The notes under the pieces were generated by a model that worked only from the letters and a program-made list of their open reading frames with translations, had not been told where the DNA came from and did no database searches. From an uncultured Methanosarcinales archaeon (GTDB lineage Archaea; Nanobdellota; Nanobdellia; Woesearchaeales; GW2011-AR9): a DNA stretch of 64,000 bases. The DNA is taken from positions 6,524 to 70,523 of the forward strand of contig CAZGQD010000005.1 of assembly GCA_964527395.1 (NCBI GenBank). Reading direction: 5' to 3'. The translations under genes were made by a program, and so were the position numbers. Of the stretch, positions 1-64,000 are shown piece after piece (positions within the stretch are counted from its first letter, which is position 1; each line of letters starts with the position of its first letter).

Positions 1-1730
1 TTTTTGCTTTTGAGGCTAAGGAACTTGATTCTAGTGATAAAATTAAGATGCGAGCTGCTCTAGTTCTTGCTGCAGTTGTTAAAAAATTGTATCCTAAATC
101 TGAAATTAGTGATTGTGGTTTTTATCATGACCAAGTTTATTTGGATATTTCTGGAATTAAACTGCAGGAGAACAATTTTGGAGCTTTAAAAAAGCAGATG
201 AGAAAATTGATTAGTGCAGGAGATAAAATTAAGAAAGTTGTTAGTTCTAAAGTTGCTAATGATTTGCAAAAAGATATTTTGTCTGACATTGGTAAAGATG
301 GGGTAGCTTATGGACTTGGAGATGTAACTATTGTATCTAGATTTTTAGGTTCTTTGAGTGGTGCTGTTGATTCAATTGGTGCTTTTGAACTAGTTTCATT
401 GGGGTCGGTTTATTGGAAAGGAAATCAGGAGAATAAGCAGCATATGCGTATTCGTTTAGTGGCGTTTTCTGACAAAAAGGGACTTGATGATTGGAAACAA
501 GCATTAAAAGAAGCAGAAGATAGATCGCATCTTAAGATTGGTAAAGAAATGGGATTGTTTGTGCAGTCAAAATTGGTTGGTTCTGGACTTCCGTTAATTG
601 CACCAAAAGGGATGGTTATTCGAAGTGAAGTTGTAGATTTTCTTTGGGAATTGCATAAGTTGAAAGGTTATAAGCGAGTTTGGACTCCACACATTGCAAA
701 GAAAGATTTGTATAAAACTAGTGGGCATTGGGACAAATTTGGAGATGAATTGTTTAAAGTTAAAGGTAAGACTGAAGAGTTTATTATGAAACCTATGAAT
801 TGTCCGCACCATATGCAGATTTTTGATGGTTTTGAGTATAGTTATCGTGATATGCCAATAAGGTTTTTTGAACCAGCTACAGTTTATCGAGATGAAAAGA
901 AAGGACAGCTTCATGGTTTGAGTAGAGTTAGAGCAATCACACAAGATGATGGACATCTATTTTGTCGTGTTCATCAAATAAAAGAAGAAGTTGCTGTTGT
1001 TGTTGGAGTAATTCAAGAGTTTTATCGGACTTTAGGGATGGATAAAGGATATTGGGTCTCTCTTTCAGTTCGAGGTGAAGATAAATCTAAATATCTTGGC
1101 TCAGAGAAAGTTTGGAAAGTTGCTGAGAAGGCTCTTAGTGATGTAGCTAAAGATTTAAAGTTGCCTTTTAAACGAATGGAAGGTGAAGCTGCATTTTATG
1201 GGCCTAAATTAGATTTTATGTTTAAAGATTCTCTTGGACGAGAAAGACAGCTTGGAACTGTACAATGTGATTTTAATTTACCTGAACGGTTTGATTTGAG
1301 CTTTGTGAATGAAAAAGGTGAAAAGGAGCGTCCTGTAGTAATTCATCGTGCTATTTCTGGAAGTTTGGAGAGGTTTATGGGAGTTATTATTGAACATTTT
1401 GCTGGTAAGTTTCCATTATGGCTTAGTCCAGAGCAAGTTAGAATCTTGACAGTAACAGATAGGGGTTTTGAATTTGCAAGTGATCTTTGTTTGAAATTAT
1501 CTAAATTAGGTTTTAGAGTTGAAGTGGATAACAGGACAGAAACTATTGGTAAAAAGGTTCGTGAGGCTCAATTGGATCAGGTGAATTATATTTTGACAGT
1601 TGGTGACAAAGAAATTGATACTGGCTGCATTGCTGTACGTGATCGTGGTACTGGAAAAACTGAATTTGGAGTAGCTGTTGATTCTTTTTTGGCAGATTTA
1701 GTTGCTGAAAGAGATGAGAGGAGGCTTTAG
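1..1730 (+). CDS. thrS: threonyl-tRNA synthetase, 5' end cut by window edge
   Basis: Frame is open from nt 3 (FAFEAKELDSSDKIK precedes first Met at 48). Class II core motifs present: PMNCPHHMQIF, YRDEKKGQLHGLSRVRAITQDDGHLF, HRAISGSLERF. C-terminal anticodon-binding domain. Confidence 0.9.
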   Translation, partial: FAFEAKELDSSDKIKMRAALVLAAVVKKLYPKSEISDCGFYHDQVYLDISGIKLQENNFGALKKQMRKLISAGDKIKKVVSSKVANDLQKDILSDIGKDGVAYGLGDVTIVSRFLGSLSGAVDSIGAFELVSLGSVYWKGNQENKQHMRIRLVAFSDKKGLDDWKQALKEAEDRSHLKIGKEMGLFVQSKLVGSGLPLIAPKGMVIRSEVVDFLWELHKLKGYKRVWTPHIAKKDLYKTSGHWDKFGDELFKVKGKTEEFIMKPMNCPHHMQIFDGFEYSYRDMPIRFFEPATVYRDEKKGQLHGLSRVRAITQDDGHLFCRVHQIKEEVAVVVGVIQEFYRTLGMDKGYWVSLSVRGEDKSKYLGSEKVWKVAEKALSDVAKDLKLPFKRMEGEAAFYGPKLDFMFKDSLGRERQLGTVQCDFNLPERFDLSFVNEKGEKERPVVIHRAISGSLERFMGVIIEHFAGKFPLWLSPEQVRILTVTDRGFEFASDLCLKLSKLGFRVEVDNRTETIGKKVREAQLDQVNYILTVGDKEIDTGCIAVRDRGTGKTEFGVAVDSFLADLVAERDERRL

Positions 1731-1862
1731 GTAGGTTATTTTTTCTTTTGATTTTTTCTTTTTAAGTAGTTTTTTTGTTGCTATTTTGTTTTTTCATTAA
1801 TTTAAGCATAATCTTTATATAGTGAATTGTAGGAAGAGAGGGTACTTTGTTTTAATTTATTT

Positions 1863-1946
1863 GCCGAGGTGGCACAATCTGGTACTGCGCAGGATTGCTA
1901 ATCCTGTTTCCTTCGGGATTTCTGGGTTCAAATCCCAGCCTCGGCG
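1863..1946 (+). tRNA. tRNA-Ser (anticodon GCT), class II with long variable arm
   Basis: Acceptor GCCGAGG/CCTCGGC. Anticodon stem-loop CAGGA-TTGCTAA-TCCTG. Variable hairpin TCC-TTCG-GGA. T arm CTGGG-TTCAAAT-CCCAG. Confidence 0.9.
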
Positions 1947-2044
1947 CTTCTTTTTTTAAATTAAATTCCATTAAAGTTTTGTTCTTTTTTATATTGTTGT
2001 GGTCGGTAGATTTAAATAGGTGAAAAACCTTTTTTTGTTTTAGG

Positions 2045-3697
2045 ATGGTAGGTAAAAATAATTCTTTTTTGGATTCAAAGCAGTTTAAAGTAAGTGTTTT
2101 GGCTGTTATTGTGATACTAAGTGTTTTTGTTTTGTTTAATTTGATTGGTCAAAGTGATGAAGCAATAGTAGGACATGCTGGTGGGGATGCAGATATGGCA
2201 TCAACTTTAACGGATTTAACTGTTGATGTTGATTTGAGTGGTGATTCAGGTGAAACAGAAATAGAAATTCCTGGATTAACTTTTGAAGGGAAAGAGCTTT
2301 GTGAGGATAATGATGGTTATTGGGTAGGTTTATCAGAAGAGAATACTTGTTTTGAGGGAGTTTGTTATGATAAGTTAGATTTTCAAGGTGTGACTTGTGG
2401 AGATACAATCACTGCAGATGGGAAATATATTTTAAAGTCTTCTTGTGTATTATTGCCTGGAGCTGGAGCTAGCCATGGTATTGAAATATTATTAGATGAT
2501 TCAACTACAGAAGTTTTGCTTTATTGTGAGAGTGGAGATACTTTTAGGAATGGATTAAGTAGGGGTTCTCCGAGTGGGATTTATGTTAGGGATTCTAGTA
2601 GTTCTGGAGTGGATCCAAAAGTGACAATTGTTGGCTGTGGGATAGAGGGATTTACTAATGGGGTTTATCTTTCAGGTGTAAGTGATTCTGAATTTGCAGG
2701 TTTGACAGTTACTGATTCAGAAGAAGTAGGGATTTATGCAAATGGTGGCTCAGATAATAATTTTTGTGGGAATAGTATTCAGGATTCAGGAACAAGGGGA
2801 GTTTATTTTTATCAAACAGAGGAGCCAGATTTTCAAGAAAATGTAGTTTATGGATCAGGACTTTACGGAGTATATTTCAGTGAAGTATATGCTTTTGATT
2901 TAAGAGATAATGTAATTACTTCATCAGCTGCAGACCCTTCTTCTTCTTCTTCAGGCAGTGAAGTCTATATTGATTCCTCAGATGAAGGTTATTTTAAAAA
3001 TAATGACTTGTGTGGTTTAGATGGTGCAAAGACGTTAACTTGTTCGTCTAGTACAGGAATTATAGGTGATGGGAACAGCTTTGATTTATATTCTGCTTGT
3101 GATGAGAATTGGCCAGATTTAGAAGATGGGAGTGGCACAGGAGATTATACTGGATGTAGTTCAGGAGTTGGTTATGGGTCAGGAGCTATGTCTGGAACTT
3201 TTGAAATAGATTTGGATAGAGATAATTTTGGCAGTGTTGGAAGTGGTGGTTTAGATTGTGATGATTCAGATGCTTTAGTGAACCCAGATGCTACTGAGAT
3301 TTGTAGTGATGGCGTAGATAATGATTGTGATTCTATTACTTCTGATGATATCAGTGATGGGTTTTGTAGCTGTGCTTCAGGAGAAAGTATGTATTATGTT
3401 GATTTAGATGTTGATGGATATGGTGCAGGAACAGTTAGTTGTCAAAGGACTGGAAGTCCAGGTTATTCTGAATATAGTACTGATTGTGATGATTCTGATT
3501 TTGATGTCAATCCAGGAGCTACAGAAGCTTGTGATTCAGTAGATAATGATTGTGATGGTACTGTTGATGAAGATGATGTTTGTGGTAGTTTCGAAATAAT
3601 TGGAAATGTTTATTATGATGATGAGGTAGTTGATGATGGTGTTTTGGATTTTGATGATGTAAAAAAATTCATAAAGCAGACATATGGGACTAGTTAA
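2045..3697 (+). CDS. anchored surface protein: beta-helix repeats, MopE-type Cys/Asp repeats, C-terminal dockerin/EF-hand-like loop
   Basis: N-terminal TM helix followed by AIVGHAG. PbH1-like repeats (GIYVRDSSSS, GVYLSGVSDS, GIYANGGSDNN). Two motifs of the form DCDDSDxxVNPGAxExCDxVDNDCDG. D-rich C-terminus DDEVVDDGVLDFDDVKKFI. Confidence 0.7.
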   Translation: MVGKNNSFLDSKQFKVSVLAVIVILSVFVLFNLIGQSDEAIVGHAGGDADMASTLTDLTVDVDLSGDSGETEIEIPGLTFEGKELCEDNDGYWVGLSEENTCFEGVCYDKLDFQGVTCGDTITADGKYILKSSCVLLPGAGASHGIEILLDDSTTEVLLYCESGDTFRNGLSRGSPSGIYVRDSSSSGVDPKVTIVGCGIEGFTNGVYLSGVSDSEFAGLTVTDSEEVGIYANGGSDNNFCGNSIQDSGTRGVYFYQTEEPDFQENVVYGSGLYGVYFSEVYAFDLRDNVITSSAADPSSSSSGSEVYIDSSDEGYFKNNDLCGLDGAKTLTCSSSTGIIGDGNSFDLYSACDENWPDLEDGSGTGDYTGCSSGVGYGSGAMSGTFEIDLDRDNFGSVGSGGLDCDDSDALVNPDATEICSDGVDNDCDSITSDDISDGFCSCASGESMYYVDLDVDGYGAGTVSCQRTGSPGYSEYSTDCDDSDFDVNPGATEACDSVDNDCDGTVDEDDVCGSFEIIGNVYYDDEVVDDGVLDFDDVKKFIKQTYGTS

Positions 3698-3723
3698 TTT
3701 ATGATAAAAAAAGGTGTTTTAAG

Positions 3724-5823
3724 ATGGCAAGAAAAAGAAAGGTAAATAAAAAGAAGAGTGCTTCGAAATCGAAGTCTGTTCATAATAATGTGAAGAATAA
3801 AAAAAGTCATTCTTTAAGGCATAGTAAGACTGCAGAAGAACAAAGTACTAAGATTTTTGTTCTAGTGGCTGTTGCTATTGCTGTTTTGGTTCTTGGAACA
3901 CTGTTTTTGTTTACTTATCAGGATCGTGATGCTGCTATTGCAGGAGAAGCTGTAAGATATATTGCTGATTCAGGAACTTGTGGTAGTGGAGAGATCTGTT
4001 TTGGTTATAAAGATGGTGATGGCAATTTAAACCTTGTAAATTATGCAGAAGTAGGTTCTTATGTTGATTATGAAGGAAGTTCCTCTACTGAAATAAATGA
4101 TGTTTTTAATCTAACAGTTTATGTGAACTTAGATGGTTTACAAGAGAATAGTTTTTATACATTTGAGACTCCAATAACTTATCCTCAAGATTTGGTTACT
4201 TTAGAGGAATATTATTTTACTGTGGAAGGACAATTATATCAAGCAGATTCTAGTGTTATTAATGGAGTTATAGGAGCAACAGGAAGTGAAACAGGAGTTT
4301 ATTATTTTAGTGATGATGGTTCAGGTAATGTTAATTTTCAGTTAGCACCAGATTTGAGTTCTTCAGGAGTTAGTTTGAATGATGAAGGTTATTTTGAAGT
4401 AGTTACTTTTAGTTTTAGGGCTGTTGATGGAGCTAAAGGAGATAGTGAGTTAGAGTTTGATAGCTCAAAGGATTTGTTATTTGGGTATGTTGATTCTTTA
4501 AGTGTTTTTGTAGAAAAAGATTTAGCTCCAAATAGTGTTTTTAATGTAGATGTGGTTTCTGATGTGACTTGTCCTTCAGTTTGTTTAGATTCAGATGGGG
4601 ATACTTGGTGCGATAGTAGGGAAATTGCAGAATTTGGAGAAGATACTACTTATCATTTAGATCCTAATGAACATCCATTGGATACAGATTCAGATGGTTT
4701 TTCTGATGATGTTGAAATTTATTTTGGAACAGACGCAGGGATTACTAGTCCTCCAAATCCAGATGCTGATCAGGATTATCCTTTTAATCTAGATTGTGAT
4801 GATTATTTTGATCAAAGTTTGACTTCTGATGCACCAGATGATTTTTTACTTAAAGGAGGAGATTGTGATGATGAAGATGATACTGTTGGTGCAGGAACTT
4901 TATATTTTGAGGATTTAGATAGAGATGGTTTAGGGAATATAGAGTCAGGTGCTTACCTTTGTCCAGATGAAATTACAACAATTCATGTAACAGATAGAAC
5001 AGATAGTTGTGATGATTATGCTGATTCAACAGGTGCTTGTGAATCTTGTGATGCAATCTATTATGAGGATTTAGATGGAGATGGATATGGTTCAGGAACA
5101 GCAGCTTGTTCAGGTGAATTATCTAATCCAGTAGCTGGAGGAACAGATTGTGATGATTCTGATAGTACAATAGGTGCACCAAGTGATTATATAGATTCAG
5201 ATGGTGATGGTTATGGAAATTCAGATATTCTTGTTTGTGAGGGAGTAGATGATGGAACTGATTGTGATGATGCTGTGTACAGTGAAACTAATATTTGTGG
5301 CTCATGTGCTTCAGGAGAGAGTTTACAATATGTAGATTCAGATTCAGATGGTTATGGTGCTGAGGCATCTAGTTGTGTGCTTGATGGTAGTTCAGGATAT
5401 GTTTCAGTTGGTGATTATCAAGGAGAAGATTGTGATGATTCATCTCATGATGTTGATAATGATTGTTCTGTTTCTGCTGCTGTTGAAGCTGCTACAGTTA
5501 CAATTGTTGATTCATCTGGAGCCGAGCTAAGTGGTTTGTCGTCATTAACAGTTGGAGGACAATATACTTTTGATGTGTCTGTGACTGCTGATTCAGACTT
5601 TTCAGATCACTTGTTATTGTTACAAGTTATTTCGAGTAGTACTGGAGAAGTTGAGTTATTAGTGTCTCAGTCTATGCCAGCTTTGACAAGTGGATCTACG
5701 GAATCTATGTCAAGTAGCTTTACACCTACAGCAGGAGGAGATTATACTGCGCAATTGTTTGTTTGGGATGATTGGCCAGCTAGTGGGGGAACTTCGCTTG
5801 TTTCATCAGTGGAGGTGAGCTAA
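3724..5823 (+). CDS. anchored surface protein: cohesin-like N-domain, Ca-loop (DxDxDG) segment, MopE-type repeats, conserved C-terminal beta-sandwich
   Basis: Lys-rich tail, TM helix, then AIAGEA. Beta-sandwich-like segment FNLTVYVNLDG...YFEVVTFSFRAVDGAKGDSELEFDS. DTDSDGFSDD loops. Repeated DLDGDGYG...DCDDSD units. Last ~105 aa are ~60% identical to the C-terminus of 9050..11650. Confidence 0.65.
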   Translation: MARKRKVNKKKSASKSKSVHNNVKNKKSHSLRHSKTAEEQSTKIFVLVAVAIAVLVLGTLFLFTYQDRDAAIAGEAVRYIADSGTCGSGEICFGYKDGDGNLNLVNYAEVGSYVDYEGSSSTEINDVFNLTVYVNLDGLQENSFYTFETPITYPQDLVTLEEYYFTVEGQLYQADSSVINGVIGATGSETGVYYFSDDGSGNVNFQLAPDLSSSGVSLNDEGYFEVVTFSFRAVDGAKGDSELEFDSSKDLLFGYVDSLSVFVEKDLAPNSVFNVDVVSDVTCPSVCLDSDGDTWCDSREIAEFGEDTTYHLDPNEHPLDTDSDGFSDDVEIYFGTDAGITSPPNPDADQDYPFNLDCDDYFDQSLTSDAPDDFLLKGGDCDDEDDTVGAGTLYFEDLDRDGLGNIESGAYLCPDEITTIHVTDRTDSCDDYADSTGACESCDAIYYEDLDGDGYGSGTAACSGELSNPVAGGTDCDDSDSTIGAPSDYIDSDGDGYGNSDILVCEGVDDGTDCDDAVYSETNICGSCASGESLQYVDSDSDGYGAEASSCVLDGSSGYVSVGDYQGEDCDDSSHDVDNDCSVSAAVEAATVTIVDSSGAELSGLSSLTVGGQYTFDVSVTADSDFSDHLLLLQVISSSTGEVELLVSQSMPALTSGSTESMSSSFTPTAGGDYTAQLFVWDDWPASGGTSLVSSVEVS

Positions 5824-7086
5824 ATGAAGAGGCTAAGTTTGTTTTTTTCATTTATTTTTATTTTTGTTTTGTGTAGTTCAGTAATTTTTGCATTAGATGT
5901 AAGTGTAGATGCTAGTTCTAGTCCAGTTGTGATAAGTGGAAGTTGTACTGCTCAAGAAACAGTGATGGTTCAAGTATCTTCAAATGGGATTTTAGCTTAT
6001 ATTGGTGAAACAACAGCAGATTCAAATGGAGATTATTCTTTAGAATTTACATCTACTTCTGAGGGAACTCATTCAATTTCAGTTTCCTGTGATGGCGATT
6101 ATTTAACTGATAGTTTTGATATTGGTTCTACAACAAGTTCTTCTTCTACAAGCGATACAGGTTTTTGGGTCCAAGTTGACTCAAGTTCAAGTTCTGTGGC
6201 AATTACAGGGTTTTGTTCAGAAGGAGATGTAGCAACAATGCAGATCTCTTATGGTGGTCTTTTAGCATTTATTGGTGAAGGAGATGTTGATTCAAATGAT
6301 GAATTCTCTGTGGATTTTACATCTACTGGTGATGGGACCCATAGTATTTATATTTCTTGTGCTGGTGAAACACTTAGTGGTGATTTTTGTGTAGGTAGTT
6401 CTTGTAGTTCTACTCTTGTAACTTTTGGGTCTGTTGATTCAGGAGATGTTACTGAAACAACAGGGACAACAGATGATGGAGGGGATTCAGGAGGTTCTTC
6501 TTCAGGTGGTTCATCAGGTGGAGGAAGGGGTTCATCTTATTATTCAGATGATTCTTCAAGTGGTTCAACTGATACAACTGATGATGGTACGTGTACTGAG
6601 AGTTGGTTTTGTGGTGAATGGACTGAATGTAATGGTGGTCAACAAACAAGAAGTTGTGCTGATGAGCACTCTTGTGGGACTTACTTAGATAGGCCTGAGG
6701 AGACAAGAGATTGTACTGAAGAAGGTAGTAGTAGTTCTAGTTCATCTAGTGGAAGTTCTCAAGGAAGTAGTGGTACAACAAACCCACCTTCTAGGGAAAC
6801 TCAATATGTTCAAGAAACTAGCTTTATGGATCCAGTATACTTCTTTTTTGCAGAGAATTGGTTGTTGGTTCTAATTGGAGTTTTTGTTTTGTTGGTATTA
6901 ATTGGAGGGATTGTATTCTTTCTAAAATATCGTGAGCACCATGCTCCTGCAGCAAATATGGATGAATTGCACGGTTATATCGCTTCAGAAAGGGAAGCAG
7001 GAATGACTGATCAACAAATTGAGACGAGTTTAGTTGAAAGTGGTTGGGCCAAATCTGAGGTTGATCAAGGTTTGGGAATAAATTGA
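5824..7086 (+). CDS. secreted/type I membrane protein with two Ig-like tandem repeats, S/G linkers, TSP1-like Trp/Cys module, TM helix and short cytoplasmic tail
   Basis: Signal-like N-terminus LFFSFIFIFVLCSSVIFA. ~90-aa internal repeat (VVISGSCTAQE...THSISVSCDG versus VAITGFCSEGD...THSIYISCAG). CTESWFCGEWTECNGGQQTRSC motif. TM LLVLIGVFVLLVLIGGIVFF. Confidence 0.65.
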   Translation: MKRLSLFFSFIFIFVLCSSVIFALDVSVDASSSPVVISGSCTAQETVMVQVSSNGILAYIGETTADSNGDYSLEFTSTSEGTHSISVSCDGDYLTDSFDIGSTTSSSSTSDTGFWVQVDSSSSSVAITGFCSEGDVATMQISYGGLLAFIGEGDVDSNDEFSVDFTSTGDGTHSIYISCAGETLSGDFCVGSSCSSTLVTFGSVDSGDVTETTGTTDDGGDSGGSSSGGSSGGGRGSSYYSDDSSSGSTDTTDDGTCTESWFCGEWTECNGGQQTRSCADEHSCGTYLDRPEETRDCTEEGSSSSSSSSGSSQGSSGTTNPPSRETQYVQETSFMDPVYFFFAENWLLVLIGVFVLLVLIGGIVFFLKYREHHAPAANMDELHGYIASEREAGMTDQQIETSLVESGWAKSEVDQGLGIN

Positions 7087-7113
7087 GAGATAATATTAAA
7101 TGAGGATGTTTAG

Positions 7114-9048
7114 ATGGCAAAAGGGCAAGTTAATGATTCAAAGAAAATTTTTGTAGGTTTATTTTTTGTGTTGGTTTTAATAGGGATTGTTGTCATTGGA
7201 GCATCCTTGTTTTCAGAATCAGATGGAGCTATTGCAGGTCAAGCTATAAATTATAACTCAGAAGGTGAAGTTTATGAAATAAGTGGGTCAGATAGTTGTG
7301 GAGCAGAACTTGATATTGAAGGGGCAACTTATGTTATTTCAGCAGATTTAGATTGTACTAGTGTAGTAGATTCTCCTGGTTTGAATGTGATTGCAGATGA
7401 AATTGAGTTATATTGTGAGGAAGGTGTTACAATAATTGGGCCTTCTGAGGGAGATTATGCTGGTATTTTATTAAGTGAAGGAAAGGATGTAGAAATATAT
7501 GGATGTAATATTGAAGGATTTAAGAATGGCCTTTATTTGGATACTGATTTTGAATCAGTAGGAGTATATTATGGGTCAGTAAGTAATAGTGATGCTGAAG
7601 GAATTTATATCGATTCTTTTAGTGAGAGCTATTTTGAATCAGTTTTAATAAGTAATGCAGGAGCACAAGGTATTTATTTAAGTGAAAATACAGAAGGTGT
7701 TATTTTTGTGGATATTTCAATTAGTGGTAGTAGTGCAGAAGCAATTAACATTGCTTCAGAAGGGAACATTTTGAATAATATTCACATTTCTGATGATAAT
7801 GGGTATGGAATTATGGTTTCTGCAAGTAATAATGAATTAAATAATGTAGTTAGTTGTGGTTTGGATTTAGGATGTCATAGTGGTTTGACAGGTTTATTAG
7901 GTTCGGGCAATTATTTTAGTAATGTTGGAGTTGATTGTGATAGTGGTTGGCCTAAATTGAATACAAATTATTATTTATGTGAAGATGTTGAGGTTAGTTG
8001 TGATGATGGTGGAGATAATGATTTAGATGGTGCTTTTGATTCAGAAGATTCAGATTGTATCTGTGATGATGGTACAATTAAACAATATTATGAGGACTCT
8101 GATGGTGATGGATATGGGGAATATTCTTCAGGTCCGGTATGTTCAAGTGATTTAAGTAACCCTGTAGAAGATGGAACTGATTGTAATGATTTAGATGAAG
8201 AGATTAACCCAGGGGAGGCTGAAATAATCTCTGATGGCATAGATCAAGATTGTAGTGGTGTAGAGTTAGTTTGGTCAGATCTTTCTTCTCAAGATGAGTG
8301 TTCTACTTTTAATGGGCAATGGGATTCTGAAACAAGTTCTTGTTCTCCAGTATCAGATGGTGCTAATTGTGAAAATCCTTCAACTTGGTATACTGATTTT
8401 GATGGAGATGGATATACTTCTGGAGGATCGGAAGTTTGTAGCCAACCAGAAAATACTATTGATTATTCATTGGGTGAAGATTGTGATGACAATGATGGTG
8501 GTGTTCAAGGAGAAAATACTTGGTATACTGATGGTGATGGAGATGGATTTACATCAGGGTCATTGGAAGCTTGTCAGCAGCCAGAAAATACAATAGCTTC
8601 TAGTAAAGGTGAAGATTGTGATGATGGAAATTCTGGAGAAAGTGAAGCTAGCTATTATACAGATGAAGATAGTGATGGATATGGGGATAGTGATTCAGGA
8701 GTTTTATATTGTTCTGATTCAAGTGATGTGAATAATCCAACTATGACTGGAGGAGATTGTAATGATAATGATGCTGATCAGAGTCCTGGTTTGCAAGAGA
8801 TCTGTAGTGATGGTAAAGATAATAATTGTGATGGGAGCATTGATGAAGCAGATGATTGTTTAGATCTTAGTGGTGTAGATATTTCTGAGATTGATGAAGA
8901 TGAGTTCAATGAGGAGATGTTAATGAATTTAGGCGTAGAAGTTACAAGTGGAAGTCCTTATGAGGGGTATGATTTAAATGATGATGGGTACTTGACTCTT
9001 GAAGATATTAAAGAGTATATACGTGCAAAATTAGGAGGGAGCAGTTAA
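7114..9048 (+). CDS. anchored surface protein: beta-helix repeats, MopE-type repeats, C-terminal dockerin/EF-hand-like loop (paralog of 2045..3697)
   Basis: TM helix then AIAGQA. PbH1-like repeats (GIYIDSFSES, GIYLSENTEG, GIMVSASNNE). Repeated DSDGDGYG...DCNDxDxxxxPG...DNNCDG. C-terminus YDLNDDGYLTLEDIKEYI. Confidence 0.7.
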   Translation: MAKGQVNDSKKIFVGLFFVLVLIGIVVIGASLFSESDGAIAGQAINYNSEGEVYEISGSDSCGAELDIEGATYVISADLDCTSVVDSPGLNVIADEIELYCEEGVTIIGPSEGDYAGILLSEGKDVEIYGCNIEGFKNGLYLDTDFESVGVYYGSVSNSDAEGIYIDSFSESYFESVLISNAGAQGIYLSENTEGVIFVDISISGSSAEAINIASEGNILNNIHISDDNGYGIMVSASNNELNNVVSCGLDLGCHSGLTGLLGSGNYFSNVGVDCDSGWPKLNTNYYLCEDVEVSCDDGGDNDLDGAFDSEDSDCICDDGTIKQYYEDSDGDGYGEYSSGPVCSSDLSNPVEDGTDCNDLDEEINPGEAEIISDGIDQDCSGVELVWSDLSSQDECSTFNGQWDSETSSCSPVSDGANCENPSTWYTDFDGDGYTSGGSEVCSQPENTIDYSLGEDCDDNDGGVQGENTWYTDGDGDGFTSGSLEACQQPENTIASSKGEDCDDGNSGESEASYYTDEDSDGYGDSDSGVLYCSDSSDVNNPTMTGGDCNDNDADQSPGLQEICSDGKDNNCDGSIDEADDCLDLSGVDISEIDEDEFNEEMLMNLGVEVTSGSPYEGYDLNDDGYLTLEDIKEYIRAKLGGSS

Positions 9049-9049
9049 A

Positions 9050-11650
9050 ATGGCAAGGAGAAATAAAAAGAAGTCTGGTAAATCTGTTTTACCACCTTTG
9101 TTACATGAAGGTCATGGTGAAATGAATAAGGCTTTTGTGCTTGTTATTGTGAGTATTGCTTTGATATTTTTTGGAGTATTATTGATGTTTGTTTTAGATA
9201 AACCAGAAGGGCCTTTGGCAGGACAAGCATATTATGTAGATTTAGTTGGTTGTCCAGATGATACTTTTTGTTTTGAATATGTGGATCCTAGTGAAGAAGG
9301 GGCTTTGACTGGTGTTTCTTCTGCATTAACGCTTGCTCCAAGTGAGGATTTTACTTTAAAAGCAGTTTATCAGTCAAGTGTAGCAGTTAGTGATGTGGCA
9401 GTTGGAGAGATAATTGTTAGTTTTGATCCAAGTTATTTGAGTTATGGAGGAATAAGTTCTTTGTTTGTTGATGAGACAAGTTATTCAATTCAAGAGGAAG
9501 ATAATTCTGGAGATAGTGTTTCAGATACTTTGGTGATCTCATTTTGGGATTTAGATGCTGCATTGTCTTTAGTGTCTGGAAAGAATGATCTTTTTCAGAT
9601 TGATTTTAGTGTTTTGTCTTCTCTAAATGTAGGGGACGTATCTACCGTTAGTTTTGATAGTAATAATTATATTCAAAGTTATGATAGTTCTAGTAATTTG
9701 TTTGTGGATGTTGCAAGTTCAGGGCAGCAGAATGTAGATATTTCTGTTGTTGCAGCTGAAGGAACTGTGAAAGAATTAAGTTGTGGAGATAGTTTAAGTG
9801 ATTTTTCTTCTTATGATGAGTTTACTATTTCAAGTAATGGTCTTGATTGTAGTGGAAATGGTTTAAATTTAAATGTTGAAGATATTAAATTAGACTGTGC
9901 AGGAGCTACTATCTTGGGTGGAAATACAGGTTATGGTCTTTATGTAAGTGCCTCTGATGTTGAAGTGAGTAATTGTATAATTGATGGTTTCGCATATGGG
10001 ATTTTCTTTGATTCTTCTTCTTCAAATAATGTTTTTAATTCTATTGAAGTTTCAAATAGTGGTCAAAGAGGAATTGATGATAACTCAGGTGGAAGTAACA
10101 GTTATAGTGACATTGTTGTTAGTGATGTTTCTGGAAGTACAGCTTTACATGTTAGTTCAAGTAGTAATACTTTTTCTAATTTAGGAATAAATAGAGCAGG
10201 TAATAATGGAATTTATGTAATTGCTTCAAATACGTTTAGTCAAGTTTCTGTAGTTGATTCAACAAGTAAAGGAATTTATGTAGGAGGAGGTTCAAGTGCC
10301 TTTAGTGATGTTTTTATTATGGGAAGTGGGGGAGAAGATATATATTTAAGTTCAGATGATAATGAATTTAATTCAGTAATTGCTTGTGGAGATAGTTCTG
10401 AAAATTTGTTTTGTACATCAGAGTTGTCAGGATTGAGTGGCTCAGAAAATTATTTTGTTAGTGTTTCCACTGATTGTGATGTAACTGGTTTAAGTTATTC
10501 TGCTTGCGAGGTTAATGAAGTTAGTTGTAGTGATGGAGTAGATAATGATGGAGATGGAACTATAGATACAGATGATTCAGATTGTCAAAGTGTTTGTAGT
10601 GATAGTGGAGAAGCAATTTATTATGCAGATGTAGATTTTGATGGTTATGGAGATGCTTCAACTGGTCCAGCTTGTATGTCGGATTTTACTGGTGATTATG
10701 TAGAAGATGATACTGATTGTAATGATAATGATGCTTCAATTTATCCTGGAGCTGTAGAAGTGATTTATGATACAATTGATCAGGATTGTGATGGATTGGA
10801 TTTAAGTTATGGGGATTTAACTGTTGAATCTGATTGTGTTGCTGAAGGAGGTACATGGGATTCTACTAATAGTGATTGTATTGCTCCAACTGAAGGAGCA
10901 GATGCTACTGTAGGGAGTGATGCTGATTTAGATGGTTATTATTCTGAAGATACTGGAGGAGATGATTGTAATGATAATGATGCTTCAATTTATCCTGGAG
11001 CTGTAGAAGTGATTTATGATACAATTGATCAGGATTGTGATGGATTGGATTTAAGTTATGGGGATTTAACTGTTGAATCTGATTGTGTTGCTGAAGGAGG
11101 TACATGGGATTCTACTAATAGTGATTGTAATGAGCCATCTACTGGGCAAGCTTGTACATCATACACTTGGTATTATGATTCAGATGGAGATGGATATGGA
11201 GATCTAGATGTAACTACGGAAGGATGTGATCAACCACAAGATTATGTGAGTAATTCAGATGATTGTGATGATTCTGAAACTGATAGTTCAAATGTTTGCT
11301 CTGATTATGGTGGTGCTTCAGTAGGATTAGTAGATTCTTCTGGAAATTCAGTTGATTTATCTTCTGATTCTTTAACTGTTGGTGAGGAATACATAATTTT
11401 TGCTGAAGTTAGTTCAAGTGATGGTTTTGCTGAACATCTTTTACTTTTACAGGTGGTTTCAGATACCAGTGGGGAAGTTGAATTACTTGCTTTTCAGTCA
11501 ATGCCAGGTATAGCTGTAGGATCAAAAGAATCAATTAGTAACAGTTTTACACCAACTAGCGGTGGGACTTATACTGTGCAGTTATTTGTTTGGGGAGATT
11601 GGCCAGCTAATGGAGGAGGATCTTTGATTCCAAGTGTGACTGTTAGTTAG
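9050..11650 (+). CDS. anchored surface protein: cohesin-like domain, beta-helix, MopE-type repeats, conserved C-terminal domain (paralog of 3724..5823)
   Basis: Basic tail, TM helix, then PLAGQA. Cohesin-like pattern FTLKAVYQSS...LFQIDFSVLSSLNVGDVSTVSFDS. PbH1 repeats. Exact internal 55-aa duplication. C-terminal GEVELLAFQSMP...YTVQLFVWGDWPANGG. Confidence 0.7.
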   Translation: MARRNKKKSGKSVLPPLLHEGHGEMNKAFVLVIVSIALIFFGVLLMFVLDKPEGPLAGQAYYVDLVGCPDDTFCFEYVDPSEEGALTGVSSALTLAPSEDFTLKAVYQSSVAVSDVAVGEIIVSFDPSYLSYGGISSLFVDETSYSIQEEDNSGDSVSDTLVISFWDLDAALSLVSGKNDLFQIDFSVLSSLNVGDVSTVSFDSNNYIQSYDSSSNLFVDVASSGQQNVDISVVAAEGTVKELSCGDSLSDFSSYDEFTISSNGLDCSGNGLNLNVEDIKLDCAGATILGGNTGYGLYVSASDVEVSNCIIDGFAYGIFFDSSSSNNVFNSIEVSNSGQRGIDDNSGGSNSYSDIVVSDVSGSTALHVSSSSNTFSNLGINRAGNNGIYVIASNTFSQVSVVDSTSKGIYVGGGSSAFSDVFIMGSGGEDIYLSSDDNEFNSVIACGDSSENLFCTSELSGLSGSENYFVSVSTDCDVTGLSYSACEVNEVSCSDGVDNDGDGTIDTDDSDCQSVCSDSGEAIYYADVDFDGYGDASTGPACMSDFTGDYVEDDTDCNDNDASIYPGAVEVIYDTIDQDCDGLDLSYGDLTVESDCVAEGGTWDSTNSDCIAPTEGADATVGSDADLDGYYSEDTGGDDCNDNDASIYPGAVEVIYDTIDQDCDGLDLSYGDLTVESDCVAEGGTWDSTNSDCNEPSTGQACTSYTWYYDSDGDGYGDLDVTTEGCDQPQDYVSNSDDCDDSETDSSNVCSDYGGASVGLVDSSGNSVDLSSDSLTVGEEYIIFAEVSSSDGFAEHLLLLQVVSDTSGEVELLAFQSMPGIAVGSKESISNSFTPTSGGTYTVQLFVWGDWPANGGGSLIPSVTVS
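10715..10880 (+). repeat. copy 1 of a perfect 166-bp in-frame direct repeat inside 9050..11650
   Basis: gattgtaatgataatgatgcttcaatttatcctgg...tactaatagtgattgta is identical at 10964..11129. Start-to-start offset is 249 nt (83 codons). Confidence 0.9.
10964..11129 (+). repeat. copy 2 of the perfect 166-bp in-frame direct repeat
   Basis: Identical to 10715..10880. Encodes DCNDNDASIYPGAVEVIYDTIDQDCDGLDLSYGDLTVESDCVAEGGTWDSTNSDC a second time. Confidence 0.9.
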
Positions 11651-11714
11651 AATATCTGTGAATAAAATATTATTTTATTTTTCTTATTTAGTTCTTTTTT
11701 GAGAAATAAAGAAG

Positions 11715-11789
11715 TAGCGAGGGGAAGATTTGAACTTCCGATCTCTGGGTTATGAGCCCAGTGGGCACTCCTGACTGCCCCGCCTCGCT
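11715..11789 (-). tRNA. initiator tRNA-Met (anticodon CAT)
   Basis: Reverse complement reads AGCGAGG-CG-GGGC..GCCC-A-CTGGG-CTCATAA-CCCAG-AGATC-GGAAG-TTCAAAT-CTTCC-CCTCGCT-A. Has the A1:U72 pair and three G:C pairs closing the anticodon stem, as in archaeal initiators. Confidence 0.85.
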
Positions 11790-12188
11790 GTGTACTTTTG
11801 AGAAATGATTTGTTTTAAAAAGCTTTGCTTTGTTTAGGGGTTTTTTTTGCTTTTTTCTTCTAAAGTTTTATTAAGAAAAATGGTATGATTCAATTGTTAT
11901 GGTATATAATAGAGGTTTTTTAACATTTTTGTGATTTTTGTTTTGGCTAGTTCATTTTATTTCTGGTTGTTCAGTTGAGAATGGAAAGGATATAGATCTT
12001 CCAGGAGCAGGAAATTTGCTTGATGAGGTACTTGTTGCAAAAGCAATGGGAATAAATGCAAGGTATTCTTATGATTAAAATGATGCAATTAGTTTATGCT
12101 TATTATTTGGTTGAAGGTAAACTGTATTCAGTTAATTTGATTTTTAATTTATTAATTTTTATCAACAAGTTTATATACGAGAAAATAG

Positions 12189-13151
12189 ATGCTTTTTGTT
12201 ATGGTTGGAGTAAATAAAGTTACGGATTCTAGTAAACGTTTTTGGATAGTTTTTGGATCTATTTTTGCAGCTTTGTTCTTTTTTTTGGCCCTATTTTTTG
12301 TATTTATAGGGACCTTAGTTTCTGGAGGTCAAGAAAGTTATTCAGGAAATGTAGCAGTGATTTCTATTGAGGGAGCAATTGTTGGAACTAGTGATTCTTC
12401 TGCTTTTGGTGGGGGGTCTTTGAATTCTCTTGATTACGTTGAACTTATTGAAAGTGCTAATTTGGATGATTCTATTGAAGCAATTGTACTTGAAATTAAT
12501 AGTCCAGGTGGAAGTGCTGTTGCTTCTGATGAAGTTGCACAAGCAGTAATGCTTAGTTCTAAACCTGTTGTTGCGCAGATTCGTGAGGTGGGTGCATCAG
12601 GAGGTTATTGGATTGCAAGTAGTGCAGATTATGTTATAGCTAATAGAATGTCCATTACAGGGAGTATAGGTGTGATTAGTAGTTATCTTGAGTTCACAGG
12701 TTTAATGGAAGAATATGGTGTTGCTTATGAGCGATTAGTAGCTGGTGAGAGCAAGGATATTGGTGTTCCATTTAGAGAACTTGCTGATGATGAGCGTGAG
12801 ATTTTACAAAGAAAACTTACAGTTATACATGACTATTTTATTGATGCTATTGCAGCAAATAGAGGTTTAAATAGAAAAGATGTAGTTAATTTGGCTACAG
12901 GGGAGTTTTATTTAGGTGTTGAAGCACTTGAATTAGGTTTAGTAGATGAATTAGGGTCTGCAATTGAGGTTGAACAGTACCTTTATGACGTTGTAGGTTT
13001 GGAATTTGTAGAATTTGTTAGTTTTGTACAAGAACCTAGTTTTTTAGATGGGTTTTTTGGGGTACTTAATAAAAGATCATTTAATGTAGGATTAGGAATT
13101 GCAGCTGGTTTGGAAGAAGATGTTGTTTCAGATATGTCTTTTATTGTATAA
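12189..13151 (+). CDS. sppA: signal peptide peptidase SppA (S49 family, 36K type)
   Basis: N-terminal TM helix. Motifs EINSPGGSAVAS and GASGGYWIASSAD. The second ATG at 12201 lies ~24 nt from a TTTATATA box and may be the true start. Confidence 0.8.
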   Translation: MLFVMVGVNKVTDSSKRFWIVFGSIFAALFFFLALFFVFIGTLVSGGQESYSGNVAVISIEGAIVGTSDSSAFGGGSLNSLDYVELIESANLDDSIEAIVLEINSPGGSAVASDEVAQAVMLSSKPVVAQIREVGASGGYWIASSADYVIANRMSITGSIGVISSYLEFTGLMEEYGVAYERLVAGESKDIGVPFRELADDEREILQRKLTVIHDYFIDAIAANRGLNRKDVVNLATGEFYLGVEALELGLVDELGSAIEVEQYLYDVVGLEFVEFVSFVQEPSFLDGFFGVLNKRSFNVGLGIAAGLEEDVVSDMSFIV

Positions 13152-13217
13152 ATGGTTTTTATTGTTTGAAATCATTTTTAATTATATGTTTGGTAAGAAA
13201 ATCATTTTTTAGGGGTT

Positions 13218-16200
13218 TTGAAGAAGATGAAGATAAATAATAATCTTGGGAAAAGTATATTTGTATCTTTTGTTTTGAGTGTTTTAGTTTTATGTTCTTT
13301 ATTAGTTTCTTCAGCTGTAGATAGTGAACAAACATATGTTGATAGTAAAGTAATAAGTGAATTTGATGATGAATCTGAAGTTAGAGTACTTGTTAAATTA
13401 AAGGATGATTCAACTGATGCTGCTGAAGAATTTGTTTCAGATTTGGCTTTTGATGTAGAAGCAAAGAGTTCAAATAGTGATTTATTAGGTATTTTAGGTG
13501 TTGAAGAAAAAAATTCTAATTTGGATGAAGGGGATGTTGATGTTGAGAAAGTTTTTGAAGAAAGTTCCGCTGTGGTTTTGACAATTCATGAAGAAGAAGC
13601 ACTTGATTTGTTGATGGAAGATTCTGATGTTGAAGGAATTTACTATGATTATCCTGTTCAAGCATTTTTAGATACAAGTGTTGCACAAATAAATGGAGAT
13701 GATGTTTGGGGTCTTGATTTAGGTTTTGATTTAACTGGTGTTGGTCGTTCAGTTTGTGTAATAGATACTGGAATTGATTATACTCATAGTTCTCTTGATG
13801 GATGTAGTCCTGTGAATTATACAACTAGTGGAGATATAGAAACACTTAGTACTGCAGTTGAATCTGATCATGATTATAGTAACTCTGAAGATGTAACTTA
13901 TACAATTAATATGAGTGGGTATTCAAATATTGCAATTCATTTTAGTAACATCAGTTTAGAAACTCTTGATGCAGGTGATGCTACAGATAGAATCTATGTT
14001 TATAATGAAGATAATGAAACTGTTGCGGTTTATAAAGGAGTTCAGTCAGATATCTGGACGCCATCATCTAATGGATCTATTATGTATGTTCGATTGGTAA
14101 CTGATGGATCTGTAGTTGATTATGGTTTTGTGGTTGATAAAGCAATAAATGGGACTACAAACACTACTGTAAATTGGACTGATTGTCCTCGAATAGCTGG
14201 AGGTTATGATTTATATAATGATGATTCTGATCCTTATGATGATCATGGTCATGGAACCCATGTAGCAGGAATTGTTGGGTCTAACAGTACAACATATATG
14301 GGTGTTGCGCCTAATTCAAGTTTGGTTGCTGTAAAAGTATTGGATTCAAGTGGAAGTGGGTATAGTAGTGATATTGCTGCAGGTGTAGATTATTGTGTGA
14401 ACAATCAAGACAAATTTGGAATTGATGTTATTAGTATGAGTTTAGGTGGAAGTACAGAATATGATTCAGAGTGTAGTTCAGATTTGATAGCCCCTTCAAT
14501 TAAGCGTGCTTATGATGCTGGTATTGCGGTGGTTGTAGCTACAGGTAATGATGGTGCTAGTGACGGTGTTGCTGCTCCTGCGTGTGCTCCTTATGCTATC
14601 CCAGTTGGTTCTACTGATTCAGATAGTACAATTTCGTCTTTTTCTAATGTAGGGAATTTGTTGTCACTTTTGGCACCAGGTTCTTCTATTACTTCTACTT
14701 TTGCTACTGTTGATGGTGCTGGTTTTGGAGCTTTATCAGGAACAAGTATGGCTACACCACATGTTTCTGGGGCTTTTTTGTTGTTTCAACAGTATGCACG
14801 TGAAGTTCATGGAGCTGCGTTTGATCCTTTGGCTGTTGAAAAAAGGTTTAATTCAAGTGGGACTTTTGTAAATGATACTGCAAATTCAGGAAATAATTTT
14901 AATGAAATAGATGTTTTGGCTGCACTTAAACCGCAAATAACTTTTGGAGATTTGGTTGTAAATGATTCAAGTAGTCAAGTAGAACATTATGTGTTTGTAA
15001 ATGTTAGTTCGGATGTAAATTTAAGTATGGCTTTGTTAGAATGGGACCATAGTAATGGTACTTTTGAAAATATTACAATGACTCAAGAGAATGAGACTCA
15101 ATTTGTTTACAATATGACTGGACTTAAAAGTGGTTTAGATTATTTTGCAGTTTATGGAAATGATTCTTATTTGATGGGGGAAACAGAGTTACGTGATGTA
15201 ACAATTATTTCTGATTTGAAGGCTGCTTTAAATAATCCTTTGAATAATAGTGTTCATGCAAGTGGATTTTATGTTAATTTGTCATTTTTGTCTAACCAAA
15301 CTAATTTAAGTTATGCTAATGTTAGTATTTTTAATAGTAGTTCTAATGAAGTAGTTCTTGTAGGTGGATCTGCTGATTCTATTTGGGCTGCAAGTTATAA
15401 TTTTAGCTTTTTGTTTAATATAACAAATTCGTCTTTTGCTCATGGTAATTATACTTTGCTTTATTTTGCTAATAACAGTGAAGGGGAAGAATTTTTAGAA
15501 AATACCAGTTTGTATATTGATCTTGTTGATCCTAGTTTGTCTACTGTTTCATCATCTGATGTACATGTTAATGTTAGTGATACTGTTTTGTTTCAAGTTA
15601 ATGTGACAGATGATTTTGTGAATGAGAGTTATGTATATTTTGAAAGTAATTTTACTGGAAGTTTTGTTAATTATTCTATGACAACAACTGATAATTATAC
15701 TTATAATTATAGTTTAGATGGTTTAGGTAACTTAAGTGGTTCAGAAAAAGTTGGTTATTCTATTAATGCATATGATAAAGCTGGTAATGGCGTTGTTAGT
15801 AGTTCTGCTACTTTTACAGTTCAAAACAATGCTGTAGATTATGTAAATATTACTAGTCATGATAATGGGACTCAGATTGAGTTAGGAGCCCTTGTTAATT
15901 ATACTGTAGATGCAACAGACAATGATAGTGATTCATTTACTTATGAGTGGAATTTTAGTGATGGAGATTCTAATGTGAATTATTCTGATCAGAATGTGTC
16001 TTATGCTTTTAGTAATATGGGTGAAAATACTATCTTTGTTAGGGCAGATGATGCTAATAGTACTTTGATGTATAATATTACGGTCTATGTAAATGATACA
16101 GTAGGACCAAATATAAGTTCTTTGACAGTGAGTAATATTAGTACTAGTTCTGGAGTAGCAGAAGCTCAGACTGTGCGGGCTACAGGTGCTGATTTGAATA

Positions 16201-16892
16201 ATGTTAGTTCAATTAATTTGTATTATGATGGGGATTTGGTTAATAGTAGTGAATTAACTAATAGTTCAGGAAATTGGACATTTGGTAGTTTTTCTTCGAC
16301 AGAGTCAGATGTGTCTTTTATAATTGAAGTAGTAGATAATTCAACTAATTATAATAAACGTAACCATACTTTTACTTTTGATGTAACTGCTTCAGGTTCT
16401 GGAAGTTCTGGAGGTGGAGATTCAGGAGGTAGTAGTGGTGGATCTTCTGGAGGAGGAGGTGGTGGATCTAGTTCATCTTCATCTAGTTCTTCAACTGAGA
16501 TCTCTGAGGAAGAAGCTTCAAGTGAAGAAAGTGGATCTGAGGATTCTACTGAGTTTGGAGAAACTGATGGGTCTGAAGAAGAAGTTGAAGAAGATAATGC
16601 TGAAGCTGAAGAAGAAGTTAAAGATGAATGTGGAGATAGTTTTTTGTCTAAGGCTTTATGTTGGATTAAGTCTGTTGTGAATACTGTTACTGGAGCAGTA
16701 ACTGGGACGGGGAACGCAGTTTTTGTAGATGCGGAAGGGTCTGTTGATTCAGAAGAAACTGGTGAAGTGATGTCTGTTCCGGAATCAGAAGATAATTCTG
16801 GTCCGGGAATAAAATTTGTAGGGATGTTGTTTTTAGGTGTTTTAGGGTTATTTGGTGTATATGCATTAGTTAGACCTAAAGGAGGCTATTAA
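13218..16892 (+). CDS. giant secreted subtilisin-like (S8) serine protease with inserted CUB-like domain, PKD-like region and C-terminal TM anchor
   Basis: Catalytic Asp in VCVIDTGIDY, His in HGHGTHVAG, Ser in SGTSMATPHVSG. 13218 is TTG; first ATG is at 13227. Very many NxS/T sequons. G/S and E-rich linker. C-terminal GPGIKFVGMLFLGVLGLFGVYALVRPK. Confidence 0.85.
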   Translation: MKKMKINNNLGKSIFVSFVLSVLVLCSLLVSSAVDSEQTYVDSKVISEFDDESEVRVLVKLKDDSTDAAEEFVSDLAFDVEAKSSNSDLLGILGVEEKNSNLDEGDVDVEKVFEESSAVVLTIHEEEALDLLMEDSDVEGIYYDYPVQAFLDTSVAQINGDDVWGLDLGFDLTGVGRSVCVIDTGIDYTHSSLDGCSPVNYTTSGDIETLSTAVESDHDYSNSEDVTYTINMSGYSNIAIHFSNISLETLDAGDATDRIYVYNEDNETVAVYKGVQSDIWTPSSNGSIMYVRLVTDGSVVDYGFVVDKAINGTTNTTVNWTDCPRIAGGYDLYNDDSDPYDDHGHGTHVAGIVGSNSTTYMGVAPNSSLVAVKVLDSSGSGYSSDIAAGVDYCVNNQDKFGIDVISMSLGGSTEYDSECSSDLIAPSIKRAYDAGIAVVVATGNDGASDGVAAPACAPYAIPVGSTDSDSTISSFSNVGNLLSLLAPGSSITSTFATVDGAGFGALSGTSMATPHVSGAFLLFQQYAREVHGAAFDPLAVEKRFNSSGTFVNDTANSGNNFNEIDVLAALKPQITFGDLVVNDSSSQVEHYVFVNVSSDVNLSMALLEWDHSNGTFENITMTQENETQFVYNMTGLKSGLDYFAVYGNDSYLMGETELRDVTIISDLKAALNNPLNNSVHASGFYVNLSFLSNQTNLSYANVSIFNSSSNEVVLVGGSADSIWAASYNFSFLFNITNSSFAHGNYTLLYFANNSEGEEFLENTSLYIDLVDPSLSTVSSSDVHVNVSDTVLFQVNVTDDFVNESYVYFESNFTGSFVNYSMTTTDNYTYNYSLDGLGNLSGSEKVGYSINAYDKAGNGVVSSSATFTVQNNAVDYVNITSHDNGTQIELGALVNYTVDATDNDSDSFTYEWNFSDGDSNVNYSDQNVSYAFSNMGENTIFVRADDANSTLMYNITVYVNDTVGPNISSLTVSNISTSSGVAEAQTVRATGADLNNVSSINLYYDGDLVNSSELTNSSGNWTFGSFSSTESDVSFIIEVVDNSTNYNKRNHTFTFDVTASGSGSSGGGDSGGSSGGSSGGGGGGSSSSSSSSSTEISEEEASSEESGSEDSTEFGETDGSEEEVEEDNAEAEEEVKDECGDSFLSKALCWIKSVVNTVTGAVTGTGNAVFVDAEGSVDSEETGEVMSVPESEDNSGPGIKFVGMLFLGVLGLFGVYALVRPKGGY

Positions 16893-16978
16893 TAGTTTTT
16901 TTGTATTTGTTTGGATTAAAAAATATGTTTTCTAAGAGAGATAATCTTTTAAAGAGTTGAAATGATTGTTTTTTTAAA

Positions 16979-17296
16979 ATGAATGGTTTGAAGAAGATTG
17001 TTAATGAATTAGGTGTACCAAGAGTTGTTGGTTTTTCAGCAGTTGCTTTAGGTTCATTAGGTGTTGGTTTTTATGTGGGAGTAAGTAATTCTGAATCATT
17101 AGGAGAATTAGTAGGTTCAGGAGTAGTTTTAAGTTCTGTTTTAGGAGCTAGTTTGGCTCAATATGAATCAATGAATCCGTCTGATGGAAAAGGTTTTGCC
17201 CCAGCTGTGGTTGGAGGAATTGTAAGTGGGGGAGCTTCTGGAGCATTAGTTACAGGAGGCTATGTAATGGGAAAAGTAGTGAATTATTTTTCTTAA
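16979..17296 (+). CDS. small Gly/Val-rich membrane protein, unknown function
   Basis: 105-aa ORF with hydrophobic Gly-rich segments. No recognisable motif. Confidence 0.4.
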   Translation: MNGLKKIVNELGVPRVVGFSAVALGSLGVGFYVGVSNSESLGELVGSGVVLSSVLGASLAQYESMNPSDGKGFAPAVVGGIVSGGASGALVTGGYVMGKVVNYFS

Positions 17297-17337
17297 TTTT
17301 GAAAATTCTTTAGTTGAGGTCTTGGTGACAGAAAAGC

Positions 17338-17345
17338 TTATAAAG
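17338..17345 (+). promoter_or_regulatory. TATA box for the L41e gene
   Basis: aaagcTTATAAAGg lies 24 nt upstream of ATG 17369, the same spacing seen at other leaderless genes in this window. Confidence 0.5.
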
Positions 17346-17368
17346 GAATGACTGACCAGGAGAGATAG

Positions 17369-17476
17369 ATGAAACGAAGTAGTAGACGTTGGAAAAAGAA
17401 AGGCCAAATGCGTTGGAAGTGGCAACGTAAGAAAATGAAAAAGGCTAAGCGTAGACGAAGGCTTCGAAGCGGTTAA
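17369..17476 (+). CDS. rpl41e: 50S ribosomal protein L41e (35 aa, below the ORF-track cutoff)
   Basis: Translation is MKRSSRRWKKKGQMRWKWQRKKMKKAKRRRRLRSG. The KRSSRRWKKKG.MRWKW core matches archaeal L41e as I remember it. Confidence 0.75.
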   Translation: MKRSSRRWKKKGQMRWKWQRKKMKKAKRRRRLRSG

Positions 17477-17562
17477 AATTTTGTTTTATTTTTGGAAAAT
17501 TTCTTATATTTTTGTTATTCTAGAGATATTGCTGCTTTTCGTCGACAAAGAAGAATTTCAAA

Positions 17563-17582
17563 AAGGGAAAGCTTTATAAATA
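17563..17582 (+). promoter_or_regulatory. candidate rRNA operon promoter (purine-rich BRE plus TATA)
   Basis: agggaaagcTTTATAAATA lies ~220 nt upstream of the 16S 5' end and is the only strong TATA element in the leader. Confidence 0.5.
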
Positions 17583-17799
17583 AGAGGTCTCCCGAAGAAG
17601 TTTATGTGTGTGCTTAATATAATGATATTAAGTATGAATGAGGTGATCCATCAAATATCATTTGATGTGACGAATATGTATAATCTACTTTAAGTTTTTA
17701 GATAGCGACGAATTAAAACGTACAATAAAATAGGATGTAATGAAAATTTTTACCGAATTTTCAAGGAAGGTTTTTGGGAAAAAATTTTCTAAAATAAGA

Positions 17800-19386
<1,587 letters not shown>

Positions 19387-19487
19387 TTTTTTATTTTTTG
19401 GAAATTTTTCCAGAACAAAAAAAACAAAATTTAGCCTCTGCAATTTGCAATAGTTGCTTTGCCTGGATGGGGCTAGCGTTACCTTAT

Positions 19488-19559
<72 letters not shown>

Positions 19560-19686
19560 CTCCTTAATTTATTAAGGAAATATGGGCTTTTCAAATGAAT
19601 AATTTGAATTAAGTTCAAGTGCATTCGCAAGAGAGATACTTGCGGCTGGATTGGTTAGAGTTAAAATCCCAAATTTATACTCAATG

Positions 19687-19703
19687 AGCTATTTGTACGT
19701 ATG
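19687..19703 (+). other. 5' strand of the pre-23S processing stem
   Basis: agctatttgtacgtatg is perfectly complementary to catacgtacaaatagct at 23140..23156. Confidence 0.7.
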
Positions 19704-19844
19704 AGTCTACAATTATTATAATTGTAGTATTATTATAAGTAAAGAAATGGGAATCGTCTTTAAGACGATTTTCGTGACTGGAAATTCACAGAAATGTGAG
19801 TTTATTTTGTAATGTAAAAAAACTTTGATTTTTTAAATCAAAGT

Positions 19845-22800
19845 AAACCTACTGTAAACTATTAGGTGGATGACTTGGCTCAAGCGCCGATGAAGGACGT
19901 GGCAAGCGACGATATGCCTAGGCGAGCCGAAAGCAGGCTTTGAACCTAGGATTTCCGAATAAGACATCTGTTTAAGCCCATTAGGGCTAGGGAACGCAGG
20001 GAATTGAAGCGTCTTAGTACCTGCAGGAAAAGAAAGCAATAGCGATGCTGTGATTAAGAGCGACTGAAAGCAGCACAGTTCAAACTGAATCCTATGCAGT
20101 AATGCATAGGAGATGTGGTGTTGAGGACTTTCTTTTAGACCGTTTTTTTGACTTGAAATTTTTTGGAAAATTATACCTTAGAGGGTGATAGTCCCGTAAA
20201 GGAAGAGAAAATGGTTTTGGAAGTATCCTGAGTAGTGTCTCCTGGAAACGAGGCATGAATGTGGGGCGCACTAAGCCCCAAAACTAAATACGTCTTGAGT
20301 CCGATAGCAAACGAGTACCGTGAGGGAATGTTGAAAAGTACCCGTAAAAGGGAGTTAAAAGACCTGAAACCTAATAGTGATAGAGTGGTAGTGCCTTTCG
20401 AGGTTCTACCGTTCGTTTTGAATAACGTGCCAGGGAGTGTATCTATGTGGCAAGGAGGAATCCGCAGCGAAAGCGAGATCCCGCAACTTGTGAGGGGAGT
20501 GGTATGAAAGTGCCATAAGTCACGTGGATACGACCTGAAACCGGTCGATCTATTCTTGGGCAAGGTGAAGTGGGGGTAAGACCCCATGGAGGCCTGAAGG
20601 AGTTCTGTGTGCAAGCGTTTCTCTGACCTGAGAATAGGGGTGAAAAGCCAATCGAGATCGGCGATAGCAGGTTCCTAATGAAATTGACCTTAGTCAAGTC
20701 TTGTATGAGAGTGAATAGGTTGTAGAGATACGGATTGGGGGTTTTGGCGGGGAAACCTGTCGGCCTCCTGTCCAACTCCAAATGCCTATTCCTTGTAGAA
20801 TACAGGAAACAGGGAGTCTTGGGGTAAACTTGACTTCCGAGAGGGGAACAACCCAGACTATGGTTAAGGCCCCTAAGTGTCAGCTAAGTGATAAAGGGTA
20901 AACGGTGTCCGTGATCTTAGACAGCGAGGAGGTTGGCTTAGAAGCAGCCATCCTTTAAAAAGTGCGTAACAGCTTACTCGTTGAGTTCGTAAGCCTCGAA
21001 GATTGACGGGTCTAAGTTAGCTGCCGATACCATAGACCACGATAAGTGGGTGTAATTAGGCGTTCTGTTAGGGTAGAAGGAAGTGTGTGAGCATTTTTGG
21101 ACCTTGCAGAAATGAAAATCCTGGTGAGAGTAGGAACAGAGCAAAGTGAGATTCTTTGTCGTCGTAAGGGCAAGGGTTCCTTGGCAATGAACATCAGCCA
21201 AGGGTTAGTCAGTCCTAAGGAATTCCGTAACCGGATAATCCGATAGGGAAACAGGTTAATATTCCTGTACTATTTTTGTATATGTGGTGACACAAGGTCA
21301 TCTTTCTGACACTTTGGGATATGCGTTGGAGTTTTATCTGACTCTTTAATTAGGATAAGTCAATGGAGTACCGTAACGGTGAGAAGTTGAGTAAAACTAA
21401 GAATAGTGGGCCTATGGTCCATTTCGCAGATTCCTGGAGTCCATGAAAAGGGAAGTGACATAAATCAAAAATAACTGTACCCAGAACCAGCACTGGTGCC
21501 CCTAGGTGAGAAGCCTAAGACGTGCAAGAGTAATCCATCTAAGGGAATTCGGCAAATTAGTCCCGTAGCTTCGGTTGAAGGGATCCCTGGACTCGTCCTT
21601 TAGGGAGCGAGTTCAGGGCGCAGTGACTAGGGTGGTCCGACTGTTTACCAAAAACAAAACATCCTGCTAGTCGGAAACGATGTGTATAGGATGTGATACC
21701 TGCCCAGTGCGAGTACTTTAAGCCTCGTTTCAACGGGGTGAAGAGCTTGTAAACGGCGGGAGTAACTATAACTCTCTTAAGGTAAGCACTTTCGTTGCTT
21801 TAAGATCCATAGTAAACAGATCGGTTATACTAAAGAAGAATGGAATAAAAATTTGGCTATATGCTGGAAAGTCTGAGTATATTATGATAGGATATTATCT
21901 TGGTGACAGGATAACGATCCCTAAAAATTCATAATTGCAGAAAATCAGCAGGAAAGATTTCTTTGAATTAATTATTTTAAATTTGTTTAAAGAAAAATCC
22001 TCAGAGACTACACGCCAAACACAATAAATTAGTAATTTTTTATTTGTGAAGATATAGTCCGACCTGTATAGCGATATACAGAGGTTAGCAGAAATGTCTA
22101 GCCCGCCATGAATTAATTTTGTGGTAAGTAAACTAATAATTAGTTGAAGTAACAGATGTGAGCGAAATGCCTTGTCGGTTGAATGCCGACCTGCATGAAT
22201 GGTATAACGAGATCGCCACTGTCCCTAGATGGAGTCTTCCGAACACTCCTTTCTGGTGCAAAGGCCAGAGATTTCCAGTGGGAAGCGAAGACCCCGTGAA
22301 ACTTTACTGTAGCCTGTCGCTGTGTTTTGAATTATGTTGTATAGCGTATGTGGGAGCTGTTTGAGGTTAATGACGTCAGTTAGTAACTGAGGCGCCAATG
22401 TAACACCACACTTTATGATTTAGAACACTTACGTGTTTAACACGGACAACGATTGGTGGACAGTTTGGCTGGGGTGGCACGCAGTTGAAAAGATATCAAT
22501 TGCGCCCAATGGTAGGCTCATACGGTTTAGAAATCCGTAGTAGAGTGCAAGGGCAAACGCCTGCCTGATTGAATTTTAAACATAACGAAATTCAAACACG
22601 AAAGTGTGGCCTAGCGAACTTCAATACTTTACTAGTGAGAGTTTGAAATGACTGAAAAGTTACTCCGGGGATAACTGAGTTGTCGCGCCCGAGAGTCCAT
22701 ATCGACGGCGCGGTTTGCTACTTCGATGTCGGCTCTTCCTATCCTGGCGGTGCAGAAGCTGCCAAGGGTGGGGGTGTTCACCCATTAAAAGGGATCGTGA

Positions 22801-23108
22801 GCTGGGTTCAGAACGCTGTGAGGCAGTTTGTTTGATATCTACTGGGAATGTTACAAATCTGATAGGAAGGAGTTCTTAGTACGAGAGGAACGGAACTTCG
22901 GAGCCACTGGTGGATCTGTTGTCTGATAAGGCACGCAGAGCAGCTACGCTCCAAGCGATAAGTGCTGAACGCATCTAAGCACGAAGCGTACCTAGAAAAG
23001 AGATTTGATGGGACACGGGAAAAAGACCCGTTTGATAGAAGTGCTGTGTACGGCTCGAGCTTCGGCGAGAGTTTTAGCAGGCACTCACTAACGTCCATAT
23101 TTGGTTTT
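19845..23108 (+). rRNA. 23S rRNA (ends +/-20 nt), interrupted by a 377-nt group I intron
   Basis: 5' ggtggatgacttggctcaagcgccgatgaaggacgtg. Domain IV ggcgggagtaactataactctcttaaggt|...|agcgaaatgccttgtcgg. gggataactgagttgtcgcgcccgagag. 3' region gctgaacgcatctaagcacgaagc. Confidence 0.9.
21784..22160 (+). ncRNA. group I self-splicing intron, ORF-less, inserted after the U equivalent to E. coli 23S U1931
   Basis: 5' exon ends in U and the intron ends in G. P1 pairs tcttaaggt(21775-83) with gctttaaga(21797-805) and has a terminal U.G pair. P10 pairs tttcgtt(21790-96) with agcgaaa(22161-67). P tgctggaaag 21862, Q aatcagcagg 21943, R tcagagactacacg 22001, S aagatatagtcc 22049. Confidence 0.85.
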
Positions 23109-23139
23109 TACATAACAAAACCTACTTATGATACTAAAC

Positions 23140-23156
23140 CATACGTACAAATAGCT
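23140..23156 (+). other. 3' strand of the pre-23S processing stem
   Basis: Complementary to 19687..19703 (17 bp, no mismatch). Confidence 0.7.
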
Positions 23157-23374
23157 TATTTTTTTTACCAATCCATTTTGCACTATTTTTTTTCTTTTTT
23201 TTTTTTCTTTTTAGAATAGTTAAAGTGATTTTTGATAGAGAGAATTATTGTAAATGATAAATTTAGAAGAGTGAGTTTTACGTCTATTGTTTTTGATTTA
23301 AAGTTCGGCTTTTAGAAAGAATAAATAAGAATTGTAACAAATAAAATAAGAATTTATTTTTAGATATTTTCATT

Positions 23375-24292
23375 TTATTGATTGTAAAAATCGTTAGGGT
23401 TTGTCATTTGTCTTGAAAAGAAATCGGATTCACTTATTACTACAGTTAGGTTTCTTCCAGATTTTAATTCAGTAGTTAAACATTGTTCTGTACCTGTTTT
23501 ACAAACTAAGTAAACCATACCTGCTGATTTTTCTCCCAATGTTGAACCTCTTGGATTTCCTGTTTCTGAGTCTAATGTAGGACCTTGGGAGCTTAAATAA
23601 GTCAATTTTTGTGGGCTAAGAACTAATGCTAAACCTTCGTCTTTGAAGTTCCATTTCTCACCGTTAAATTTTGGAGGTGTGATTGTTAAATCATTTCCAG
23701 TGTTGTTGTATAGTTGATTTAGTGATTCTTTTGGAGTTGTATATTCAGTAAGATTTCCTACTACTTCATCTGTTTCTAAGTCATAAGCTAATACTAATCC
23801 TTCGTTGAAATCAAATATGGTGTCTCCTGTTTTTATTGGTTTAGCAGGTTTTGCTTGTAAGTCACTTGAGCCAATGTCTTTAGGGTTATTAACAATGAAA
23901 TTTCCGTTTTTTGTTTCTACTAAGAAGTATCCATCTGCTCCATTTCCTCTAACATGACTTGAGGCAGCAAAAGTTACATTTGTTACACCAGGTGTGTTTC
24001 TTAATCTTTTTTCTAATTTAGGAGTGTAATCTCTTCCGTCTTCTCCTTGTTCTAGGCCACGGTTAGCTCTTGCTTGAGTGTTTGTAGCTACTTGAGTTAG
24101 AATTGCTTGATAATCAGGAGTTTGAGTTTCAGGTGCTTGAATAGTCATGTCTGGGAGAGTTACTGTTTCTTGTGAAGGTAAATTCATTTGTCCATTGTAA
24201 GGATCAGTTGTTGCAGCAGGTGCTTTATTTTTTGGACACCCAGCAAGTGTACTTAGGATTAAAGGTAATGTCATTAATGTTTTATTTGCCAT
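23375..24292 (-). CDS. putative lipoprotein, unknown function
   Basis: N-terminus MANKTLMTLPLILSTLAGC has a lipobox-like LAGC. The rest has no recognised motif. Confidence 0.5.
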   Translation of the reverse strand: MANKTLMTLPLILSTLAGCPKNKAPAATTDPYNGQMNLPSQETVTLPDMTIQAPETQTPDYQAILTQVATNTQARANRGLEQGEDGRDYTPKLEKRLRNTPGVTNVTFAASSHVRGNGADGYFLVETKNGNFIVNNPKDIGSSDLQAKPAKPIKTGDTIFDFNEGLVLAYDLETDEVVGNLTEYTTPKESLNQLYNNTGNDLTITPPKFNGEKWNFKDEGLALVLSPQKLTYLSSQGPTLDSETGNPRGSTLGEKSAGMVYLVCKTGTEQCLTTELKSGRNLTVVISESDFFSRQMTNPNDFYNQ

Positions 24293-24378
24293 ATATGCTC
24301 AAAAGTAGCTTTTCTTTATAAATGTCTCACTAATTAATCACTTTTAAGTAACTACTGATGAGTTTTGTGTTTTTTATC

Positions 24379-25164
24379 TTAGTTTTCAATAATAATTCCA
24401 TGCGGGCAATGATCTGATCCTTCTATCTCTTGCATGATAAAAGCATCTTTTAATTTAGATCTTAGTTCTTTTGTAATGAAAAAATAGTCAATTCGCCAGC
24501 CAACATTTCTTTCTCTAGCTCTAGTTCGCATAGACCACCAAGTATATTCTTCTGTTTTTTCTGGATGGAATTCTCTGAAGGTGTCTATGTATTTATGATC
24601 GATATATTTGTCCATCCAAGCTCTTTCTTCTGGTAGGAAACCACTTGTTTTTTCATTTTGTTTTGGTCTTGCTAAATCAATTTCTTTATGGGCAGTATTA
24701 TAATCGCCATTTATGATAATATGTTTGTTTTCAGTTATTCTTAAATTTTCAACATGTTCTAGATGGGCTTTATAATAGTCCATTTTGTATTTTAGTCTAA
24801 TGTCATCTCTTTTACCGTTAGGGAAGTATATGTTTAGTAAGATGAAATTATTGAAGTGGAGTTCAATCATTCTTCCTTCATCAAAGAATTCTTGTTCTGG
24901 CATACCTTTGATTACTTTGATTGGTTTGATTTTAGTAAATACAGCTACGCCACTATAGCCTTTACGTTTTGCTGAGTGCCAATAAGTGTGATAATGATGC
25001 ATTCTTAAGTCTTTGTCAACTTGATCAGGATGTGCTTTTGTTTCTTGGATGCAAATGATGTCAGGATCAATATCTAGAATTTTGTCAGCGAAACCTTTTC
25101 TCATTGCTGCTCTGATTCCGTTTACATTCCAAGATATGATTTTTAATTGATTTTTAGTTGTCAT
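24379..25164 (-). CDS. xth: exodeoxyribonuclease III / AP endonuclease
   Basis: LKIISWNVNGIRA, DIICIQETK, NGDYNTAH, WRIDYFF, SDHCP. Confidence 0.9.
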   Translation of the reverse strand: MTTKNQLKIISWNVNGIRAAMRKGFADKILDIDPDIICIQETKAHPDQVDKDLRMHHYHTYWHSAKRKGYSGVAVFTKIKPIKVIKGMPEQEFFDEGRMIELHFNNFILLNIYFPNGKRDDIRLKYKMDYYKAHLEHVENLRITENKHIIINGDYNTAHKEIDLARPKQNEKTSGFLPEERAWMDKYIDHKYIDTFREFHPEKTEEYTWWSMRTRARERNVGWRIDYFFITKELRSKLKDAFIMQEIEGSDHCPHGIIIEN

Positions 25165-25190
25165 GTTGGTTTGTTTGAAGTTTGTTTTGG

Positions 25191-25207
25191 TTAAAAAGCT
25201 TTTTATT
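25191..25207. promoter_or_regulatory. back-to-back divergent promoter core (near-palindrome TTAAAAAGCTTTTTATT)
   Basis: Centred on AGCT. Each half reads AAAGC-TTTTTA(A/T) toward a start codon 24-27 nt away (25164 on the minus strand, 25231 on the plus strand). Confidence 0.5.
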
Positions 25208-25230
25208 GTAGTGTTGTTTGTTTATTTGGT

Positions 25231-25839
25231 ATGGTAAAATATTTCCTTTTTGATTTAGATGGGACTTTGATAAATGTATCAATATATGCTGAAATATATC
25301 AAGATATTTTGAATATGATCTCTGAATCTAAGGGTATTTCTGGGGTAGAGTTATTTGCTAAGGCTGAGGAGAGTGGACTATTGTTGAATGAGTTTGGTAG
25401 ATATGATAGTGGTGAGTTGTGCAAAATATTTGGTCTGTTGGAAGAATATTATGCAGTTTTGAAGAGATCTGTTGCTGTTAAGAAGCGAGTGCATTCAGAT
25501 GCTCTTTTGGTTTTGTCGTCTTTAAAGGAGCGAGGTTTTATTGTTGCTGTTGTGTCAAATTCAATGAGACGTACGATATTGTCTTATTTGGAGAAATATT
25601 TATTGTTGGAATATGTAGATTTTATATTTTGTAGTGACGATGCTGGATGTAACAAAAATGATTCTTTGTTTTGGAAGAAACTTATTGATTCTAAGGGGCT
25701 TGATCCTAAGGATTGTGTTGTTGTTGGAGATAATAAATATGAAGACGTGAAAGTCCCTATAGAGTTTGGTTTTAATAGCTTTTATGTAGGAGAAGGTGGA
25801 AAGAGCTTGAAGGATGTTTTGGATTATTCTGAAGGATAG
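25231..25839 (+). CDS. HAD-superfamily hydrolase
   Basis: Motif I FDLDGTL, motif II VVSNS, motif IV VGDNKYED. Confidence 0.8.
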   Translation: MVKYFLFDLDGTLINVSIYAEIYQDILNMISESKGISGVELFAKAEESGLLLNEFGRYDSGELCKIFGLLEEYYAVLKRSVAVKKRVHSDALLVLSSLKERGFIVAVVSNSMRRTILSYLEKYLLLEYVDFIFCSDDAGCNKNDSLFWKKLIDSKGLDPKDCVVVGDNKYEDVKVPIEFGFNSFYVGEGGKSLKDVLDYSEG

Positions 25840-25874
25840 ATATTTTTATAAGTAGTGATCAATAAGGTATTTTT

Positions 25875-26435
25875 ATGGGATTAGAAGGATTAGTAAATGC
25901 TTTTGTAAATAATTGGAATAGTGTAAAGGTTATGTCACCGAGGTATGTTGAAGGTGTCATTGAAGCTTTAGATCCAGATTGCGATAAAACAGCTTATTCT
26001 GATTTAATTGGTGCTTTTGAAGAAGAAGGCCAGGTTCATTTAGTTCCTAGTTTTATTAGAGATAGAATGGGTCCTACAGTTAGACTTTCATATGAATCTT
26101 GTAGAGAAGCAGCACAAGTAGTTGCTTTTGAGGGATATCTTTTGGGAAGAGTAGCTCGTGAAAAATTGACAGGTGATCTAGAATCTTTTTTTGAAAATGG
26201 TTATCATGATCCAGATAGGGGACATCCTTTTGATGCGAAGGTTCATGATGTATCTTTTTTAGGATATTTTGCTCATGCAGCAACAGAATATTTTTTTCAT
26301 AGTAAAAATCAACCTTTGGCGGTAGTTGCTAAAGGTGTAGGTTATGTAGTTGGATTAGCAACTTTGCCTTTAGCAATTTTAGGAGGTTTGAGTGTAGATC
26401 CTGTTGATTACGATGTAATGAATTCTGGTTCTTAG
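25875..26435 (+). CDS. hypothetical protein
   Basis: 186-aa ORF with coding-like composition and a C-terminal hydrophobic segment. No motif recognised. Confidence 0.4.
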   Translation: MGLEGLVNAFVNNWNSVKVMSPRYVEGVIEALDPDCDKTAYSDLIGAFEEEGQVHLVPSFIRDRMGPTVRLSYESCREAAQVVAFEGYLLGRVAREKLTGDLESFFENGYHDPDRGHPFDAKVHDVSFLGYFAHAATEYFFHSKNQPLAVVAKGVGYVVGLATLPLAILGGLSVDPVDYDVMNSGS

Positions 26436-26449
26436 ATCAAGTAGTTTTT

Positions 26450-27331
26450 TTAGAGATATTTGATGCTATCTGAAATAATCAATGCTTTTTTTGTTGCTTT
26501 TACATCGTGGGTTCTGATGATTTTGGCACCGTTTTGTGTTGCTACTATTGCTGAAGAGAGACTGCCTTCCAATCTTTCTTGTTTTGCACCTGGGATTTGG
26601 TTTAGATTTAGAGCTTGTTTTGTGAGTTTGCCGATGAAAGACTTCCTGCTTGCTCCTATGAGGATTGGAAAGCCTAAGTTTTGAAATTCTTTGATATGTT
26701 TTAATATCTCTAAGTTGTGGGTAGTTGTTTTGCCAAAACCGATCCCAGGGTCTAGAATTATATTATTTGATTTTATGCCAGCTGCTATAGCTTTTATTGC
26801 TTGATTATTAAGATATTCTTTGATATGTCCTATAATGTTGTTGTTATATGTTTGGTCACTGATATTATTTTGCATGGTTTTTGGTGTTCCTAGCATATGC
26901 ATGATGATAACAGGTGCATTAGTTTCTTTTGCAACTTGAATCATCTCTTTGTTTCTAAGGCCAGTTACGTCGTTGATAATATTTGCGCCTGCCTCTATTG
27001 CTGCTTTTGTGACTTCTGGTTTCATTGAGTCAATTGAGATTAGGATATTAGGGTATTTTTGTCTTAATATTTTGATTATTGGGATTGTACGTTTCAGTTC
27101 TATTTCTTCTGGAACTGGATCTGAGAAAGGTTTTGTGGATTCTCCACCAATATCAATAATATCTGCACCGTTTTTGATCATTTTGGTTGCGTGAGTGATT
27201 GCTGATTCTACTGTATTGAATTGTCCACCATCGCTGAAGCTGTCTGGGGTGACGTTGAGAATGCCCATGATTAAGGTTTTTGGTTGGGAGAGGAGGGATT
27301 GGAGTTTTTGGTTCGCTGATTCTTGGTTCAT
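26450..27331 (-). CDS. folP: dihydropteroate synthase
   Basis: GILNVTPDSFSDGG, DIGGESTKP, INDVTG, DPGIGFGKT, GASRKSFIG. Confidence 0.9.
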   Translation of the reverse strand: MNQESANQKLQSLLSQPKTLIMGILNVTPDSFSDGGQFNTVESAITHATKMIKNGADIIDIGGESTKPFSDPVPEEIELKRTIPIIKILRQKYPNILISIDSMKPEVTKAAIEAGANIINDVTGLRNKEMIQVAKETNAPVIIMHMLGTPKTMQNNISDQTYNNNIIGHIKEYLNNQAIKAIAAGIKSNNIILDPGIGFGKTTTHNLEILKHIKEFQNLGFPILIGASRKSFIGKLTKQALNLNQIPGAKQERLEGSLSSAIVATQNGAKIIRTHDVKATKKALIISDSIKYL

Positions 27332-27396
27332 GAGGGTTTTTGGTGTTTTTTGTTTTTAAAGGTTCTTGCAAATATGTTATTTTTAGTTAATTTATC

Positions 27397-28110
27397 TTAG
27401 TTTTGTATTTTATATTGAGTTTTTTCTTCTTTTTCATAATTTAGATTCTCTTTTTTTTTGTTTTCCATATCAATTGTCCATATCTCTTTTTGTGTTTGAT
27501 AGATTACAAAGATTAAGGAAAGAAATGTGATTAGGCAGATCCAAGGTAATGTTTTAATTATATTATTTAAGTTTGAAAAATATATGATTGTGTTAATTAT
27601 TATGAAGCTAATTCTGATTTCTGTTGGGCCAATTCCATAAAAACTTATTTTAAATTCGTCTTTTACAGAGAAATAAAGGAAAGAGTTTATCATAAAGGCA
27701 GAGTAAATAGCAAATATACTAAAGAGCCAAAAATTAAATCCATTTGGAATTATAAATGCATACCCGATCATTATTGCAGAAAGAAAAATGAAATCTAGAA
27801 AATGATCCATGTAATATCCCCATCTTACTAAGCCAGTCTTACGGTATCTTCCAATAGCTCCGTCAAAAAGGTCAGTGATATATTGAAATAAAATTAGAAT
27901 TGAAATTGCCCAAATCCAAGATATTGAGTATTTTGTTAAATATGCGAAAATAATGATCAGTGTGCTCCAAACAATAGTTAATAATGTGAGGTGATATGTT
28001 TCAATGTATTTAGGTATGTGAGGAACTATTTTATCTCTAAATTTTATTTCATATTTCCCCAGAAATGATAGGCCTTTTTTTGTAGCACCATTGAAGTCTT
28101 CATTTGTCAT
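27397..28110 (-). CDS. CDP-alcohol phosphatidyltransferase family membrane protein
   Basis: DLFDGAIGRYRKTGLVRWGYYMDHFLDFIF fits D-x2-DG-x2-AR-x8-G-x3-D-x3-D. Multiple TM helices. Confidence 0.8.
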   Translation of the reverse strand: MTNEDFNGATKKGLSFLGKYEIKFRDKIVPHIPKYIETYHLTLLTIVWSTLIIIFAYLTKYSISWIWAISILILFQYITDLFDGAIGRYRKTGLVRWGYYMDHFLDFIFLSAIMIGYAFIIPNGFNFWLFSIFAIYSAFMINSFLYFSVKDEFKISFYGIGPTEIRISFIIINTIIYFSNLNNIIKTLPWICLITFLSLIFVIYQTQKEIWTIDMENKKKENLNYEKEEKTQYKIQN

Positions 28111-28198
28111 AATTAATTGGATAAGTATTCTTTTTGTTTTTAAAGGGTTTGGTCTTTTAAAATTGTGGTCATCTGCGAGTGATAAACTAAACGAACTA

Positions 28199-28206
28199 TT
28201 TATAAA
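28199..28206 (+). promoter_or_regulatory. TATA box for 28229..28969
   Basis: TTTATAAA lies 23 nt upstream of ATG 28229. This argues against the TTG start at 28091 in the ORF track. Confidence 0.5.
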
Positions 28207-28228
28207 TGAGGCTTCTTTTCAAGGCAAG

Positions 28229-28969
28229 ATGACTATAGTAATTGGTATTAAAACATTAGAAGGAGCAATTTTGGCAGCAGATTGTCAAATTACTAAAGGG
28301 TTTCGAATGGATCCAGATTTTCGTAATAAAATTCAAGCTATTGTAGGAAATTCATCAGAATTATATTTAGGCATGTCAGGTAGAGTAAATGGATTTTTTG
28401 AACACCGTTTATATCTAAGTGATTTTATTCGTGAAGTCACAGTAGAAGGTGATGATTCTTATATAGATGATATTGATAGTCCAAAAGTATTAGGTATAGA
28501 TGAGTCAGAAAATAGGAGATGTTCAAGTGAATCAAGAAGTTCAGGTAATTGGAAAGAAAGAGCAAGGCTAAATCGAATATGGGACATTTATAATGTAAGA
28601 AGATCAACAAGACTTACAGGAATAAGTTATGTTGGGCTAAGGAGATCTGAGTTAAAAGGAATAGGTTTGTTTACTATGATCAATGGTGAATATTCTTCTC
28701 GAGATGCTGTTTGTATTGGAAGTGGAAGAATTCATGTTGAAAGGGAACTTGAAATTTTATCGCAAATTCCAGGACATGATGATGGTTTATTATTTGTTTC
28801 AGAATTAATGGACGGAGTTCTTAAGGATTATTCAACATCTTTTGGAGGGTATACAATTTTGTCTGTAAAAGAAGAAGAGCGAACAAAATTTGCTTTTGAT
28901 CCGAATGCAAGGAGCTTAGAATTAAATTGTGTAAAATTTGAGACAGATGGCTTTCCTGAGGGTTATTGA
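28229..28969 (+). CDS. divergent proteasome beta-type Ntn hydrolase without propeptide
   Basis: MTIVIGIKTLEGAILAADCQITKG..RNKIQAI. Thr follows the initiator Met, and Asp17, Lys33 and a later GSG motif are in proteasome-beta positions. There is a ~70-aa charged insertion. Confidence 0.55.
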   Translation: MTIVIGIKTLEGAILAADCQITKGFRMDPDFRNKIQAIVGNSSELYLGMSGRVNGFFEHRLYLSDFIREVTVEGDDSYIDDIDSPKVLGIDESENRRCSSESRSSGNWKERARLNRIWDIYNVRRSTRLTGISYVGLRRSELKGIGLFTMINGEYSSRDAVCIGSGRIHVERELEILSQIPGHDDGLLFVSELMDGVLKDYSTSFGGYTILSVKEEERTKFAFDPNARSLELNCVKFETDGFPEGY

Positions 28970-28990
28970 TATTTCTAATTTTTTTTTGGC

Positions 28991-29156
28991 GTGCTATCAG
29001 ACTTTTCGAAATTGTAAGACAATTTCCAAACTCTCAACGCTTTGCTTATGAGGTTAGTGCAGGCGTGACCACTCGCTCTGAATTTTTCCACTTCGTAGAA
29101 AAATGCTCGTTAATATGATCTTGCTGTGAATGATATTGCCAGTGAAGGGATAGCAC
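28991..29156 (+). ncRNA. candidate structured RNA, family copy A (166 nt)
   Basis: Closing stem GTGCTATC/GATAGCAC. Conserved TCAGAC, GCAGGCGTGACCAC, AATGCTCGTT and TTGCCAGTGAAGGGA blocks are shared with 50217, 59592(-) and 63759. Inner hairpin ATTTTTC/GAAAAAT. Confidence 0.55.
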
Positions 29157-29293
29157 TGTGTGAGAAGTAGTCTTATTTTGAGTTTTATGGTGATTTTATT
29201 GATTTTGTTTATAGGTTTTTTAGTTTAGTAATGCTTATATATTGATTTAGTGCTTTTTTGCTTATTGAATTTGATTGTATTGAGGTGTTTATA

Positions 29294-30037
29294 ATGAATA
29301 TTGAGAATAATGGAAATAATTTTAATGATATAAGTGTTCCTGTAGAAGAGTTTAGTTTGCTTAAGCACCCTTTTTATCAGATGTGGCTTGATGGTAGTTT
29401 GTCTAAAACAGCTATTCAAGAATATACAAAGCAGTACTTCTATTTGGTTGATGCGCTTCCGCGTGCTATTGCTCGGATGTATAGTAACTGTTCTGATGAA
29501 AAAGTGCGAGCTGATTTGTTAATGCATTTGCAGGAAGAAGAAGTTGGTTTTGGTAATGGAGGAGTTGCTCATACTCAGCTTTGGCTTAATTTTGCAAAGG
29601 CTATGGGAGTTTCTGAAAAAGATGTTCGTGAGGTTGATTTGTTGCCTGGGACTAAAACTGCTGTAGATGCTTTGATGAATTCTTGTAGTAGTGGTCTTGC
29701 TGCTGGAGCTGCTGGGCTTTATGCTTATGAAAGTCAGGTGCCGCAGATAAGTGTTGAGAAAATTAAGGCTTTGAAGGAACAATATGGGATTTCATCTGCT
29801 GAAGGTCTTGCTTTTTTTGAAGTCCATAAAATTGCTGATTTGAAACATGGGGCACTTTGGAAGGCTATGGCTATGAAGCATGGTTCTGAAGATGAGAGAG
29901 CAAGTGTTGTTGGAGTTGTAGGTTCTAATGTTGTTATAGAATCTAGTAACGCTGTTTCTAAGGCGCTTTGGGGGATGTTTGATTCTATGTATGAAGCTTA
30001 TGTGCCTGAGAGTGAGAGAATGGCATGTGGGTGTTGA
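29294..30037 (+). CDS. CADD/CT610-like heme-oxygenase-fold di-metal protein (PqqC/TenA superfamily), putative pABA synthase
   Basis: LLKHPFYQMWLDGSLSKTAIQEYTKQYFYLVDALP, HLQEEE..H, AAGLYAYESQVPQISVEKIKALKEQYG, FFEVHKIADLKH. The ORF-track start at 29258 is TTG; the first ATG is at 29294. Confidence 0.7.
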   Translation: MNIENNGNNFNDISVPVEEFSLLKHPFYQMWLDGSLSKTAIQEYTKQYFYLVDALPRAIARMYSNCSDEKVRADLLMHLQEEEVGFGNGGVAHTQLWLNFAKAMGVSEKDVREVDLLPGTKTAVDALMNSCSSGLAAGAAGLYAYESQVPQISVEKIKALKEQYGISSAEGLAFFEVHKIADLKHGALWKAMAMKHGSEDERASVVGVVGSNVVIESSNAVSKALWGMFDSMYEAYVPESERMACGC

Positions 30038-30081
30038 TTCAATAGCAAAGTATTTAAATTGATTTTTTATTCTTTTTATTG

Positions 30082-30513
30082 ATGGTTGATAAAAAAGTAA
30101 GTTGGTTTACACTTATGAATCCTTTTTCTAAAGGGAAGGGAAAGAAGTCTAGAGCTGTAAAAGCGGCTGAGAAAGAAGATTCTTTGAAAGATATTGAAGC
30201 AATTTTGGAGTATTTAGCTGAAGTTAAAGAAGATGTTTCTAAAATGCAAGGACAAATGGAGAAATTGCGTAATTTAGAGAAAGAGAGATTGGTTGCTGGA
30301 ACAGGGCTCTTGCAAGTGAATTTGCAGGCACAAATAATGCTGCTTGATCCGTTAATTGAAGAATATGATGCTTATGAAGATGATTGTGTGATTCAAGGGA
30401 TTCGATTGAAGCGAGTTGCTCGAGAGTGGGCTAGACGTGCCAAAAAGGCAGGTTTGAAAGATCTTGTGAAAGAGAAACTTGGAAAGATGGTTTGGTTACG
30501 TAGGTTGAAGTAA
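30082..30513 (+). CDS. hypothetical coiled-coil protein
   Basis: 143-aa charged helical ORF. ATG at 30082 follows the TTG at 30079. Confidence 0.4.
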   Translation: MVDKKVSWFTLMNPFSKGKGKKSRAVKAAEKEDSLKDIEAILEYLAEVKEDVSKMQGQMEKLRNLEKERLVAGTGLLQVNLQAQIMLLDPLIEEYDAYEDDCVIQGIRLKRVAREWARRAKKAGLKDLVKEKLGKMVWLRRLK

Positions 30514-30683
30514 TTAGTGACCTGTTTTAATGAGATTGTTTTGTGTGACTACAAATCGAGAAATTCTTTTGTTTTTTGAGAGATGTGGTTTTTATCTGTT
30601 CTAGAATAATTATTTTTATTCCTGCTTGGGTTTAATACCCCGCAGTTCTACTGCGGTTGGGATGCTTAATTGTGAAGAGCAGT

Positions 30684-31334
30684 TTAAGCAGATGTTTGAT
30701 TAGTTATTACAATTTTGATAGTTTTTTTTTTGTTTGAAAATTCTTTTATTTTTATTAAATTGGAGTCATTTAGTAATTGGTCAATTCCGTTATTTTTTTG
30801 GAAACTTTTGAAGCCTTTGAAATGATTTGATCCTGCAAGAAATTCAATTATTTTGACTATATCTCCAAAGATATTTTTGGGTTGTGGAGTAGAATAATCT
30901 GCAATGATGATGTTTTTTGAGATACGTTTTGCTTCTTTAAGAACTCTGATTCTTAGGTCTTGAGGGACTTCATGAAGCATCATAGAAATTGTTGCATAAT
31001 CAAATTCTTGGTCTTTGAATTTTGGTAAGTTTGTTGCATCAGCATGAATAAAAGTGATATTGTTATTTTTTGTATGTGTTTGTTCGTTTCTTAATTTTTG
31101 GCGTTTTTTGGCATGTTTGATCATTATTGAGGAAAGTTCTATTCCTATTACTGATTTGCATTTATTTGATAGGTCAAAAACTAGTGAGCCTGTACCACAA
31201 GCAATGTCGATTACTTTACTGTTAGGTTTTATTTGCTTAGTGATGATTTTTCTTATTTCTTTTAAAGGAGTATCAAATATAATTTCGTGGATTTTTCCAT
31301 CATAATAATGAATTTTATCATTCTTTTTAGTCAT
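30684..31334 (-). CDS. class I SAM-dependent methyltransferase
   Basis: Motif I VIDIACGTGSL, then VIGIELS and FIHADATNLP. It lacks the NLPY motif of KsgA. Last gene of the L21e-RpoF-DUF655 cluster. Confidence 0.7.
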   Translation of the reverse strand: MTKKNDKIHYYDGKIHEIIFDTPLKEIRKIITKQIKPNSKVIDIACGTGSLVFDLSNKCKSVIGIELSSIMIKHAKKRQKLRNEQTHTKNNNITFIHADATNLPKFKDQEFDYATISMMLHEVPQDLRIRVLKEAKRISKNIIIADYSTPQPKNIFGDIVKIIEFLAGSNHFKGFKSFQKNNGIDQLLNDSNLIKIKEFSNKKKTIKIVITNQTSA

Positions 31335-31372
31335 AATAATAGAAAAATGATAAGAAATATTTCAATGTTTGC

Positions 31373-31987
31373 TTATTTAACAAAGATGTTGTACTTTTCT
31401 TTGCCTTCTAGCTCTTTAATGATTCTCTTAATAACAATACCTTTTGGATTTGGCATTAGTTTTACTCTACTTTTGATGTCATCAAAGGATTCGAAAGCTT
31501 TGAATTTTCTTTGGTCAATGATTTCCCACATATGTTTTTTACCTAAACCTGGTAAAATCTCTAAGGAATGCATTCTCATTGATAATGGTCCAGCTTTGTT
31601 GAAAAAATTGATGAATCTAGTTTCGTCTTCTTCTACAATTTTTTCTATAGCATGTTTTAGTTCAGCAGCTGCTGTACTAGTTAGTTTGCTGATTGGAATT
31701 CTACCTTTGATGTGGTGGATTTGGTCCCTTTTACCTTCTCCGACATAAACTTCTTCTTGAGGTTGTAGGAATACTTCTTTTTTTGGAACAATTTCTAGTA
31801 AGGTTAAATGATTTTTACCAATAGCTTGAGCAATAGGATCTTTTGGCCTGTGACCAGTATTATGAGAGGCGTAGCCGTGTTTAAGAAAATCTAGTACAAT
31901 TGCGTTTTCTTCTGCCGGTCGTTTTGGTTTATCAGAGTCAGTGCTTCTTCTGTCTCTTGGGTTTGACCTTTGGTTTTCGTATCTCAT
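31373..31987 (-). CDS. DUF655/COG1491-type predicted nucleic-acid-binding protein
   Basis: AIVLDFLKHGY...LLEIVPK...EVYVGEG OB-like N-part and LEILPGLGKKHMWEII helix-hairpin-helix part. Conserved archaeal neighbourhood with rpoF and rpl21e. Confidence 0.7.
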   Translation of the reverse strand: MRYENQRSNPRDRRSTDSDKPKRPAEENAIVLDFLKHGYASHNTGHRPKDPIAQAIGKNHLTLLEIVPKKEVFLQPQEEVYVGEGKRDQIHHIKGRIPISKLTSTAAAELKHAIEKIVEEDETRFINFFNKAGPLSMRMHSLEILPGLGKKHMWEIIDQRKFKAFESFDDIKSRVKLMPNPKGIVIKRIIKELEGKEKYNIFVK

Positions 31988-32133
31988 TTTTGATTTATAT
32001 AATGGTTATTTTGTTTTTTTGATGATGATTTTTATTGATTATGTATTTTCTTTAATTAATTGTCTAAGGAGTTTATGAAGAAGTCAATCTTAATAAAACT
32101 TGCCAAAGAGAATTTAAGAAAAAGATGCTTGTT

Positions 32134-32478
32134 TTAAATGATTTTTTTAATCTCATCTAAGATGGCATCTTGATCTTTTTTAGGCAAGGTGATGTTGTAT
32201 CCTTGCAAGACAGATTTAAGATCGTCTGCGTCTTTTGGTAGAAAATCGATGATTTTGGCAATATGTTTTGCTCTTAATCTTGTTAGATCAAGGCCTTCAA
32301 GAGCTGCTTTAAGGTCATCTTTTTGTTTTGTAGTTAAAGTTACAAATGCATCAAGGTATTCTTTGGTTTTTTGTGATAAAAAGCCTAGTTCAGTATCTCG
32401 CTTTGTGATCTTGTCAATTGATTCCTTCACTTCTGCTAAGCAGAGTGGCTCTTCACTAATAACTGTTGCATTTGGCAT
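32134..32478 (-). CDS. rpoF: DNA-directed RNA polymerase subunit Rpo4/F
   Basis: 114-aa helical protein (LCLAEVKESI...TKEYLDAF...IAKIIDFLPKDADDLKSVL) immediately downstream of L21e, as in most archaea. Confidence 0.75.
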   Translation of the reverse strand: MPNATVISEEPLCLAEVKESIDKITKRDTELGFLSQKTKEYLDAFVTLTTKQKDDLKAALEGLDLTRLRAKHIAKIIDFLPKDADDLKSVLQGYNITLPKKDQDAILDEIKKII

Positions 32479-32482
32479 TTTT

Positions 32483-32782
32483 TTAGTTTGTTTGTAGTCT
32501 GATTAAATGAATTGGGTGAACAAAGATTCTTTTTAATTTGTTACCATCATTGAAGTCAACTTGGTAGCAATTTCCTCTTTGACCAGTCACTTTTCCACAT
32601 TTTCCATGAAATCTAGGGTGGAATTGACCTTTTGGGATGCTGGAGTTGATTTTTAAAGCTACTCTTTCTTGAAGTTTGAATAGTTGAAAATACTTGCTAA
32701 GAGAGATTTTTCCTTTTTCACGCACATTTTTTTGAAGTTTGTGCCTGGTTTTTCTTCTTCCTGTACCAATTCTAGTTGTCAT
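32483..32782 (-). CDS. rpl21e: 50S ribosomal protein L21e
   Basis: TRIGTGRRKTRHKL...FHPRFHGKCGKVTGQRGNCYQV. The ATG at 32782 is preferred over the upstream GTG at 32794. Confidence 0.9.
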   Translation of the reverse strand: MTTRIGTGRRKTRHKLQKNVREKGKISLSKYFQLFKLQERVALKINSSIPKGQFHPRFHGKCGKVTGQRGNCYQVDFNDGNKLKRIFVHPIHLIRLQTN

Positions 32783-32964
32783 ACTCGGTTTCACGTTGAA
32801 ACATTTATAAAGTTTGTGGTAGGATTTGGGTTTTGTGGGCTTTTTAGGGTGTTCTTGTGATTGGAGTGATAAAATTAAAGGATTTATAGTTTTTTGATGG
32901 TTTTATCAGAAGATATCAAAAGAGATGGAGAAAATAGAGCTTATATATTTAGAAATAAAGTAAA

Positions 32965-34854
32965 ATGGCTGAAAATTTGGAAAAAAAGGAAGTTTTAGAG
33001 CCTAAGAATAAAAGTTCAGGTAAGAAAAAGCATGCTCAGGCGCTTGCAAATGCTGATGAATCGTTTTATTCAGACTTAGCTGATGCTTTAGTAGATTTAG
33101 GTGAGAATGTTCCTCGTAAAGAAATAGATAAATTGAAGCGAAAATTGTCTGCTAAATATAGATTGCCTAAGATTCCAACAAATATAGAAGTTTATTTGAG
33201 GGTTCCCGTTGATAAGCGAGATCTTGTTAAGAAGAAACTGATGACAAAACCAGTTAGGAGTATTTCTGGAGTTTCACCGATTGCGATTATGACAAAACCA
33301 ATTGGATGTCCGCATGGGAGATGTATTTATTGTCCAGGAGGACCAGGATCTGTTTTTGGGGATGTACCGCAAAGTTATACTGGAAAAGAGCCAGCGAGTA
33401 TGAGGGCGATTCGTAATAAATTTGATGCTTATTTACAGGTTTTTAATCGACTTGAGCAATATGTGATTTTAGGGCATAGTTTTACTAAAAATGATGTAAT
33501 TATTATGGGTGGGACATTTCCTTCTTTTCCACTAGATTATCAAGATGAGTTTATAGCTTTAACGTATAAAGCAATGAATGATTTTTCAGAAATGTTTTTT
33601 GATTCTGACGGTAAGTTTGATTTAGATAAGTTTATTGCTTATTTTGAGCTTCCTGGAGATATTCGTGATGCTGAAAGGACCAAACGTATTCAAAAGAAGC
33701 TTTTGAAGCATAAGAATCTAAGAGAAGCTAGAGGATCTAAGAGATTAGGTGGGTTGGAGGAGTCTGAAGAATCTAGGGAATTAGGAGAAATTGGGAAAAA
33801 AGGAGAAGTTGTTGTGTCTGATCTTGAAGAAGAGAAAAGACGTAATGATGAAGAATCTTATGTAAAATGTATTGGACTTACTATTGAAACCAAGCCAGAT
33901 TGGGCTTTGCTTGATCATGCTAAACAGATGTTGAGGTTAGGATGTACACGAGTAGAGCTTGGAGTTCAGACAACGAATGCAGAGATTACTGCTCGGACAA
34001 ATAGAGGGCATAGTCAAGAAGAGACTGTTGAATCTATTAAGGTGCTTCGTGATTTAGGATTTAAACTTAATTTTCATATGATGCCTGGGCTTCCGGGGAG
34101 TAGTGAGGGAGAAGATGTAAAGATGCTTTGTGAGGTAGTGTCTGATTCGCGTTATATGCCTGATATGTTGAAGATTTATCCTTGTATGGTAATGCCTGGA
34201 ACGCCTCTTAAAAAGCTGTTTGATGCTGGCAAATTTGAGCCTATGGAGACAGATGGAGCAATAAGAGTGATTTCTTCTTTTATTGAGGCTGGAGTGCCGG
34301 AATGGGTGCGTATTATGAGGGTTCAGCGTGATATTCCAACATATAGGACAACTGCAGGGGTGGATAAAACAAATCTGCGACAGATGCTTGAGAAGCAAAT
34401 GAATGAGAAAGGAATAGTTAGTCGAGATATTCGTGCTCGTGAGCCTAAAAGAAAAGAGATTGATTTTGAAGCAGTTGAATTAGTGGTTCGGTCTTATGAT
34501 GCTTCTGCTGGGAAGGAGTACTTTATCTCTTTTGAGGATCTTTCTAATGATTTGATATTAGGATTTATTAGACTTAGGTTTCCAAATTCTGGGCTTGTGC
34601 CTGAGATAAATTCAGATTCTGCTTTGATTCGTGAGTTGCATGTCTATGGACAAGCTTTGGCGCTTGGGAAGGAATCTAGTGAAGGAGTTGTTCAGCATAA
34701 AGGTTTTGGGCGTAAGCTACTTGCTAAAGCAGAAGAGATTGCTCGTGAAGCTTGCAAGAAGAAGATGGTGATTATTAGTGGAGTAGGAGTTAGAGGTTAT
34801 TATGAGAAGTTTGGGTATAAGCGAGATGGACCTTATATGAGTAAAAATTTTTGA
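32965..34854 (+). CDS. elp3: Elp3-type radical SAM / GNAT tRNA-modification enzyme
   Basis: CPHGRCIYCPGG radical-SAM cluster site. C-terminal GNAT motif HKGFGRKLLAKAEEIA. Contains a charged ~45-aa insertion (REARGSKRLGGLEESEE...). Confidence 0.9.
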   Translation: MAENLEKKEVLEPKNKSSGKKKHAQALANADESFYSDLADALVDLGENVPRKEIDKLKRKLSAKYRLPKIPTNIEVYLRVPVDKRDLVKKKLMTKPVRSISGVSPIAIMTKPIGCPHGRCIYCPGGPGSVFGDVPQSYTGKEPASMRAIRNKFDAYLQVFNRLEQYVILGHSFTKNDVIIMGGTFPSFPLDYQDEFIALTYKAMNDFSEMFFDSDGKFDLDKFIAYFELPGDIRDAERTKRIQKKLLKHKNLREARGSKRLGGLEESEESRELGEIGKKGEVVVSDLEEEKRRNDEESYVKCIGLTIETKPDWALLDHAKQMLRLGCTRVELGVQTTNAEITARTNRGHSQEETVESIKVLRDLGFKLNFHMMPGLPGSSEGEDVKMLCEVVSDSRYMPDMLKIYPCMVMPGTPLKKLFDAGKFEPMETDGAIRVISSFIEAGVPEWVRIMRVQRDIPTYRTTAGVDKTNLRQMLEKQMNEKGIVSRDIRAREPKRKEIDFEAVELVVRSYDASAGKEYFISFEDLSNDLILGFIRLRFPNSGLVPEINSDSALIRELHVYGQALALGKESSEGVVQHKGFGRKLLAKAEEIAREACKKKMVIISGVGVRGYYEKFGYKRDGPYMSKNF

Positions 34855-34950
34855 GTAGGAATAAGGGTTTTTCTTTGTTTTGTTGGTACTAGGTAAACGA
34901 CAACTTTAAATATAATAATTCGCTGATCTAGATTGGGAGGGTTTTGAATT

Positions 34951-36405
34951 ATGAAAAAGTCAGGTTTTTTACTAGGGATTTCGTTCTTGTTGGTACTTAT
35001 TTGTTCACTGAGTGTTATAGCTGTTGATTTGAGTGTGGAGATTGTAGATGATACAATTGACCCAGGAGAATCAGCTGAATTTTTAATTATTATTGAAAAT
35101 GATGATAATGAGGTGCAAGATTTCACATTATATTCTTTGTCAGGAGCAGATGGATGGCAGGTAGATCCTAAGGATTTAGGAGATAGGGTTATTGAGAATC
35201 TAGAACCTGGAGAGGAACGTGAAGTTTCTGTATTAGCAACTCCACTTTTTGATGAAATGGATCCAGGAGTTTATCAGCTTTCACTTGATGTAGATGGGGA
35301 GTTTGATGGAGAATCAGATCAGGTTTCACTTAAAGTTTATCTTGGATCAGGACCATCAGCAGGAGAGTATTTGCCGTCAATTTCAGTTGAGCTTGAAATG
35401 GATGAAGAGATTGATTCTCTTGAGCCTACAAGTGTAGTTTTATATTTAGAAAATGGGAATTCTCGTAATTTGAGTGATTTAAGTTTGAGAGTTGAAAGTG
35501 ATATTGAACCATTTAATGTGCATATTCCAATTGGACTTGAAGGTTTTGAAGAGAAAACTGTTGAATTTACAGTAGATCTTGATCCGTATACGCAGCCTAA
35601 GAATTATGTGGTTTTCTTTATATTTGAAAGTGAAGGAGAAACAGTAAAGATTGTTGATTCTAAAGTAGAAGTTGAGATGTATGTACCTGACTTTGTAGTT
35701 GAAGTTAGTGAAGAAAAAATGTTTTTGAAAAAGCAAGTTGAAATTAGCTTGTTAAATGAAGGAAATGCAGAAAATACTCAGCAGTATCTTTACTCAATTT
35801 CTTTTTTCTCATCACTTTTTGTAAATTCAGATGAAGGTTATGTTGTGCGTCATGATGGACAAAGTTATGTTGTATGGGATATGGCATTGCAGCCTGGAGA
35901 GCAAATAGATGTAAGTTTGGCTTTAAATTATAGAGTTTTATTTTACTTGTTTGTATTTTCACTTGCTTTGTTTTTGTTTTACTGGATAGTTAGATCTCCA
36001 ATATTGATATCTAAAAAAGGTCTTGTAGTGGTAGGAGATGAAAATGGTCTAAGTGAAGTCAAAGTAATGCTTGAAATTAGAAATAGAAGTAAGCGTCCAT
36101 ATACAGTGGTAGAGATTATGGATACCGTTCCAGGAATTGCTAACGTTGAGCGAACTTTGCAGCTTGGTACACTAAAACCAGATAAAGTAACACATTCAAG
36201 ACAAGGAAGTAAGATTTATTGGAGTTTGAGTGAATTAGATGCACTTGAACAGAGAATTATTACTTACAAAATTAAAGCTAAGTTGAATATTTTAGGGCAG
36301 TTTCAGTTGCCTAGAGCAGAATTAGAGTATTCAAGTGTGAAAGGTAAACGAAAAAAGAGTTATTCAAACTATTTTAGAATGGATACACGTTTGCAAAAAA
36401 GGTAG
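34951..36405 (+). CDS. secreted/membrane protein with CARDB/NEW3-like and DUF11-like beta-sandwich domains
   Basis: Signal peptide MKKSGFLLGISFLLVLICSLSVIA. IDPGESAEFLIIIEN and LEPGEEREVSV patterns. Internal TM helix. C-terminal segment EIRNRSKRPYTVVEIMDTVP...IITYKIKA. Confidence 0.5.
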   Translation: MKKSGFLLGISFLLVLICSLSVIAVDLSVEIVDDTIDPGESAEFLIIIENDDNEVQDFTLYSLSGADGWQVDPKDLGDRVIENLEPGEEREVSVLATPLFDEMDPGVYQLSLDVDGEFDGESDQVSLKVYLGSGPSAGEYLPSISVELEMDEEIDSLEPTSVVLYLENGNSRNLSDLSLRVESDIEPFNVHIPIGLEGFEEKTVEFTVDLDPYTQPKNYVVFFIFESEGETVKIVDSKVEVEMYVPDFVVEVSEEKMFLKKQVEISLLNEGNAENTQQYLYSISFFSSLFVNSDEGYVVRHDGQSYVVWDMALQPGEQIDVSLALNYRVLFYLFVFSLALFLFYWIVRSPILISKKGLVVVGDENGLSEVKVMLEIRNRSKRPYTVVEIMDTVPGIANVERTLQLGTLKPDKVTHSRQGSKIYWSLSELDALEQRIITYKIKAKLNILGQFQLPRAELEYSSVKGKRKKSYSNYFRMDTRLQKR

Positions 36406-36521
36406 AAAATTAAGTACTTGGTACCTGTGTGGTCTGTCATCTGTTTTGGACAATAAAAACATTTAAATAATCACATTGAGGGTAAGAAGTAATTAGATTT
36501 TAGAGGAGAGGGTAAGATAAA

Positions 36522-36974
36522 ATGAGGGACTTTTTTTTACAATTAAAGGAAAAATTTGCTAAGCAACCAGATGAGCCAATGGAAGAACCAGTGGCTGAAG
36601 TGTCTTCAGATTATGTTGAAGTAGGAGCTTCTAGTGTAGTTGGAACTTCTGAAGGTGGAGATTCTAAGGTGGTTGTCAGGCCATTTGTGATGGAAGAATT
36701 TGAAGATATCAAAGCTGTTTTAGATAGTCTTCGTCAGGGTAAAACCATTGCTCTAATTAATATTCGTCCACTAAAAGAAAAAGATATTGTTGAATTAAAA
36801 CGTGCAATTAACAAGCTGCGTAAGACTTGTGATGCTATCGATGGTGACATTGCTGGCTTTGGAGAAGATTATGTTGTAGCAGCACCGTATTTTGCTAGGA
36901 TTTATCGTGGTAAGAGGTCAGTTTCAACAGTTTCTGCTGCTCCTGAGGAAGCTCCGCAAGTTCAAAGTTTTTAG
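36522..36974 (+). CDS. sepF: cell division protein SepF
   Basis: VVVRPFVMEEFEDIKAVLDSLRQGKTIALINIRPLKEKD...DIAGFGEDYVVAAP matches the SepF/DUF552 core. Confidence 0.8.
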   Translation: MRDFFLQLKEKFAKQPDEPMEEPVAEVSSDYVEVGASSVVGTSEGGDSKVVVRPFVMEEFEDIKAVLDSLRQGKTIALINIRPLKEKDIVELKRAINKLRKTCDAIDGDIAGFGEDYVVAAPYFARIYRGKRSVSTVSAAPEEAPQVQSF

Positions 36975-37036
36975 TTTGAAATGATGTGAGTTAGATTAAA
37001 TTTTTGTTTTTTGTATTTAAATCATTTTGAGGAAAA

Positions 37037-37597
37037 ATGGGAGCTGTAAATGAAGATTTAATCTTGAAGTTTTTATTGTTAGATAAGAGAAATGATTATT
37101 CTGGTTCTAAGGATCATTTGGAAGAAGTTGGAGCACTTGCTGATAGAGCTAAAAGGAGAGTGGCGGCTTTTGTTCGAAGTCCTTGTCTTGCGGATATTGT
37201 TAGTGGCGCTGTAATGGATGTAAGTGAAAATGAAGAAAGATATAATGGTTCTTCTACTGTACTTGAGGGGCAAAGTCCTGTTTTGACTGTTGCTTATGAG
37301 GTAATGGAGAAAGCTGAAGGGAGTGGAGATCCTAATATGAGGTTTTTAGGGTATACAATGTTAGTTAATTTAAGAAGGCTAACAGATAGGGGAGTTGGAA
37401 TGGGTGATTTTATAAATTGTGTAGAAAAAAATTTTGATTTTTCAGTTCCTGGTTTAGGTGGTGATTTGGAAGTTTTTTCTTATTCAGGAGGACAAGAGAG
37501 GCTTTCTGGTTTTGATTTGATGAAAAATTTATATCCTGGAGCTAAAACATTTAACTATAAGGATAGTTTTGGTGGAGTTGGGAGTCAAGAATTGTGA
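37037..37597 (+). CDS. hypothetical protein
   Basis: 186-aa ORF. No motif recognised. Confidence 0.4.
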   Translation: MGAVNEDLILKFLLLDKRNDYSGSKDHLEEVGALADRAKRRVAAFVRSPCLADIVSGAVMDVSENEERYNGSSTVLEGQSPVLTVAYEVMEKAEGSGDPNMRFLGYTMLVNLRRLTDRGVGMGDFINCVEKNFDFSVPGLGGDLEVFSYSGGQERLSGFDLMKNLYPGAKTFNYKDSFGGVGSQEL

Positions 37598-37678
37598 TAA
37601 AATGCCAAGGAATGATTTTATAATTTTCTTTGTTTTTTTTTCGTTAATTTAATAAAGTTTTAATGAGTTGTTATTATT

Positions 37679-37942
37679 ATGAATTTAGTTAATAAGTTAT
37701 CTGGTGTTTATAATAGTGGTGCTGAAGTGGGTAGGTCACATAATTTTGTTCTTTTTACAAGAGAGCTTTTTGCAATAGTTGAGGCAGCGCCAGTTTAGGT
37801 TATATCTAGAAGAGATGGGGTTGAGTGTTATTCAAAAAGATTTGAAGTTCCAGAGAAAAAAGAGTGGGATCCACCAAATGGATTAGTTAATAGAGTTTTG
37901 TATGGAACAGGTTATGTTTTGAATAAATATTTTCCAAGATAA
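37679..37942 (+). pseudogene. 87-codon reading frame interrupted by an in-frame TAG at 37796
   Basis: MNLVNKLSGVYNSGAEVGRSHNFVLFTRELFAIVEAAPV*VISRRDGVECYSKRFEVPEKKEWDPPNGLVNRVLYGTGYVLNKYFPR. TAG terminates other genes in this window. Confidence 0.3.
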
Positions 37943-37977
37943 AGAATTTAAGATGTTTGGAGTCAAGAATTGTGATT

Positions 37978-39396
37978 TTACTCACTAAGAATACCAAAAC
38001 CGATTAATCTGAATCTGTCACCAATACGTCTACTGATTGTAATTCTGTCACCAACATTTGCAGCAATTGGAAGCCTTAGATTTAGGATTGTGTTTTTCTT
38101 TGAAGGGTCTAAAACTATACCTACAGAGGTTTGTGATTGAACGTTTAGTAAAAGCATTTCGTTTTTAGCTAATGGTTTTACTTGAGTTTCTTGTTTTGTT
38201 CCTAAAACACGTTCTAATAGATTTGTTTTGATCTTAATTTTGTAGTGAACAGGAGGTAATGTACCTGGTTTTCCAACTAATGCACCAGAAAGTGCATCTG
38301 ATTTAACTACGCTAGGGTCTAAGCTGGTTCCAAGAGCCATGGATCCACCTGGGCCGATTTTTTTAGTGGGAGTGCCTCCAGTGAATATTTGTGTGATTTT
38401 TGTAGTGATAGGTATCCAAATTCTTTTGTTTTTTTCTTGGATCATGTAACCTGGAACAATTTCTATTTCGTCACCTATTTTGAAAGTGCCTTGTTTAACT
38501 GTACCGCCTAGAACTCCACCAAGTATTTTGTCTGGAGTTGAACCAGGTTTGTTAATGTCGAATGATCTTGCAGTGAGCATTAAAGGAGTTGCTTTTTCAT
38601 CTCTTTTTGGAGTTTTGAATCTCTCTTGGATTGTTTTTAAAAGCATATCTATGTTGATGTTTGCCCTTGCTGAGATAGGGATGATTGGAGTTCCTTCAAA
38701 ACCAGTTTCTTTTAAGAATTCTTTAATTTGATTGTAAGATTTGATTGCTGTTTCTCTAGGAACTAAATCTATTTTGTTTTGAACAATGATTATATTAGTG
38801 ATGCCTGAAATTTGAAGAGCCATTAAGTGTTCTCTTGTTTGGGGTTGAGGACATTTTTCATTGGCTGCTACCATTAAAATTGCACCATCTACAATAGCAG
38901 CTCCTGAAAGCATAGTTGCCATTAAAGATTCATGACCAGGAGCATCAACAAGAGAGATTTTTCTGATGAATTTAGTTTCTTTGTTAGATTTGATTGATTT
39001 TGTTTTTGTAGTATAGAAATCATTCTCTTCATCGTAATTTATTGAGAAATCTGCATATCCTAGCCTAATTGTAATTCCTTTTTTTAATTCTTCTGAGTGT
39101 GTATCTGTCCATTTTCCACTTAATCTTTCTGTTAAAGTGGTTTTTCCATGATCAACATGACCAACTAAGGCGATATTTAACTCTGGTTGAGTTGAATCTT
39201 TGCTTTTTGAAGAAGTTTTAGGTGATTTTGTGCTTTTAGTTTTTTTAGCTTTTGTTTTTGTACTTTTTGTTTTAGTTGTTTTGGTTTTTTTATTAGAAGT
39301 TTTCTTTTTTTCGCTAGTTTTTTTGGTTTTGCTCTTTTTAGTAGCAGTATTTTCTTTATTACTACTTTTTTCTTTAGAAGAGTCGTTTTTTACCAT
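37978..39396 (-). CDS. eif2g: translation initiation factor aIF2 gamma subunit with Lys-rich N-terminal extension
   Basis: GHVDHGKTTL, DAPGHE, QNKIDL. ~70-aa K/T/S low-complexity head. Confidence 0.9.
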   Translation of the reverse strand: MVKNDSSKEKSSNKENTATKKSKTKKTSEKKKTSNKKTKTTKTKSTKTKAKKTKSTKSPKTSSKSKDSTQPELNIALVGHVDHGKTTLTERLSGKWTDTHSEELKKGITIRLGYADFSINYDEENDFYTTKTKSIKSNKETKFIRKISLVDAPGHESLMATMLSGAAIVDGAILMVAANEKCPQPQTREHLMALQISGITNIIIVQNKIDLVPRETAIKSYNQIKEFLKETGFEGTPIIPISARANINIDMLLKTIQERFKTPKRDEKATPLMLTARSFDINKPGSTPDKILGGVLGGTVKQGTFKIGDEIEIVPGYMIQEKNKRIWIPITTKITQIFTGGTPTKKIGPGGSMALGTSLDPSVVKSDALSGALVGKPGTLPPVHYKIKIKTNLLERVLGTKQETQVKPLAKNEMLLLNVQSQTSVGIVLDPSKKNTILNLRLPIAANVGDRITISRRIGDRFRLIGFGILSE

Positions 39397-39420
39397 TTGC
39401 TAGCAAAATGAGGAGTTTTA

Positions 39421-39428
39421 TTTATAAA
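39421..39428. promoter_or_regulatory. single palindromic TATA box shared by two divergent leaderless genes
   Basis: TTTATAAA lies 25 nt from the minus-strand ATG (39396) and 24 nt from the plus-strand ATG (39452). Confidence 0.5.
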
Positions 39429-39451
39429 GCTTTGTTTGATTTTATGAGTAA

Positions 39452-40468
39452 ATGGCAGCTAGCATGAAAAGAACAGGAAATAGAAGGAAGAAATATGTTA
39501 AATCTTTTCCAAAAGTAGATATTCCAGTATTTTTAGCACCTATGGCAGGAGTTACTAATGCAGCTTTTAGAGTTTTATGTAAAAGAATGGGAGCGGGGAT
39601 TTGTTATACAGAATTTTTAAGTTCAGATGCGATTGTTAAGTATAAAAAAGAGATAGATCAAGGAGTAATTAATCCTATTTTTGATGTTCAGGAAGAGGAA
39701 AGGCCAGTTGTGACGCAGATATTTGGAGAAGATCCTGACAAAATTTTTGAGGCAGCTAAGTCTCTTGTTGGTAGAACTGATGTGATTGATTTAAATGTAG
39801 GGTGTCCAGCACCTAAAATATTGGCTTGTGGAGGTGGAGCTGCATTATTGCTTGATTTAGATAAATTGAGATTGATTTTGGAGAAATTGAATACGCTACC
39901 TGTACCAATTTCGTGCAAAATTAGGATTGGGGTTAGTTCTAGTCGGATTGTGGCTCTGGAGGTGGCTAAAATAGCTGAAGAGACTGGCTGTTGTGCTATA
40001 GCTATACATGGGCGTACGATCAAACAAGGGTATTCAGGAGAAGCAGATTGGTCGTGGATCAAAAAGGTGAAAGAGCTTGTATCTATCTCAGTTATAGGGA
40101 ATGGAGATATTAATTCTGTTAGTGATGTGATCAATCGGATGGAAGAGACTGGTTGTGATTATGTGATGGTTGGTAGGGCAGCAATGAGAGATCCTTTCTT
40201 TTTTAAGAAGGTTAAACATTATTTTGAGACTGGAGAAGAACTTGCAGATATTAGTTTATGTGAGAAAATGGAGTTATTTTTTGAATATAAGGATTTACTT
40301 GAAGAATATGGTCTTTTATCGTTTAATTTGTTGAAATCTGCTTTTATTCAGTTTACAAAAGGTTATCGTGGTGGAAAGAAGCTTCGTGGTGAGCTTTCTA
40401 AAATTAAGAATCAAGAGGAACTTTTGAATTTGGCAGAATTTTTAGTATCAAAAGAAAAATTGTTTTAA
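39452..40468 (+). CDS. dus: tRNA-dihydrouridine synthase
   Basis: FLAPMAGVTNAAFRVLC, DLNVGCPAPK, AIAIHGRT, GNGDI. Confidence 0.85.
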   Translation: MAASMKRTGNRRKKYVKSFPKVDIPVFLAPMAGVTNAAFRVLCKRMGAGICYTEFLSSDAIVKYKKEIDQGVINPIFDVQEEERPVVTQIFGEDPDKIFEAAKSLVGRTDVIDLNVGCPAPKILACGGGAALLLDLDKLRLILEKLNTLPVPISCKIRIGVSSSRIVALEVAKIAEETGCCAIAIHGRTIKQGYSGEADWSWIKKVKELVSISVIGNGDINSVSDVINRMEETGCDYVMVGRAAMRDPFFFKKVKHYFETGEELADISLCEKMELFFEYKDLLEEYGLLSFNLLKSAFIQFTKGYRGGKKLRGELSKIKNQEELLNLAEFLVSKEKLF

Positions 40469-40495
40469 AAAAGTAATTAGTTAGAAAAGATGCGA

Positions 40496-40693
40496 TTATT
40501 GAAGCTTTGCTTCTGCTTTTTTTAGCCTTGTCATGTAACCAGCCATGATGTTTCTGATCTTTTTACATTCAACTTTAGCAAATTCATCTACCAAAGGCTT
40601 GTTTTTTTGGAATTCTTCAGTGAATTTTTCACCATGAATTTTAAGTAATTCTTTGGTTTTTCGCTTTACAAATGTGGTCTTAATTCGTCCCAT
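40496..40693 (-). CDS. rps17e: 30S ribosomal protein S17e
   Basis: MGRIKTTFVKRKTKELL...KFTEEFQKNK...KKIRNIMAGYMT. Confidence 0.9.
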   Translation of the reverse strand: MGRIKTTFVKRKTKELLKIHGEKFTEEFQKNKPLVDEFAKVECKKIRNIMAGYMTRLKKAEAKLQ

Positions 40694-40716
40694 TGTATGC
40701 TTTTGGAGCTAACTAG

Positions 40717-40728
40717 TTTATAAAGCTT
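40717..40728 (-). promoter_or_regulatory. BRE/TATA for rps17e
   Basis: The minus strand reads AAGC-TTTATAAA, 24 nt upstream of ATG 40693. Confidence 0.5.
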
Positions 40729-40769
40729 GTGCTTGGTGCTTAGAAAATGGGCTTTTTTTGATGGATATT

Positions 40770-40994
40770 TTATAGTCTTTTGTGAAGTTTGTCGATTTCT
40801 TCAATTTCAGCTTTTTTAATCTCAAGAATGGTTTGAGATAGATCTTGAATCAATTCTGTCATTTTTTGAGCTTTTTTGTGTTGTTTTATTAGTAAGGTGA
40901 CTAGAACAATTGCTTGAATGATTAAGATTATTGTAATGATTAGCATGCCAATAACTAATTCAACTAATGGAATGTCAATACCGAATGCAATCAT
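40770..40994 (-). CDS. small membrane protein with C-terminal helical tail
   Basis: 74 aa. One long TM segment (LVIGMLIITIILIIQAIVLVTLLI), then a charged helix. Confidence 0.4.
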   Translation of the reverse strand: MIAFGIDIPLVELVIGMLIITIILIIQAIVLVTLLIKQHKKAQKMTELIQDLSQTILEIKKAEIEEIDKLHKRL

Positions 40995-41095
40995 TTTGTT
41001 TTATTCACCTTTGTTTGGAAGTAAGGAAATTTCCTTCTTAAATGTTTTTGTTTTGTGATAATTTATTGAATAATTATATCTTGTTTGTGTTTGAA

Positions 41096-44000
41096 TCAGT
41101 TAGATTCAATAGTTTCACTTGTTTCTTGATTTTCTTCTGGGCCAAGGTAGGTTTCGAATTCGTTTTCTGAAATAACTGTTGTTCCTTGAAGTATTTTCAT
41201 GTTGATGTTGTATGTTCCTTCTGTGTAGATTTCTGGATTATACTCGAATTGTTGTGCGAATATGAATCCTTCTTCTGATTCTACTGGGTATGGACCGTAG
41301 AGTTCAGAGAAATATGTTTTTTGACTTGGAAAGAATCTGCCAATGATAGGTATTTTAGAGAGTGTGCTTTTTTCACTTTCTTTTATAATGTTTATTTCAA
41401 GGTAATAATCGTCATTTGAGATGAATTCGAATACTTTGTTTTGGTCAGTTGATCCAATTAGGTTTCCAGTGATGCTGTTTGAAGCAGTGCTGTCTGAATT
41501 AGATTCTGTTGCTTCTTCATCTTTATTTTCATTGTTTTCTTCTTTTCCATCTTCTTTTTCACTTTCTTTATTATTTATGATCATAGAATAAAGATCCAAT
41601 GTGTTTTTTGTTGTGTCTGGGATAACAGCACTAGCAATTGTTGGAATGTTTTTTATGTTGATTTCTTGTTCAAGGATGGTTCCATCATAAGCAGCTAGTT
41701 CTATTTTAATTGGAATGCTATTTTCTGTACTGAACCCGCTTAAAATGTCTAAATCTAAATCTAATTTTTCTCCAGGTTTTAAGTTAATAATATCTGCATT
41801 TGCTAGGTTTGCTGCTAACAAATCTCCTTCAATTGTAGTTTTTGATGTTTTTAGGCCTTTTTTGATTTTTTCATTTGATAATTGTTTTCTAGTGACGATT
41901 AATTTAGTTTCTTCTTTAGGTGTTTGAAGAATTGGTTTTAGTTGCATTTCTTTATCCCCGGTATTTTCAAGTTTGAATGTAATAGTTTGTTTAGTTTGTT
42001 TAGCAGTAGCAATTGCATCTTGTTTGTTTTGAATTTTAGAGATAGTTTTAGTAGTAGTTTTATCAAGTGAGTTTTGAGTAGAGCTGTCTTCTTGACTATC
42101 TTCTAGACTTGTTGTACTGGATGGAATAGTTTTTGTAGTTGAAATTTTAAGATTTTCTTTGATTTTTTGAATGTCTTTGAACATATCTTTAGTAGGAGGA
42201 GGTAGAGATTCACCTGATTCTATTCTGAGGATTTGTTTTTTTAGTTCTTGGTCGTATCCTAGATTTTGAATATTTAAGATTAGGTTTTTTGGTGGAAGGG
42301 ACTCTTGTGTTTGAGTTGAGTCTTTTGGTGGAAGAGTAGTAGATTGTTTAGGAGGTTTTGGAGGTAATGATTCTTTTGGTGGTAATGGGGAATCGCTTGA
42401 GCTAGGTGAAGAAGTTCCACTACTACTTCCACCACCAACAAAACAAGTTTGGCTTGTTGCTGGTTTATTGAATAAAGTAACACAAGCGTTGTTGTCCACA
42501 CAATTTCTGATTCTTGTGTTAGTTTGACCATTACAGCCAGACCAAGAGGTACAAGTCCAAAATTCGTTACAAAGCATTAATGGGAGGATGTCTCCTTGAG
42601 ATGTTGGTGTAATATCATCGTCGTTGTCCCAAGGAAGCTGTGTGTCTCCAATAAAGTCGTTACTTACAGTTGAAGGGTAAGCAATTCCACCACCATTGTC
42701 TCTACCAGAATAATTATTCCAGTAATTTCCACCAGAGCAGTTTCCACCAATTATGTTTGAGTAAGAATCTGAACATGCATAAGATCCATTCCAAGAGTTA
42801 ACACGGAGTGTAGATATAGCATTATTTGCAGAAGCATTTAAGATATTGTTAATGATGGTGTTGTTTCCTGAGGTAACAAATCTGATTGCAGTAGTGTCTG
42901 TGAATTCATTATGGAAAATTGAGTTGTTTGTAGAGTCTACAAAATAAATACCTTCAACATTAGTACTGAAGTTTATCCATGTTATGTTTGATTTTGATAA
43001 ATTGTCTCCTAATATCCCATCTGAGAAATTAATTATTGAACCGTTTAGAATAGTGATGTTATTTATATCTGTTAATGTGAAACCTCTTTTGCTTTTAACT
43101 CCAGTGATGTTGTATCCGTTTAGATCTAAAGTGAGATTGTCTGTTTGAATATCATAGCAATGTTGAGGTCCAGTTTGAATGTTTTCGTTCCATGTATAAC
43201 TTTGGTTGATGTCTCCACATTGTTTTATGTCAATTGTGTGATTAATCCAGCTTGAATTTGTGATGTTATCTGAAGATTTGAAACCACAAGTGTAATTGTC
43301 ATTGTAACTGGTTAGCATTGAACTGACATTTATTAATTCGTGAAGAGTGTTGTTAGTTACATTCTTTGCTCCTGAATTGATTAAAACAGTGCTGTTGTAT
43401 AATTCCCAATATATTGTTAAGTTTGTAGTTTGATTATCTTCTAAGTTGATGAAACAACTAACATTGTCAAGTGTAAGGTTTGAAGTACTAGTTGTGTTTG
43501 AAATGGCTATTAAAAAGCCAGGAGGGATGTTTTCTTGTGTTTCGTATGTGCTAAATCCTTGTACATTAAATTTGAGTGTGTTTGTGCTGTTTTCATAGCT
43601 TGTAATGTTTGTGGAACTAGTATTATCTGATCTGATGCCATCTTTTAAGATAAAAGGTTGATAATTGTATTCTGGGCTGTAAAAAGTGATGTTAGCAGTA
43701 GTGTTTAATTGTTTTAGGCCAGATTTGTTTGCTATTCCGATAGAATTGCTGTTTAAGAAGATGGTATCTTTAAGAGCAATAGTTTCGTTTCTAATAGTTG
43801 CGTTGAGAACTGTCCAGTTGATGTTTCCAAAACTGTTGTTATATGTAATTATTACTGTTCCTTTTGTGTCTTGATCTTCTATTGTGATGTTATGAACGTT
43901 GATAGTAAGGTTGTTATTAAGTAAGTAGGTATGATTTGTTCCAAGCCCTAAAGTAATTCCACCTTCTATGTTCTCGAAAAAGGTATTATTAATCATTTTA

Positions 44001-44659
44001 GTGTCATTTCCATTTGCTATTTTAATTCCAAATTCTACATTTTCAGTAAGATTGTTTTCTTGGTAAGTATTATTGTTTGTTTGGTCGTTTTCAAAGCCAA
44101 TGCTATTGTTGTAAATATTGTTTTTATAGAAAAATGATGCATTGGTGTTTTCTAATAAGAATGATTTGTTGTTAATTGTGAAATTGTTTTCTAGAATTTG
44201 AAGATTAGTTGTATTTGTTGTATTTATAGCAACAGTGTTGTTGAAAAAATAAATATTCTCAGCAGTTAAGTTGTTTTTGATTCCATTTACTTCAATAGCG
44301 CTTTCGAATTGAGAGATATTTAGTAAGTTTTTGATAACAACTGTAGTAGTGGAGTCATTAATTATGAATGCTGAACCAGTATTGTCTCCAGATACTCCGT
44401 AACCTGCACCATCAATTACAATATTGTTTCCAATAACATTGAAACAGTTTCCTGTAGCAGTTATGTCTGCCGTTAAGGTTGTGGTAGTTGTGATGTCTTG
44501 ACATGCTGCTACTTTAACTTGAGGGTTATCAGGATTTGCTACAGCTGCACCAGTAAGTAGGTTATTAGAAGATAAACTATCGTTTAAAATTAAGATTCCG
44601 CTGGTGAATAGAATTAAAGAAATAAATAGAATAACCAATGCGTTTTTGTGCCACCTCAT
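41096..44659 (-). CDS. giant (1187 aa) anchored beta-helix surface protein, extremely rich in NxS/T sequons
   Basis: TM helix then LLTGAAV. Long runs of PbH1-like repeats (NNIVIDGAGYG, NNTVAINTTN, ...). CNEFWTCTSWSGCNGQTNTRIRNC module. SLPPK repeats. Acidic C-terminal region. Confidence 0.7.
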   Translation of the reverse strand: MRWHKNALVILFISLILFTSGILILNDSLSSNNLLTGAAVANPDNPQVKVAACQDITTTTTLTADITATGNCFNVIGNNIVIDGAGYGVSGDNTGSAFIINDSTTTVVIKNLLNISQFESAIEVNGIKNNLTAENIYFFNNTVAINTTNTTNLQILENNFTINNKSFLLENTNASFFYKNNIYNNSIGFENDQTNNNTYQENNLTENVEFGIKIANGNDTKMINNTFFENIEGGITLGLGTNHTYLLNNNLTINVHNITIEDQDTKGTVIITYNNSFGNINWTVLNATIRNETIALKDTIFLNSNSIGIANKSGLKQLNTTANITFYSPEYNYQPFILKDGIRSDNTSSTNITSYENSTNTLKFNVQGFSTYETQENIPPGFLIAISNTTSTSNLTLDNVSCFINLEDNQTTNLTIYWELYNSTVLINSGAKNVTNNTLHELINVSSMLTSYNDNYTCGFKSSDNITNSSWINHTIDIKQCGDINQSYTWNENIQTGPQHCYDIQTDNLTLDLNGYNITGVKSKRGFTLTDINNITILNGSIINFSDGILGDNLSKSNITWINFSTNVEGIYFVDSTNNSIFHNEFTDTTAIRFVTSGNNTIINNILNASANNAISTLRVNSWNGSYACSDSYSNIIGGNCSGGNYWNNYSGRDNGGGIAYPSTVSNDFIGDTQLPWDNDDDITPTSQGDILPLMLCNEFWTCTSWSGCNGQTNTRIRNCVDNNACVTLFNKPATSQTCFVGGGSSSGTSSPSSSDSPLPPKESLPPKPPKQSTTLPPKDSTQTQESLPPKNLILNIQNLGYDQELKKQILRIESGESLPPPTKDMFKDIQKIKENLKISTTKTIPSSTTSLEDSQEDSSTQNSLDKTTTKTISKIQNKQDAIATAKQTKQTITFKLENTGDKEMQLKPILQTPKEETKLIVTRKQLSNEKIKKGLKTSKTTIEGDLLAANLANADIINLKPGEKLDLDLDILSGFSTENSIPIKIELAAYDGTILEQEINIKNIPTIASAVIPDTTKNTLDLYSMIINNKESEKEDGKEENNENKDEEATESNSDSTASNSITGNLIGSTDQNKVFEFISNDDYYLEINIIKESEKSTLSKIPIIGRFFPSQKTYFSELYGPYPVESEEGFIFAQQFEYNPEIYTEGTYNINMKILQGTTVISENEFETYLGPEENQETSETIESN

Positions 44660-44686
44660 CCTCGACGATAAGAGGGGCTTTTTGAT

Positions 44687-45436
44687 TTATAAAGATATGG
44701 TTTGATTCTGAAAAGATTCAGGATTCTTAGTTTCTGGTTGCTTTGTTTCTAGATTTGCTTGGTTATCGTTTGAATTTTGGTTGAGTTTTGTAGTATTATT
44801 CTCTTCAACAGTAATATTCCATTTACTTATAACTTGTTTTAATGGCATACCAATAGCTATGTCATTTACGTATTTTTTGTACAATTTTAGTTCTTCTACG
44901 TGTTTTGTGCAGAGTTTTTCTAGAATTTGCCGTGTTGTGTTCATAGCTTTGAAATTGGAACCATTACTTTTATAGTAGTTCTCTTGCAAAATTGTGCAAT
45001 CTTCTTTTTTTTGCTTCTTTGCTTTAGGGATTTGAACTTTTACTGATCCGTCTTTTTTGAAACTGAAAGAGAAAGGGAACATTCTACAAATTGCAGGTCT
45101 GTCATTGAAAACTTGGCAGCCTTCTTTATCTATGAGGAAATGGCAATTTCCATCTTTTCTGATCAATTGTAAGACTTTGTTGTCTCTATATGCTTCAAAC
45201 ATGAATGGGTCAGATTCTTCAATGCCTTTAGCAAAACTTTCTTTAACTTCTTTAAAAACTGCTATTTGTTCTGGTTCTAAGTTAGTTACTTTAGTAATTC
45301 TTAGAACATCGTGTAAAGTTACAAAAATACCGCTCCCTGAACCAGTACAGCAGCTGCCACCTTCGTTAACACATCTTTCACAAGCAGAAAGGTTTGAATA
45401 TGAATCGTCATCAGTTAATACGTTAAGTTTTACCAT
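44687..45436 (-). CDS. YkgJ-family Cys-cluster (CxxCxxGGSCC) protein
   Basis: CERCVNEGGSCCTGSG...GNCHFL...GCQVFNDRPAICRMFPF. Confidence 0.7.
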   Translation of the reverse strand: MVKLNVLTDDDSYSNLSACERCVNEGGSCCTGSGSGIFVTLHDVLRITKVTNLEPEQIAVFKEVKESFAKGIEESDPFMFEAYRDNKVLQLIRKDGNCHFLIDKEGCQVFNDRPAICRMFPFSFSFKKDGSVKVQIPKAKKQKKEDCTILQENYYKSNGSNFKAMNTTRQILEKLCTKHVEELKLYKKYVNDIAIGMPLKQVISKWNITVEENNTTKLNQNSNDNQANLETKQPETKNPESFQNQTISL

Positions 45437-45480
45437 CTGCCAGATTTGTAGCTTTTGGTTTATTAGCTTATCTGTTTTAG

Positions 45481-45641
45481 AAGAATCTGTAGGAGATGTA
45501 TGGGGGGCGTTTGTTGCAGAACGGGAACTGTTTCGCTAGAGTAATAGTAAACGACCCGAGAGAGTGGAACGAACGAGTGTTGAGAAGAGCCTATTCGCTT
45601 TTCGCCCTCATCGAGCAACGCGAGATCTCCTACAGATTCTT
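45481..45641. ncRNA. 161-nt GC-enriched island closed by a perfect 17-bp stem (candidate structured RNA or MITE-like element); strand unknown
   Basis: AAGAATCTGTAGGAGAT (45481-97) pairs with ATCTCCTACAGATTCTT (45625-41). Inner helix GGGGGCG (45503-09)/CGCCCTC (45603-09). Located in a divergent intergenic region. Confidence 0.45.
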
Positions 45642-45685
45642 GAATAGGATAGTCTTAAATAGTAATTTTGCTTGTTTTATTAATT

Positions 45686-45943
45686 ATGGCAAAAGATTTA
45701 CAATTGGATGCACAAAAATTAGGACTTTCTTTAGGGATTGTAGGAGCTGTTTTCTTGTTTTGTTCAACAGTTTTGAGTCTTTTAGGATGGTCTGATTCAT
45801 ATAGCTTCTTTGCTTCAACATTATTTGGAAATTTAGGTTATAGTTTAAGTGTAATTGGAGCAATTTTAGGAGCAATATACGGTTTTGTGTGGGGCTATGT
45901 TTTAGGTTATGTAATAGGCTGGCTCTACAATAGAATTGAATGA
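45686..45943 (+). CDS. small membrane protein
   Basis: 85 aa from ATG 45686. Two or three Gly/aromatic-rich TM segments. Confidence 0.45.
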   Translation: MAKDLQLDAQKLGLSLGIVGAVFLFCSTVLSLLGWSDSYSFFASTLFGNLGYSLSVIGAILGAIYGFVWGYVLGYVIGWLYNRIE

Positions 45944-46019
45944 TTTTTTTCTTTGATTTTCTTGGTATGATGATTTTTGGTAATAGCTTTTAAAAAAAAG
46001 GTTATTTTTTTGCTTTTTT

Positions 46020-46697
46020 ATGAGCTTATTTGAAATAGTTAGAAAAAATTCCAGTAGGGTTTTCTTAGGAGCAGGAATTGCTTTAGGGGTGGCAGCATAT
46101 GAAAGAGGGGATTTAGAAGCAGCTTTAGTTTTTCCAGTAATTGGTTTGTGTGGTTTTGCTTATTATAGAGATCGAGAAAATGAAATACTGGATTTTGAGG
46201 AGGAAATAGAAAATTATCTTCGAGAGAAGAAATTCATAATGCCAAGAGAGGTAATTGAGTCATTTATTAATACTGAAATTAAATTTTATCAACAGGGATT
46301 AAAAACAGGTAATTATAGAAATGTTAGAATTAAAAGAGATGGAGATAATCTTTTCGTTCATGCAGATATGGACGGAATATTAGATAAAGGTTATGAAGAA
46401 TTTAAATATTTCACATCTAGGAGAAGAGGAAATTTTTCAATTACAATCATTAAGGAAGTTTCAAGTAAGGAAATAATTTATTTTTTTGGAGAGTATCATT
46501 TTCCAGAAAATAATTTAGTTATTAATGTAGAAAAAGATGATTTAGGTGATTATAAAGGAAAATTAAGACTGCGTGATAAAGATGAAGACTTTAAATTATC
46601 TGTAAAACAGATGGATAGAGCATTGTTTTTTGCTTATACTGTTTTTGCTTTAGGGAAATCAAAAGTATATTTTTCAGATAGAGAAATAGTTGGTTAG
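46020..46697 (+). CDS. hypothetical protein with N-terminal membrane segments
   Basis: 225-aa ORF. No motif recognised. Confidence 0.4.
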   Translation: MSLFEIVRKNSSRVFLGAGIALGVAAYERGDLEAALVFPVIGLCGFAYYRDRENEILDFEEEIENYLREKKFIMPREVIESFINTEIKFYQQGLKTGNYRNVRIKRDGDNLFVHADMDGILDKGYEEFKYFTSRRRGNFSITIIKEVSSKEIIYFFGEYHFPENNLVINVEKDDLGDYKGKLRLRDKDEDFKLSVKQMDRALFFAYTVFALGKSKVYFSDREIVG

Positions 46698-46728
46698 GGA
46701 AAATAATAAGAGAAATAGGAATTACGGG

Positions 46729-47064
46729 TCAATACAACCGCATACCATTCTTCACTTTTTTATCTACTGTGCTGATAACTACACCGTTTTTTCCATCAAA
46801 ACCAGTAGTTAGAACCTCTGACATGAAAGGACCAATTTGTTTTTTAGGGAAATTAGTTACACAAATTACTTGTTTGCCAATTAAGTTTTCTTTTTGGTAT
46901 TCTTTTGTAACTTGAGCACTGGATTTTTTGATCCCTAGTTCACCTAAGTCAATTTTGAGTTTGTATGAAGGGTTTCTAGCTTCAGGGAAGTCTTCTACTT
47001 CAATGATGGTTCCAATTCTAAGGTCAACTTTTGTGAAATCTTCGTATGTGATTGTATTTGTCAT
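46729..47064 (-). CDS. csaA: tRNA-binding domain protein (CsaA/Trbp111 type)
   Basis: [33 protein letters not shown]...[20 protein letters not shown]. Confidence 0.8.
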
Positions 47065-47188
47065 GTTATTAGTTTATTTTGGCTTATATTTAATAATTTA
47101 CCCTAAATATTTTGGTTTTTGCTTTAGAATTTGAGCCTATGTTAGTCTTGAAAAAGAAGTAAAGAAAAAATAAAAATAATTCATGTTT

Positions 47189-47446
47189 TTATTGCCAAAC
47201 TTCGTATTCTTTGATAATTATTACCAAAAATAACACTAGTAAAGCTGCTCCTGCTACCATGTACCAGATGCCTTCATTCAAAGATCCTGTAGCTAGAGAT
47301 TGGAACATACCAAAACCCATAACAATGAAGCCTAACCATAGAAATTTGTCTAAGACTAGTTTCATGATTTCGAATTCTTGAGCTGCAGTCATACGCTTTT
47401 TACCGCTTTTTGCAACAGATCCTCTTTTTGATTTTTTTCTTGCCAT
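47189..47446 (-). CDS. small membrane protein
   Basis: 85 aa. Basic N-tail and two TM helices. Directly downstream of the pilin-like gene. Confidence 0.4.
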   Translation of the reverse strand: MARKKSKRGSVAKSGKKRMTAAQEFEIMKLVLDKFLWLGFIVMGFGMFQSLATGSLNEGIWYMVAGAALLVLFLVIIIKEYEVWQ

Positions 47447-47456
47447 TTAATATCAC

Positions 47457-48047
47457 CTAGCTTGTTTTTACGAAAAAGTTTGCAGTTGCGTACTCAGCTA
47501 CATTTGTTCCACTTGAGTCGTCTGCTTCCCAAAGTACAATCTTGTAAAGGTAAGTACCTTGTTTGTCTGGAGCAGTTAAGGAAAACTTGATAATGTCTGT
47601 GTCACCTGCGCTAACTTCTCTGTATTCGTTATCCCAAAAGATCTCTGCGTCAGCACTGTTACTGTTTAGTGTTAGTTCTTCACCACTGACAAAATCGACA
47701 AAGTCGGCTCCATCTTTCACGTGAAAAGTTACAGCAAAGTATTTTGACTGATCGTCAGTGTTTTTGATTCCTACTGCGTGAACTTCTTCATCTTTAATTT
47801 CTAAACTTAGTTCGTCACTTGGAAAACTTAGTTTGTTATTACTTCTTCTTAAGTCGTCCATTATTTGTTGTTGAATTTGGTCTTGAACAGAACTAGATGT
47901 ATCAGTTATCTGAGCGAATTGTCCCTTTACAAATCCAAGTCCCAAACCTAGTACTACAAAAGCAATTACAACTATTACAATTGCTTCAATAGAAAGGTTT
48001 AATGAACCCTTTTTTCCTCTATTTGAGAATATCATCCTTTTTGCCAC
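47457..48047 (-). CDS. pilin-like protein with class III (type IV prepilin-like) signal peptide
   Basis: MAKRMIFSNRGKKG|SLNLSIEAIVIVVIAFVVLGLGLG: a basic head, Gly, then a hydrophobic helix with the LSIEA motif. The remainder is beta-rich. Confidence 0.6.
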   Translation of the reverse strand: MAKRMIFSNRGKKGSLNLSIEAIVIVVIAFVVLGLGLGFVKGQFAQITDTSSSVQDQIQQQIMDDLRRSNNKLSFPSDELSLEIKDEEVHAVGIKNTDDQSKYFAVTFHVKDGADFVDFVSGEELTLNSNSADAEIFWDNEYREVSAGDTDIIKFSLTAPDKQGTYLYKIVLWEADDSSGTNVAEYATANFFVKTS

Positions 48048-48472
48048 CTCAATTTTGTACTTTACTTTAATTCTTTATACTAATATCTCCTTTGATATCA
48101 CTATTTTATTATAAGTATGGGAGAAGAGAGGTTTTTCTGGTATAAAAACGTTGCTATTTGTGGTGGGAGAGAATTGTCTTCTTTTAATTTTTCATAAAGA
48201 AATATTTTAAGATTAGTTTTTTTTTTGATTTAAGTGAAAATTAATAGTATTTAGAAGTTACTGCTTTCTTCTTTTTTAGTAACTATATCATACATATCTG
48301 GTCTCATTAATAAAATTTAGCTGAAAACAGTTTTTAAATCTTTCTAAAGGTTAGTTTTTAATTTTTTTCCTTAAATTGCAATTAGAATTATTCCATAGAT
48401 AAAAGATTGCAAATAAAAACTTGATAATAGTAAATTTAAGAATAGGGTGTGGTTTATAAGTTTTTTATATTC

Positions 48473-49243
48473 TTATAATAGATTCTCTACAATGAAATTT
48501 TTGCTTAAATTAATCATTTTTTCAAAGTGTTTTGGAGTTTTAGAAAATTTATGATTTGCTCCTTTGATTATTTCTAATTTACAATTTTCTATTAATTTTG
48601 CAGTTTTGATGCTTTGCCCTATAGGGACCATTGAATCATTGTCTCCGTGAATAATTAGAGTAGGGATTTTGATATTTTCAGCTGCTTTATGGCCGTTGTA
48701 TTTTTTAAGGTTTTCATAAAAAGAATAGTTTAGTCTTCTTTCTTCACCGTATGAGTTTTTGTGGATGATGAAAGCTTGGTTTTTCCAGTTTTCTAATTCT
48801 TCTTTAGTCATGTTATTGTTTTTTTGTTCAATGTAGTCAGAAACTGGGCATTTTAGAACTAACAAAGTTAATTTGTTTGTTTTTGAAGCAGCTATGATAC
48901 TGTTGAATCCACCGAAACTAGATCCGAAAAGGCCGATTTTAGTGAATTTTTTGCTTTCTAGAAATTCTATTGCTTTTAAGATGCAATCGGATGCTTTATC
49001 TATTGTTAAATCTTCGAATTTACCTTCACTTTCACCGTGGCCAAAGAAGTCTATTCTTAAAGTAGCAATTTTTTCTTTATTTAGAACAGTTTCCATGGTT
49101 TTGTAGGTAGTGCTAGCTTTAGAAGTAGTAAAACCATGGCAGAGAATGATTATAGGGGTGTTGATAGTTTCTTTGTTAGGGTTTGATAAAATTCCACAGA
49201 TTTTGTTGCTTTCAGAGTCTTTGAAGAATATTTTCTCTTTCAT
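48473..49243 (-). CDS. alpha/beta hydrolase (dienelactone hydrolase / S9-like)
   Basis: Nucleophile elbow GLFGSSFGG. HGDNDSMVP. Terminal ANHKF. Confidence 0.7.
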   Translation of the reverse strand: MKEKIFFKDSESNKICGILSNPNKETINTPIIILCHGFTTSKASTTYKTMETVLNKEKIATLRIDFFGHGESEGKFEDLTIDKASDCILKAIEFLESKKFTKIGLFGSSFGGFNSIIAASKTNKLTLLVLKCPVSDYIEQKNNNMTKEELENWKNQAFIIHKNSYGEERRLNYSFYENLKKYNGHKAAENIKIPTLIIHGDNDSMVPIGQSIKTAKLIENCKLEIIKGANHKFSKTPKHFEKMINLSKNFIVENLL

Positions 49244-49267
49244 AAATTGGTAATTTGCTTTTGTTGT

Positions 49268-50143
49268 TTATAAAATTGTTGTAAGCCAGTAAAATATTGG
49301 GCTACTAAATATGAACACTGCATAAGCTGTTAAGAAACTTGGTAAGAAAGGTACACCTTCTTTGATTTTTACAGTTTCTATTTTACCGTTAGCGAAAAGC
49401 ATTTGAATTTTTTCAATATCATCACGTTCTAAAGTTTTTTTCTTTACTATCATTTTGTGATTTTCTTTTACTTTCTGTGAGAGCCAGTCTCCTGGAACTA
49501 GGTCTAAGGGGCTTTTGTATATATAGAAACAACTAGCTTCTACAGCTGTTAAGAAGATGAAAAATGGGTATAGGAGTGGTAGGACTATTGGGAAGATTAA
49601 GAGGCTTGGATCAATTTTGTAAGAGAAGATTCCTAATATGATTGCTACTAATATGCTTAAGTAAAATAGTCTTCTTAGTTTTCTATGTCTTTTTTTTGCT
49701 TCTTTTTTGAAAAGTTTCCAGTGCTCTGTCATTACTTTTGCACTCCAGAATAATGACCATGCTGAACCTATGAATAATAAGAGGAGTAAGAAAAAAGGAA
49801 TTTCTAGTCCATTGAATTGTGAGGATTCTTTTAGTATTGGGAATGTGAAGTCTGCTCCTAGAAGTGCTCCCATAGCCATTAAAACTTTACTGTCTGCTCC
49901 TCCCCAACCACCTTGGTAGTATAGGAATGTTGCTATTATGAGCATGATTGCGAAACCTAAAAGTGCTGAGAAAAAGTAGTTCCATCCTGTTTCTAAGCTG
50001 ATAATTAGTTTTATGCTAAGGATTATTATTAGAAGACCCATACTGATTAGATCGTATACTTCTCTTTCTTTAATATCTTGAATAGAAGCTAATATGAGGA
50101 AGATGAAAACTAGTGTGGAAATGAATGTAGTGATTGCAACCAT
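49268..50143 (-). CDS. archaeal prepilin/preflagellin peptidase (A24 family)
   Basis: First Asp motif ASIQDIKEREVYD and second motif GGWGGADSKVLMAMG. Polytopic membrane protein. Confidence 0.75.
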   Translation of the reverse strand: MVAITTFISTLVFIFLILASIQDIKEREVYDLISMGLLIIILSIKLIISLETGWNYFFSALLGFAIMLIIATFLYYQGGWGGADSKVLMAMGALLGADFTFPILKESSQFNGLEIPFFLLLLLFIGSAWSLFWSAKVMTEHWKLFKKEAKKRHRKLRRLFYLSILVAIILGIFSYKIDPSLLIFPIVLPLLYPFFIFLTAVEASCFYIYKSPLDLVPGDWLSQKVKENHKMIVKKKTLERDDIEKIQMLFANGKIETVKIKEGVPFLPSFLTAYAVFIFSSPIFYWLTTIL

Positions 50144-50216
50144 GGTTAGTAGATTTATTTTTTAGTATATAAAACAAGGGGTTTACTAGGTTTGGAGATA
50201 GTATCTTTGTTGTGAA

Positions 50217-50396
50217 GAAAATTGGCAGTATCAGACTTATCCTCAAGCAAGCTTTCGGGACTTGGTTCACATGTTCACCAAGTATCGCAGGCGTGACCAT
50301 TTCGCGTACTATCTCTGCGAGCAAAGCTCTTAGGGCGCTCATTGTTTAGATCTTGTGTTGAATAACATTGCCAGTGAGGAGATGCTGCCAATTTTC
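50217..50396 (+). ncRNA. candidate structured RNA, family copy B (180 nt)
   Basis: 16-bp closing stem GAAAATTGGCAGTATC/GATGCTGCCAATTTTC. TCAGAC, GCAGGCGTGACCA and TTGCCAGTGAGGAGA blocks. Variable arm with hairpin CTTGGT..ACCAAG shared with copy D. Confidence 0.55.
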
Positions 50397-50615
50397 CTTG
50401 AGTAGTATCTTTTTGAGTTGGATTTGTTGTAGTAGTTTATTGAGTTGGAGTTTTTGCTGATGTTAGGATTGAATCTTTTGTTTCTTTAGAAGCTAGTTGT
50501 GGTGCTGTTGCTCCTCTGTGTGCAAAGGTTTATAAACGATTTCTTCGTCTTTTTATTGGTAAATATAGATTTGAGATCAGTTTATAGATTAATATTTTTA
50601 GAGAGGTTGTTAAAG

Positions 50616-51167
50616 GTGGCAAAAACAGATACATATGAAATTCTTCCGCAGGATATTTTAGATACTTTGAGATATGATATTGAAGCTTTGAAAAAGAAGT
50701 TAGATGAACCGCAAAGTAAAACAAATGAATTGATACTAGAAATAGAAAGTTTGAAAGATTCAATTCATGATTTAAATGATGTGTTTAAAAAGGCATTACA
50801 TGAAACAGCTGAAGAAGACGTGTACAAAACCCTTAAAGTGATTAGTGAGAGAATTGATGCAGTTGTGACACAAAATGAAACTATTGCAAAAGGGATGATT
50901 GCAATTTCAGATAAAGTTGATGATTTTGTTAGTAGTCAAAATAATAAGCCGGCTTCAGCTCCTGCTGTTAATTTAGGTGGGCCAGCTGGTTCTATGGGTT
51001 CAGCTGCTGCTCCAATGGGGGCTCCTAGAAATTTGCCTCCACAGATGTCTGCTATTCAAGGAAGTGGGCGTCCAGCTGTTCCAATGTCAGGGATGGGAGC
51101 AAGGCCAGGAGGAGTTCCACCACCACCGCCAAGTATGGGGGGAGCTAAAAAGAGGAGCTTTTTTTGA
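50616..51167 (+). CDS. coiled-coil protein with Pro/Gly/Met-rich C-terminal tail
   Basis: A GTG start at 50616 is 30 nt from TTTATAGA. Heptad-like N-half, then a tail ...GAPRNLPPQMS..GGVPPPPPSMGGAKKRSFF. The upstream part of ORF-track 50499 overlaps no plausible coding sequence. Confidence 0.5.
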   Translation: MAKTDTYEILPQDILDTLRYDIEALKKKLDEPQSKTNELILEIESLKDSIHDLNDVFKKALHETAEEDVYKTLKVISERIDAVVTQNETIAKGMIAISDKVDDFVSSQNNKPASAPAVNLGGPAGSMGSAAAPMGAPRNLPPQMSAIQGSGRPAVPMSGMGARPGGVPPPPPSMGGAKKRSFF

Positions 51168-51185
51168 GCTTAATGGAAGAATAGG

Positions 51186-52217
51186 ATGGTACGATTAAAA
51201 ACAAGACAATTGCTTGATTCAGTAGCAAGAATACAAGATGGACATAATAAAGAGCTGTCTAGGGATGAGATCAAAAAGAAGATTGAAGAGATCAAATATT
51301 TGTCTGGTAAAAAGAAAGTACCAAAATTAAGTTTACAAAAAGAAATTATTCATTTAGAAAATCAGTTACATTCGCTTTTTGAAGTTGAAAAAAGGTTGTT
51401 GATGCAATCAAAACAAGAAAGTTCTAAGATTACTGCATTAAAAAAGCAAGTAAATAGTATGAGATTGAAGTTGGATAAGTCAACTGGAACTGATATTGAA
51501 CAAAAGATTGAGAAATTGACTTATATTATGGGTCAAATTTTAGCAAAATCAGACACAGCAGAAAATGTACGTTTACGTGAAGAGCTTGAAAAGAGTCATA
51601 AAAAGGTAGTATTGGAGATTAAAGAACGTAAAGAAGCAGCCAAACCTGAACCGTTAAGTTTTGAGAAGAAGCAAAGGATTTTAGGAATAATCTCAAAGTC
51701 AGCAACACTTCGTGAAGCACTTCAAAAGAAGATTGCAGCAAATCCAGAAGATAAGGTTTTGAAAGAAAAATTGGAGCTTTCTATTTTTGCTATGGAGAAA
51801 AAGCTTGAGAGGATGCGTGATGATTTTCCAGAACTTGAAAAAGAGATTTCTATTGAGATTGAAAAAGAGAAAGCGTTTGTTCAAAGTATGCATGTTTCAG
51901 CAATGCCAAGCCAAATTTCTGCTGTAAGATCACATATAGATGCTTCTAGCCCAGGTGTGAGACACAAAATGATTGTAGGAGAACCAAGTGTTGGTGTTGC
52001 TCCAGATGTAGGTTCTTTTCCTGCGCAAGGTCCAGAGAGTCAGGCTCTTACTGGAGATTTAGAAGCTAGAATGGGTCAAGTTCATGAAGAGCAAGTTCAA
52101 GGGATGTTAGCTGGACAGGTTTCTGCTACTCCGGCTGCTGCTGAAGAACATCAGCTTGAGGAAGAATTGATTGCAGAGTTGCCATTGCCACCGCCACCTA
52201 GGATTCGTAGGAAATAA
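51186..52217 (+). CDS. long coiled-coil protein with C-terminal LPLPPPPRIRRK
   Basis: 343 aa. Lys/Glu-rich heptads for ~230 aa, then a Pro/Ala/Gln-rich tail. 18 nt after the previous gene. Confidence 0.5.
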   Translation: MVRLKTRQLLDSVARIQDGHNKELSRDEIKKKIEEIKYLSGKKKVPKLSLQKEIIHLENQLHSLFEVEKRLLMQSKQESSKITALKKQVNSMRLKLDKSTGTDIEQKIEKLTYIMGQILAKSDTAENVRLREELEKSHKKVVLEIKERKEAAKPEPLSFEKKQRILGIISKSATLREALQKKIAANPEDKVLKEKLELSIFAMEKKLERMRDDFPELEKEISIEIEKEKAFVQSMHVSAMPSQISAVRSHIDASSPGVRHKMIVGEPSVGVAPDVGSFPAQGPESQALTGDLEARMGQVHEEQVQGMLAGQVSATPAAAEEHQLEEELIAELPLPPPPRIRRK

Positions 52218-52240
52218 GGTTGTGTTTTTTAGTTTTCTTT

Positions 52241-52325
52241 TGTTATCTGGATAACAATTTGTTATAATAATAACAAAATTGTATTAAAAGTGTTATTATA
52301 ATAACAAATTGTTACTATTATAACA
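52241..52325. promoter_or_regulatory. array of four 16-nt inverted repeats TGTTAT-N4-ATAACA
   Basis: Units are at 52241, 52260, 52291 and 52310 (spacing 19/31/19): TGTTATctggATAACA, TGTTATaataATAACA, TGTTATtataATAACA, TGTTACtattATAACA. Confidence 0.6.
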
Positions 52326-52370
52326 TTTTAGAAAGTATAAATTAAGAAATTATAATAAAAAATAGATAAA

Positions 52371-52547
52371 TTAAACATCTTTAGCCATTACAGTTCTTCT
52401 TTTGTTGGCTTTTGCTCTGTTGCAAGCGTCTAGAACCAAACTTTTTACTTTCTTATCTAGAGCTGCTAGGAAGTCTTTTGACATGTTTTCGACTTCTGTT
52501 CCACTTTCTTTCAAAATGTCTTTTACTTGGGTTCTTACAACTATCAT
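52371..52547 (-). CDS. small histone-fold-like DNA-binding protein (DUF1931-like), 58 aa, below ORF-track cutoff
   Basis: MIVVRTQVKDILKESGTEVENMSKDFLAALDKKVKSLVLDACNRAKANKRRTVMAKDV. The pattern resembles single histone-fold DUF1931 proteins. TATA box 23 nt upstream. Confidence 0.6.
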   Translation of the reverse strand: MIVVRTQVKDILKESGTEVENMSKDFLAALDKKVKSLVLDACNRAKANKRRTVMAKDV

Positions 52548-52569
52548 GTTAGTGGTTATTGGTTGCTGT

Positions 52570-52577
52570 TTTATAAA
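52570..52577 (-). promoter_or_regulatory. TATA box for 52371..52547
   Basis: TTTATAAA lies 23 nt upstream of the minus-strand ATG at 52547. Confidence 0.5.
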
Positions 52578-52630
52578 GTTATCTTTGAGTTGGGAAAGAA
52601 ATATAAGGTTTGTTTTGTATTGGTTTTGTT

Positions 52631-53029
52631 ATGGCAATGGATAATTGTATTTTTTGTAAGATTGTAGCAGGAGAAATACCATGCTATAAAGTGTTTGAAG
52701 ATGATGATTTTATTGGGTTTTTAGATATCAGACCTGTACGATCAGGGCATGTTTTAGTTGTTCCAAAAAAGCATTATAGATGGGTTTATGATATCAAGGA
52801 AGACTATTCTGAATCAGTTGCTAAAGTGGCTGCTGCTTTGAAAAAGGCTTATTCTACAGAATTGGTGGTTTCATATGTAATAGGAGATGAAGTTCCTCAT
52901 GCACATATTCATTTGGTGCCTAGAACTGAAGGGGATGGACATGGAGCTTTAGTAGATTTGACTCTGGCAAAAGAGGTTTCTAAGGAAGAGATGGAAGCTG
53001 AGTTTCAGAAGATTCTTAGTGGATTTTAG
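52631..53029 (+). CDS. HIT-family (histidine triad) nucleotide hydrolase
   Basis: CIFCKIVAGEIP and HAHIHLVP. ATG at 52631; the ORF-track start at 52610 is TTG. Confidence 0.85.
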   Translation: MAMDNCIFCKIVAGEIPCYKVFEDDDFIGFLDIRPVRSGHVLVVPKKHYRWVYDIKEDYSESVAKVAAALKKAYSTELVVSYVIGDEVPHAHIHLVPRTEGDGHGALVDLTLAKEVSKEEMEAEFQKILSGF

Positions 53030-53097
53030 AGCTTTTTTGTTTAATTTTACCATAATCTATATAAAGGAGGTTCTTAGAGTTTCATGTAACCATTAGT

Positions 53098-53223
53098 GGC
53101 GGTGTGGCTTAGTCTGGTCTATGGCGCTGTGCTCATATGTAATTGAGCGATGAGACTTAATTGTCGATGACTTATTCAACCTGGGCGACACAGAAGTCCC
53201 GCGTTCAAATCGCGGCACCGCCA
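53098..53223 (+). tRNA. tRNA with CAT anticodon (elongator Met or Ile2) carrying a 50-nt intron at 37/38
   Basis: Acceptor GGCGGTG/CACCGCC. Anticodon stem CTGTG/CACAG. Loop CT-CAT-A then intron 53138..53187. BHB: CTCA/TGGG central helix with bulges TAT and CGA. T arm CCGCG-TTCAAAT-CGCGG. Confidence 0.8.
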
Positions 53224-53239
53224 CTTTTGGTATTTTATT

Positions 53240-53323
53240 GCTGACGTGGCACAATCTGGTACTGCGCAAGACTGGAAATCTTGTTTCCTTCGGGATTTCC
53301 CGGTTCAAATCCGGGCGTCAGCG
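53240..53323 (+). tRNA. tRNA-Ser (anticodon GGA)
   Basis: Acceptor GCTGACG/CGTCAGC. Anticodon arm CAAGA-CTGGAAA-TCTTG. Long variable arm TCC-TTCG-GGA. T arm CCCGG-TTCAAAT-CCGGG. Confidence 0.9.
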
Positions 53324-53406
53324 CTTCTTTTTAACTAAAGTCAGTAAAACATGGTTTTTGTAGACTAATGAAATTTATATATCATGATTTTTGAGAATTT
53401 TGAAAG

Positions 53407-53730
53407 ATGGTGATATATTCGACTAAGCCAATTAAGAGAGTTTCTAAAGAAGATTTTTTTGAATTAATTAGAAATAGACAAATAATTGTGTCTTCACATG
53501 CTATTTGGCATTTGAATAATAAGCAGAGAAAGGTTTTTAATATAGAAGAATTACTGAATATGTTAAAGAGGGAGAATCCAAGGAAAGTATATCTTCAGGA
53601 AAATGGAAGATATTCCTCTTATTATAGGAGAAATGATGGATATAGAAAATTGATAATTGAAATTAGGAAGGATAAGACAATTGTTGTAACTTTTGTTGAT
53701 CTTAAAGAAATTCCAAAATATAATCTATGA
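53407..53730 (+). CDS. DUF4258-like small protein (putative toxin)
   Basis: 107 aa. IIVSSHAIWHLNNKQRKVFNIEELLNML...LIIEIRKDKTIVVTFV resembles the DUF4258 pattern. 3-nt gap to the next gene. Confidence 0.45.
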   Translation: MVIYSTKPIKRVSKEDFFELIRNRQIIVSSHAIWHLNNKQRKVFNIEELLNMLKRENPRKVYLQENGRYSSYYRRNDGYRKLIIEIRKDKTIVVTFVDLKEIPKYNL

Positions 53731-53733
53731 AAA

Positions 53734-54126
53734 ATGGCAGAAAAACATCTTGATGGGACTGGAAAAGGAGATTTGTTGTATGATTTTGCTAGTGATATTT
53801 TAATGTTTAAACTAAAAGAAAGAGAGTATAAAGAATCTGCTGAATTCCAAAACTTTGTAGCAGATATAGATTCAGAAGGATTTGTGACAGGAATACGTGT
53901 TTTTGATGCATCTTTAGTTTTTGGAGTTGATAAATACACTTTAAGAAATATTGTTAAATGGGGATTTAAGACTTCTGTAGATAATGGTACAATAACAGTT
54001 CGTTTATCTTTTGTTGGAAAAATAAGGAACAAAGAAGTACCAGTAGAAAATTTTACTCAACAACTGACAACTACACTTGAGGGTTATGATTTAATGGATT
54101 CTTCAGTTGAATGTGCTTTAGTTTAG
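53734..54126 (+). CDS. DUF2283-like protein (putative antitoxin partner)
   Basis: LLYDFASDILMFKL...VADIDSEGFVTGIRVFDAS matches the YDxxxDxL...D.dG.ivGIEi.dAS pattern. Confidence 0.5.
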   Translation: MAEKHLDGTGKGDLLYDFASDILMFKLKEREYKESAEFQNFVADIDSEGFVTGIRVFDASLVFGVDKYTLRNIVKWGFKTSVDNGTITVRLSFVGKIRNKEVPVENFTQQLTTTLEGYDLMDSSVECALV

Positions 54127-54156
54127 GTAGGTTTTATTGAATTTGTTTTTTTTGAT

Positions 54157-54541
54157 AAAATGGTAGAAAAAATAGTTGTAGGAATTGTTGTATCTGATTC
54201 AAGAGTATTGATGGTTCTAAGATCAGTAATTGAAGATAATCTTTCATGGGTGTTTCCAGGAGGAAAGGTTCTAGATTCTGAGGGAGAAGAAGCAGCAGTT
54301 TTGCGTGAGATTAGTGAAGAAACTGGCCTTATTTGTAAAGTAACTCAGAAATTAGGTGAGAGAATTCACCCAAATAGTGGAAAAATGATAATTTATTTTG
54401 CTTGTGAATATGTTAGTGGTGAATTGAATGATTCTAGTTCTGAAATAGAAAGGGTGGAATGGGTAGATATAAAACAAGTTAAAGAGAGAATAACTAGTGA
54501 TCTTTTTGATAAAGTTGAAGATTTTTTAGATGAGATTTAAT
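54157..54541 (+). repeat. 385-bp direct repeat, copy 1
   Basis: Identical to 55151..55535 except at 2 positions (54204 a/t and 54537 t/g). Confidence 0.9.
54160..54540 (+). CDS. NUDIX hydrolase (copy 1 of a duplicated gene)
   Basis: Nudix box GGKVLDSEGEEAAVLREISEETGL. Confidence 0.85.
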   Translation: MVEKIVVGIVVSDSRVLMVLRSVIEDNLSWVFPGGKVLDSEGEEAAVLREISEETGLICKVTQKLGERIHPNSGKMIIYFACEYVSGELNDSSSEIERVEWVDIKQVKERITSDLFDKVEDFLDEI

Positions 54542-54594
54542 CATTTTTATTTAAATATAATCTCATTGAATTATAAATTTAGGAGTTTGGTATC

Positions 54595-54999
54595 ATGGCA
54601 AATAAAGGAGTAGGTATGCTTTTAGAAAATGAAGGGAAGTTTTTGTTATTACATCGTTCTAATGAAGATTTGTGGGAGTGTCCAAAAGGGCATATTGAAG
54701 AAGGAGAAACAGATAATGATGCAATAAAAAGAGAACTTTTTGAGGAAACAAGAATTAGTGATTTTTCTTTAATTAATAAAATAGGACTTTTACAATTTGA
54801 ATTTATTAGAAAATTGTCTGGAACAGTAAAAAAAAGAGAAATTACTTATTATCATTTAAAAACTTCTAATAAAATGGTGGTTGTTTCAAGTGAACATGAT
54901 GATTTTTTATGGGTATCTAGAAAAGAGTTGTTTGAAAAGTTAAAATTTGAAGATATTAGAGACCTTTTAATGAATTATTTTAATCTCATGGACATCTAA
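54595..54999 (+). CDS. NUDIX hydrolase (distinct paralog)
   Basis: Nudix box PKGHIEEGETDNDAIKRELFEETRI. Confidence 0.85.
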   Translation: MANKGVGMLLENEGKFLLLHRSNEDLWECPKGHIEEGETDNDAIKRELFEETRISDFSLINKIGLLQFEFIRKLSGTVKKREITYYHLKTSNKMVVVSSEHDDFLWVSRKELFEKLKFEDIRDLLMNYFNLMDI

Positions 55000-55150
55000 T
55001 AGCCATGTTCTTTCGAAAAAATTATATAGATTAATGATTATTTTATAGAAAAATATAGAAATTTAGTATTTTTACTAACTAGATCAAAAATAGTCAATTA
55101 AGACTTGAATTTGTTACTGATACTGGGCGTTGGCGCTCTTTTTTTCTTAG

Positions 55151-55535
55151 AAAATGGTAGAAAAAATAGTTGTAGGAATTGTTGTATCTGATTCAAGTGT
55201 ATTGATGGTTCTAAGATCAGTAATTGAAGATAATCTTTCATGGGTGTTTCCAGGAGGAAAGGTTCTAGATTCTGAGGGAGAAGAAGCAGCAGTTTTGCGT
55301 GAGATTAGTGAAGAAACTGGCCTTATTTGTAAAGTAACTCAGAAATTAGGTGAGAGAATTCACCCAAATAGTGGAAAAATGATAATTTATTTTGCTTGTG
55401 AATATGTTAGTGGTGAATTGAATGATTCTAGTTCTGAAATAGAAAGGGTGGAATGGGTAGATATAAAACAAGTTAAAGAGAGAATAACTAGTGATCTTTT
55501 TGATAAAGTTGAAGATTTTTTAGATGAGAGTTAAT
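55151..55535 (+). repeat. 385-bp direct repeat, copy 2
   Basis: See 54157..54541. The upstream ttgaatttgtt is also shared, but copy 2 has an extra GC-rich 23-mer actgatactgggcgttggcgctc. Confidence 0.9.
55154..55534 (+). CDS. NUDIX hydrolase (copy 2; 124/126 aa identical to 54160..54540)
   Basis: Same Nudix box. Differs only at R14S and the last residue. Confidence 0.85.
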   Translation: MVEKIVVGIVVSDSSVLMVLRSVIEDNLSWVFPGGKVLDSEGEEAAVLREISEETGLICKVTQKLGERIHPNSGKMIIYFACEYVSGELNDSSSEIERVEWVDIKQVKERITSDLFDKVEDFLDES

Positions 55536-55649
55536 AATTATATAAGTGGAATAAGAGTTATATTTAGATACCAGTTGGTAGCAGAATGAGATTGAGAATC
55601 TTATCTTTTGTGCATAATATTTAAAATAACTGATGTTTTTGAATGATTT

Positions 55650-56219
55650 ATGAGATATTTACCTTTAACAATGCTTTTAGCTTCCTGTGCTAAACAAGGT
55701 TCTATTGATGCTCAAGTTGAGCTTGAATCAGTAGCTTGTTCAGCACCACATCAAGGAGTTGAAACAGAAATAACTAGTTTACATTTACCTGTTGGAAGCT
55801 ATGATAATCTTGCTTTTTTTGTGAGAAGAACTCAAGGAGAACCTTATGGTGATTTGAGAAGATTAGATTCTGAATTAAGTGATGATAATAATGGCAATGA
55901 TGGAAATATTTCATCTGCAGATTGGAGAGTAGGTTATAATTCTATGGAAGCTGCTGTGAATGCTGAATTTGGGACTTTGTTTGGAGAGGGTTTTTATGAT
56001 GATGGAGTTGCTAGAATGTGGAGAGAAGATTATCCTGAAAGAGTTTTGGTTGGTTTTCATTTAGGAGATGATGAATGTTGGAATTATATTGGAATGTTTG
56101 ATACGAGTGGAAACTTGCTTGATTTAGATAGTTACCAAATAGTGCCAAGAGATCAAATGGGTAGAGATTTGTATGAAAGATTTGGTTTTGAGAGTACTAC
56201 ATCAATAACCGAACATTAA
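55650..56219 (+). CDS. putative lipoprotein, unknown function
   Basis: MRYLPLTMLLASC has a lipobox-like LASC. Confidence 0.45.
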   Translation: MRYLPLTMLLASCAKQGSIDAQVELESVACSAPHQGVETEITSLHLPVGSYDNLAFFVRRTQGEPYGDLRRLDSELSDDNNGNDGNISSADWRVGYNSMEAAVNAEFGTLFGEGFYDDGVARMWREDYPERVLVGFHLGDDECWNYIGMFDTSGNLLDLDSYQIVPRDQMGRDLYERFGFESTTSITEH

Positions 56220-56233
56220 ATTAATAAAGAATT

Positions 56234-56779
56234 ATGTTTGCTTTTCTTTTTGATATGGAAAAATATGTGTTTCGTGAGGCTTCTGGTGAATATTCTAAGT
56301 ATTTTGAGGCTGAGAAGCTAAAATTGCTTGATTTGTTTGATGATTCTGTTAAAATTGAACATGTTGGGAGTACTGCTATTCCTGGTCTTGGTGGAAAAGG
56401 GATAGTTGATATTGTTGTAGGAGTTGAATCTGGATTTGAGAGTTTCAAAAAGAAGCTGGAACCAATAGGATACTTGTTTCGAGAGCATGTTAGTTCAGAT
56501 GATAGGTTGTTTTTTCGTAAGGAATATGATGAGGAAAGAGGAGTTCGTAGAGTGCATGTGCATTTGGTGACTTTTGAAGGTAATGAGTGGGTTAATCTGA
56601 CTGCGTTTCGTGACTATCTTTTGAAGCATCCAGAAACAATTGAAGCTTATGTAGCCTTGAAGAAAAAGGCAGTTAAAGTCGCTCAAGGTGAGGGTGAAGT
56701 TTATAGGGACTTTAAAAAGGAGTTCATTCTAGAAGTTATTGAGAAGGAATTGATTGAGAGAAAGAAAAATAAAGAATAA
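56234..56779 (+). CDS. GrpB/UPF0157 family nucleotidyltransferase-fold protein
   Basis: IEHVGSTAIPGLGGKGIVDIVVGV and RVHVHLV. Confidence 0.7.
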   Translation: MFAFLFDMEKYVFREASGEYSKYFEAEKLKLLDLFDDSVKIEHVGSTAIPGLGGKGIVDIVVGVESGFESFKKKLEPIGYLFREHVSSDDRLFFRKEYDEERGVRRVHVHLVTFEGNEWVNLTAFRDYLLKHPETIEAYVALKKKAVKVAQGEGEVYRDFKKEFILEVIEKELIERKKNKE

Positions 56780-56805
56780 TTGTGAAAAATATAATTTTGT
56801 TATAT

Positions 56806-57186
56806 CTATGCAGTTGCTCTGTTTGGTGCTGAACTTGTAACAGTTTCGCATACATCTTCTAGGTTTCCTAGTTGAGATGTAGATGTAATATCTCTAATTC
56901 TTCTTTTGAGATATTTTGCAATAGTTTCATGACTACCTTCTAATTGGTTAGCAATTATGTTTACAACTGAGCGTCTTTGAATATTATAAATGTCTCTTTC
57001 TGTTTCATCTTTGCCTTCATAATGAGTATTAATGATATTTTCTCCCATTTTTAGCAAGTCACTTGCAGCGTGTTGTGTACCTCTAAGTTTTAAAGCTAAA
57101 GCTACTAAATCATTTGTAGGTTCTTGAATGAATCTATCTCCTGTTGCTCTATATTCTAGGTTTGGACCGAAATATCCTGCTTTCAT
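56806..57186 (-). CDS. hypothetical protein
   Basis: 126-aa ORF. No motif recognised. Confidence 0.4.
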   Translation of the reverse strand: MKAGYFGPNLEYRATGDRFIQEPTNDLVALALKLRGTQHAASDLLKMGENIINTHYEGKDETERDIYNIQRRSVVNIIANQLEGSHETIAKYLKRRIRDITSTSQLGNLEDVCETVTSSAPNRATA

Positions 57187-57235
57187 AGACTTGTTAAAAG
57201 TGAAGCGTATTTATAAAGGTTTAGCTCAGTTATTA

Positions 57236-57910
57236 CTAATTAGTGGTGTTTATGTGAGAAATGACTTTTTTGAACTCATTTAGGTAGAATGGGACTAATT
57301 TTTTCACATCTTCAGTGTATTTGTTTGGGTTGTTTTTTAGCTCTTCTAGGATCTCATCTGGATAGTAGATTTCTATTCCAGAAGTCTCTCCATCTGCGAA
57401 TTTGATTGCTCCATCAAAAACACCTATGAAAATAGTAGTAATTTGAGGAAATTCAGCAAAAGTTCCATCTTTGTATTTATATTTAGCCATAAATTTGTTA
57501 ATTTTGTCTATTTTTTTGAAAACTCCAATGATTTTGAGGTCAGTTTCTTCCAAGGCTGTTTCGAACTCTGTATCAGTTAGAGCAGCTCCAGGAAAGCCAA
57601 GTTCTTCAGCAGCTTCTCTTAAAACAGTAAATTCAGCTGTTTCAGTGCCTCTTAAGTGTCCACCAATGGTTTTATCGTAGAGTAAGGTGTTTTCTTTTTT
57701 AATTTTGCTTCGTTTTGCTAGGTAAATACCACCTTTAGCGTTCATAAGAAATAGTCTGATGGTGTGAACCTGTCTTGAAACTTTTTTAGTGTTTTTGTAT
57801 TCTTCTCTGATTTGTTTATAGAATTCAGTTTTGTCTTGGAAATATAGAAAATTACCTTCTAAATCATAGACTTTTACCTGTTCCTTGTATAATTCAATTT
57901 CACTGGTCAT
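57236..57910 (-). CDS. NUDIX-fold hydrolase (IDI-like long form)
   Basis: Nudix box GGHLRGTETAEFTVLREAAEELGF. Fourth Nudix gene within 4 kb. Confidence 0.7.
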   Translation of the reverse strand: MTSEIELYKEQVKVYDLEGNFLYFQDKTEFYKQIREEYKNTKKVSRQVHTIRLFLMNAKGGIYLAKRSKIKKENTLLYDKTIGGHLRGTETAEFTVLREAAEELGFPGAALTDTEFETALEETDLKIIGVFKKIDKINKFMAKYKYKDGTFAEFPQITTIFIGVFDGAIKFADGETSGIEIYYPDEILEELKNNPNKYTEDVKKLVPFYLNEFKKVISHINTTN

Positions 57911-57946
57911 TTGGATAGTTGTTCAGAATGGCGTGTTTTTTAAAGA

Positions 57947-58678
57947 TTACCAGCCAAGATGCTTAATTAGGGCAGTTAGTTCTCCTGAGCCAAGGTCAGC
58001 AGCTCTTGCAGTGATTCCCCAATAATCAGTATGATTCTCATCGCAATGGTTGATATTTGCTGATTTTAGTCCAACTTCTACAGGAAGCTGTTTTAATTTA
58101 TATCTAGGCCAAAGGTTTTTATCGCCATGTTTTCCTCTTGGTTCTAGGTCTTCTTCATGACCTATTGCTTTTTGTTGATAATCAGTTGATTGAAATCTAA
58201 CATGTTTGTTACCAACACCATCGAAAGATCCGTAAAGTAATCCTTGTTCAGATTCAGATAAATGAAAGGAGTTGTTTACTCTTGTTAAAGCAGTTGTTCT
58301 CCTGCCAAAACCATAATCTAAACCAAAATTATGTTGTAATTCTTTCCATTCTTCTAAGTTGCCATCTTCTTCGTTAGAATTTTTTGTTGAAGGAAGGTGT
58401 AAGCTTTCTTGGTAAATTCCATAGGCAAGATTTAATTTTGCTTCAGTTTCACCAATTTGAAGATTGAATTCCAGCGCAAGGAATCTTAATCTTGTTCTAA
58501 GATGATGAGGAAAAAATGCTTGAAAATGGGTGTTGGCATTGATTGTATCTCTTAAGGTTTCTTGTGAGGTTATAGTAGAAAGTTTGTCTTTAATGTCAGT
58601 AATTATTCCAACTAAGTCAGGTTCAATAGTATCTAATCCAGTAGTGTGATAGATTCCGTTTATTAATTCGTAAGCCAT
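57947..58678 (-). CDS. hypothetical protein
   Basis: 243-aa ORF. No motif recognised. Confidence 0.4.
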   Translation of the reverse strand: MAYELINGIYHTTGLDTIEPDLVGIITDIKDKLSTITSQETLRDTINANTHFQAFFPHHLRTRLRFLALEFNLQIGETEAKLNLAYGIYQESLHLPSTKNSNEEDGNLEEWKELQHNFGLDYGFGRRTTALTRVNNSFHLSESEQGLLYGSFDGVGNKHVRFQSTDYQQKAIGHEEDLEPRGKHGDKNLWPRYKLKQLPVEVGLKSANINHCDENHTDYWGITARAADLGSGELTALIKHLGW

Positions 58679-58728
58679 TTTTGAGAAAATAAAAAAGTTA
58701 ATTTAAAAAGATATGTGTTATTTAGTGC

Positions 58729-59475
58729 TTATTTCTTGCCAAAGCGTTCAAAAGCTTTTAGAATCTCTAAAGGTAGAGCGAAAATCACAGTATTGTTCTT
58801 ATCTGCTGAGATGTCGCTTAGAGACTGCAAGGTTCTTAGATGCAATGCACCTTGGGATTTACCTAGCATAGTAGCTGCTTTTGCCATATCTTTAGCGGCT
58901 TCTAACTCTCCTGAGGCTTTGATGATTGCTGCACGTTTTTCTCGCTCACTTTCAGCTTCTGCAGCTAAGATTCGTTTCATCTCTTGTGGTAGCTCGATGT
59001 CTTTAAGTTCTACTGATTGGACTTCAATACCCCAAGGGTCTGTTGCTTTATCAACAATAAGTTTGATTTTTTGTGAGATTTTGTCTCTTGAAGATAGAAG
59101 GTCGTCTAGCATAACTTCACCAACAACGTCTCTCATAGTTGTTTGTGCCAATTGACTGGTTGCATAACCGAAGTGTTCAACCTCTAAAATAGCTTTACTT
59201 GCATCCATAACTCTGTAATATAGAACTGCGTTGACTCGAACAGATACGTTGTCTCTTGTGATTGCATCTTGGTTAGGAACATCAATAGTTTTTACACGTA
59301 GGTCAATTCTTTCCCAACTTTGTAGAAGAGGAATTACAAGTCTTAGACCTGGTTTTAACATACCTGAGTATCTACCTAAGGTGAAGAGAACTCCACGCTC
59401 ATATTCTGTTACTACTTTCAAACTTGATGCTAAGATCAAGACAATTAAGAATACTAATCCAATTCCGAATACCAT
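58729..59475 (-). CDS. SPFH/band-7 protein (stomatin/prohibitin homolog)
   Basis: N-terminal TM helix. VTEYERGVLFTLGRY...LRVKTIDVPNQDAITRDNVSVRVNAVLYYRV. C-terminal coiled coil. Confidence 0.85.
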   Translation of the reverse strand: MVFGIGLVFLIVLILASSLKVVTEYERGVLFTLGRYSGMLKPGLRLVIPLLQSWERIDLRVKTIDVPNQDAITRDNVSVRVNAVLYYRVMDASKAILEVEHFGYATSQLAQTTMRDVVGEVMLDDLLSSRDKISQKIKLIVDKATDPWGIEVQSVELKDIELPQEMKRILAAEAESEREKRAAIIKASGELEAAKDMAKAATMLGKSQGALHLRTLQSLSDISADKNNTVIFALPLEILKAFERFGKK

Positions 59476-59591
59476 GATATGTTGGTGAGATGATGGTATT
59501 TAATGCTTGTGATTCTTGTGTATGTGCATAGACTCAATTAATTACAAAGAAAATCTCAAGAAAATCTTTCGTTTCCTTAGATGTACCACCT

Positions 59592-59727
59592 AAGAAGATG
59601 GCGCCGTCCCTTCACTGGTAATGTTACTCACAACAAGATCTAAACAACGAGCATTTTGTGACTAACAGGAGCAAAATAGAACGCGAAGTGGTCACGCTTG
59701 CACTAAGTCTGACAGTGCCATCTTCTT
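59592..59727 (-). ncRNA. candidate structured RNA, family copy C (136 nt, minimal form)
   Basis: The minus strand reads AAGAAGATGGCACTGTC-AGAC...ACCAGTGAAGG-GACGGCGCCATCTTCTT. It lacks the variable arm of copies A, B and D. Inner hairpin ATTTTG/CAAAAT. Confidence 0.55.
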
Positions 59728-59828
59728 GATCACATCAAAAGTTAGCTATGCAAATACAATTTAATGGTGATTAGGTTAGTTTTGATTACAATAATATTTA
59801 TATTCTTATGATATTTGTTTTAGGTAAA

Positions 59829-60464
59829 ATGGGAAATGTTAGAGTTGATAAATTAAGAGAAAGAGTTTCTGGTGTGGTTTTTCCGGCAGGATGGTATAGA
59901 GATGAAGAAAGGGGTTCTGTGCCGATAATTGTTGCGGATTTAAAAAGTGGAGAGAGGGTTGCTTTAGTTTCTTTGTTTTCTAGAGAGACTCCAGAGGGAG
60001 TTCAAATATTTAATGATGAAGGAGAATATCTATTGTTTGGTCACAGAAGTCTTGATTCAGATGGAGATCCAAGAACTTATTCTAGTGATTTTGAAGGAGG
60101 TTATGGTCGGGATAAACCATTACCGTTGTATGAATTATCAGGGATGCAAACAACTCAGACTGAGTTTCCAGATAGAATAGAAACTTTAGGGAATTTGTCT
60201 CGTTATGTTTCTGGTGATGCATCAAGAGAATATGATCCAGTTTTATCTGATGTAGCTTTATTTAGTGCTGAGAGTGATAGGTTTGCGATGAAAATAGATG
60301 AACCAGATTGTGTTGTGAGTGTTTTATATGATGAGAATGCAGGTCAGCACTCAAGCTTTATGGCAAATGTAGTTGCTGAGAAAACAGATTCTTTAGATGC
60401 TTTAGGAAGGCCAGTTTACAGAATAACTAGTTTGGAAAAAGTAGATAAACCAGAAGGGTTATGA
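59829..60464 (+). CDS. hypothetical protein
   Basis: The ATG at 59829 is ~28 nt after ATTTATAT. The ORF-track ATG at 59808 lies too close to the TATA box. No motif recognised. Confidence 0.4.
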   Translation: MGNVRVDKLRERVSGVVFPAGWYRDEERGSVPIIVADLKSGERVALVSLFSRETPEGVQIFNDEGEYLLFGHRSLDSDGDPRTYSSDFEGGYGRDKPLPLYELSGMQTTQTEFPDRIETLGNLSRYVSGDASREYDPVLSDVALFSAESDRFAMKIDEPDCVVSVLYDENAGQHSSFMANVVAEKTDSLDALGRPVYRITSLEKVDKPEGL

Positions 60465-60469
60465 TTAGG

Positions 60470-61204
60470 TCACTTTTTAGCTTGATTCCATAGGATTTTG
60501 AAGAAGTTTTTGTATGAATCAGCAACTTTTTTGGATTTAATTACAAAAGCTTGAGGAGAATTTTCCCAGATGATGATTGAAACAGTATTGTTGTAAATTA
60601 GAGTTGTAGCAGGGTTGATTTGGTCCTTTGGAAGGAAGCGAATCTGGGATAAAGGTAAAGATCTTCTTTTTTCTCTTAATTTTTCGTTGAAAATAATTTT
60701 TAAAGGGATTTTTAGTTTAGCTCTTTTATCATGAAAGTGCTTGAAATACCAAGGGAATAGCTCTTTGAATTTTCCTTCAGCGCCGAATACGAAAAAGTCT
60801 GTTTTTTGATTAAGTACATCTTCTAAAATTGATTTTATGCCTCTTTTTCCTTGAAAAATAGTGCCTTCTTGTGAATATTCTGTAAGATTTCTTTTTGATT
60901 CTAATTTAGGAATCAATTTTTTTAGTTTTGTTTCTTTTTCAGTGAGCTGTTTTTTCTTTGTTTCTAGGAATTCTAAGAGTCTTTTTGGTTCATGAGCTTC
61001 GAAATGTTTAATATTTGCTTTAGAAACGTAAGAAATAATGCCTTTGTCAAGCAAAAGGTCAAGAAGGTTGTAGACTTGTGCCCTATGCATAGCTAGCTTT
61101 TTTACTAATGGTCCTGCAGGAGTTGAGCCTAATTCTAGTAATTTGAGGTATACTTGAACTTCTTTTTTAGTTAAACCTAAATCTTCAAGGATTTTTGTAT
61201 TCAT
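60470..61204 (-). CDS. TrmB-family transcriptional regulator
   Basis: N-terminal winged HTH LGLTKKEVQVYLKLLELGSTPAGPLVKKLAMHRAQVYNLLDLLLDKGI. Confidence 0.75.
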   Translation of the reverse strand: MNTKILEDLGLTKKEVQVYLKLLELGSTPAGPLVKKLAMHRAQVYNLLDLLLDKGIISYVSKANIKHFEAHEPKRLLEFLETKKKQLTEKETKLKKLIPKLESKRNLTEYSQEGTIFQGKRGIKSILEDVLNQKTDFFVFGAEGKFKELFPWYFKHFHDKRAKLKIPLKIIFNEKLREKRRSLPLSQIRFLPKDQINPATTLIYNNTVSIIIWENSPQAFVIKSKKVADSYKNFFKILWNQAKK

Positions 61205-61297
61205 ATGTTAGGAATTCCATAGTTTCTTTATAAGTGTGTTGTAATGTTTTGTTATTACAAGTATTTTTGTTGATTTTTTGATCTATTTTGGAATATT

Positions 61298-62224
61298 GTG
61301 GATTTAGAAAGAATTTTAAGAACAGCAGGTGGATTTTATCGTGATACTAAATATTATGATTCAAAAGTTGGTTATAAAGCTGCTGCTGCTCTTTATAAGG
61401 TAGTAAATGATGAAACTCCTATTAAGGATTTATTTGAACCTAGTGATGCTAAAAGATTTCTTATAAATTGGGGAAATGCTTGTCAAAAGTTAGAAAGATT
61501 TGATGAAGAAATAGAGGTGTTAGATCAATTAATTGAGTTAGATCCAAATAATGCAGTTTTTTTTAATGACAGAGGTTATAGTAAAATATGGTTAGGGCAA
61601 TATGAAGAGGCAATTTTAGATTTTGATAGAGCAGTTGAAGTAGGCATTGGAGATATATCAAATTTAGAAGTAGTTTATGCTAATAGAGGTTTTTCTAAAA
61701 TGAGGTTAGGGCATTATGAAGAGGCAATTTTAGATTTTGATAGAGCAGTTGAAGTAGGTATTGAAGATATATCAATTTTAATAGTAGTTTATCCTTATAG
61801 AGGTTTTTCTAAAATGAAATTAGGGCTATATGAAGAAGCAATTGAAGATTTTAATAGATTAATAGAATTAGATTCTTCTTTTAAAGTTGCTTTTAATAAT
61901 AGTGGTCTTTCTAAAAAGAATTTAGGGTTGAATGAAGAAGCTATTATTGATTTTGATAAGGCAGTTGAGTTAGATCCAGAATTTTATAATCCTTATACTT
62001 GGAGAGGAGAAATATTCTATGAGCAAGGTAAGAAGGAAGAAGCAGTTGTAAATTATCAAACCTCTTTTAATCTGTTAAAAGATGTTTCAGTGACGGATTT
62101 GAAACGGAATCAAGTTGAACATTTGATTATCTCAATTTCTGGTCTAGTATCATTAGGTTTTGATTATTCTAGTGAGTTAGAGAAGTATCAGGCAATTGCT
62201 GAAGAAAGAGGTTATAATTTTTGA
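61298..62224 (+). CDS. TPR-repeat protein (GTG start)
   Basis: Repeated ...YEEAIxDFDRAVEL(D)P... units. Confidence 0.7.
   Translation: MDLERILRTAGGFYRDTKYYDSKVGYKAAAALYKVVNDETPIKDLFEPSDAKRFLINWGNACQKLERFDEEIEVLDQLIELDPNNAVFFNDRGYSKIWLGQYEEAILDFDRAVEVGIGDISNLEVVYANRGFSKMRLGHYEEAILDFDRAVEVGIEDISILIVVYPYRGFSKMKLGLYEEAIEDFNRLIELDSSFKVAFNNSGLSKKNLGLNEEAIIDFDKAVELDPEFYNPYTWRGEIFYEQGKKEEAVVNYQTSFNLLKDVSVTDLKRNQVEHLIISISGLVSLGFDYSSELEKYQAIAEERGYNF
61601..61828 (+). repeat. 114-bp tandem duplication (two 38-codon TPR-like units)
   Basis: tatgaagaggcaattttagattttgatagagcagttgaagtagg occurs at 61601 and 61715. Confidence 0.8.
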
Positions 62225-62295
62225 AATATAAATAGGTAAGGAGCTTGATTTTATGGGTTAAGTTTTAAAAGGGTGGGCTTTCTTCTTTGCTTGTT

Positions 62296-63363
62296 ATGTT
62301 AACTGAGAAACAAGTAAAACAATTGCGGTCAGCTATAGAAGGGTCTTCTAATCCGTTATTTATATATGATGATGATCCAGATGGGCTAAGTGCTTTCTTG
62401 CTTTTGTATAAAATCATGGGAGAAGGTAAAGGAATGATGCTAAAAGCAGCTCCTAAGCTGGATTCTCGATTTTTACGAAAAATTGAGCATTTGTCGTATG
62501 ATTCTTTGTTTGTATTAGATGTTCCGATGATTGAACAGGATTTTATTGATGCTGTGAAAGTGCCAATATATTGGATGGATCATCATGGACCAGAAGATAT
62601 GAAAGGTTTGAAGTATTTTAATCCAAAATTGAATGATCCAAAAGGGTATTATCCTACAACATATTTGGCTTGGCAAGTTTCTAAGAATCCTGAGCATCTG
62701 TGGATTGCTATGGCTGGATGTTTAGCAGATTGGTTGTTGCCTGATTTTGTAGATGATTTTCGTAAAGAGTATCCTAAATTGTTGACAAAGAGGCATGCTA
62801 AAGATGTTGGAACTGCGTTGTTCAAATCCAAAATCGGGGAATTGACAATGGTGTTTTGGTTTATCTATAACGGAAGTAGTAGTGATGTTCAAAAGCGTTT
62901 AAATGTTGTGCGACAGATACGTTCGCCTGAAGAGATTTTAGAGCAGACAACGTCCAAAGGTAAGTTTTTGTGGAAGCATTATGTTAAGACACGAAAAGCG
63001 TATGACCATCATGTGAAGAAAGCTGGAGAAGTTAAGACTAGATCACGGATTTTGCACTATAACTATATTGATTCTAAGTATTCGTTTACATCAATTTTAG
63101 CTAATCAATTGCAGTGGTTATATCAAAATAAGGTTATTCTGATTACACGTAAAAGTGATGGGAAGTATAAATGCTCACTTCGGGCACAGTTTCCAATAGT
63201 TGATGCTTTGAAAGAATCTCTTGAAGGGATTGAAGGCTATGGTGGTGGGCATGCTAGTGCTTGTGGGGCTGTTGTTGCTGAAGAAGATTGGGATTTGTTT
63301 ATGAAAAAGTTTAAATCTAAGATAAACAGTATATGGCCAAAGAAAGAAAAAACTAAGAAATAG
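62296..63363 (+). CDS. DHH-family phosphoesterase (RecJ/NrnA-like)
   Basis: YDDDPDGLSA, WMDHHGP, GGGHASACGA (DHHA1). ATG at 62296; the ORF-track start at 62287 is TTG. Confidence 0.75.
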   Translation: MLTEKQVKQLRSAIEGSSNPLFIYDDDPDGLSAFLLLYKIMGEGKGMMLKAAPKLDSRFLRKIEHLSYDSLFVLDVPMIEQDFIDAVKVPIYWMDHHGPEDMKGLKYFNPKLNDPKGYYPTTYLAWQVSKNPEHLWIAMAGCLADWLLPDFVDDFRKEYPKLLTKRHAKDVGTALFKSKIGELTMVFWFIYNGSSSDVQKRLNVVRQIRSPEEILEQTTSKGKFLWKHYVKTRKAYDHHVKKAGEVKTRSRILHYNYIDSKYSFTSILANQLQWLYQNKVILITRKSDGKYKCSLRAQFPIVDALKESLEGIEGYGGGHASACGAVVAEEDWDLFMKKFKSKINSIWPKKEKTKK

Positions 63364-63438
63364 GTATTGTTTTTTGCTTATTGTTTGTAGTTAGTTGATT
63401 TGTTTGTGTTGCATAGTTGTTATTGAGGAAAGGTTAAG

Positions 63439-63705
63439 ATGGGAGTTGTTTTAATTCAAGGAATTGTAAGTGTTTTACTTGGTTTAGCTTCTGGCTTTGG
63501 ACTTGGAATGCTCACTTTTGAAGAAATAGATGTGTTTAAGAAATATCAAAAGGCTGTATTATTGGTTGTTAGTTTTGTGTTTTTGCTTAGTTTGTTGAAC
63601 AATTTGTCTGATGGATTTGAATCTGTGGTAGTTTTATGGTTGTCTTTGTATCTGCTTTGTTTTTATTTTGGGCTTAGTGGACATGCTAGGTTTATTCGAA
63701 AGTGA
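63439..63705 (+). CDS. small membrane protein
   Basis: 88 aa, three hydrophobic segments. Confidence 0.4.
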   Translation: MGVVLIQGIVSVLLGLASGFGLGMLTFEEIDVFKKYQKAVLLVVSFVFLLSLLNNLSDGFESVVVLWLSLYLLCFYFGLSGHARFIRK

Positions 63706-63758
63706 AGCACTGGTTCCTAGAATCTTTTGAGTCTAGTTTCTTTTTTTTAATTATACAA

Positions 63759-63939
63759 AGAGATTAGCGCTGTCAGACCTAACCTCACTGGAACCGTTCG
63801 GAACTTGGTTCACATGTTCACCAAGTAATGCAGGCGTGTCTACTTCGCTGTGATTTTTGCTCCTTTCAGTCACAAAAATGCTCGTTGTTTAAGTCTTGTT
63901 TTGAATGTAATTGCCAGTGAGGAGACGGTGCTAATCTCT
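63759..63939 (+). ncRNA. candidate structured RNA, family copy D (181 nt)
   Basis: 16-bp closing stem AGAGATTAGCGCTGTC/GACGGTGCTAATCTCT with two G.U pairs. Extra 9-bp helix CCTCACTGG/CCAGTGAGG. Inner hairpin ATTTTTG/CAAAAAT. Confidence 0.55.
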
Positions 63940-64000
63940 AATTTCGAGCAAAGCTCTCTTGATTTTGCTGTGCAAAGTTTTGTTGAGCATGATTTTGTTG

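Follow-up and report, generated by a model that had tools for sequence, protein, structure and literature searches.

What do five closely spaced genes for surface proteins build, and do their products belong together? An earlier note on this locus had read them as alternating dockerin-like and cohesin-like partners, and we analyzed the whole 64,000-nt stretch of DNA in which they lie, referred to here as the window. In our best explanation, to which we give a probability of roughly 55%, the five genes (g1 to g5) form one operon that builds a Ca-dependent assembly on the cell surface through cohesin-dockerin pairing. The proposed arrangement of modules is supported, indirectly, for g4 and g5: homologues, a predicted fold and synteny all point to a dockerin-tailed beta-helix protein encoded beside a cohesin-bearing protein, while direct matches to the corresponding profiles were not obtained.

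Gene order and protein architecture

The rRNA operon in the window is archaeal, and the ThrRS is closest to those of Woesearchaeota/Nanoarchaeota MAGs. The source is a marine archaeon related to the Woesearchaeota/Nanoarchaeota type (DPANN), in agreement with the DPANN-type origin proposed earlier. We could reproduce the five co-directional open reading frames and their spacing of 0 to 27 nt (Table 1), as well as their placement between tRNA-Ser(GCU) and an initiator tRNA, the latter recognizable by the A1:U72 pair and the GGG/CCC anticodon stem of tRNA-Met(CAU); the three peptide strings that had been quoted were all present in the translations. The TATA-like box TTTAAATA is the likely promoter of g1. 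No second archaeal TATA-like match was found on the plus strand from g1 through the end of g5, which is compatible with a single transcription unit, and an oligo-T tract follows g5 ahead of tRNA-Met(CAU).

Table 1. Features of the locus, with positions counted from the first nucleotide of the window
Feature	Position	Strand	Description
tRNA-Ser(GCU)	1863..1947	+	Neighbour, outside the surface-protein system
TATA-like box	2011..2018	+	26 nt upstream of the g1 ATG
g1 to g5, five ORFs	2045-11650	all +	Gaps of 26, 0, 27 and 1 nt
g1 (550 aa)	2045..3697	+	Anchor/signal, beta-helix, two MopE-type Cys/Asp motifs, short tail
g1 tail, residues 515-550	3587..3694	+	Putative degenerate half-dockerin
g2 (699 aa)	3724..5823	+	N-tail, TM, N-domain, Asp/Cys repeats, C-terminal Ig-like domain
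g2 N-domain, residues 77-283	3952..4572	+	All-beta; same position as the g5 cohesin
g2 C-terminal Ig-like domain	5482..5820	+	Homology to the tenth Ig-like domain of NmSLP
g3 (420 aa)	5824..7086	+	Type I membrane protein
g4 (644 aa)	7114..9048	+	Leader, beta-helix, MopE-type Cys/Asp repeats, candidate C-terminal dockerin
g4 dockerin (candidate), residues 583-644	8860..9045	+	Two segments, divergent
g5 (866 aa)	9050..11650	+	Basic N-tail, TM, predicted cohesin, beta-helix, MopE-type repeats, C-terminal Ig-like domain
g5 cohesin module (predicted), residues 61-238	9230..9763	+	Homologues and predicted fold
g5 beta-helix core, residues 292-416	9923..10297	+	Weak Pfam Beta_helix match, strong g4 paralogy
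In-frame duplication in g5	10714..11140	+	Two 178-nt copies, 98% identical, 249 nt apart
g5 C-terminal Ig-like domain	11315..11647	+	NmSLP-D10-like; 55% identical to its g2 counterpart
tRNA-Met(CAU)	11714..11789	-	Initiator type; opposite-strand neighbour

A ThrRS-anchored scan identified a locus in a sister MAG (L008) in which ThrRS and tRNA-Ser are followed by genes for three beta-helix proteins and then for one g2-like and one g3-like protein. The linkage that the earlier note expected in related genomes is therefore preserved in one relative. Other Woesearchaeota/Nanoarchaeota loci lack the operon downstream of ThrRS, and scans of genome and metagenome contigs with the cohesin and C-domain profiles yielded no related locus. 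Since the order ThrRS-tRNA-Ser-operon is kept in this relative, and neither an integrase nor a break in composition was seen, the tRNA flanking of the operon looks incidental. A tRNA-targeted mobile island was ruled out on the same grounds.

The g1 and g4 proteins are paralogues (29% over 546 aa). Each begins with a hydrophobic anchor or signal, at residues 14-35 in g1, that is followed by a short motif (AIVGHA in g1, AIAGQA in g4), and each contains a beta-helix, right-handed at about residues 150-308 of g1 and matching NosD/Beta_helix in g4. In g2 and g5, a long Lys/Arg-rich N-tail precedes a 22-residue hydrophobic helix (tail at residues 1-43 and TM helix at 44-65 in g2, TM helix at 28-49 in g5), again with a motif behind it (AIAGEA and PLAGQA, respectively). 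The strongest paralogue of g5 is g4 (34% over 615 aa, E = 3e-86), so that the layout previously given for g5, cohesin-like domain, repeats and C-domain, had overlooked the beta-helix. The g3 protein fits its earlier description as an Ig-repeat membrane protein: behind a signal peptide come two weak Ig/Filamin-like repeats (residues 24-101 and 113-191), Ser/Gly linkers and a Cys-rich WxCxxWxxC module (257-297), and a C-terminal TM helix (346-367) leads into a cytoplasmic tail of 53 aa that is conserved. Its orthologue is present in L008.

Cys/Asp motifs of the MopE type had been attributed to all five proteins. The MopE profile (PF11617) scored above its gathering threshold in three of the five (g1, 71 bits; g4, 61 bits; g5, 64 bits), with no match in g2 or g3; by regular-expression search, g2 contains only DxDxDGYG and truncated DCDD half-motifs, and g3 contains none. 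In addition, g5 resembles the acidic double-disulfide repeat NF033662 (E = 9.5e-8), at 31.7 bits under the curated cutoff of 41 bits. Like MopE proteins, g1, g4 and g5 carry units of the type DCxDxDxxxxPGxxExCDGxDNDCDG; unlike in those proteins, the units serve here as spacers between the beta-helix and the dockerin or the Ig-like domain. To judge from these motifs, the three proteins may bind Ca or Cu.

The C-terminal domain of g2 and g5 (about 110 aa) aligned with residues 1627-1718 of the Nitrosopumilus maritimus S-layer protein NmSLP (PDB 8c8k) at an E value of 1.1e-5, and the g2-like protein of L008 ends in the same domain. In NmSLP, the corresponding last Ig-like domain is the proposed point of attachment of the S-layer to the envelope (PMC11153153). 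The five proteins might accordingly belong to the envelope of the organism itself, as an S-layer-associated or pseudoperiplasmic scaffold in which cohesin-dockerin contacts cross-link that envelope and have no role towards a host. Their strong acidity (Asp plus Glu amount to 15-22% across the operon) resembles that of S-layer proteins, NmSLP included, and the nearby genes for SppA and a membrane-anchored S8 protease would fit secretion and processing. Against this, NmSLP is a lattice-forming array of ten Ig-like domains, whereas g2 and g5 have only the terminal D10-like domain in common with it, differ in their other modules and gave no match to S-layer families. The locus also changes fast, both between sister species and within the population, and such change is rather characteristic of interaction or adhesin loci, if also compatible with an envelope role. 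On balance we regard a purely structural role in the own envelope as possible and rather unlikely.

C-terminal tails of g1 and g4

Neither g1 nor g4, whether searched as whole proteins or as isolated tails, matched Dockerin_1 (PF00404) even at E ≤ 10, and the g4 tail had no homologues among 5.8 billion proteins. The evidence for a dockerin comes from L008, whose beta-helix proteins all (3/3) have a cleavable signal peptide and a C-terminal two-repeat dockerin; on Dockerin_1 their isolated tails scored 31.5, 26.9 and 14.9 bits, so that two of the three pass the cutoff of 22.9. Against an HMM built from these tails, the g4 tail reached 21.5 bits with both of its segments aligned, a score that was attained in 0 of 5,000 shuffles. 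A profile of five tails moreover aligned end to end with dockerins in the PDB, including 6kg9_A, 2y3n_B and 1daq_A. Since the g4 tail is thus homologous to Pfam-passing tails at the orthologous position in L008, we take it as a probable divergent two-segment dockerin, an assignment with indirect support.

The two segments of the g4 tail differ in how well they are preserved. The first (DLSGVDISEID...MLMNLG) has a decayed 11-residue loop in which the D5 and G6 positions are lost, and the second consists of a canonical Ca loop, DLNDDGYLTLED, followed by the helix IKEYIRAKLG. In g1 a single segment is found, with a non-canonical Ca loop (E-V-V-D-D-G...), and it aligned with the L008 dockerins solely over their second F-hand segment (9.7 bits; 10/5,000 shuffles). 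The g1 tail, as far as its sequence indicates, is only a degenerate half-dockerin, and the two tails are closer to each other than the whole proteins are. Two tandem loop-plus-helix (F-hand) segments of ∼22 residues, each with a Ca-binding loop of 12 residues, the architecture of bacterial cellulosome dockerins, are thus present in full in the L008 orthologues and in neither g1 nor g4; unlike in the bacterial modules, the first Ca loop is lost in g4, and g1 keeps half a module. A C-terminal sorting signal of the PGF-CTERM kind was ruled out for the tails, which have no hydrophobic helix.

EF-hands usually function as pairs, and the tails could instead be generic single EF-hand or F-hand Ca modules that stabilize the proteins or dimerize tail to tail, either g1 with g4 or as homodimers, with the partner of the g5 cohesin encoded elsewhere. 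Taken in isolation, the g4 tail indeed scored best on EF-hand models (EF-hand_6, EF-hand_7 and EF-hand_1; E = 0.001 for EF-hand_6), and a single-sequence PDB search returned mostly EF-hand proteins, among them the troponin C site III homodimer peptide 1cta (E = 0.61), with dockerin-bearing scaffoldins at E values of about 1. Canonical Ca loops are also few, one in g4 and none in g1. This explanation nevertheless leaves aside the alignment of both g4 segments with the L008 dockerins, the end-to-end match of the tail family to solved dockerins and the start of the cohesin gene g5 only 1 nt after g4, and we consider it unlikely.

N-terminal domains of g5 and g2

The cohesin in g5 was likewise recognized through its homologues and not directly. 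The Cohesin profile (PF00963) matched neither g5 nor g2, as whole proteins or isolated N-domains, even at E ≤ 10, and the g5 N-domain found no match in a single-sequence PDB search. Its sole close homologue (P0001; 60% identity, E = 8.5e-54) does pass Pfam Cohesin, with 26.7 bits against a cutoff of 24.1. A profile search with the domain further reached a bacterial protein (P0004) that scores 31.5 bits on Pfam Cohesin and matches PDB cohesins; in a global alignment with this protein, the g5 N-domain gave z = 12 in the shuffle control. Profile A2 matched the PDB cohesin 5nrm_A at E = 0.004. The AF2 model of the domain is all-beta (pLDDT, 71; pTM, 0.70), and the top 17 matches of this model in a Foldseek search of the PDB were all cohesins (E = 5e-7 to 3e-5; TM, 0.48 to 0.72). 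Transitive homology and a predicted flattened beta-sandwich (jelly-roll) fold therefore both identify the g5 N-domain as a cohesin. In this fold it resembles the modules of bacterial type I cellulosome anchoring in Acetivibrio/Clostridium (PDB 5nrm, 4uyp, 6kgc and 5lxv).

The g2 N-domain proved far more elusive. No homologues were found among 5.8 billion proteins, and its one homologue, in the L008 operon, is the N-domain of a 1,000-aa protein (z = 4.3; 0/1,000 shuffles). Beyond a common C-x5/6-C-F-x-Y-x-D start, no similarity to the g5 N-domain was detectable. The comparison with profile A2 by hhalign was not significant, nor were local and global hhalign runs against cohesin profiles; the domain ranked 51 of 3,000 in an HMM test with shuffles, gave z = 1.6 in a global alignment with a cohesin and had no significant match to a cohesin HMM built from five sequences, PDB cohesins among them. 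A joint profile of the g2 and L008 domains showed no significant similarity to the cohesin profile or to the PDB. The AF2 model, from a mixed alignment, was unusable (pLDDT, 36), which makes its Foldseek matches meaningless. The g2 and g5 proteins have in common a C-terminal stretch of about 400 residues (38%). The g2 N-domain occupies the position equivalent to that of the g5 cohesin, with the same kind of leader and Cys motif, and is homologous to the L008 domain; it may be a cohesin as well.

These results bear on the earlier view of the locus as a duplicated two-component module. That view is supported for the g4/g5 pair only; in the other pair, the g1 tail is a degenerate half-dockerin and the g2 N-domain showed no significant similarity to cohesin profiles. 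The profile searches that the earlier note had suggested gave the anticipated beta-helix/NosD and MopE matches, and Pfam Cohesin and Dockerin gave no direct ones.

Assembly at the cell surface

How could these modules work together? We propose that g4, and in a decayed form g1, would be the cargo, an extracellular beta-helix followed by MopE/TSP3-like putative Ca-binding repeats and a terminal dockerin. The anchors would be g5 and probably g2, held by the N-terminal TM helix and its strongly basic tail on the cytoplasmic side; the cohesin, as modelled for g5 and presumed for g2, would be their first module outside the cell, adjacent to the membrane, and their last module is of the Ig-like type known from the membrane-proximal end of the thaumarchaeal S-layer protein. 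The set also includes g3, which is co-conserved, crosses the membrane once and has Ig-like domains. The dockerin of g4 may plug into the cohesin of g5, and that of g1 into g2, in a Ca-dependent manner, and this pairing would tether the beta-helix arms to the cell surface. The arms, in turn, could be adhesins or could bind or cleave polysaccharides, in either case directed towards a host cell or particle. Since g1 and g4 have a long hydrophobic leader like those of g2 and g5, they may themselves be membrane-anchored, in which case the dockerin would not be needed for retention.

Dockerin-tagged catalytic subunits follow the classical logic of the cellulosome, and many right-handed beta-helix/NosD-type domains are carbohydrate-active. 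With such domains in g1, g4 and g5, the operon might encode a true enzyme-displaying, cellulosome-like complex in which beta-helix lyases or hydrolases are docked to degrade host or environmental glycans. We consider this quite improbable. Pfam and NCBIfam scans gave no matches to glycoside hydrolase (GH), PL or carbohydrate-binding (CBM) families, and in a PDB sequence search the beta-helix region of g4 matched no solved enzyme at E ≤ 1. None of the proteins has more than one cohesin, which leaves no multi-enzyme scaffoldin. The anchoring scaffoldins of bacteria do resemble g5 in that their cohesin is cell-proximal; unlike the bacterial cellulosome, the system described here has no glycoside hydrolases, CBMs, SLH or sortase signals or multi-cohesin scaffoldin. 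The term cellulosome-style scaffold, used in the earlier note, was therefore an overstatement.

A closer parallel is offered by other archaea. Archaeal cohesin-dockerin pairs bind specifically and have been proposed to organize the cell surfaces of ANME archaea (PMC9012536). Non-cellulosomal modules are known from Archaeoglobus fulgidus (Bayer 1999, Peer 2009 and Haimovitz 2008, as cited in PMC9012536), and surface proteins with dockerin and cohesin domains have been described in ANME-1/-2 (Chadwick et al. 2022). Our locus has in common with these systems that the modules belong to proteins that are secreted or exposed at the surface, in an archaeon without cellulose degradation, with one or few cohesins per protein and without a large scaffoldin, and that the proposed role is the organization of the extracellular space and cell-cell contact. 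In contrast to them, the modules in our locus are too divergent for a direct Pfam match, and the cargo is a beta-helix with MopE-type Cys/Asp repeats where those archaea have substrate-binding proteins or S-layer domains. An N-terminal TM helix anchors the protein that carries the cohesin, the genes for the putative partners lie next to each other in one operon and the lineage is DPANN. We thus conclude that the locus is a divergent case of the already known non-cellulosomal kind of cohesin-dockerin system. Full-text searches of a literature collection returned no paper that describes cohesins or dockerins from DPANN archaea. Since standard annotation misses modules as divergent as these, cohesin-dockerin use in small-celled archaea may be under-counted.

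To our knowledge, there are few concrete molecular candidates for the attachment of DPANN archaea to hosts or surfaces. A role of the operon in host attachment is conceivable, and the locus would then be a compact candidate with defined modules, namely, residues 583-644 of g4, residues 61-238 of g5 and the three L008 dockerins; if the modules do not bind, it would be just a family of acidic, quickly evolving surface proteins with beta-helices. The likeness of the g2 and g5 C-terminal domain to a thaumarchaeal S-layer domain is an unexpected lead on envelope anchoring or on host identity. At its most speculative, this lead would make the operon the host-docking apparatus of a marine DPANN episymbiont on an ammonia-oxidizing thaumarchaeon: the D10-like domain would mimic the S-layer anchor of the host and bind or insert in the host pseudoperiplasm or S-layer, and exchangeable beta-helix "grappling" subunits would be attached to this anchor through operon-encoded cohesin-dockerin pairs, to which g2 and L008 would contribute an as yet unrecognized cohesin-equivalent fold. 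We regard this scenario as a long shot.

Finally, chance resemblance among low-complexity acidic sequences that contain no specific interaction modules, for which the highly biased composition and the missing direct Pfam matches might speak, is largely refuted and very improbable, given the shuffle controls for the g4 tail and the g5 N-domain, the dominance of cohesins in the Foldseek search and the gene order kept in a relative whose dockerins pass Pfam.

The change of the locus within the population is illustrated by g5 itself. Its recent in-frame duplication doubles an 83-aa MopE unit and is missing from a 99.8%-identical population variant with a 783-aa product.

Operon layout and source genome

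The five surface-protein genes, which we refer to together with their products as g1 to g5, are organized as an operon, with intergenic gaps of 26, 0, 27 and 1 nt between successive genes. The lone TTTAAATA box 26 nt 5' of g1, the absence of any further box of this type within the gene cluster and the oligo-T tract 3' of g5 fit a single operon. The window is archaeal, as its 16S-tRNA-Ala-23S operon indicates, and the threonyl-tRNA synthetase (ThrRS) encoded immediately upstream of the locus has its nearest relatives in MAGs that carry the labels Woesearchaeota, Nanoarchaeota or 'archaeon SI039', which on sequence grounds makes a DPANN placement of the source genome reasonable. Window G+C is ∼35%, no composition break was detected around the locus, and the same DNA was recovered from several marine metagenome assemblies.

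Beyond these relatives, the enzyme, which is of the bacterial type, shares 50-54% identity with ThrRS from numerous CPR/Patescibacteria genomes and is common to both groups of ultra-small organisms. GC skew of the plus strand was very strong over window positions 1-18000 (0.31-0.48 in 2-kb windows) and positive over all 64 kb, minus-strand gene regions included. The skew is partly due to Asp/Glu/Gly-rich coding, and since its sign holds window-wide, a replication-strand effect is suggested. The 23S rRNA gene contains a group I intron, and a 126-nt Rfam tRNA match missed by ARAGORN, directly 5' of tRNA-Ser(GGA), probably represents a tRNA with an intron. Two genes follow directly downstream of the operon: one encodes a signal peptide peptidase of the SppA type (S49), the other an S8 subtilase of 1224 aa that has CUB/PKD domains and a TM anchor at its C-terminus. 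Both products may process the surface proteins.

Features of the operon, its surroundings and related loci (window coordinates unless another locus is named)
Feature	Position	Strand	Detail
ThrRS	48-1730		
tRNA-Ser(GCU)	1863-1947		
g1	first ORF in 2045-11650	+	550 aa
g2	second ORF in 2045-11650	+	699 aa
g3	third ORF in 2045-11650	+	420 aa
g4	fourth ORF in 2045-11650	+	644 aa
g5	fifth ORF in 2045-11650	+	866 aa
tRNA-Met, initiator type	11714-11789	-	A1:U72 pair; GGG/CCC anticodon stem
A-[IL]-[AV]-G-[QEH]-A motif	2162-2179, 3934-3951, 7228-7245, 9212-9229		
Duplicated MopE unit of g5	10714-10891, 10963-11140		
C-terminal domain	5482-5820		g2
C-terminal domain	11315-11647		g5
C-terminal domain	L008, about 19850-20230		
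g2-like protein	L008, 17231-20233		1000 aa
Cys-rich module	6592-6714		g3 residues 257-297
Cys-rich module	within 41096-44659	-	1187-aa beta-helix protein
Cys-rich module	L008, 20230-21381		two copies
Cys-rich module	L021 (further related locus)		
SppA-type peptidase, S8 subtilase	12189-16892		
16S-tRNA-Ala-23S	17800-23110		
Group I intron	21754-22081		Rfam RF00028, 67.7 bits
126-nt tRNA match	53098-53223		

Cohesin and dockerin modules

Neither the g5 nor the g2 N-domain matched Pfam Cohesin directly, and as single sequences neither had a match in the PDB. In a search of 5.8 billion proteins, the sole close homologue of the g5 N-domain was P0001 (TARA; 60% identity), which exceeds the Pfam Cohesin threshold (26.7 bits, cutoff 24.1). 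An exhaustive profile search from this domain gained P0004, a bacterial T9SS protein that scores 31.5 bits on Pfam Cohesin, also matches PDB cohesins and aligns with the g5 domain over its full length (z = 12 against shuffles). A three-sequence profile of the g5 domain matched the A. cellulolyticus cohesin 5nrm_A in the PDB (E 0.004), and the best 17 Foldseek/PDB matches of its AF2 model (pLDDT 71, pTM 0.70) were cohesins without exception. This indirect but consistent evidence, from homologues and a predicted model, identifies the g5 N-domain as a cohesin, in agreement with the earlier note.

For the g2 N-domain, no homologue was found among the 5.8 billion database proteins, similarity to the g5 domain and to cohesin profiles was below significance, and the AF2 model (pLDDT 36) was unusable. 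The two domains have in common their position, leader type and C-x5/6-C-F-x-Y-x-D start. One homologue of the g2 domain was recognized, the N-domain of the g2-like protein of the syntenic locus L008 (z 4.3, 0/1000 shuffles).

The C-terminal tail of g4 on its own resembles a single EF-hand, and no homologue was found in the same database of 5.8 billion proteins. The decisive evidence for a dockerin came from synteny with L008 (contig JABHRS010000019.1, MAG SI039_bin19), whose ThrRS is 66% identical to that of the window and is followed by tRNA-Ser(GCU), three beta-helix proteins, the g2-like protein and a g3-like protein. All three beta-helix proteins carry cleavable signal peptides and a clear C-terminal two-repeat dockerin, with Pfam Dockerin_1 as the best match of every isolated tail (31.5, 26.9 and 14.9 bits, cutoff 22.9). 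Both segments of the g4 tail align with these tails, and against their HMM it scored 21.5 bits, a value reached by 0/5000 shuffles; segment 2 is canonical (DLNDDGYLTLED followed by a helix), and segment 1 has lost the D5/G6 loop positions. The g1 tail matched weakly and in its second segment only (9.7 bits, 10/5000 shuffles). A profile of the tail family aligned end to end with solved dockerins, and with EF-hand proteins too. From the L008 tail comparisons and the profile alignments, we thus read the g4 tail as a divergent dockerin and the g1 tail as a dockerin remnant. No more dockerin-type tails were found in the other 52 kb of the window. Taken together, we put the probability that cohesin and dockerin modules are present in the locus at about 0.8.

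The proposed linkage was also borne out, dockerin-bearing beta-helix genes lying beside g2- and g3-type genes in the sister species. L008 has three dockerin genes and one candidate receptor, in contrast to the alternating pairs of the window, and remodelling of the operon between species is proceeding rapidly. The L008 layout, in which three unanchored secreted dockerin proteins precede a single anchored protein as receptor, is the closest fit to the classical logic, and because of this arrangement the g2-type N-domain is the prime candidate receptor there. In the g2-like protein, ∼550 residues of repeated acidic domains without a Pfam match separate the N-domain from the MopE-like and C-terminal domains.

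Mosaic composition and repeat variation

Beta_helix and NosD matches exceeded the Pfam gathering cutoffs in g1 and g4; g5 gave a weak Beta_helix match (22.3 bits, cutoff 25.9) and none to NosD, g3 weak Filamin/Big matches and nothing else, and g2 no Pfam match at all. MopE-type motifs, earlier ascribed to all five proteins, were found by Pfam in g1, g4 and g5 only. The description of g5 as a cohesin-like domain plus repeats likewise needs amending, since g5 also contains a beta-helix and has g4 as its top paralogue (E 3e-86). The proteins form a mosaic family in which g1 is related to g4, the g4 body to the g5 body, and the C-terminal 400 residues of g2 to g5. In the type I membrane protein g3, a signal peptide precedes two Ig-like repeats and a WxCxxWxxC Cys-rich module, and a TM helix leads to a cytoplasmic tail. 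This module (CxxxWxCxxWxxCxxGxQxRxCxxxxxC, with TSP1-like spacing and no Pfam match) recurs in unrelated surface proteins of the organism and its relatives.

At their N-termini, g1, g2, g4 and g5 share a hydrophobic helix of 22 residues, after which comes an A-[IL]-[AV]-G-[QEH]-A motif. In g2 and g5, long Lys/Arg-rich N-tails precede the helix, which argues for N-in membrane anchoring. The motif lies ∼5 residues past the helix in several surface proteins and is possibly a site of processing or sorting specific to this lineage; the 1187-aa beta-helix protein has LLTGAAV at this position, the g2-like L008 protein has an AVAGQA version, and the dockerin proteins of L008 carry ordinary signal peptides instead.

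An 83-aa MopE unit is duplicated in frame in g5, the copies being 98% identical and 249 nt apart. A variant 99.8% identical to the window DNA is without one repeat (product 783 aa); repeat number thus varies within the population, and the process is ongoing.

Proposed assembly and its rivals

We propose that g5 and g2 would act as receptors anchored in the membrane by their N-termini, and that the g4 dockerin would bind, in a Ca-dependent manner, the g5 cohesin, whose gene lies 1 nt downstream. The g1/g2 combination would be a second pair, decayed or diverged, and beta-helix and Cys/Asp-repeat arms would thereby be displayed as adhesins. That adjacent modules bind one another we regard as an even bet; host attachment, plausible for a DPANN cell, is a tentative reading that we consider rather unlikely.

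A serious rival to host attachment is a role in the organism's own envelope, favored by an S-layer-type domain in g2 and g5. This ∼110-aa C-terminal domain, common to g2, g5 and the g2-like L008 protein, has no Pfam family, and its profile matches residues 1627-1718 of the Nitrosopumilus maritimus S-layer protein (PDB 8c8k, E 1.1e-5). These residues form the tenth Ig-like domain, unresolved in the structure and membrane-proximal in the pseudoperiplasm, for which the authors speculate about anchoring the S-layer to the envelope (PMC11153153). By sequence similarity, the g2/g5 domain could serve as an envelope anchor or, alternatively, mimic an S-layer domain of a host. The cellulosome-style scaffold suggested in the earlier note is rejected, since a multi-cohesin scaffoldin, GH modules and CBM modules are all missing. 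Overall, the observation in the earlier note is partly confirmed and its interpretation partly supported.

We file the locus, as a highly divergent member, with the non-cellulosomal cohesin-dockerin systems. Such modules, Archaea included, have been on record since 1999; binding between archaeal partners is specific, and large numbers of the modules are encoded by ANME archaea (PMC9012536); in ultra-small Omnitrophota, non-cellulosomal dockerins have been proposed as adhesins (PMC10066038). Full-text searches of one literature library yielded no paper that describes a cohesin or dockerin module from a DPANN archaeon. Compared with these systems, the locus is unusual in its single cohesin on a TM anchor, its beta-helix and MopE cargo, its half-decayed dockerin and the placement of the putative partners as neighbors within one operon.

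Follow-up and report, generated by a model that had tools for sequence, protein, structure and literature searches.

The question raised by this locus is what kind of element splits the archaeal 23S rRNA gene and how it would be removed from the transcript. The analysed stretch of DNA, hereafter the window, is 64,000 nucleotides long, and all features described below lie on its plus strand. The host gene (19842..23110) was recognised with the Rfam model of the archaeal LSU rRNA, RF02540, which matched over model positions 1-2987 with 2473 bits in a search of the whole window, and it carries one interruption. Approximately 378 nt at the H69-H71 linker did not align to RF02540, and this gap gives the position of the insert. 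We are highly confident that the insert at 21784..22160 is an ORF-less IB4-type group I intron at L1931 in a Woesearchaeota-like DPANN host. It is 377 nt long and follows the nucleotide equivalent to E. coli U1931. The IB4 label is a probable one and derives from homology with an IB4 intron already published. The host was assigned to Woesearchaeota-like DPANN archaea from the Elp3 encoded in the window, whose best matches were in Woesearchaeota and Nanoarchaeota MAGs.

The junctions read ...ctcttaaggt(21783)/aagcac...gatgtg(22160)/agcgaaatgcc. The sole alternative allowed by the sequence is a shift by +1 (A/A), and a U at position -1 together with a G at the intron end is obtained only with the 21783/22160 placement, not with the shifted one. 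The junction rule used here reproduced exactly the published coordinates of IB4.12 (AQRL01000028.1 30565-31289). When nucleotides were counted directly in rrlB of E. coli K-12, the T of GTCCTAAGGT/AGCG came out as number 1931, so the site is U1931/A1932 in domain IV. An earlier interpretation made from the letters alone (the sequence-only reading) had proposed a 377-nt split of the gene at this site, with a 5' exon ending in U and an intron ending in G. The gap in the LSU model match and the rrlB count confirmed the split, and the two terminal nucleotides are indeed U21783 and G22160.

The Rfam model RF00028 (Intron_gpI) was searched against the whole window, where it scored 67.7 bits with E = 4.9e-15, and against the sub-region 21650-22300, where it scored 71 bits with E = 5.4e-18. 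Both scores are significant against the threshold of 50 bits, which is the Rfam curated gathering threshold for RF00028; a covariance-model search with the Rfam group I model had been proposed by the sequence-only reading. An nhmmer sequence profile of 22 archaeal L1931 introns, from which the window was left out, matched 21772-22172 over its full length (E = 3.9e-74, 245 bits). All 81 positions that are invariant in the 22 relatives were kept in the window, as were 34 of the 35 near-invariant positions. The single departure was T21799, which gives a G.U pair in P1 where most relatives have G-C.

The structure from P1 to P10 was built by hand, and 100 of its 100 pairs were canonical in the window. 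In the set of 23 sequences, pairing was seen in 89.4% of the cells, compared with 35-46% when the partner was slid, a comparison in which the structure is favoured by its own derivation from the window sequence. Compensatory changes, in which both sides had changed, were found in 55 of 94 pairs across the 23 sequences, and none of 500 shuffles reached any of the observed covariation measures. The family alignment (MAFFT, 698 columns) was unreliable in P9.1-P9.3, where 66-88% of the cells were paired. The conserved core P3-P8 with the P3/P7 pseudoknot was present and supported by covariation. Free-energy folding alone (z = -3.7) recovered P1, P2, P4-P6, P8 and P9-P9.3, including the whole P4-P5 domain and all three peripheral 3' hairpins. 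Every structural claim on which the group I reading had been based, that is, the U.G in P1, P10, the P, Q, R and S elements and the terminal G, holds.

P1 is formed by 9 bp between the 5' exon strand TCTTAAGGT (21775..21783), which ends in the 5' splice-site U21783, and the internal guide sequence GCTTTAAGA (21797..21805), which is the 3' strand of P1. Its closing pair is U21783.G21797, and all 23 family members have this U.G; the pairing of exon and guide that closes on this wobble had been read correctly from the sequence. The Rfam placement of P1/P2 in the upstream exon (21716/21754 onward) was rejected as wrong. The P10 guide TTTCGTT (21790..21796) forms 7/7 canonical pairs with AGCGAAA, the P10 strand of the 3' exon (22161..22167), which bears out the proposal that the 7 nt on the 5' side of the guide pair with the start of the 3' exon. 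In the family, P10 was well kept only in the three pairs that lie closest to the internal guide sequence, and 68.8% of the cells were paired. The P2 hairpin (21806..21844), with the stem TCCAT/ATGGA (21806-21810 with 21840-21844), occurs in some relatives only. The stem pairs of P2 that the alignment keeps in one helix were compensatory in 4 of 4 cases. The P2 loop contains the motif GTTAAACAG, for which no pairing partner was found.

P3 consists of 6 bp between TTTGGC (21852..21857) and GCCAAA (22014..22019), with compensatory changes in 4/6 pairs and 98.6% of cells paired. The P4-P5 domain (21862..21950) was defined by pairing and covariation. P4 (21862-21867 with 21945-21950) is nearly invariant and corresponds to the classical P and Q elements. 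It is followed by P5 (21872-21875 with 21938-21941; compensatory in 3/4 pairs), P5a (21881-21887 with 21929-21935; 7/7 pairs), P5b (21888-21891 with 21920-21923; nucleotides 21924-21928 form an A-rich bulge) and P5c (21895-21900 with 21909-21914; compensatory in 6/6 pairs). The P6 region, with an A+T-rich loop, spans 21951..22000 and contains P6 GG/CC (21951-21952 with 21999-22000) and P6a (21958-21961 with 21992-21995; compensatory in 4/4 pairs). The 5' strand of P7, GAGACTA (22004..22010), is the R element; it holds the bulged A22005 and pairs with TAGTCC (22055-22060), with compensatory changes in 3/6 pairs and 99.3% of cells paired. From general group I architecture, G22006-C22059 would be the guanosine-binding pair. 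The P8 hairpin (22020..22048; CACAA/TTGTG, 22020-22024 with 22044-22048) was compensatory in 5/5 pairs. The S element (22049..22060) comprises J8/7 AAGATA (22049-22054) and the 3' strand of P7, and the J8/7 positions 22049-22052 and 22054 (A, A, G, A and A) are invariant in the family. The starts of the P, Q, R and S elements had been placed correctly before (TGCTGG at 21862, AATCAGCAGG at 21943, TCAGAGACTACACG at 22001 and AAGATATAGTCC at 22049), and P4 and P7 pair as described there.

The P9 hairpin (22064..22081) has 7 bp and the GNRA tetraloop GCGA (22071-22074), and it was compensatory in 6/7 pairs with 96.9% of cells paired. Each of the 23 members has GCGA, GTGA or GCAA as its loop. The peripheral 3' hairpins (22083..22145), each with some compensatory changes, are P9.1 (22083-22088 with 22098-22103), which has a conserved AGAAAT loop, P9.2 (22106-22109 with 22121-22124) and P9.3 (22131-22136 with 22140-22145). 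P9.0, the pairing of J7/9 with the 2 nt that precede the terminal G, was sought by eye and was inconsistent across the relatives. In the last segment (22149..22160), a short spacer that varies among the relatives separates GTAACA (22149-22154) from the final nucleotide of the intron, G22160 (omega G). Both GTAACA and this G were invariant in 23/23 members; a search for a pairing partner of GTAACA found none.

The longest ORF within the insert encodes 30 aa. The ORFs of the insert had no Pfam match at E <= 1, and no remnant of a homing endonuclease was found in it, in agreement with the ORF-less description given by the sequence-only reading. Relatives of 693-772 nt have ORFs of 164-218 aa between the 3' strand of P4 and the 5' strand of P7, that is, in the P6 loop. 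For IB4.12, LAGLIDADG_1 is listed in the supplementary table of Nawrocki et al. (PMC6125680). Because the window intron has no homing endonuclease gene, whereas relatives have a LAGLIDADG ORF in their P6 loop, it is presumably immobile, and it would have been inherited vertically or would be the remnant left after ORF loss.

Nawrocki, Jones and Eddy described 39 archaeal group I introns in 2018 (NAR 46:7970, PMC6125680), and the commonest class among them was subgroup IB4 at LSU/1931. The published IB4 LSU/1931 set includes ORF-less Woesearchaeota examples, such as IB4.2-IB4.5 of 311-403 nt, and co-occurrence with BHB introns (PMC6125680). The window intron is absent from the published 39, none of which is 377 nt long. 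About 50 further archaeal introns were found in GTDB representative genomes. The rarity of archaeal group I introns that had been implied at first does not stand: the class has been known since 2018 (PMC6125680) and is frequent in DPANN genomes. The window intron shares with the archaeal IB4 LSU/1931 introns the site, the host lineage, the P7 strands GAGACUA/UAGUCC and the existence of ORF-less versions of similar size, but it differs in its A+T-rich P6 loop, which is longer, in the G.U in P1 and in a P2 that is missing from many of them. IB4.12 matched the same profile in two pieces that flank its ORF (5.1e-36 and 1.1e-23). The nearest relatives were approximately 70-77% identical to the window intron, and the nearest one found (L167) reached approximately 77% over 253 conserved columns. 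Near-identical copies were sought with a window-specific 35-mer from the P2 region, which was absent from the GTDB representative genomes, and with a 22-mer spanning the guide sequence, which was absent from JGI metagenome contigs.

The bacterial L1931 introns (those of Thermotoga, and L001-L016 of Gammaproteobacteria and CPR) resemble the window intron in site, helices and an identical core of 24 nt. They differ in that their host genes are bacterial and that the proteobacterial copies form a clade apart from the archaeal ones. In a crude NJ tree of 253 columns, the window intron was placed among the archaeal introns, and six proteobacterial introns formed their own clade. The L1931 introns of Thermotoga are said to carry a LAGLIDADG ORF. 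A paper in the reference list of Nawrocki et al. (Nesbo and Doolittle 2003, PNAS 100:10806) reportedly calls the Thermotoga 23S rRNA introns active and self-splicing in its title.

The same rRNA operon has a second insert. The 16S insert of 116 nt (18528-18643) folds as a bulge-helix-bulge (BHB), and its removal would give the correct mature sequence, which fits the earlier remark on a 16S intron of the protein-spliced type. Elsewhere in the window, an interrupted tRNA(CAU) at 53098-53223 looks like an endonuclease substrate.

The 23S insert could in principle be a BHB intron as well, removed by the tRNA splicing endonuclease and a ligase and perhaps derived from a group I intron; the derivation of BHB introns from group I introns is reportedly the hypothesis of Tocchini-Valentini. 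The organism uses BHB splicing, and its 16S insert and tRNA(CAU) look like endonuclease substrates. Archaeal BHB rRNA introns also occupy conserved sites in rRNA genes and are ORF-less or carry LAGLIDADG genes, but they are protein-spliced (EndA and ligase) and have the BHB motif at the junction, which is present at the 16S insert and absent from the 23S insert. The motif was taken as two 3-nt bulges with the splice sites, a 4-bp helix between them and at least one flanking helix. At both placements allowed for the 23S junctions, the central helix had 2/4 bp and the flanking helices had 0-1 bp, so the sequence-only reading was right that no BHB fold can be built there. The only nearby solution with 4/4 pairs (21781/22164) would miss the conserved mature sequence. 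A complete group I core under selection also speaks against this explanation, and we consider it very improbable. Somewhat less improbable, although still unlikely, is a decayed group I intron, which would have kept the fold and lost autonomous splicing, and which would depend on a host protein or sit in a non-functional rRNA copy. In its favour, neither a homing endonuclease nor a maturase is encoded in the insert, protein cofactors are required by many organellar group I introns, and the 64-kb window shows a single rRNA operon, so that a second intact copy may exist elsewhere. However, the insert has lost none of its helices and none of the 81 positions that are invariant in the family, and the Rfam scores of the host rRNA genes (2473 and 1404 bits) are those of full-length genes. 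Introns of the same ORF-less form are present in 22 other archaeal genomes, and the changes among them are compensatory and not disruptive, a sign of purifying selection on the fold.

An artefact of assembly or binning, in which a bacterial or organellar fragment bearing the intron was joined to an archaeal contig, would be in line with the 24-nt core CCTCAGAGACTACACGCCAAACAC, which is identical in LSU genes of Gammaproteobacteria, Gracilibacteria and Paceibacterota. This is extremely improbable: the exon flanks CTCTTAAGGT and AGCGAAATGCC are both archaeal and continuous with the archaeal LSU model match, the crude tree groups the window intron with archaeal introns and separates the proteobacterial ones, and the archaeal profile scores 245 bits on the window versus 129-142 bits on bacterial L1931 introns.

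As a group I intron, the insert would be self-splicing by the general group I chemistry. In the folded pre-23S rRNA, the 5' exon end TCTTAAGGU would pair with the internal guide sequence to form P1 with its closing U.G. An exogenous guanosine would dock in P7 at G22006-C22059, beside the bulged A22005, and attack after U21783. G22160 would then take the place of the guanosine in the P7 pocket, with P10 aligning the 3' exon. Finally, the 3'-OH of U21783 would attack after G22160, by which ...AAGGU-AGCGAAA... would be ligated and the intron released.

The window intron is one more intact ORF-less example of a class documented since 2018, and it leaves the general picture unchanged. The L1931 IB4 family, whose 24-nt catalytic core is identical in DPANN archaea, CPR bacteria and Proteobacteria, may still move between domains, and ORF-less copies like the one in the window would then be recent remnants of invasions and not old vertical passengers; we regard this as rather unlikely. 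The placement in the crude tree argues against a recent cross-domain origin of the window copy, not of the family. In practice, the 377-nt insert and the 116-nt 16S insert must be stripped when DPANN genomes are annotated or placed in phylogenies on the basis of rRNA. The window intron, which measures 377 nt, has a fully canonical structure and keeps every position that is invariant in the family, is a convenient candidate for the biochemical proof of archaeal group I self-splicing. One rRNA operon here holds an intron of the ribozyme type, for which ribozyme splicing is the probable route, together with an intron of the endonuclease type, and this combination bears on the idea that BHB introns arose from group I introns.

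The + strand of the window holds an archaeal 16S-tRNA(Ala)-23S operon that is complete; Rfam resolves it into an SSU rRNA gene (17800-19384), tRNA(Ala) (19488-19559) and an LSU rRNA gene (19842-23110, 2473 bits). No 5S rRNA gene was found by Rfam at any place in the 64 kb. Within the LSU gene, approximately 378 nt in the strictly conserved H69-H71 linker did not align to the archaeal LSU model. Direct reading of the junctions (...ctcttaaggt ending at 21783, aagcac...gatgtg ending at 22160, then agcgaaatgcc) gave an insert of 377 nt at 21784-22160, the same split that the sequence-only reading had described. A single alternative placement exists, shifted by +1. Only the former placement leaves U as the last base of the 5' exon and G as the last base of the intron, as had been claimed. 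Counting along rrlB of E. coli K-12 puts the T of GTCCTAAGGT|AGCG at nucleotide 1931; therefore, the site label U1931 (L1931) was correct. Without the intron, the LSU gene is approximately 2892 nt, below the 2987 positions of the archaeal model.

The general group I model of Rfam, RF00028 (threshold 50 bits), matched the insert, and did so on no strand but +. It scored 67.7 bits (E = 4.9e-15) when the whole window was searched and 71 bits on the sub-region around the insert. The alignment covered P3, P4, P5, P6, P8 and P9 and the consensus strings of J6/7, P7 and J8/7. It placed P1/P2 in the upstream exon, which is wrong for this intron and is an error to which the model is known to be prone. 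A structure was built by hand with P1, P10, P2, P3, P4, P5, P5a-c, P6, P6a, P7 (with bulged A22005), P8, P9 (with a GCGA tetraloop) and P9.1-P9.3. In the window, each of its 100 pairs is canonical. The P1, P10, P4 and P7 helices read earlier from the sequence hold, and the P3-P9 core can be folded. Unconstrained folding of a 401-nt fragment, a method whose prediction range does not include the P3/P7 pseudoknot, recovered P1, P2, P4-P6, P8 and P9-P9.3 (z = -3.7). ORFs inside the insert reach at most 30 aa and gave no Pfam match, in agreement with its description as ORF-less. The observation is thus confirmed, and its interpretation as a group I intron is supported.

Covariation was measured on a MAFFT alignment of 23 sequences, the window intron and 22 ORF-less archaeal relatives, using the structure derived from the window. 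In this alignment, which is not structure-aware in variable loops, 89.4% of cells were paired, versus 35-46% when the 3' partners were slid by 1-3 columns; deriving the structure from the window in itself favours it in that comparison. Both sides changed in 55 of 94 pairs, and none of 500 shuffles reached any of five covariation measures. Compensatory pairs occurred in P2, P3, P5, P5a, P5c, P6a, P7, P8, P9 and the P9.x hairpins. The invariance of P4 and of most of P1 makes them uninformative, and in P10 conservation was limited to the three pairs closest to the guide sequence. GTAACA (22149-22154), 3-6 bases before the terminal G, was invariant in 23/23 members, and most members having P2 carry a loop motif GTTAAACAG (GTAAACAG in the window, 21814-21820). 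Because no pairing partners were found for either in the 23-member alignment, both may be tertiary contacts.

An exact 24-mer of the J6/7-P7-P3' span was present in 16 GTDB representative genomes. Six of these loci were scanned with Rfam, and all six lay inside LSU rRNA genes, bacterial or Nanoarchaeota. A pattern joining the conserved intron 3' end to an archaeal exon was found at no fewer than 119 loci. Among the matches listed were at least about 50 archaeal LSU genes, labelled mostly Woesearchaeota, Nanoarchaeota or Pacearchaeota, with the insert exactly between CTCTTAAGGT and AGCGAAAT and ending in G. Of the archaeal L1931 introns listed, 22 were ORF-less (255-433 nt) and the others were roughly 590-770 nt. 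All seven longer introns examined (693-772 nt) encode a 164-218 aa ORF in the P6 loop, bounded by the 3' strand of P4 and the 5' strand of P7. A profile from the 22 ORF-less relatives, with the window left out, matched 21772-22172 end to end (245 bits, E = 3.9e-74). The window intron kept 81/81 invariant and 34/35 near-invariant positions; the sole exception, T21799, changes a P1 G-C to G.U and also occurs in two relatives. Two or three related IB4-type introns were found in each of three bacterial LSU genes, L005 and L014 (Proteobacteria MAGs) and L003 (Gracilibacteria). They are crowded into a stretch of domain IV a few dozen bases long, at about L1917-L1931 and again near L1950, and some contain endonuclease ORFs.

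Other readings of the insert were considered. The canonical BHB has two 3-nt bulges around a central helix of 4 bp; tested against it, the 23S junctions gave 2/4 central and 0-1 flanking pairs. The reading as an endonuclease-spliced intron was rejected, in line with the sequence-only reading, which had been unable to build a BHB at the junctions. A chimera was rejected as well: the exon sequence is archaeal on either side of the insert and continuous, and in a crude NJ tree of 253 columns the window intron grouped with archaeal copies, with six proteobacterial L1931 introns forming their own clade. A decayed ribozyme is an unlikely alternative; that every invariant position is kept, and that ORF-less relatives show compensatory changes, argues instead for a selected fold.

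The 16S gene contains a 116-nt insert (18528-18643) that would be released by cuts behind 18527 and 18643; it interrupts the conserved sequence GGATTAGAT/ACCCCAGTAGTCC, near E. coli 793/794. The insert can be folded into a BHB whose central helix (TTAG/CTAA) is 4/4 paired, with 3-nt bulges, an inner helix of 7 bp and, beyond one A.C mismatch, an outer GGG/CCC helix. Its excision would restore the correct mature GGATTAGAT/ACCCCAGTAGTCC. It is likely an endonuclease-spliced intron, and the fold and predicted mature sequence agree with its earlier assignment to the protein-spliced type. A 126-nt tRNA gene with anticodon CAT (53098-53223) was called by Rfam, not by ARAGORN; its insert of approximately 52 nt directly follows anticodon-loop position 37, the canonical archaeal tRNA intron location.

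Outside the rRNA genes, the window has 30-36% G+C. The proteins most similar to its Elp3 homologue (32965-34854) came from MAGs of Woesearchaeota, Nanoarchaeota and Nanobdellota, the first at 70% identity and the remainder at approximately 50%. In many TPA MAG records titled 'uncultured Methanosarcinales archaeon' (L102, L120, L122, L125, L162, L167, L194, L207 and many Elp3 loci such as L019 and L022), Elp3 and LSU/intron sequences group with Woesearchaeota. These records are probably mislabelled in their titles. Strand asymmetry is unusually strong and uniform: GC skew, (G-C)/(G+C), stays above zero in all 2-kb bins of 1-64000 (0.07 to 0.48), even across stretches whose long ORFs are encoded on the minus strand. 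The rRNA operon is flanked by large proteins predicted to be surface-located or secreted (9050-11650, 13218-16892, 41096-44659); among their features are beta-helix/NosD repeats, MopE-type metal-binding motifs and an S8 subtilase that has PKD domains.

In 2018, Nawrocki, Jones and Eddy (PMC6125680) described 39 group I introns of archaea, 27 of them IB4 and 12 IA3, every one from a metagenome-derived sequence and most commonly at LSU/1931; IB4.2-IB4.5 are ORF-less, 311-403 nt, from Woesearchaeota. The P7 published for these IB4 introns (GAGACUA/UAGUCC, second base bulged; PMC6125680) is identical to window 22004-22010/22055-22060. When the junction rule of the window intron was used on locus L140 (AQRL01000028.1), it returned exactly the published IB4.12 coordinates, 30565-31289, and IB4.12 matches a profile that also matches the window intron. 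No intron among the 39 has the 377-nt length of the window intron (PMC6125680), and the nearest relative among the matches listed shares approximately 77% identity over conserved columns. Therefore, the window intron is a new individual member of a class already described in 2018.

The direct evidence for this intron comprises its fold, conservation, covariation, splice-site nucleotides and guide pairings. By general group I chemistry, guanosine would bind at the P7 pair G22006-C22059 and attack after U21783, omega G22160 would dock in the guanosine's pocket, and the exons would be ligated under P10 alignment. We infer that the intron would be self-splicing and that, because it has no ORF, the window copy would be unable to home by itself.

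Follow-up and report, generated by a model that had tools for sequence, protein, structure and literature searches.

A four-copy family of structured non-coding intergenic elements with a compensated terminal helix in a marine DPANN archaeon

We identified four homologous intergenic elements (copies A-D; Table 1), 136-181 nt long and with the same order of conserved blocks, in a 64-kb stretch of archaeal DNA (the window, by which we mean the whole stretch that was analysed). The four copies constitute a homologous, non-coding, strand-specific family, and the four-copy element is real and previously undescribed. Our favored reading, held with slightly less than even confidence, is that the loci are paralogous and encode a structured small RNA specific to this lineage, ~135-180 nt long, clamped at its ends and possibly bound by L7Ae. 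Retention of the terminal helix (P1) through compensatory mutations is well supported; independent transcription, a kink-turn fold with L7Ae binding, the internal fold, and any trans-acting role are what we infer from the sequences.

Table 1. Copies of the element, the parts of reference copy B, and the two copies of a second family (E); positions are those of the window unless another locus is named (CM, covariance model).
Feature	Position	Strand	Description	Scores	Neighboring genes
Copy A	28991-29156	+	166 nt; short 8-bp P1; own variable domain with hairpin GAAAUUGU/ACAAUUUC	nhmmer E 8.5e-46; CM 138.5 bits	268-aa gene on one side, TENA_THI-4 gene on the other
Copy B (reference)	50217-50396	+	180 nt; complete element	nhmmer E 4.8e-59; CM 184.8 bits; RNA MFE -60.9 kcal/mol, z = -3.7	
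B: P1 5′ arm	50217-50230	+	GAAAAUUGGCAGUA; pairs with 50383-50396		
B: invariant UCAGAC	50231-50236	+	proposed bulged k-turn strand: L1-L3 = UCA, then G.A, A.G		
B: P2 5′ strand	50241-50245	+	CCUCA; partner UGAGG at 50375-50379		
B: variable-domain hairpin	50260-50283	+	ACUUGGU-UCACAUGUUC-ACCAAGU; identical in D, other hairpins in A, absent in C		
B: conserved block and small hairpin	50287-50306	+	GCAGGCGUG, conserved loop ACCAYUU; invariant columns		
B: hairpin	50313-50335	+	contains GAGC-AAA-GCUC; takes the place of the AUUUUUG/CAAAAAU hairpin in A, C, and D		
B: most conserved 3′ block	50337-50382	+	GCUCAUUGUUUAGAUCUUGU..UGA.U...AUUGCCAGUGAGGAGA; 71-81% identity in all pairs, at least 21 invariant positions		
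B: P1 3′ arm	50383-50396	+	UGCUGCCAAUUUUC; U.G wobble at alignment columns 14/175 common to B, C, and D		
Copy C	59592-59727	-	136 nt; minimal form without the variable domain	nhmmer E 2e-41; MFE -47.2 kcal/mol, z = -4.2	SPFH gene and 218-aa gene, divergent
Copy D	63759-63939	+	181 nt	nhmmer E 4.7e-58; CM 197 bits; MFE -59.3 kcal/mol, z = -3.7	
Family E, copy E1	45481-45641		GC-rich; perfect 17-bp terminal helix	folding z -5.2	
Family E, copy E2	18460-18597 of locus L065		~8 kb past the window end; 18-bp terminal stem of unrelated sequence		

Direct reading, alignment, and nhmmer bear out the four intergenic loci, their strands, and the conserved block order of the original prediction. A stem arm is followed by UCAGAC, an optional inserted domain, UA.UGCARGCGUG.C.A within a small hairpin, a variable hairpin, GCUCRUU....R.UCUUG...UGA.U...AUURCCAGUGARGRGA, and the complementary stem arm. 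An nhmmer profile built from the alignment recovered only these four copies in the window (E 2e-41 to 5e-59, the rest being noise), and the same four were the sole matches of the covariance model there; the latter found no extra copies in the 10 kb of the same genome past the window end (~74 kb covered in total). The copies had also been described as GC-enriched and non-coding, and both descriptions hold: their GC content is 0.41-0.46 vs. 0.347 for the window, and none of the six frames is free of stop codons in all four copies, so that a small-ORF reading of the elements was rejected. A 53-aa ORF is annotated over copy D in one assembly; it is not kept in the other copies. Folding z-scores against shuffles range from -3.7 to -4.2 for B, C, and D, and copy A (-0.8) folds no better than its shuffles.

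The window contains an archaeal rRNA operon (16S-tRNAAla-23S) with a group I intron inside the 23S gene, and proteins similar to the SPFH protein encoded in it are annotated as Woesearchaeota or Nanoarchaeota. The closest genome that we found is the Saanich Inlet MAG GCA_018697095.1 (81% identity in the SPFH protein), and contigs identical to the window originate in marine metagenomes; the other assemblies are broken at about 3.6 kb of the window. The host is a Woesearchaeota-like DPANN archaeon of marine metagenomes, as guessed from the sequence beforehand.

P1 is 8 bp long in A and 16-17 bp in B, C, and D; copy C also has an irregular outer extension of this helix. In the four-sequence alignment, 10 of the 16 P1 pairs show compensatory double changes and 55 of the 56 cells (98.2%) are paired, values that none of 500 shuffles reached, in statistics that rest on four paralogues from one genome. 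When the partner strand was slid by 1-3 columns as a control, only 36-53% of the cells paired. The non-Watson-Crick cells, read on the strands of Table 1, comprise four G.U wobbles vs. one A.C mismatch. The stems are thus complementary in every copy, with G.U pairs, as first proposed; the accompanying claim that they are completely different in sequence was overstated, since the arms are 50-75% identical between pairs of copies (compared with 59-78% for the core). Judging from this alignment, the P1 arms are homologous and have diverged with compensation. Because they are not unrelated sequences peculiar to each locus, the stems cannot be target hairpins that existed before the element arrived; and since the arms have diverged by 25-50% with nearly every cell still paired, pairing has been selected in the history of every copy. 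The pattern fits purifying selection on pairing at each locus, and not the neutral decay of old insertions. The wobbles on the given strand, together with the U.G pair shared by three copies, fix the strand and argue for RNA or at least for a single-stranded structure.

Directly inside P1, the junction reads stem-UCA-GA-C(U/C)U ... (A/G)G(G/A)GA-stem and is invariant in all four copies, beside a helix that varies freely. The standard definition of a kink-turn (k-turn) is a 3-nt bulge followed by tandem G:A and A:G pairs (PMC8191799). At the sequence level the junction carries this signature, with UCA as the bulge and with G19.A173 and A20.G172 as the tandem pairs. Published rules also state that C at 3b favors k-turn folding if 3b:3n is not a Watson-Crick pair, and that G:C at -1b:-1n disfavors ion-induced folding (PMC8191799). 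In the elements, 3b:3n is C:G in A and C and C:A in B and D, and -1b:-1n is A:U in A and B and G:C in C and D; by these rules, the junctions of A and C would need protein to fold. The likeness to k-turns of the Kt-7 type lies in the canonical helix P1, in a 5′ strand with the UCA bulge and G-A, and in a 3′ strand with G-A directly before the helix. The differences are that the motif occupies the base of a 16-bp closing helix, in an RNA of no known family, and that the C:G at 3b:3n (A and C) and the G:C at -1b:-1n (C and D) predict poor protein-free folding.

RNAalifold prefers a competing register, in which U16-A173 and C17-G172 are paired and an AGA bulge is left. After the G.A pairs, A and C continue with C21-G171, U22.G170, and a U-A169 pair, and B and D with C.A and then two pairs, the stronger CCUCA/UGAGG beginning 5 nt later. 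The next helix, P2, can be read from the sequences as CCUCA(CUGG)/(CCAG)UGAGG in B and D and as CUU(UU)/(GA)AGG in A and C. The 3′ purine block changes together with its 5′ partner (GAAGGGA with CUU(UU) in A and C; GAGGAGA with CCUCA in B and D), and these co-changing variants support P2 next to the junction. Of the proposed kink-turn, then, the sequence signature is present and invariant, but a Watson-Crick register competes with it and the following helix is ambiguous in B and D. We regard a kink-turn as a reasonable reading that is only plausible, and the L7Ae site as a predicted one.

The copies differ most visibly in the domain inserted after UCAGAC: B and D share an identical 24-nt hairpin, A has a different sequence, and C is without the domain. 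Between B and D, identity is 87% in this domain and 61% in the core; such mosaic copies point to exchange between copies or to uneven constraint. Further in lies a hairpin that reads ATTTTTC/GAAAAAT in A, ATTTTG/CAAAAT in C, and ATTTTTG/CAAAAAT in D, with one compensatory pair; the covarying inner hairpin described earlier is therefore present in these three copies, and B has a different hairpin in its place. A 13-mer of that B hairpin, CGAGCAAAGCTCT, recurs 6 nt downstream of copy D. Candidate long-range pairings (GCARG with CUUGY, and the hairpin loop CACU with AGUG of CCAGUGA) show one-sided changes only. Real covariation is limited to P1 and two hairpins, the other internal helices showing one-sided changes, and the single-sequence folds of the copies disagree among themselves; the internal fold of the element is weakly supported.

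The genes downstream of the copies start 109-220 nt from the elements and are unrelated to one another: they encode a TENA/THI-4 protein, a coiled-coil protein, an SPFH/slipin protein, and an HTH protein that is followed by Rpb7, Spt4, and ribosomal proteins. All four copies are co-oriented with the next gene, as had been pointed out, which carries little information: at B and C the flanking genes diverge and either orientation would fit, so only A and D are informative (chance 1/4) and we give orientation no weight. In this genome, strong TATA boxes precede the tRNA genes by 35-50 nt, and TTCTTTTT follows them directly. Similar T-runs occur 12-30 nt past P1 of the elements; a promoter at a fixed distance upstream of the elements was not found, the TATA box being missing or ambiguous at A and D. 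Copy B is separated from its downstream gene by a stretch that includes a TATA-like TTTATAAA. The 3′ flanks of A, B, and C can be aligned over ~20 nt (GAG.AGTAGT.TCTT), so the repeated unit includes a short trailer; the motif TAGT.TCTTT is common on the T-rich + strand.

Copy B is flanked by a 10-nt direct repeat, TAGTATCTTT (p ~0.012 per locus, ~0.05 over four loci), the downstream half of which is part of a 3′ trailer that B shares with A and C. The longest flanking direct repeats of the other copies are 5 nt (A), 0 nt (C), and 5 nt (D), and we rejected target-site duplication as a general feature because only B has a long repeat. The Pfam lists of the neighboring genes include no RT, transposase, or partner gene near the copies. 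The two genes on either side of D, separated here by a 343-nt spacer, have orthologues in GCA_018697095.1 that abut or overlap, with no element between them. Copy C sits where the gene order differs from that genome, at a rearrangement junction or inversion boundary, and B, C, and D all belong to a segment that is rearranged relative to it and that contains integrase and LAGLIDADG genes there.

No Rfam family matched any copy, either at the gathering score or at E<=10 (searched on 50100-50500 and over the whole window), in keeping with the expectation that the element belongs to no known family. A pattern of 21 invariant positions (TCTTGNNNTGANNNNNATTNCCAGTGANGNGA) had 0 matches in JGI metagenome contigs, GTDB genome contigs (a set that includes the closest relative), and IMG/VR. 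A looser pattern (GCGTGNCNA..TCTTG..CCAGTGANGNGA) returned seven metagenome matches and a still looser version 30 viral matches, all of which the covariance model identified as noise. The model itself found nothing new in ~280 kb from 17 related genomes (mostly Woesearchaeota and other archaeal MAGs), and blastn against phage and plasmid collections gave nothing. When both open frames of the conserved block were searched as spurious ORFs against 5.8 billion proteins, the only match was the 53-aa ORF of the window itself. A scan of all fetched loci for the architecture (stem, TCAGA ... GRGA, stem) had a single match, L013 14538-14721, which is AT-rich and unrelated. The wider distribution that had been proposed, across DPANN and other archaea, did not materialize: no homologue turned up outside this organism in the databases and loci searched. 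In the literature, we found no description of such elements for DPANN or Woesearchaeota.

We compared the elements with known classes of RNAs and repeats. Like archaeal box C/D sRNAs, they are multi-copy paralogues, GC-enriched in an AT-rich genome, whose ends would form a kink-turn beside a terminal stem; unlike them, they are two to three times longer and their variable part is a helix instead of a guide. The box C/D class was rejected: there is no RUGAUGA or CUGA box and no C′/D′, UCAGAC and G(G/A)GA standing there instead, and no C/D family of Rfam matches at E<=10. The longest Watson-Crick matches to 16S, 23S, and the tRNAs are 10-11 nt (187 of 200 shuffles reach the same length), the duplex energies with rRNA and tRNA fall within the range of the shuffles with no target common to the copies, and the P1 arms are no more complementary to the rest of the window than expected by chance. 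We rejected a guide-RNA reading because complementarity to rRNA and tRNA is at chance. An H/ACA assignment was likewise rejected, since all four 3′ flanks (UGUGUG, CUUGAG, AGGUGG, AAUUUC) are without ACA and there is no Rfam match.

No covariance model matched for SRP, RNase P, 5S, tRNA-like, Y RNA, 6S, riboswitches, or ribozymes, and these classes were set aside. The elements share with Y RNA/YrlA, 6S, and SRP RNA a long helix formed by the ends, a conserved bulged motif nearby, and a variable distal domain, and Y RNAs can also occur as several paralogues in a genome. No Ro/TROVE or other partner gene is present in the annotated neighborhood of the copies, and Y and 6S RNAs are not known from archaea. 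A bulge-helix-bulge intron or circular-RNA precursor, which calls for two 3-nt bulges on opposite strands with a 4-bp helix between them, was rejected on inspection of P1, its base, and its flanks in all copies, where the single bulge (3 nt, or 8 nt) is confined to the 5′ strand; a retron or other RT-associated ncRNA was rejected as well (no RT in the Pfam lists of the neighboring genes); assignment as a riboswitch or cis-leader failed on the unrelated downstream genes and their distance. MITEs are similar in being short, non-coding, intergenic, multi-copy, and lineage-restricted, with inverted repeats at the ends and an empty orthologous site in a relative; in contrast to them, the terminal repeats of the elements covary, and near-identical copies, a parent element, and consistent target duplications are absent. 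The contention that the elements differ from a MITE is supported, the termini being among the least conserved parts and target duplications being inconsistent.

Four copies that diverged long ago, each with a near-perfect helix and invariant loops, are the expected outcome of selection at each locus, and mainly for this reason we favor a small RNA. Each RNA would be read from the strand given in Table 1 and would end at the T-run past the element. P1 would clamp the 5′ and 3′ ends, probably protecting the RNA or marking it for processing, and the invariant asymmetric loop beside it (UCA, then tandem G.A/A.G) may produce a kink-turn-like bend, which in an archaeon would be an L7Ae site. Through the bend, P2 and the U/G-rich conserved 3′ block (GCUCGUUGUUUAGAUCUUG...AUUGCCAGUGA) could be brought back against the small conserved hairpin; the result would be a compact RNP with the invariant unpaired blocks as its working surface. 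The inserted domain is presumably dispensable, because copy C is without it. Several observations count against a small RNA: restriction to one lineage, with the D site empty in the nearest relative, is unusual for an RNA under such apparent constraint; the copies are clustered in a rearranged, variable part of the genome; no promoter stands at a fixed distance from them; real covariation is confined to P1 and two hairpins, the single-sequence folds disagree, and copy A folds no better than its shuffles; and the junction has a competing Watson-Crick register and, in C and D, an unfavorable G:C at -1b:-1n.

The main rival, which we consider unlikely, is a selfish non-autonomous repeat (MITE- or SINE-like, or a structured mobile RNA or ssDNA) that an enzyme encoded elsewhere mobilizes in this lineage only. 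It is favored by the number of copies (four in ~45 kb), by their confinement to one lineage among everything searched, by the empty D site in the closest relative, by the position of C at a rearrangement junction and of B, C, and D in a plastic region that has integrase and LAGLIDADG genes in the relative, by the mosaic relationship of B and D, and by the 10-nt repeat around B; G.T pairs would be tolerable in single-stranded DNA too. However, the termini are the least conserved parts and include no shared terminal repeats, direct repeats are lacking at A, C, and D, and the one at B is of borderline significance over four loci, with half of it in the shared trailer. A transposing repeat is expected to leave decaying copies together with recent, near-identical ones; here no two copies are near-identical and all stems are near-perfect, which would need several diverged master lines, each with a very recent insertion. 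Nor is any transposase, reverse transcriptase, or partner gene linked to the copies, and the viral, phage, and plasmid collections contain no matches.

A role in cis, as a leader or 5′-UTR element of the downstream gene (riboswitch-like, a protein-binding regulator, an RNA stabilizer, or an insulator), seems to us quite improbable. All four copies do point at the next gene, 109-220 nt upstream of its start, no promoter of their own was recognized, and kink-turns are known from several riboswitches as well as from the autoregulatory leader of L7Ae; but the downstream genes are unrelated, their orthologues in relatives have no element, orientation is informative at A and D only (p = 1/4), T-runs (and at B also the TATA-like TTTATAAA) come between element and gene, and a perfect 16-bp closing helix is unlike a switching P1. 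We give very little credence to a DNA-level feature (a cruciform, or a protein-binding site for recombination, replication, or chromatin) without a relevant RNA product. Such a site would suit the long inverted repeats that enclose a conserved core, and the rearranged region with C at an inversion boundary. Arms recognized by a protein should, however, be conserved, and those of the elements covary with pairing kept, as do internal hairpins; the wobbles are strand-specific (four vs. one, and one of them conserved) and would be mismatches on the other strand or in the duplex.

A long-inverted-repeat scan of the window revealed a second family, family E (Table 1), with one copy in the window (E1) and a diverged paralogue beyond its end (E2). 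Family E resembles copies A-D in its length (135-160 nt), its GC-rich core, its copy-specific terminal helix of 17-18 bp, and its intergenic location, and no Rfam family matches E1; it differs in that its core is unrelated to theirs and has no UCAGAC/GRGA junction. A family of the same architecture gives modest support to the reading of A-D as RNA genes, and it suggests that unannotated small RNAs of this organism are generally built on one plan, a long terminal stem around a GC-rich core.

Next to nothing is known about the non-coding RNAs of DPANN archaea, whose genomes are tiny. If both families are expressed, lineage-specific structured RNAs are maintained in such a genome and are missed by standard annotation. 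A bolder proposal, which we think doubtful, is that A-D are the first members of an undescribed archaeal class of kink-turn RNPs, end-clamped, bound by L7Ae, distinct from the C/D and H/ACA guides, and with a cellular role, within a wider and fast-evolving DPANN repertoire of clamped sRNAs of which family E would be the second example. The value of the A-D family is limited by its confinement so far to four copies in one uncultured organism; together with family E, and if both are expressed, it would offer concrete targets for metatranscriptome mapping and L7Ae pull-downs. A possible relative of family E is found in a related MAG, at L013 6676-6892.

A second family of GC-rich structured elements, family E, is distinct from and unrelated to the family of the four paralogous elements A-D; one copy (E1) lies in the window, and a paralogue (E2) lies in L065, a locus of the same genome that reaches past the window end. 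The terminal stems of family E are 17-18 bp long and differ in sequence from copy to copy. E1 and E2 have in common, in order, the blocks GGGGGCGU..UUGCAGAA..AAACGACCYGAG..GAGAAGAGCCU. The predicted fold of E1 has an energy of -63.6 kcal/mol (z = -5.2), and a comparison of E1 with Rfam gave no match. One element of L013, a locus from a related MAG, has ACGACCUGA and GUUGAGAAG in common with family E and is possibly a further member. Another element of this locus, 185 nt long, may be a piece of a split or permuted tRNA, since it includes a tRNA D-arm-like stretch (GGCUCAGCCUGGCCAGCGC).

Family E copies and structured elements of L013
Element	Location	Strand	Description
E1	window 45481-45641	+	GC-rich structured element with long terminal stem
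E2	L065 18460-18597, ~7.9 kb past window end	+	paralogue of E1
Candidate family E relative	L013 6676-6892 (related Red Sea MAG)		217 nt; common sequence blocks
185-nt structured element	L013 15389-15573 (related MAG)	-	13-bp terminal stem; stops in all frames

Short repeats occur at and around copies of the A-D family. The 13-mer CGAGCAAAGCTCT (hairpin GAGC-AAA-GCTC) is found exactly twice in the window, within element B (50318-50330) and 6 nt downstream of element D (63945-63957); the pair could represent a small module in common or an exchange between loci. Copy B is also flanked by a 10-nt direct repeat, TAGTATCTTT (50199-50208 and 50403-50412; p ~0.012 at random loci). Copies A, C, and D have no flanking direct repeat of this kind, and the downstream half of the repeat at B belongs to a 3′ trailer common to B, A, and C.

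Relative to the closest genome found (GCA_018697095.1, a Saanich Inlet MAG), the segment bounded by the S17e and UDG genes (window ~40.5-68 kb) is rearranged and expanded: the pair formed by TrmB and a 218-aa gene is inverted and relocated beside SPFH, and the relative has an integrase and a LAGLIDADG gene within the segment. At ~53.7-57.9 kb lies a cluster of four small NUDIX paralogues, with HIT/DcpS_C, DUF2283, and GrpB genes as neighbours. Three of these paralogues form a tandem array of near-identical duplicates, the DNA of 54146-54545 being 98.5% identical to that of 55139-55539.

A tRNA with a ~50-nt intron (53098-53223; anticodon region CAU) was detected by Rfam and missed by ARAGORN; its intron includes GAUGAGA and CGAUGAC, motifs that resemble the C/C′ boxes of an intron-encoded C/D sRNA. 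A group I intron lies within the archaeal 23S rRNA gene (21754-22081; Rfam, 67.7 bits), and free-standing LAGLIDADG_3 genes are nearby, immediately past the window end. The intergenic stretch 52227-52325 is dense in nested AT-rich palindromes based on TGTTATAATAATAACA. Over the whole window (1-64000), the GC skew of the plus strand is strongly and persistently positive (0.07-0.48 per 2-kb bin), and its AT skew is mostly negative.
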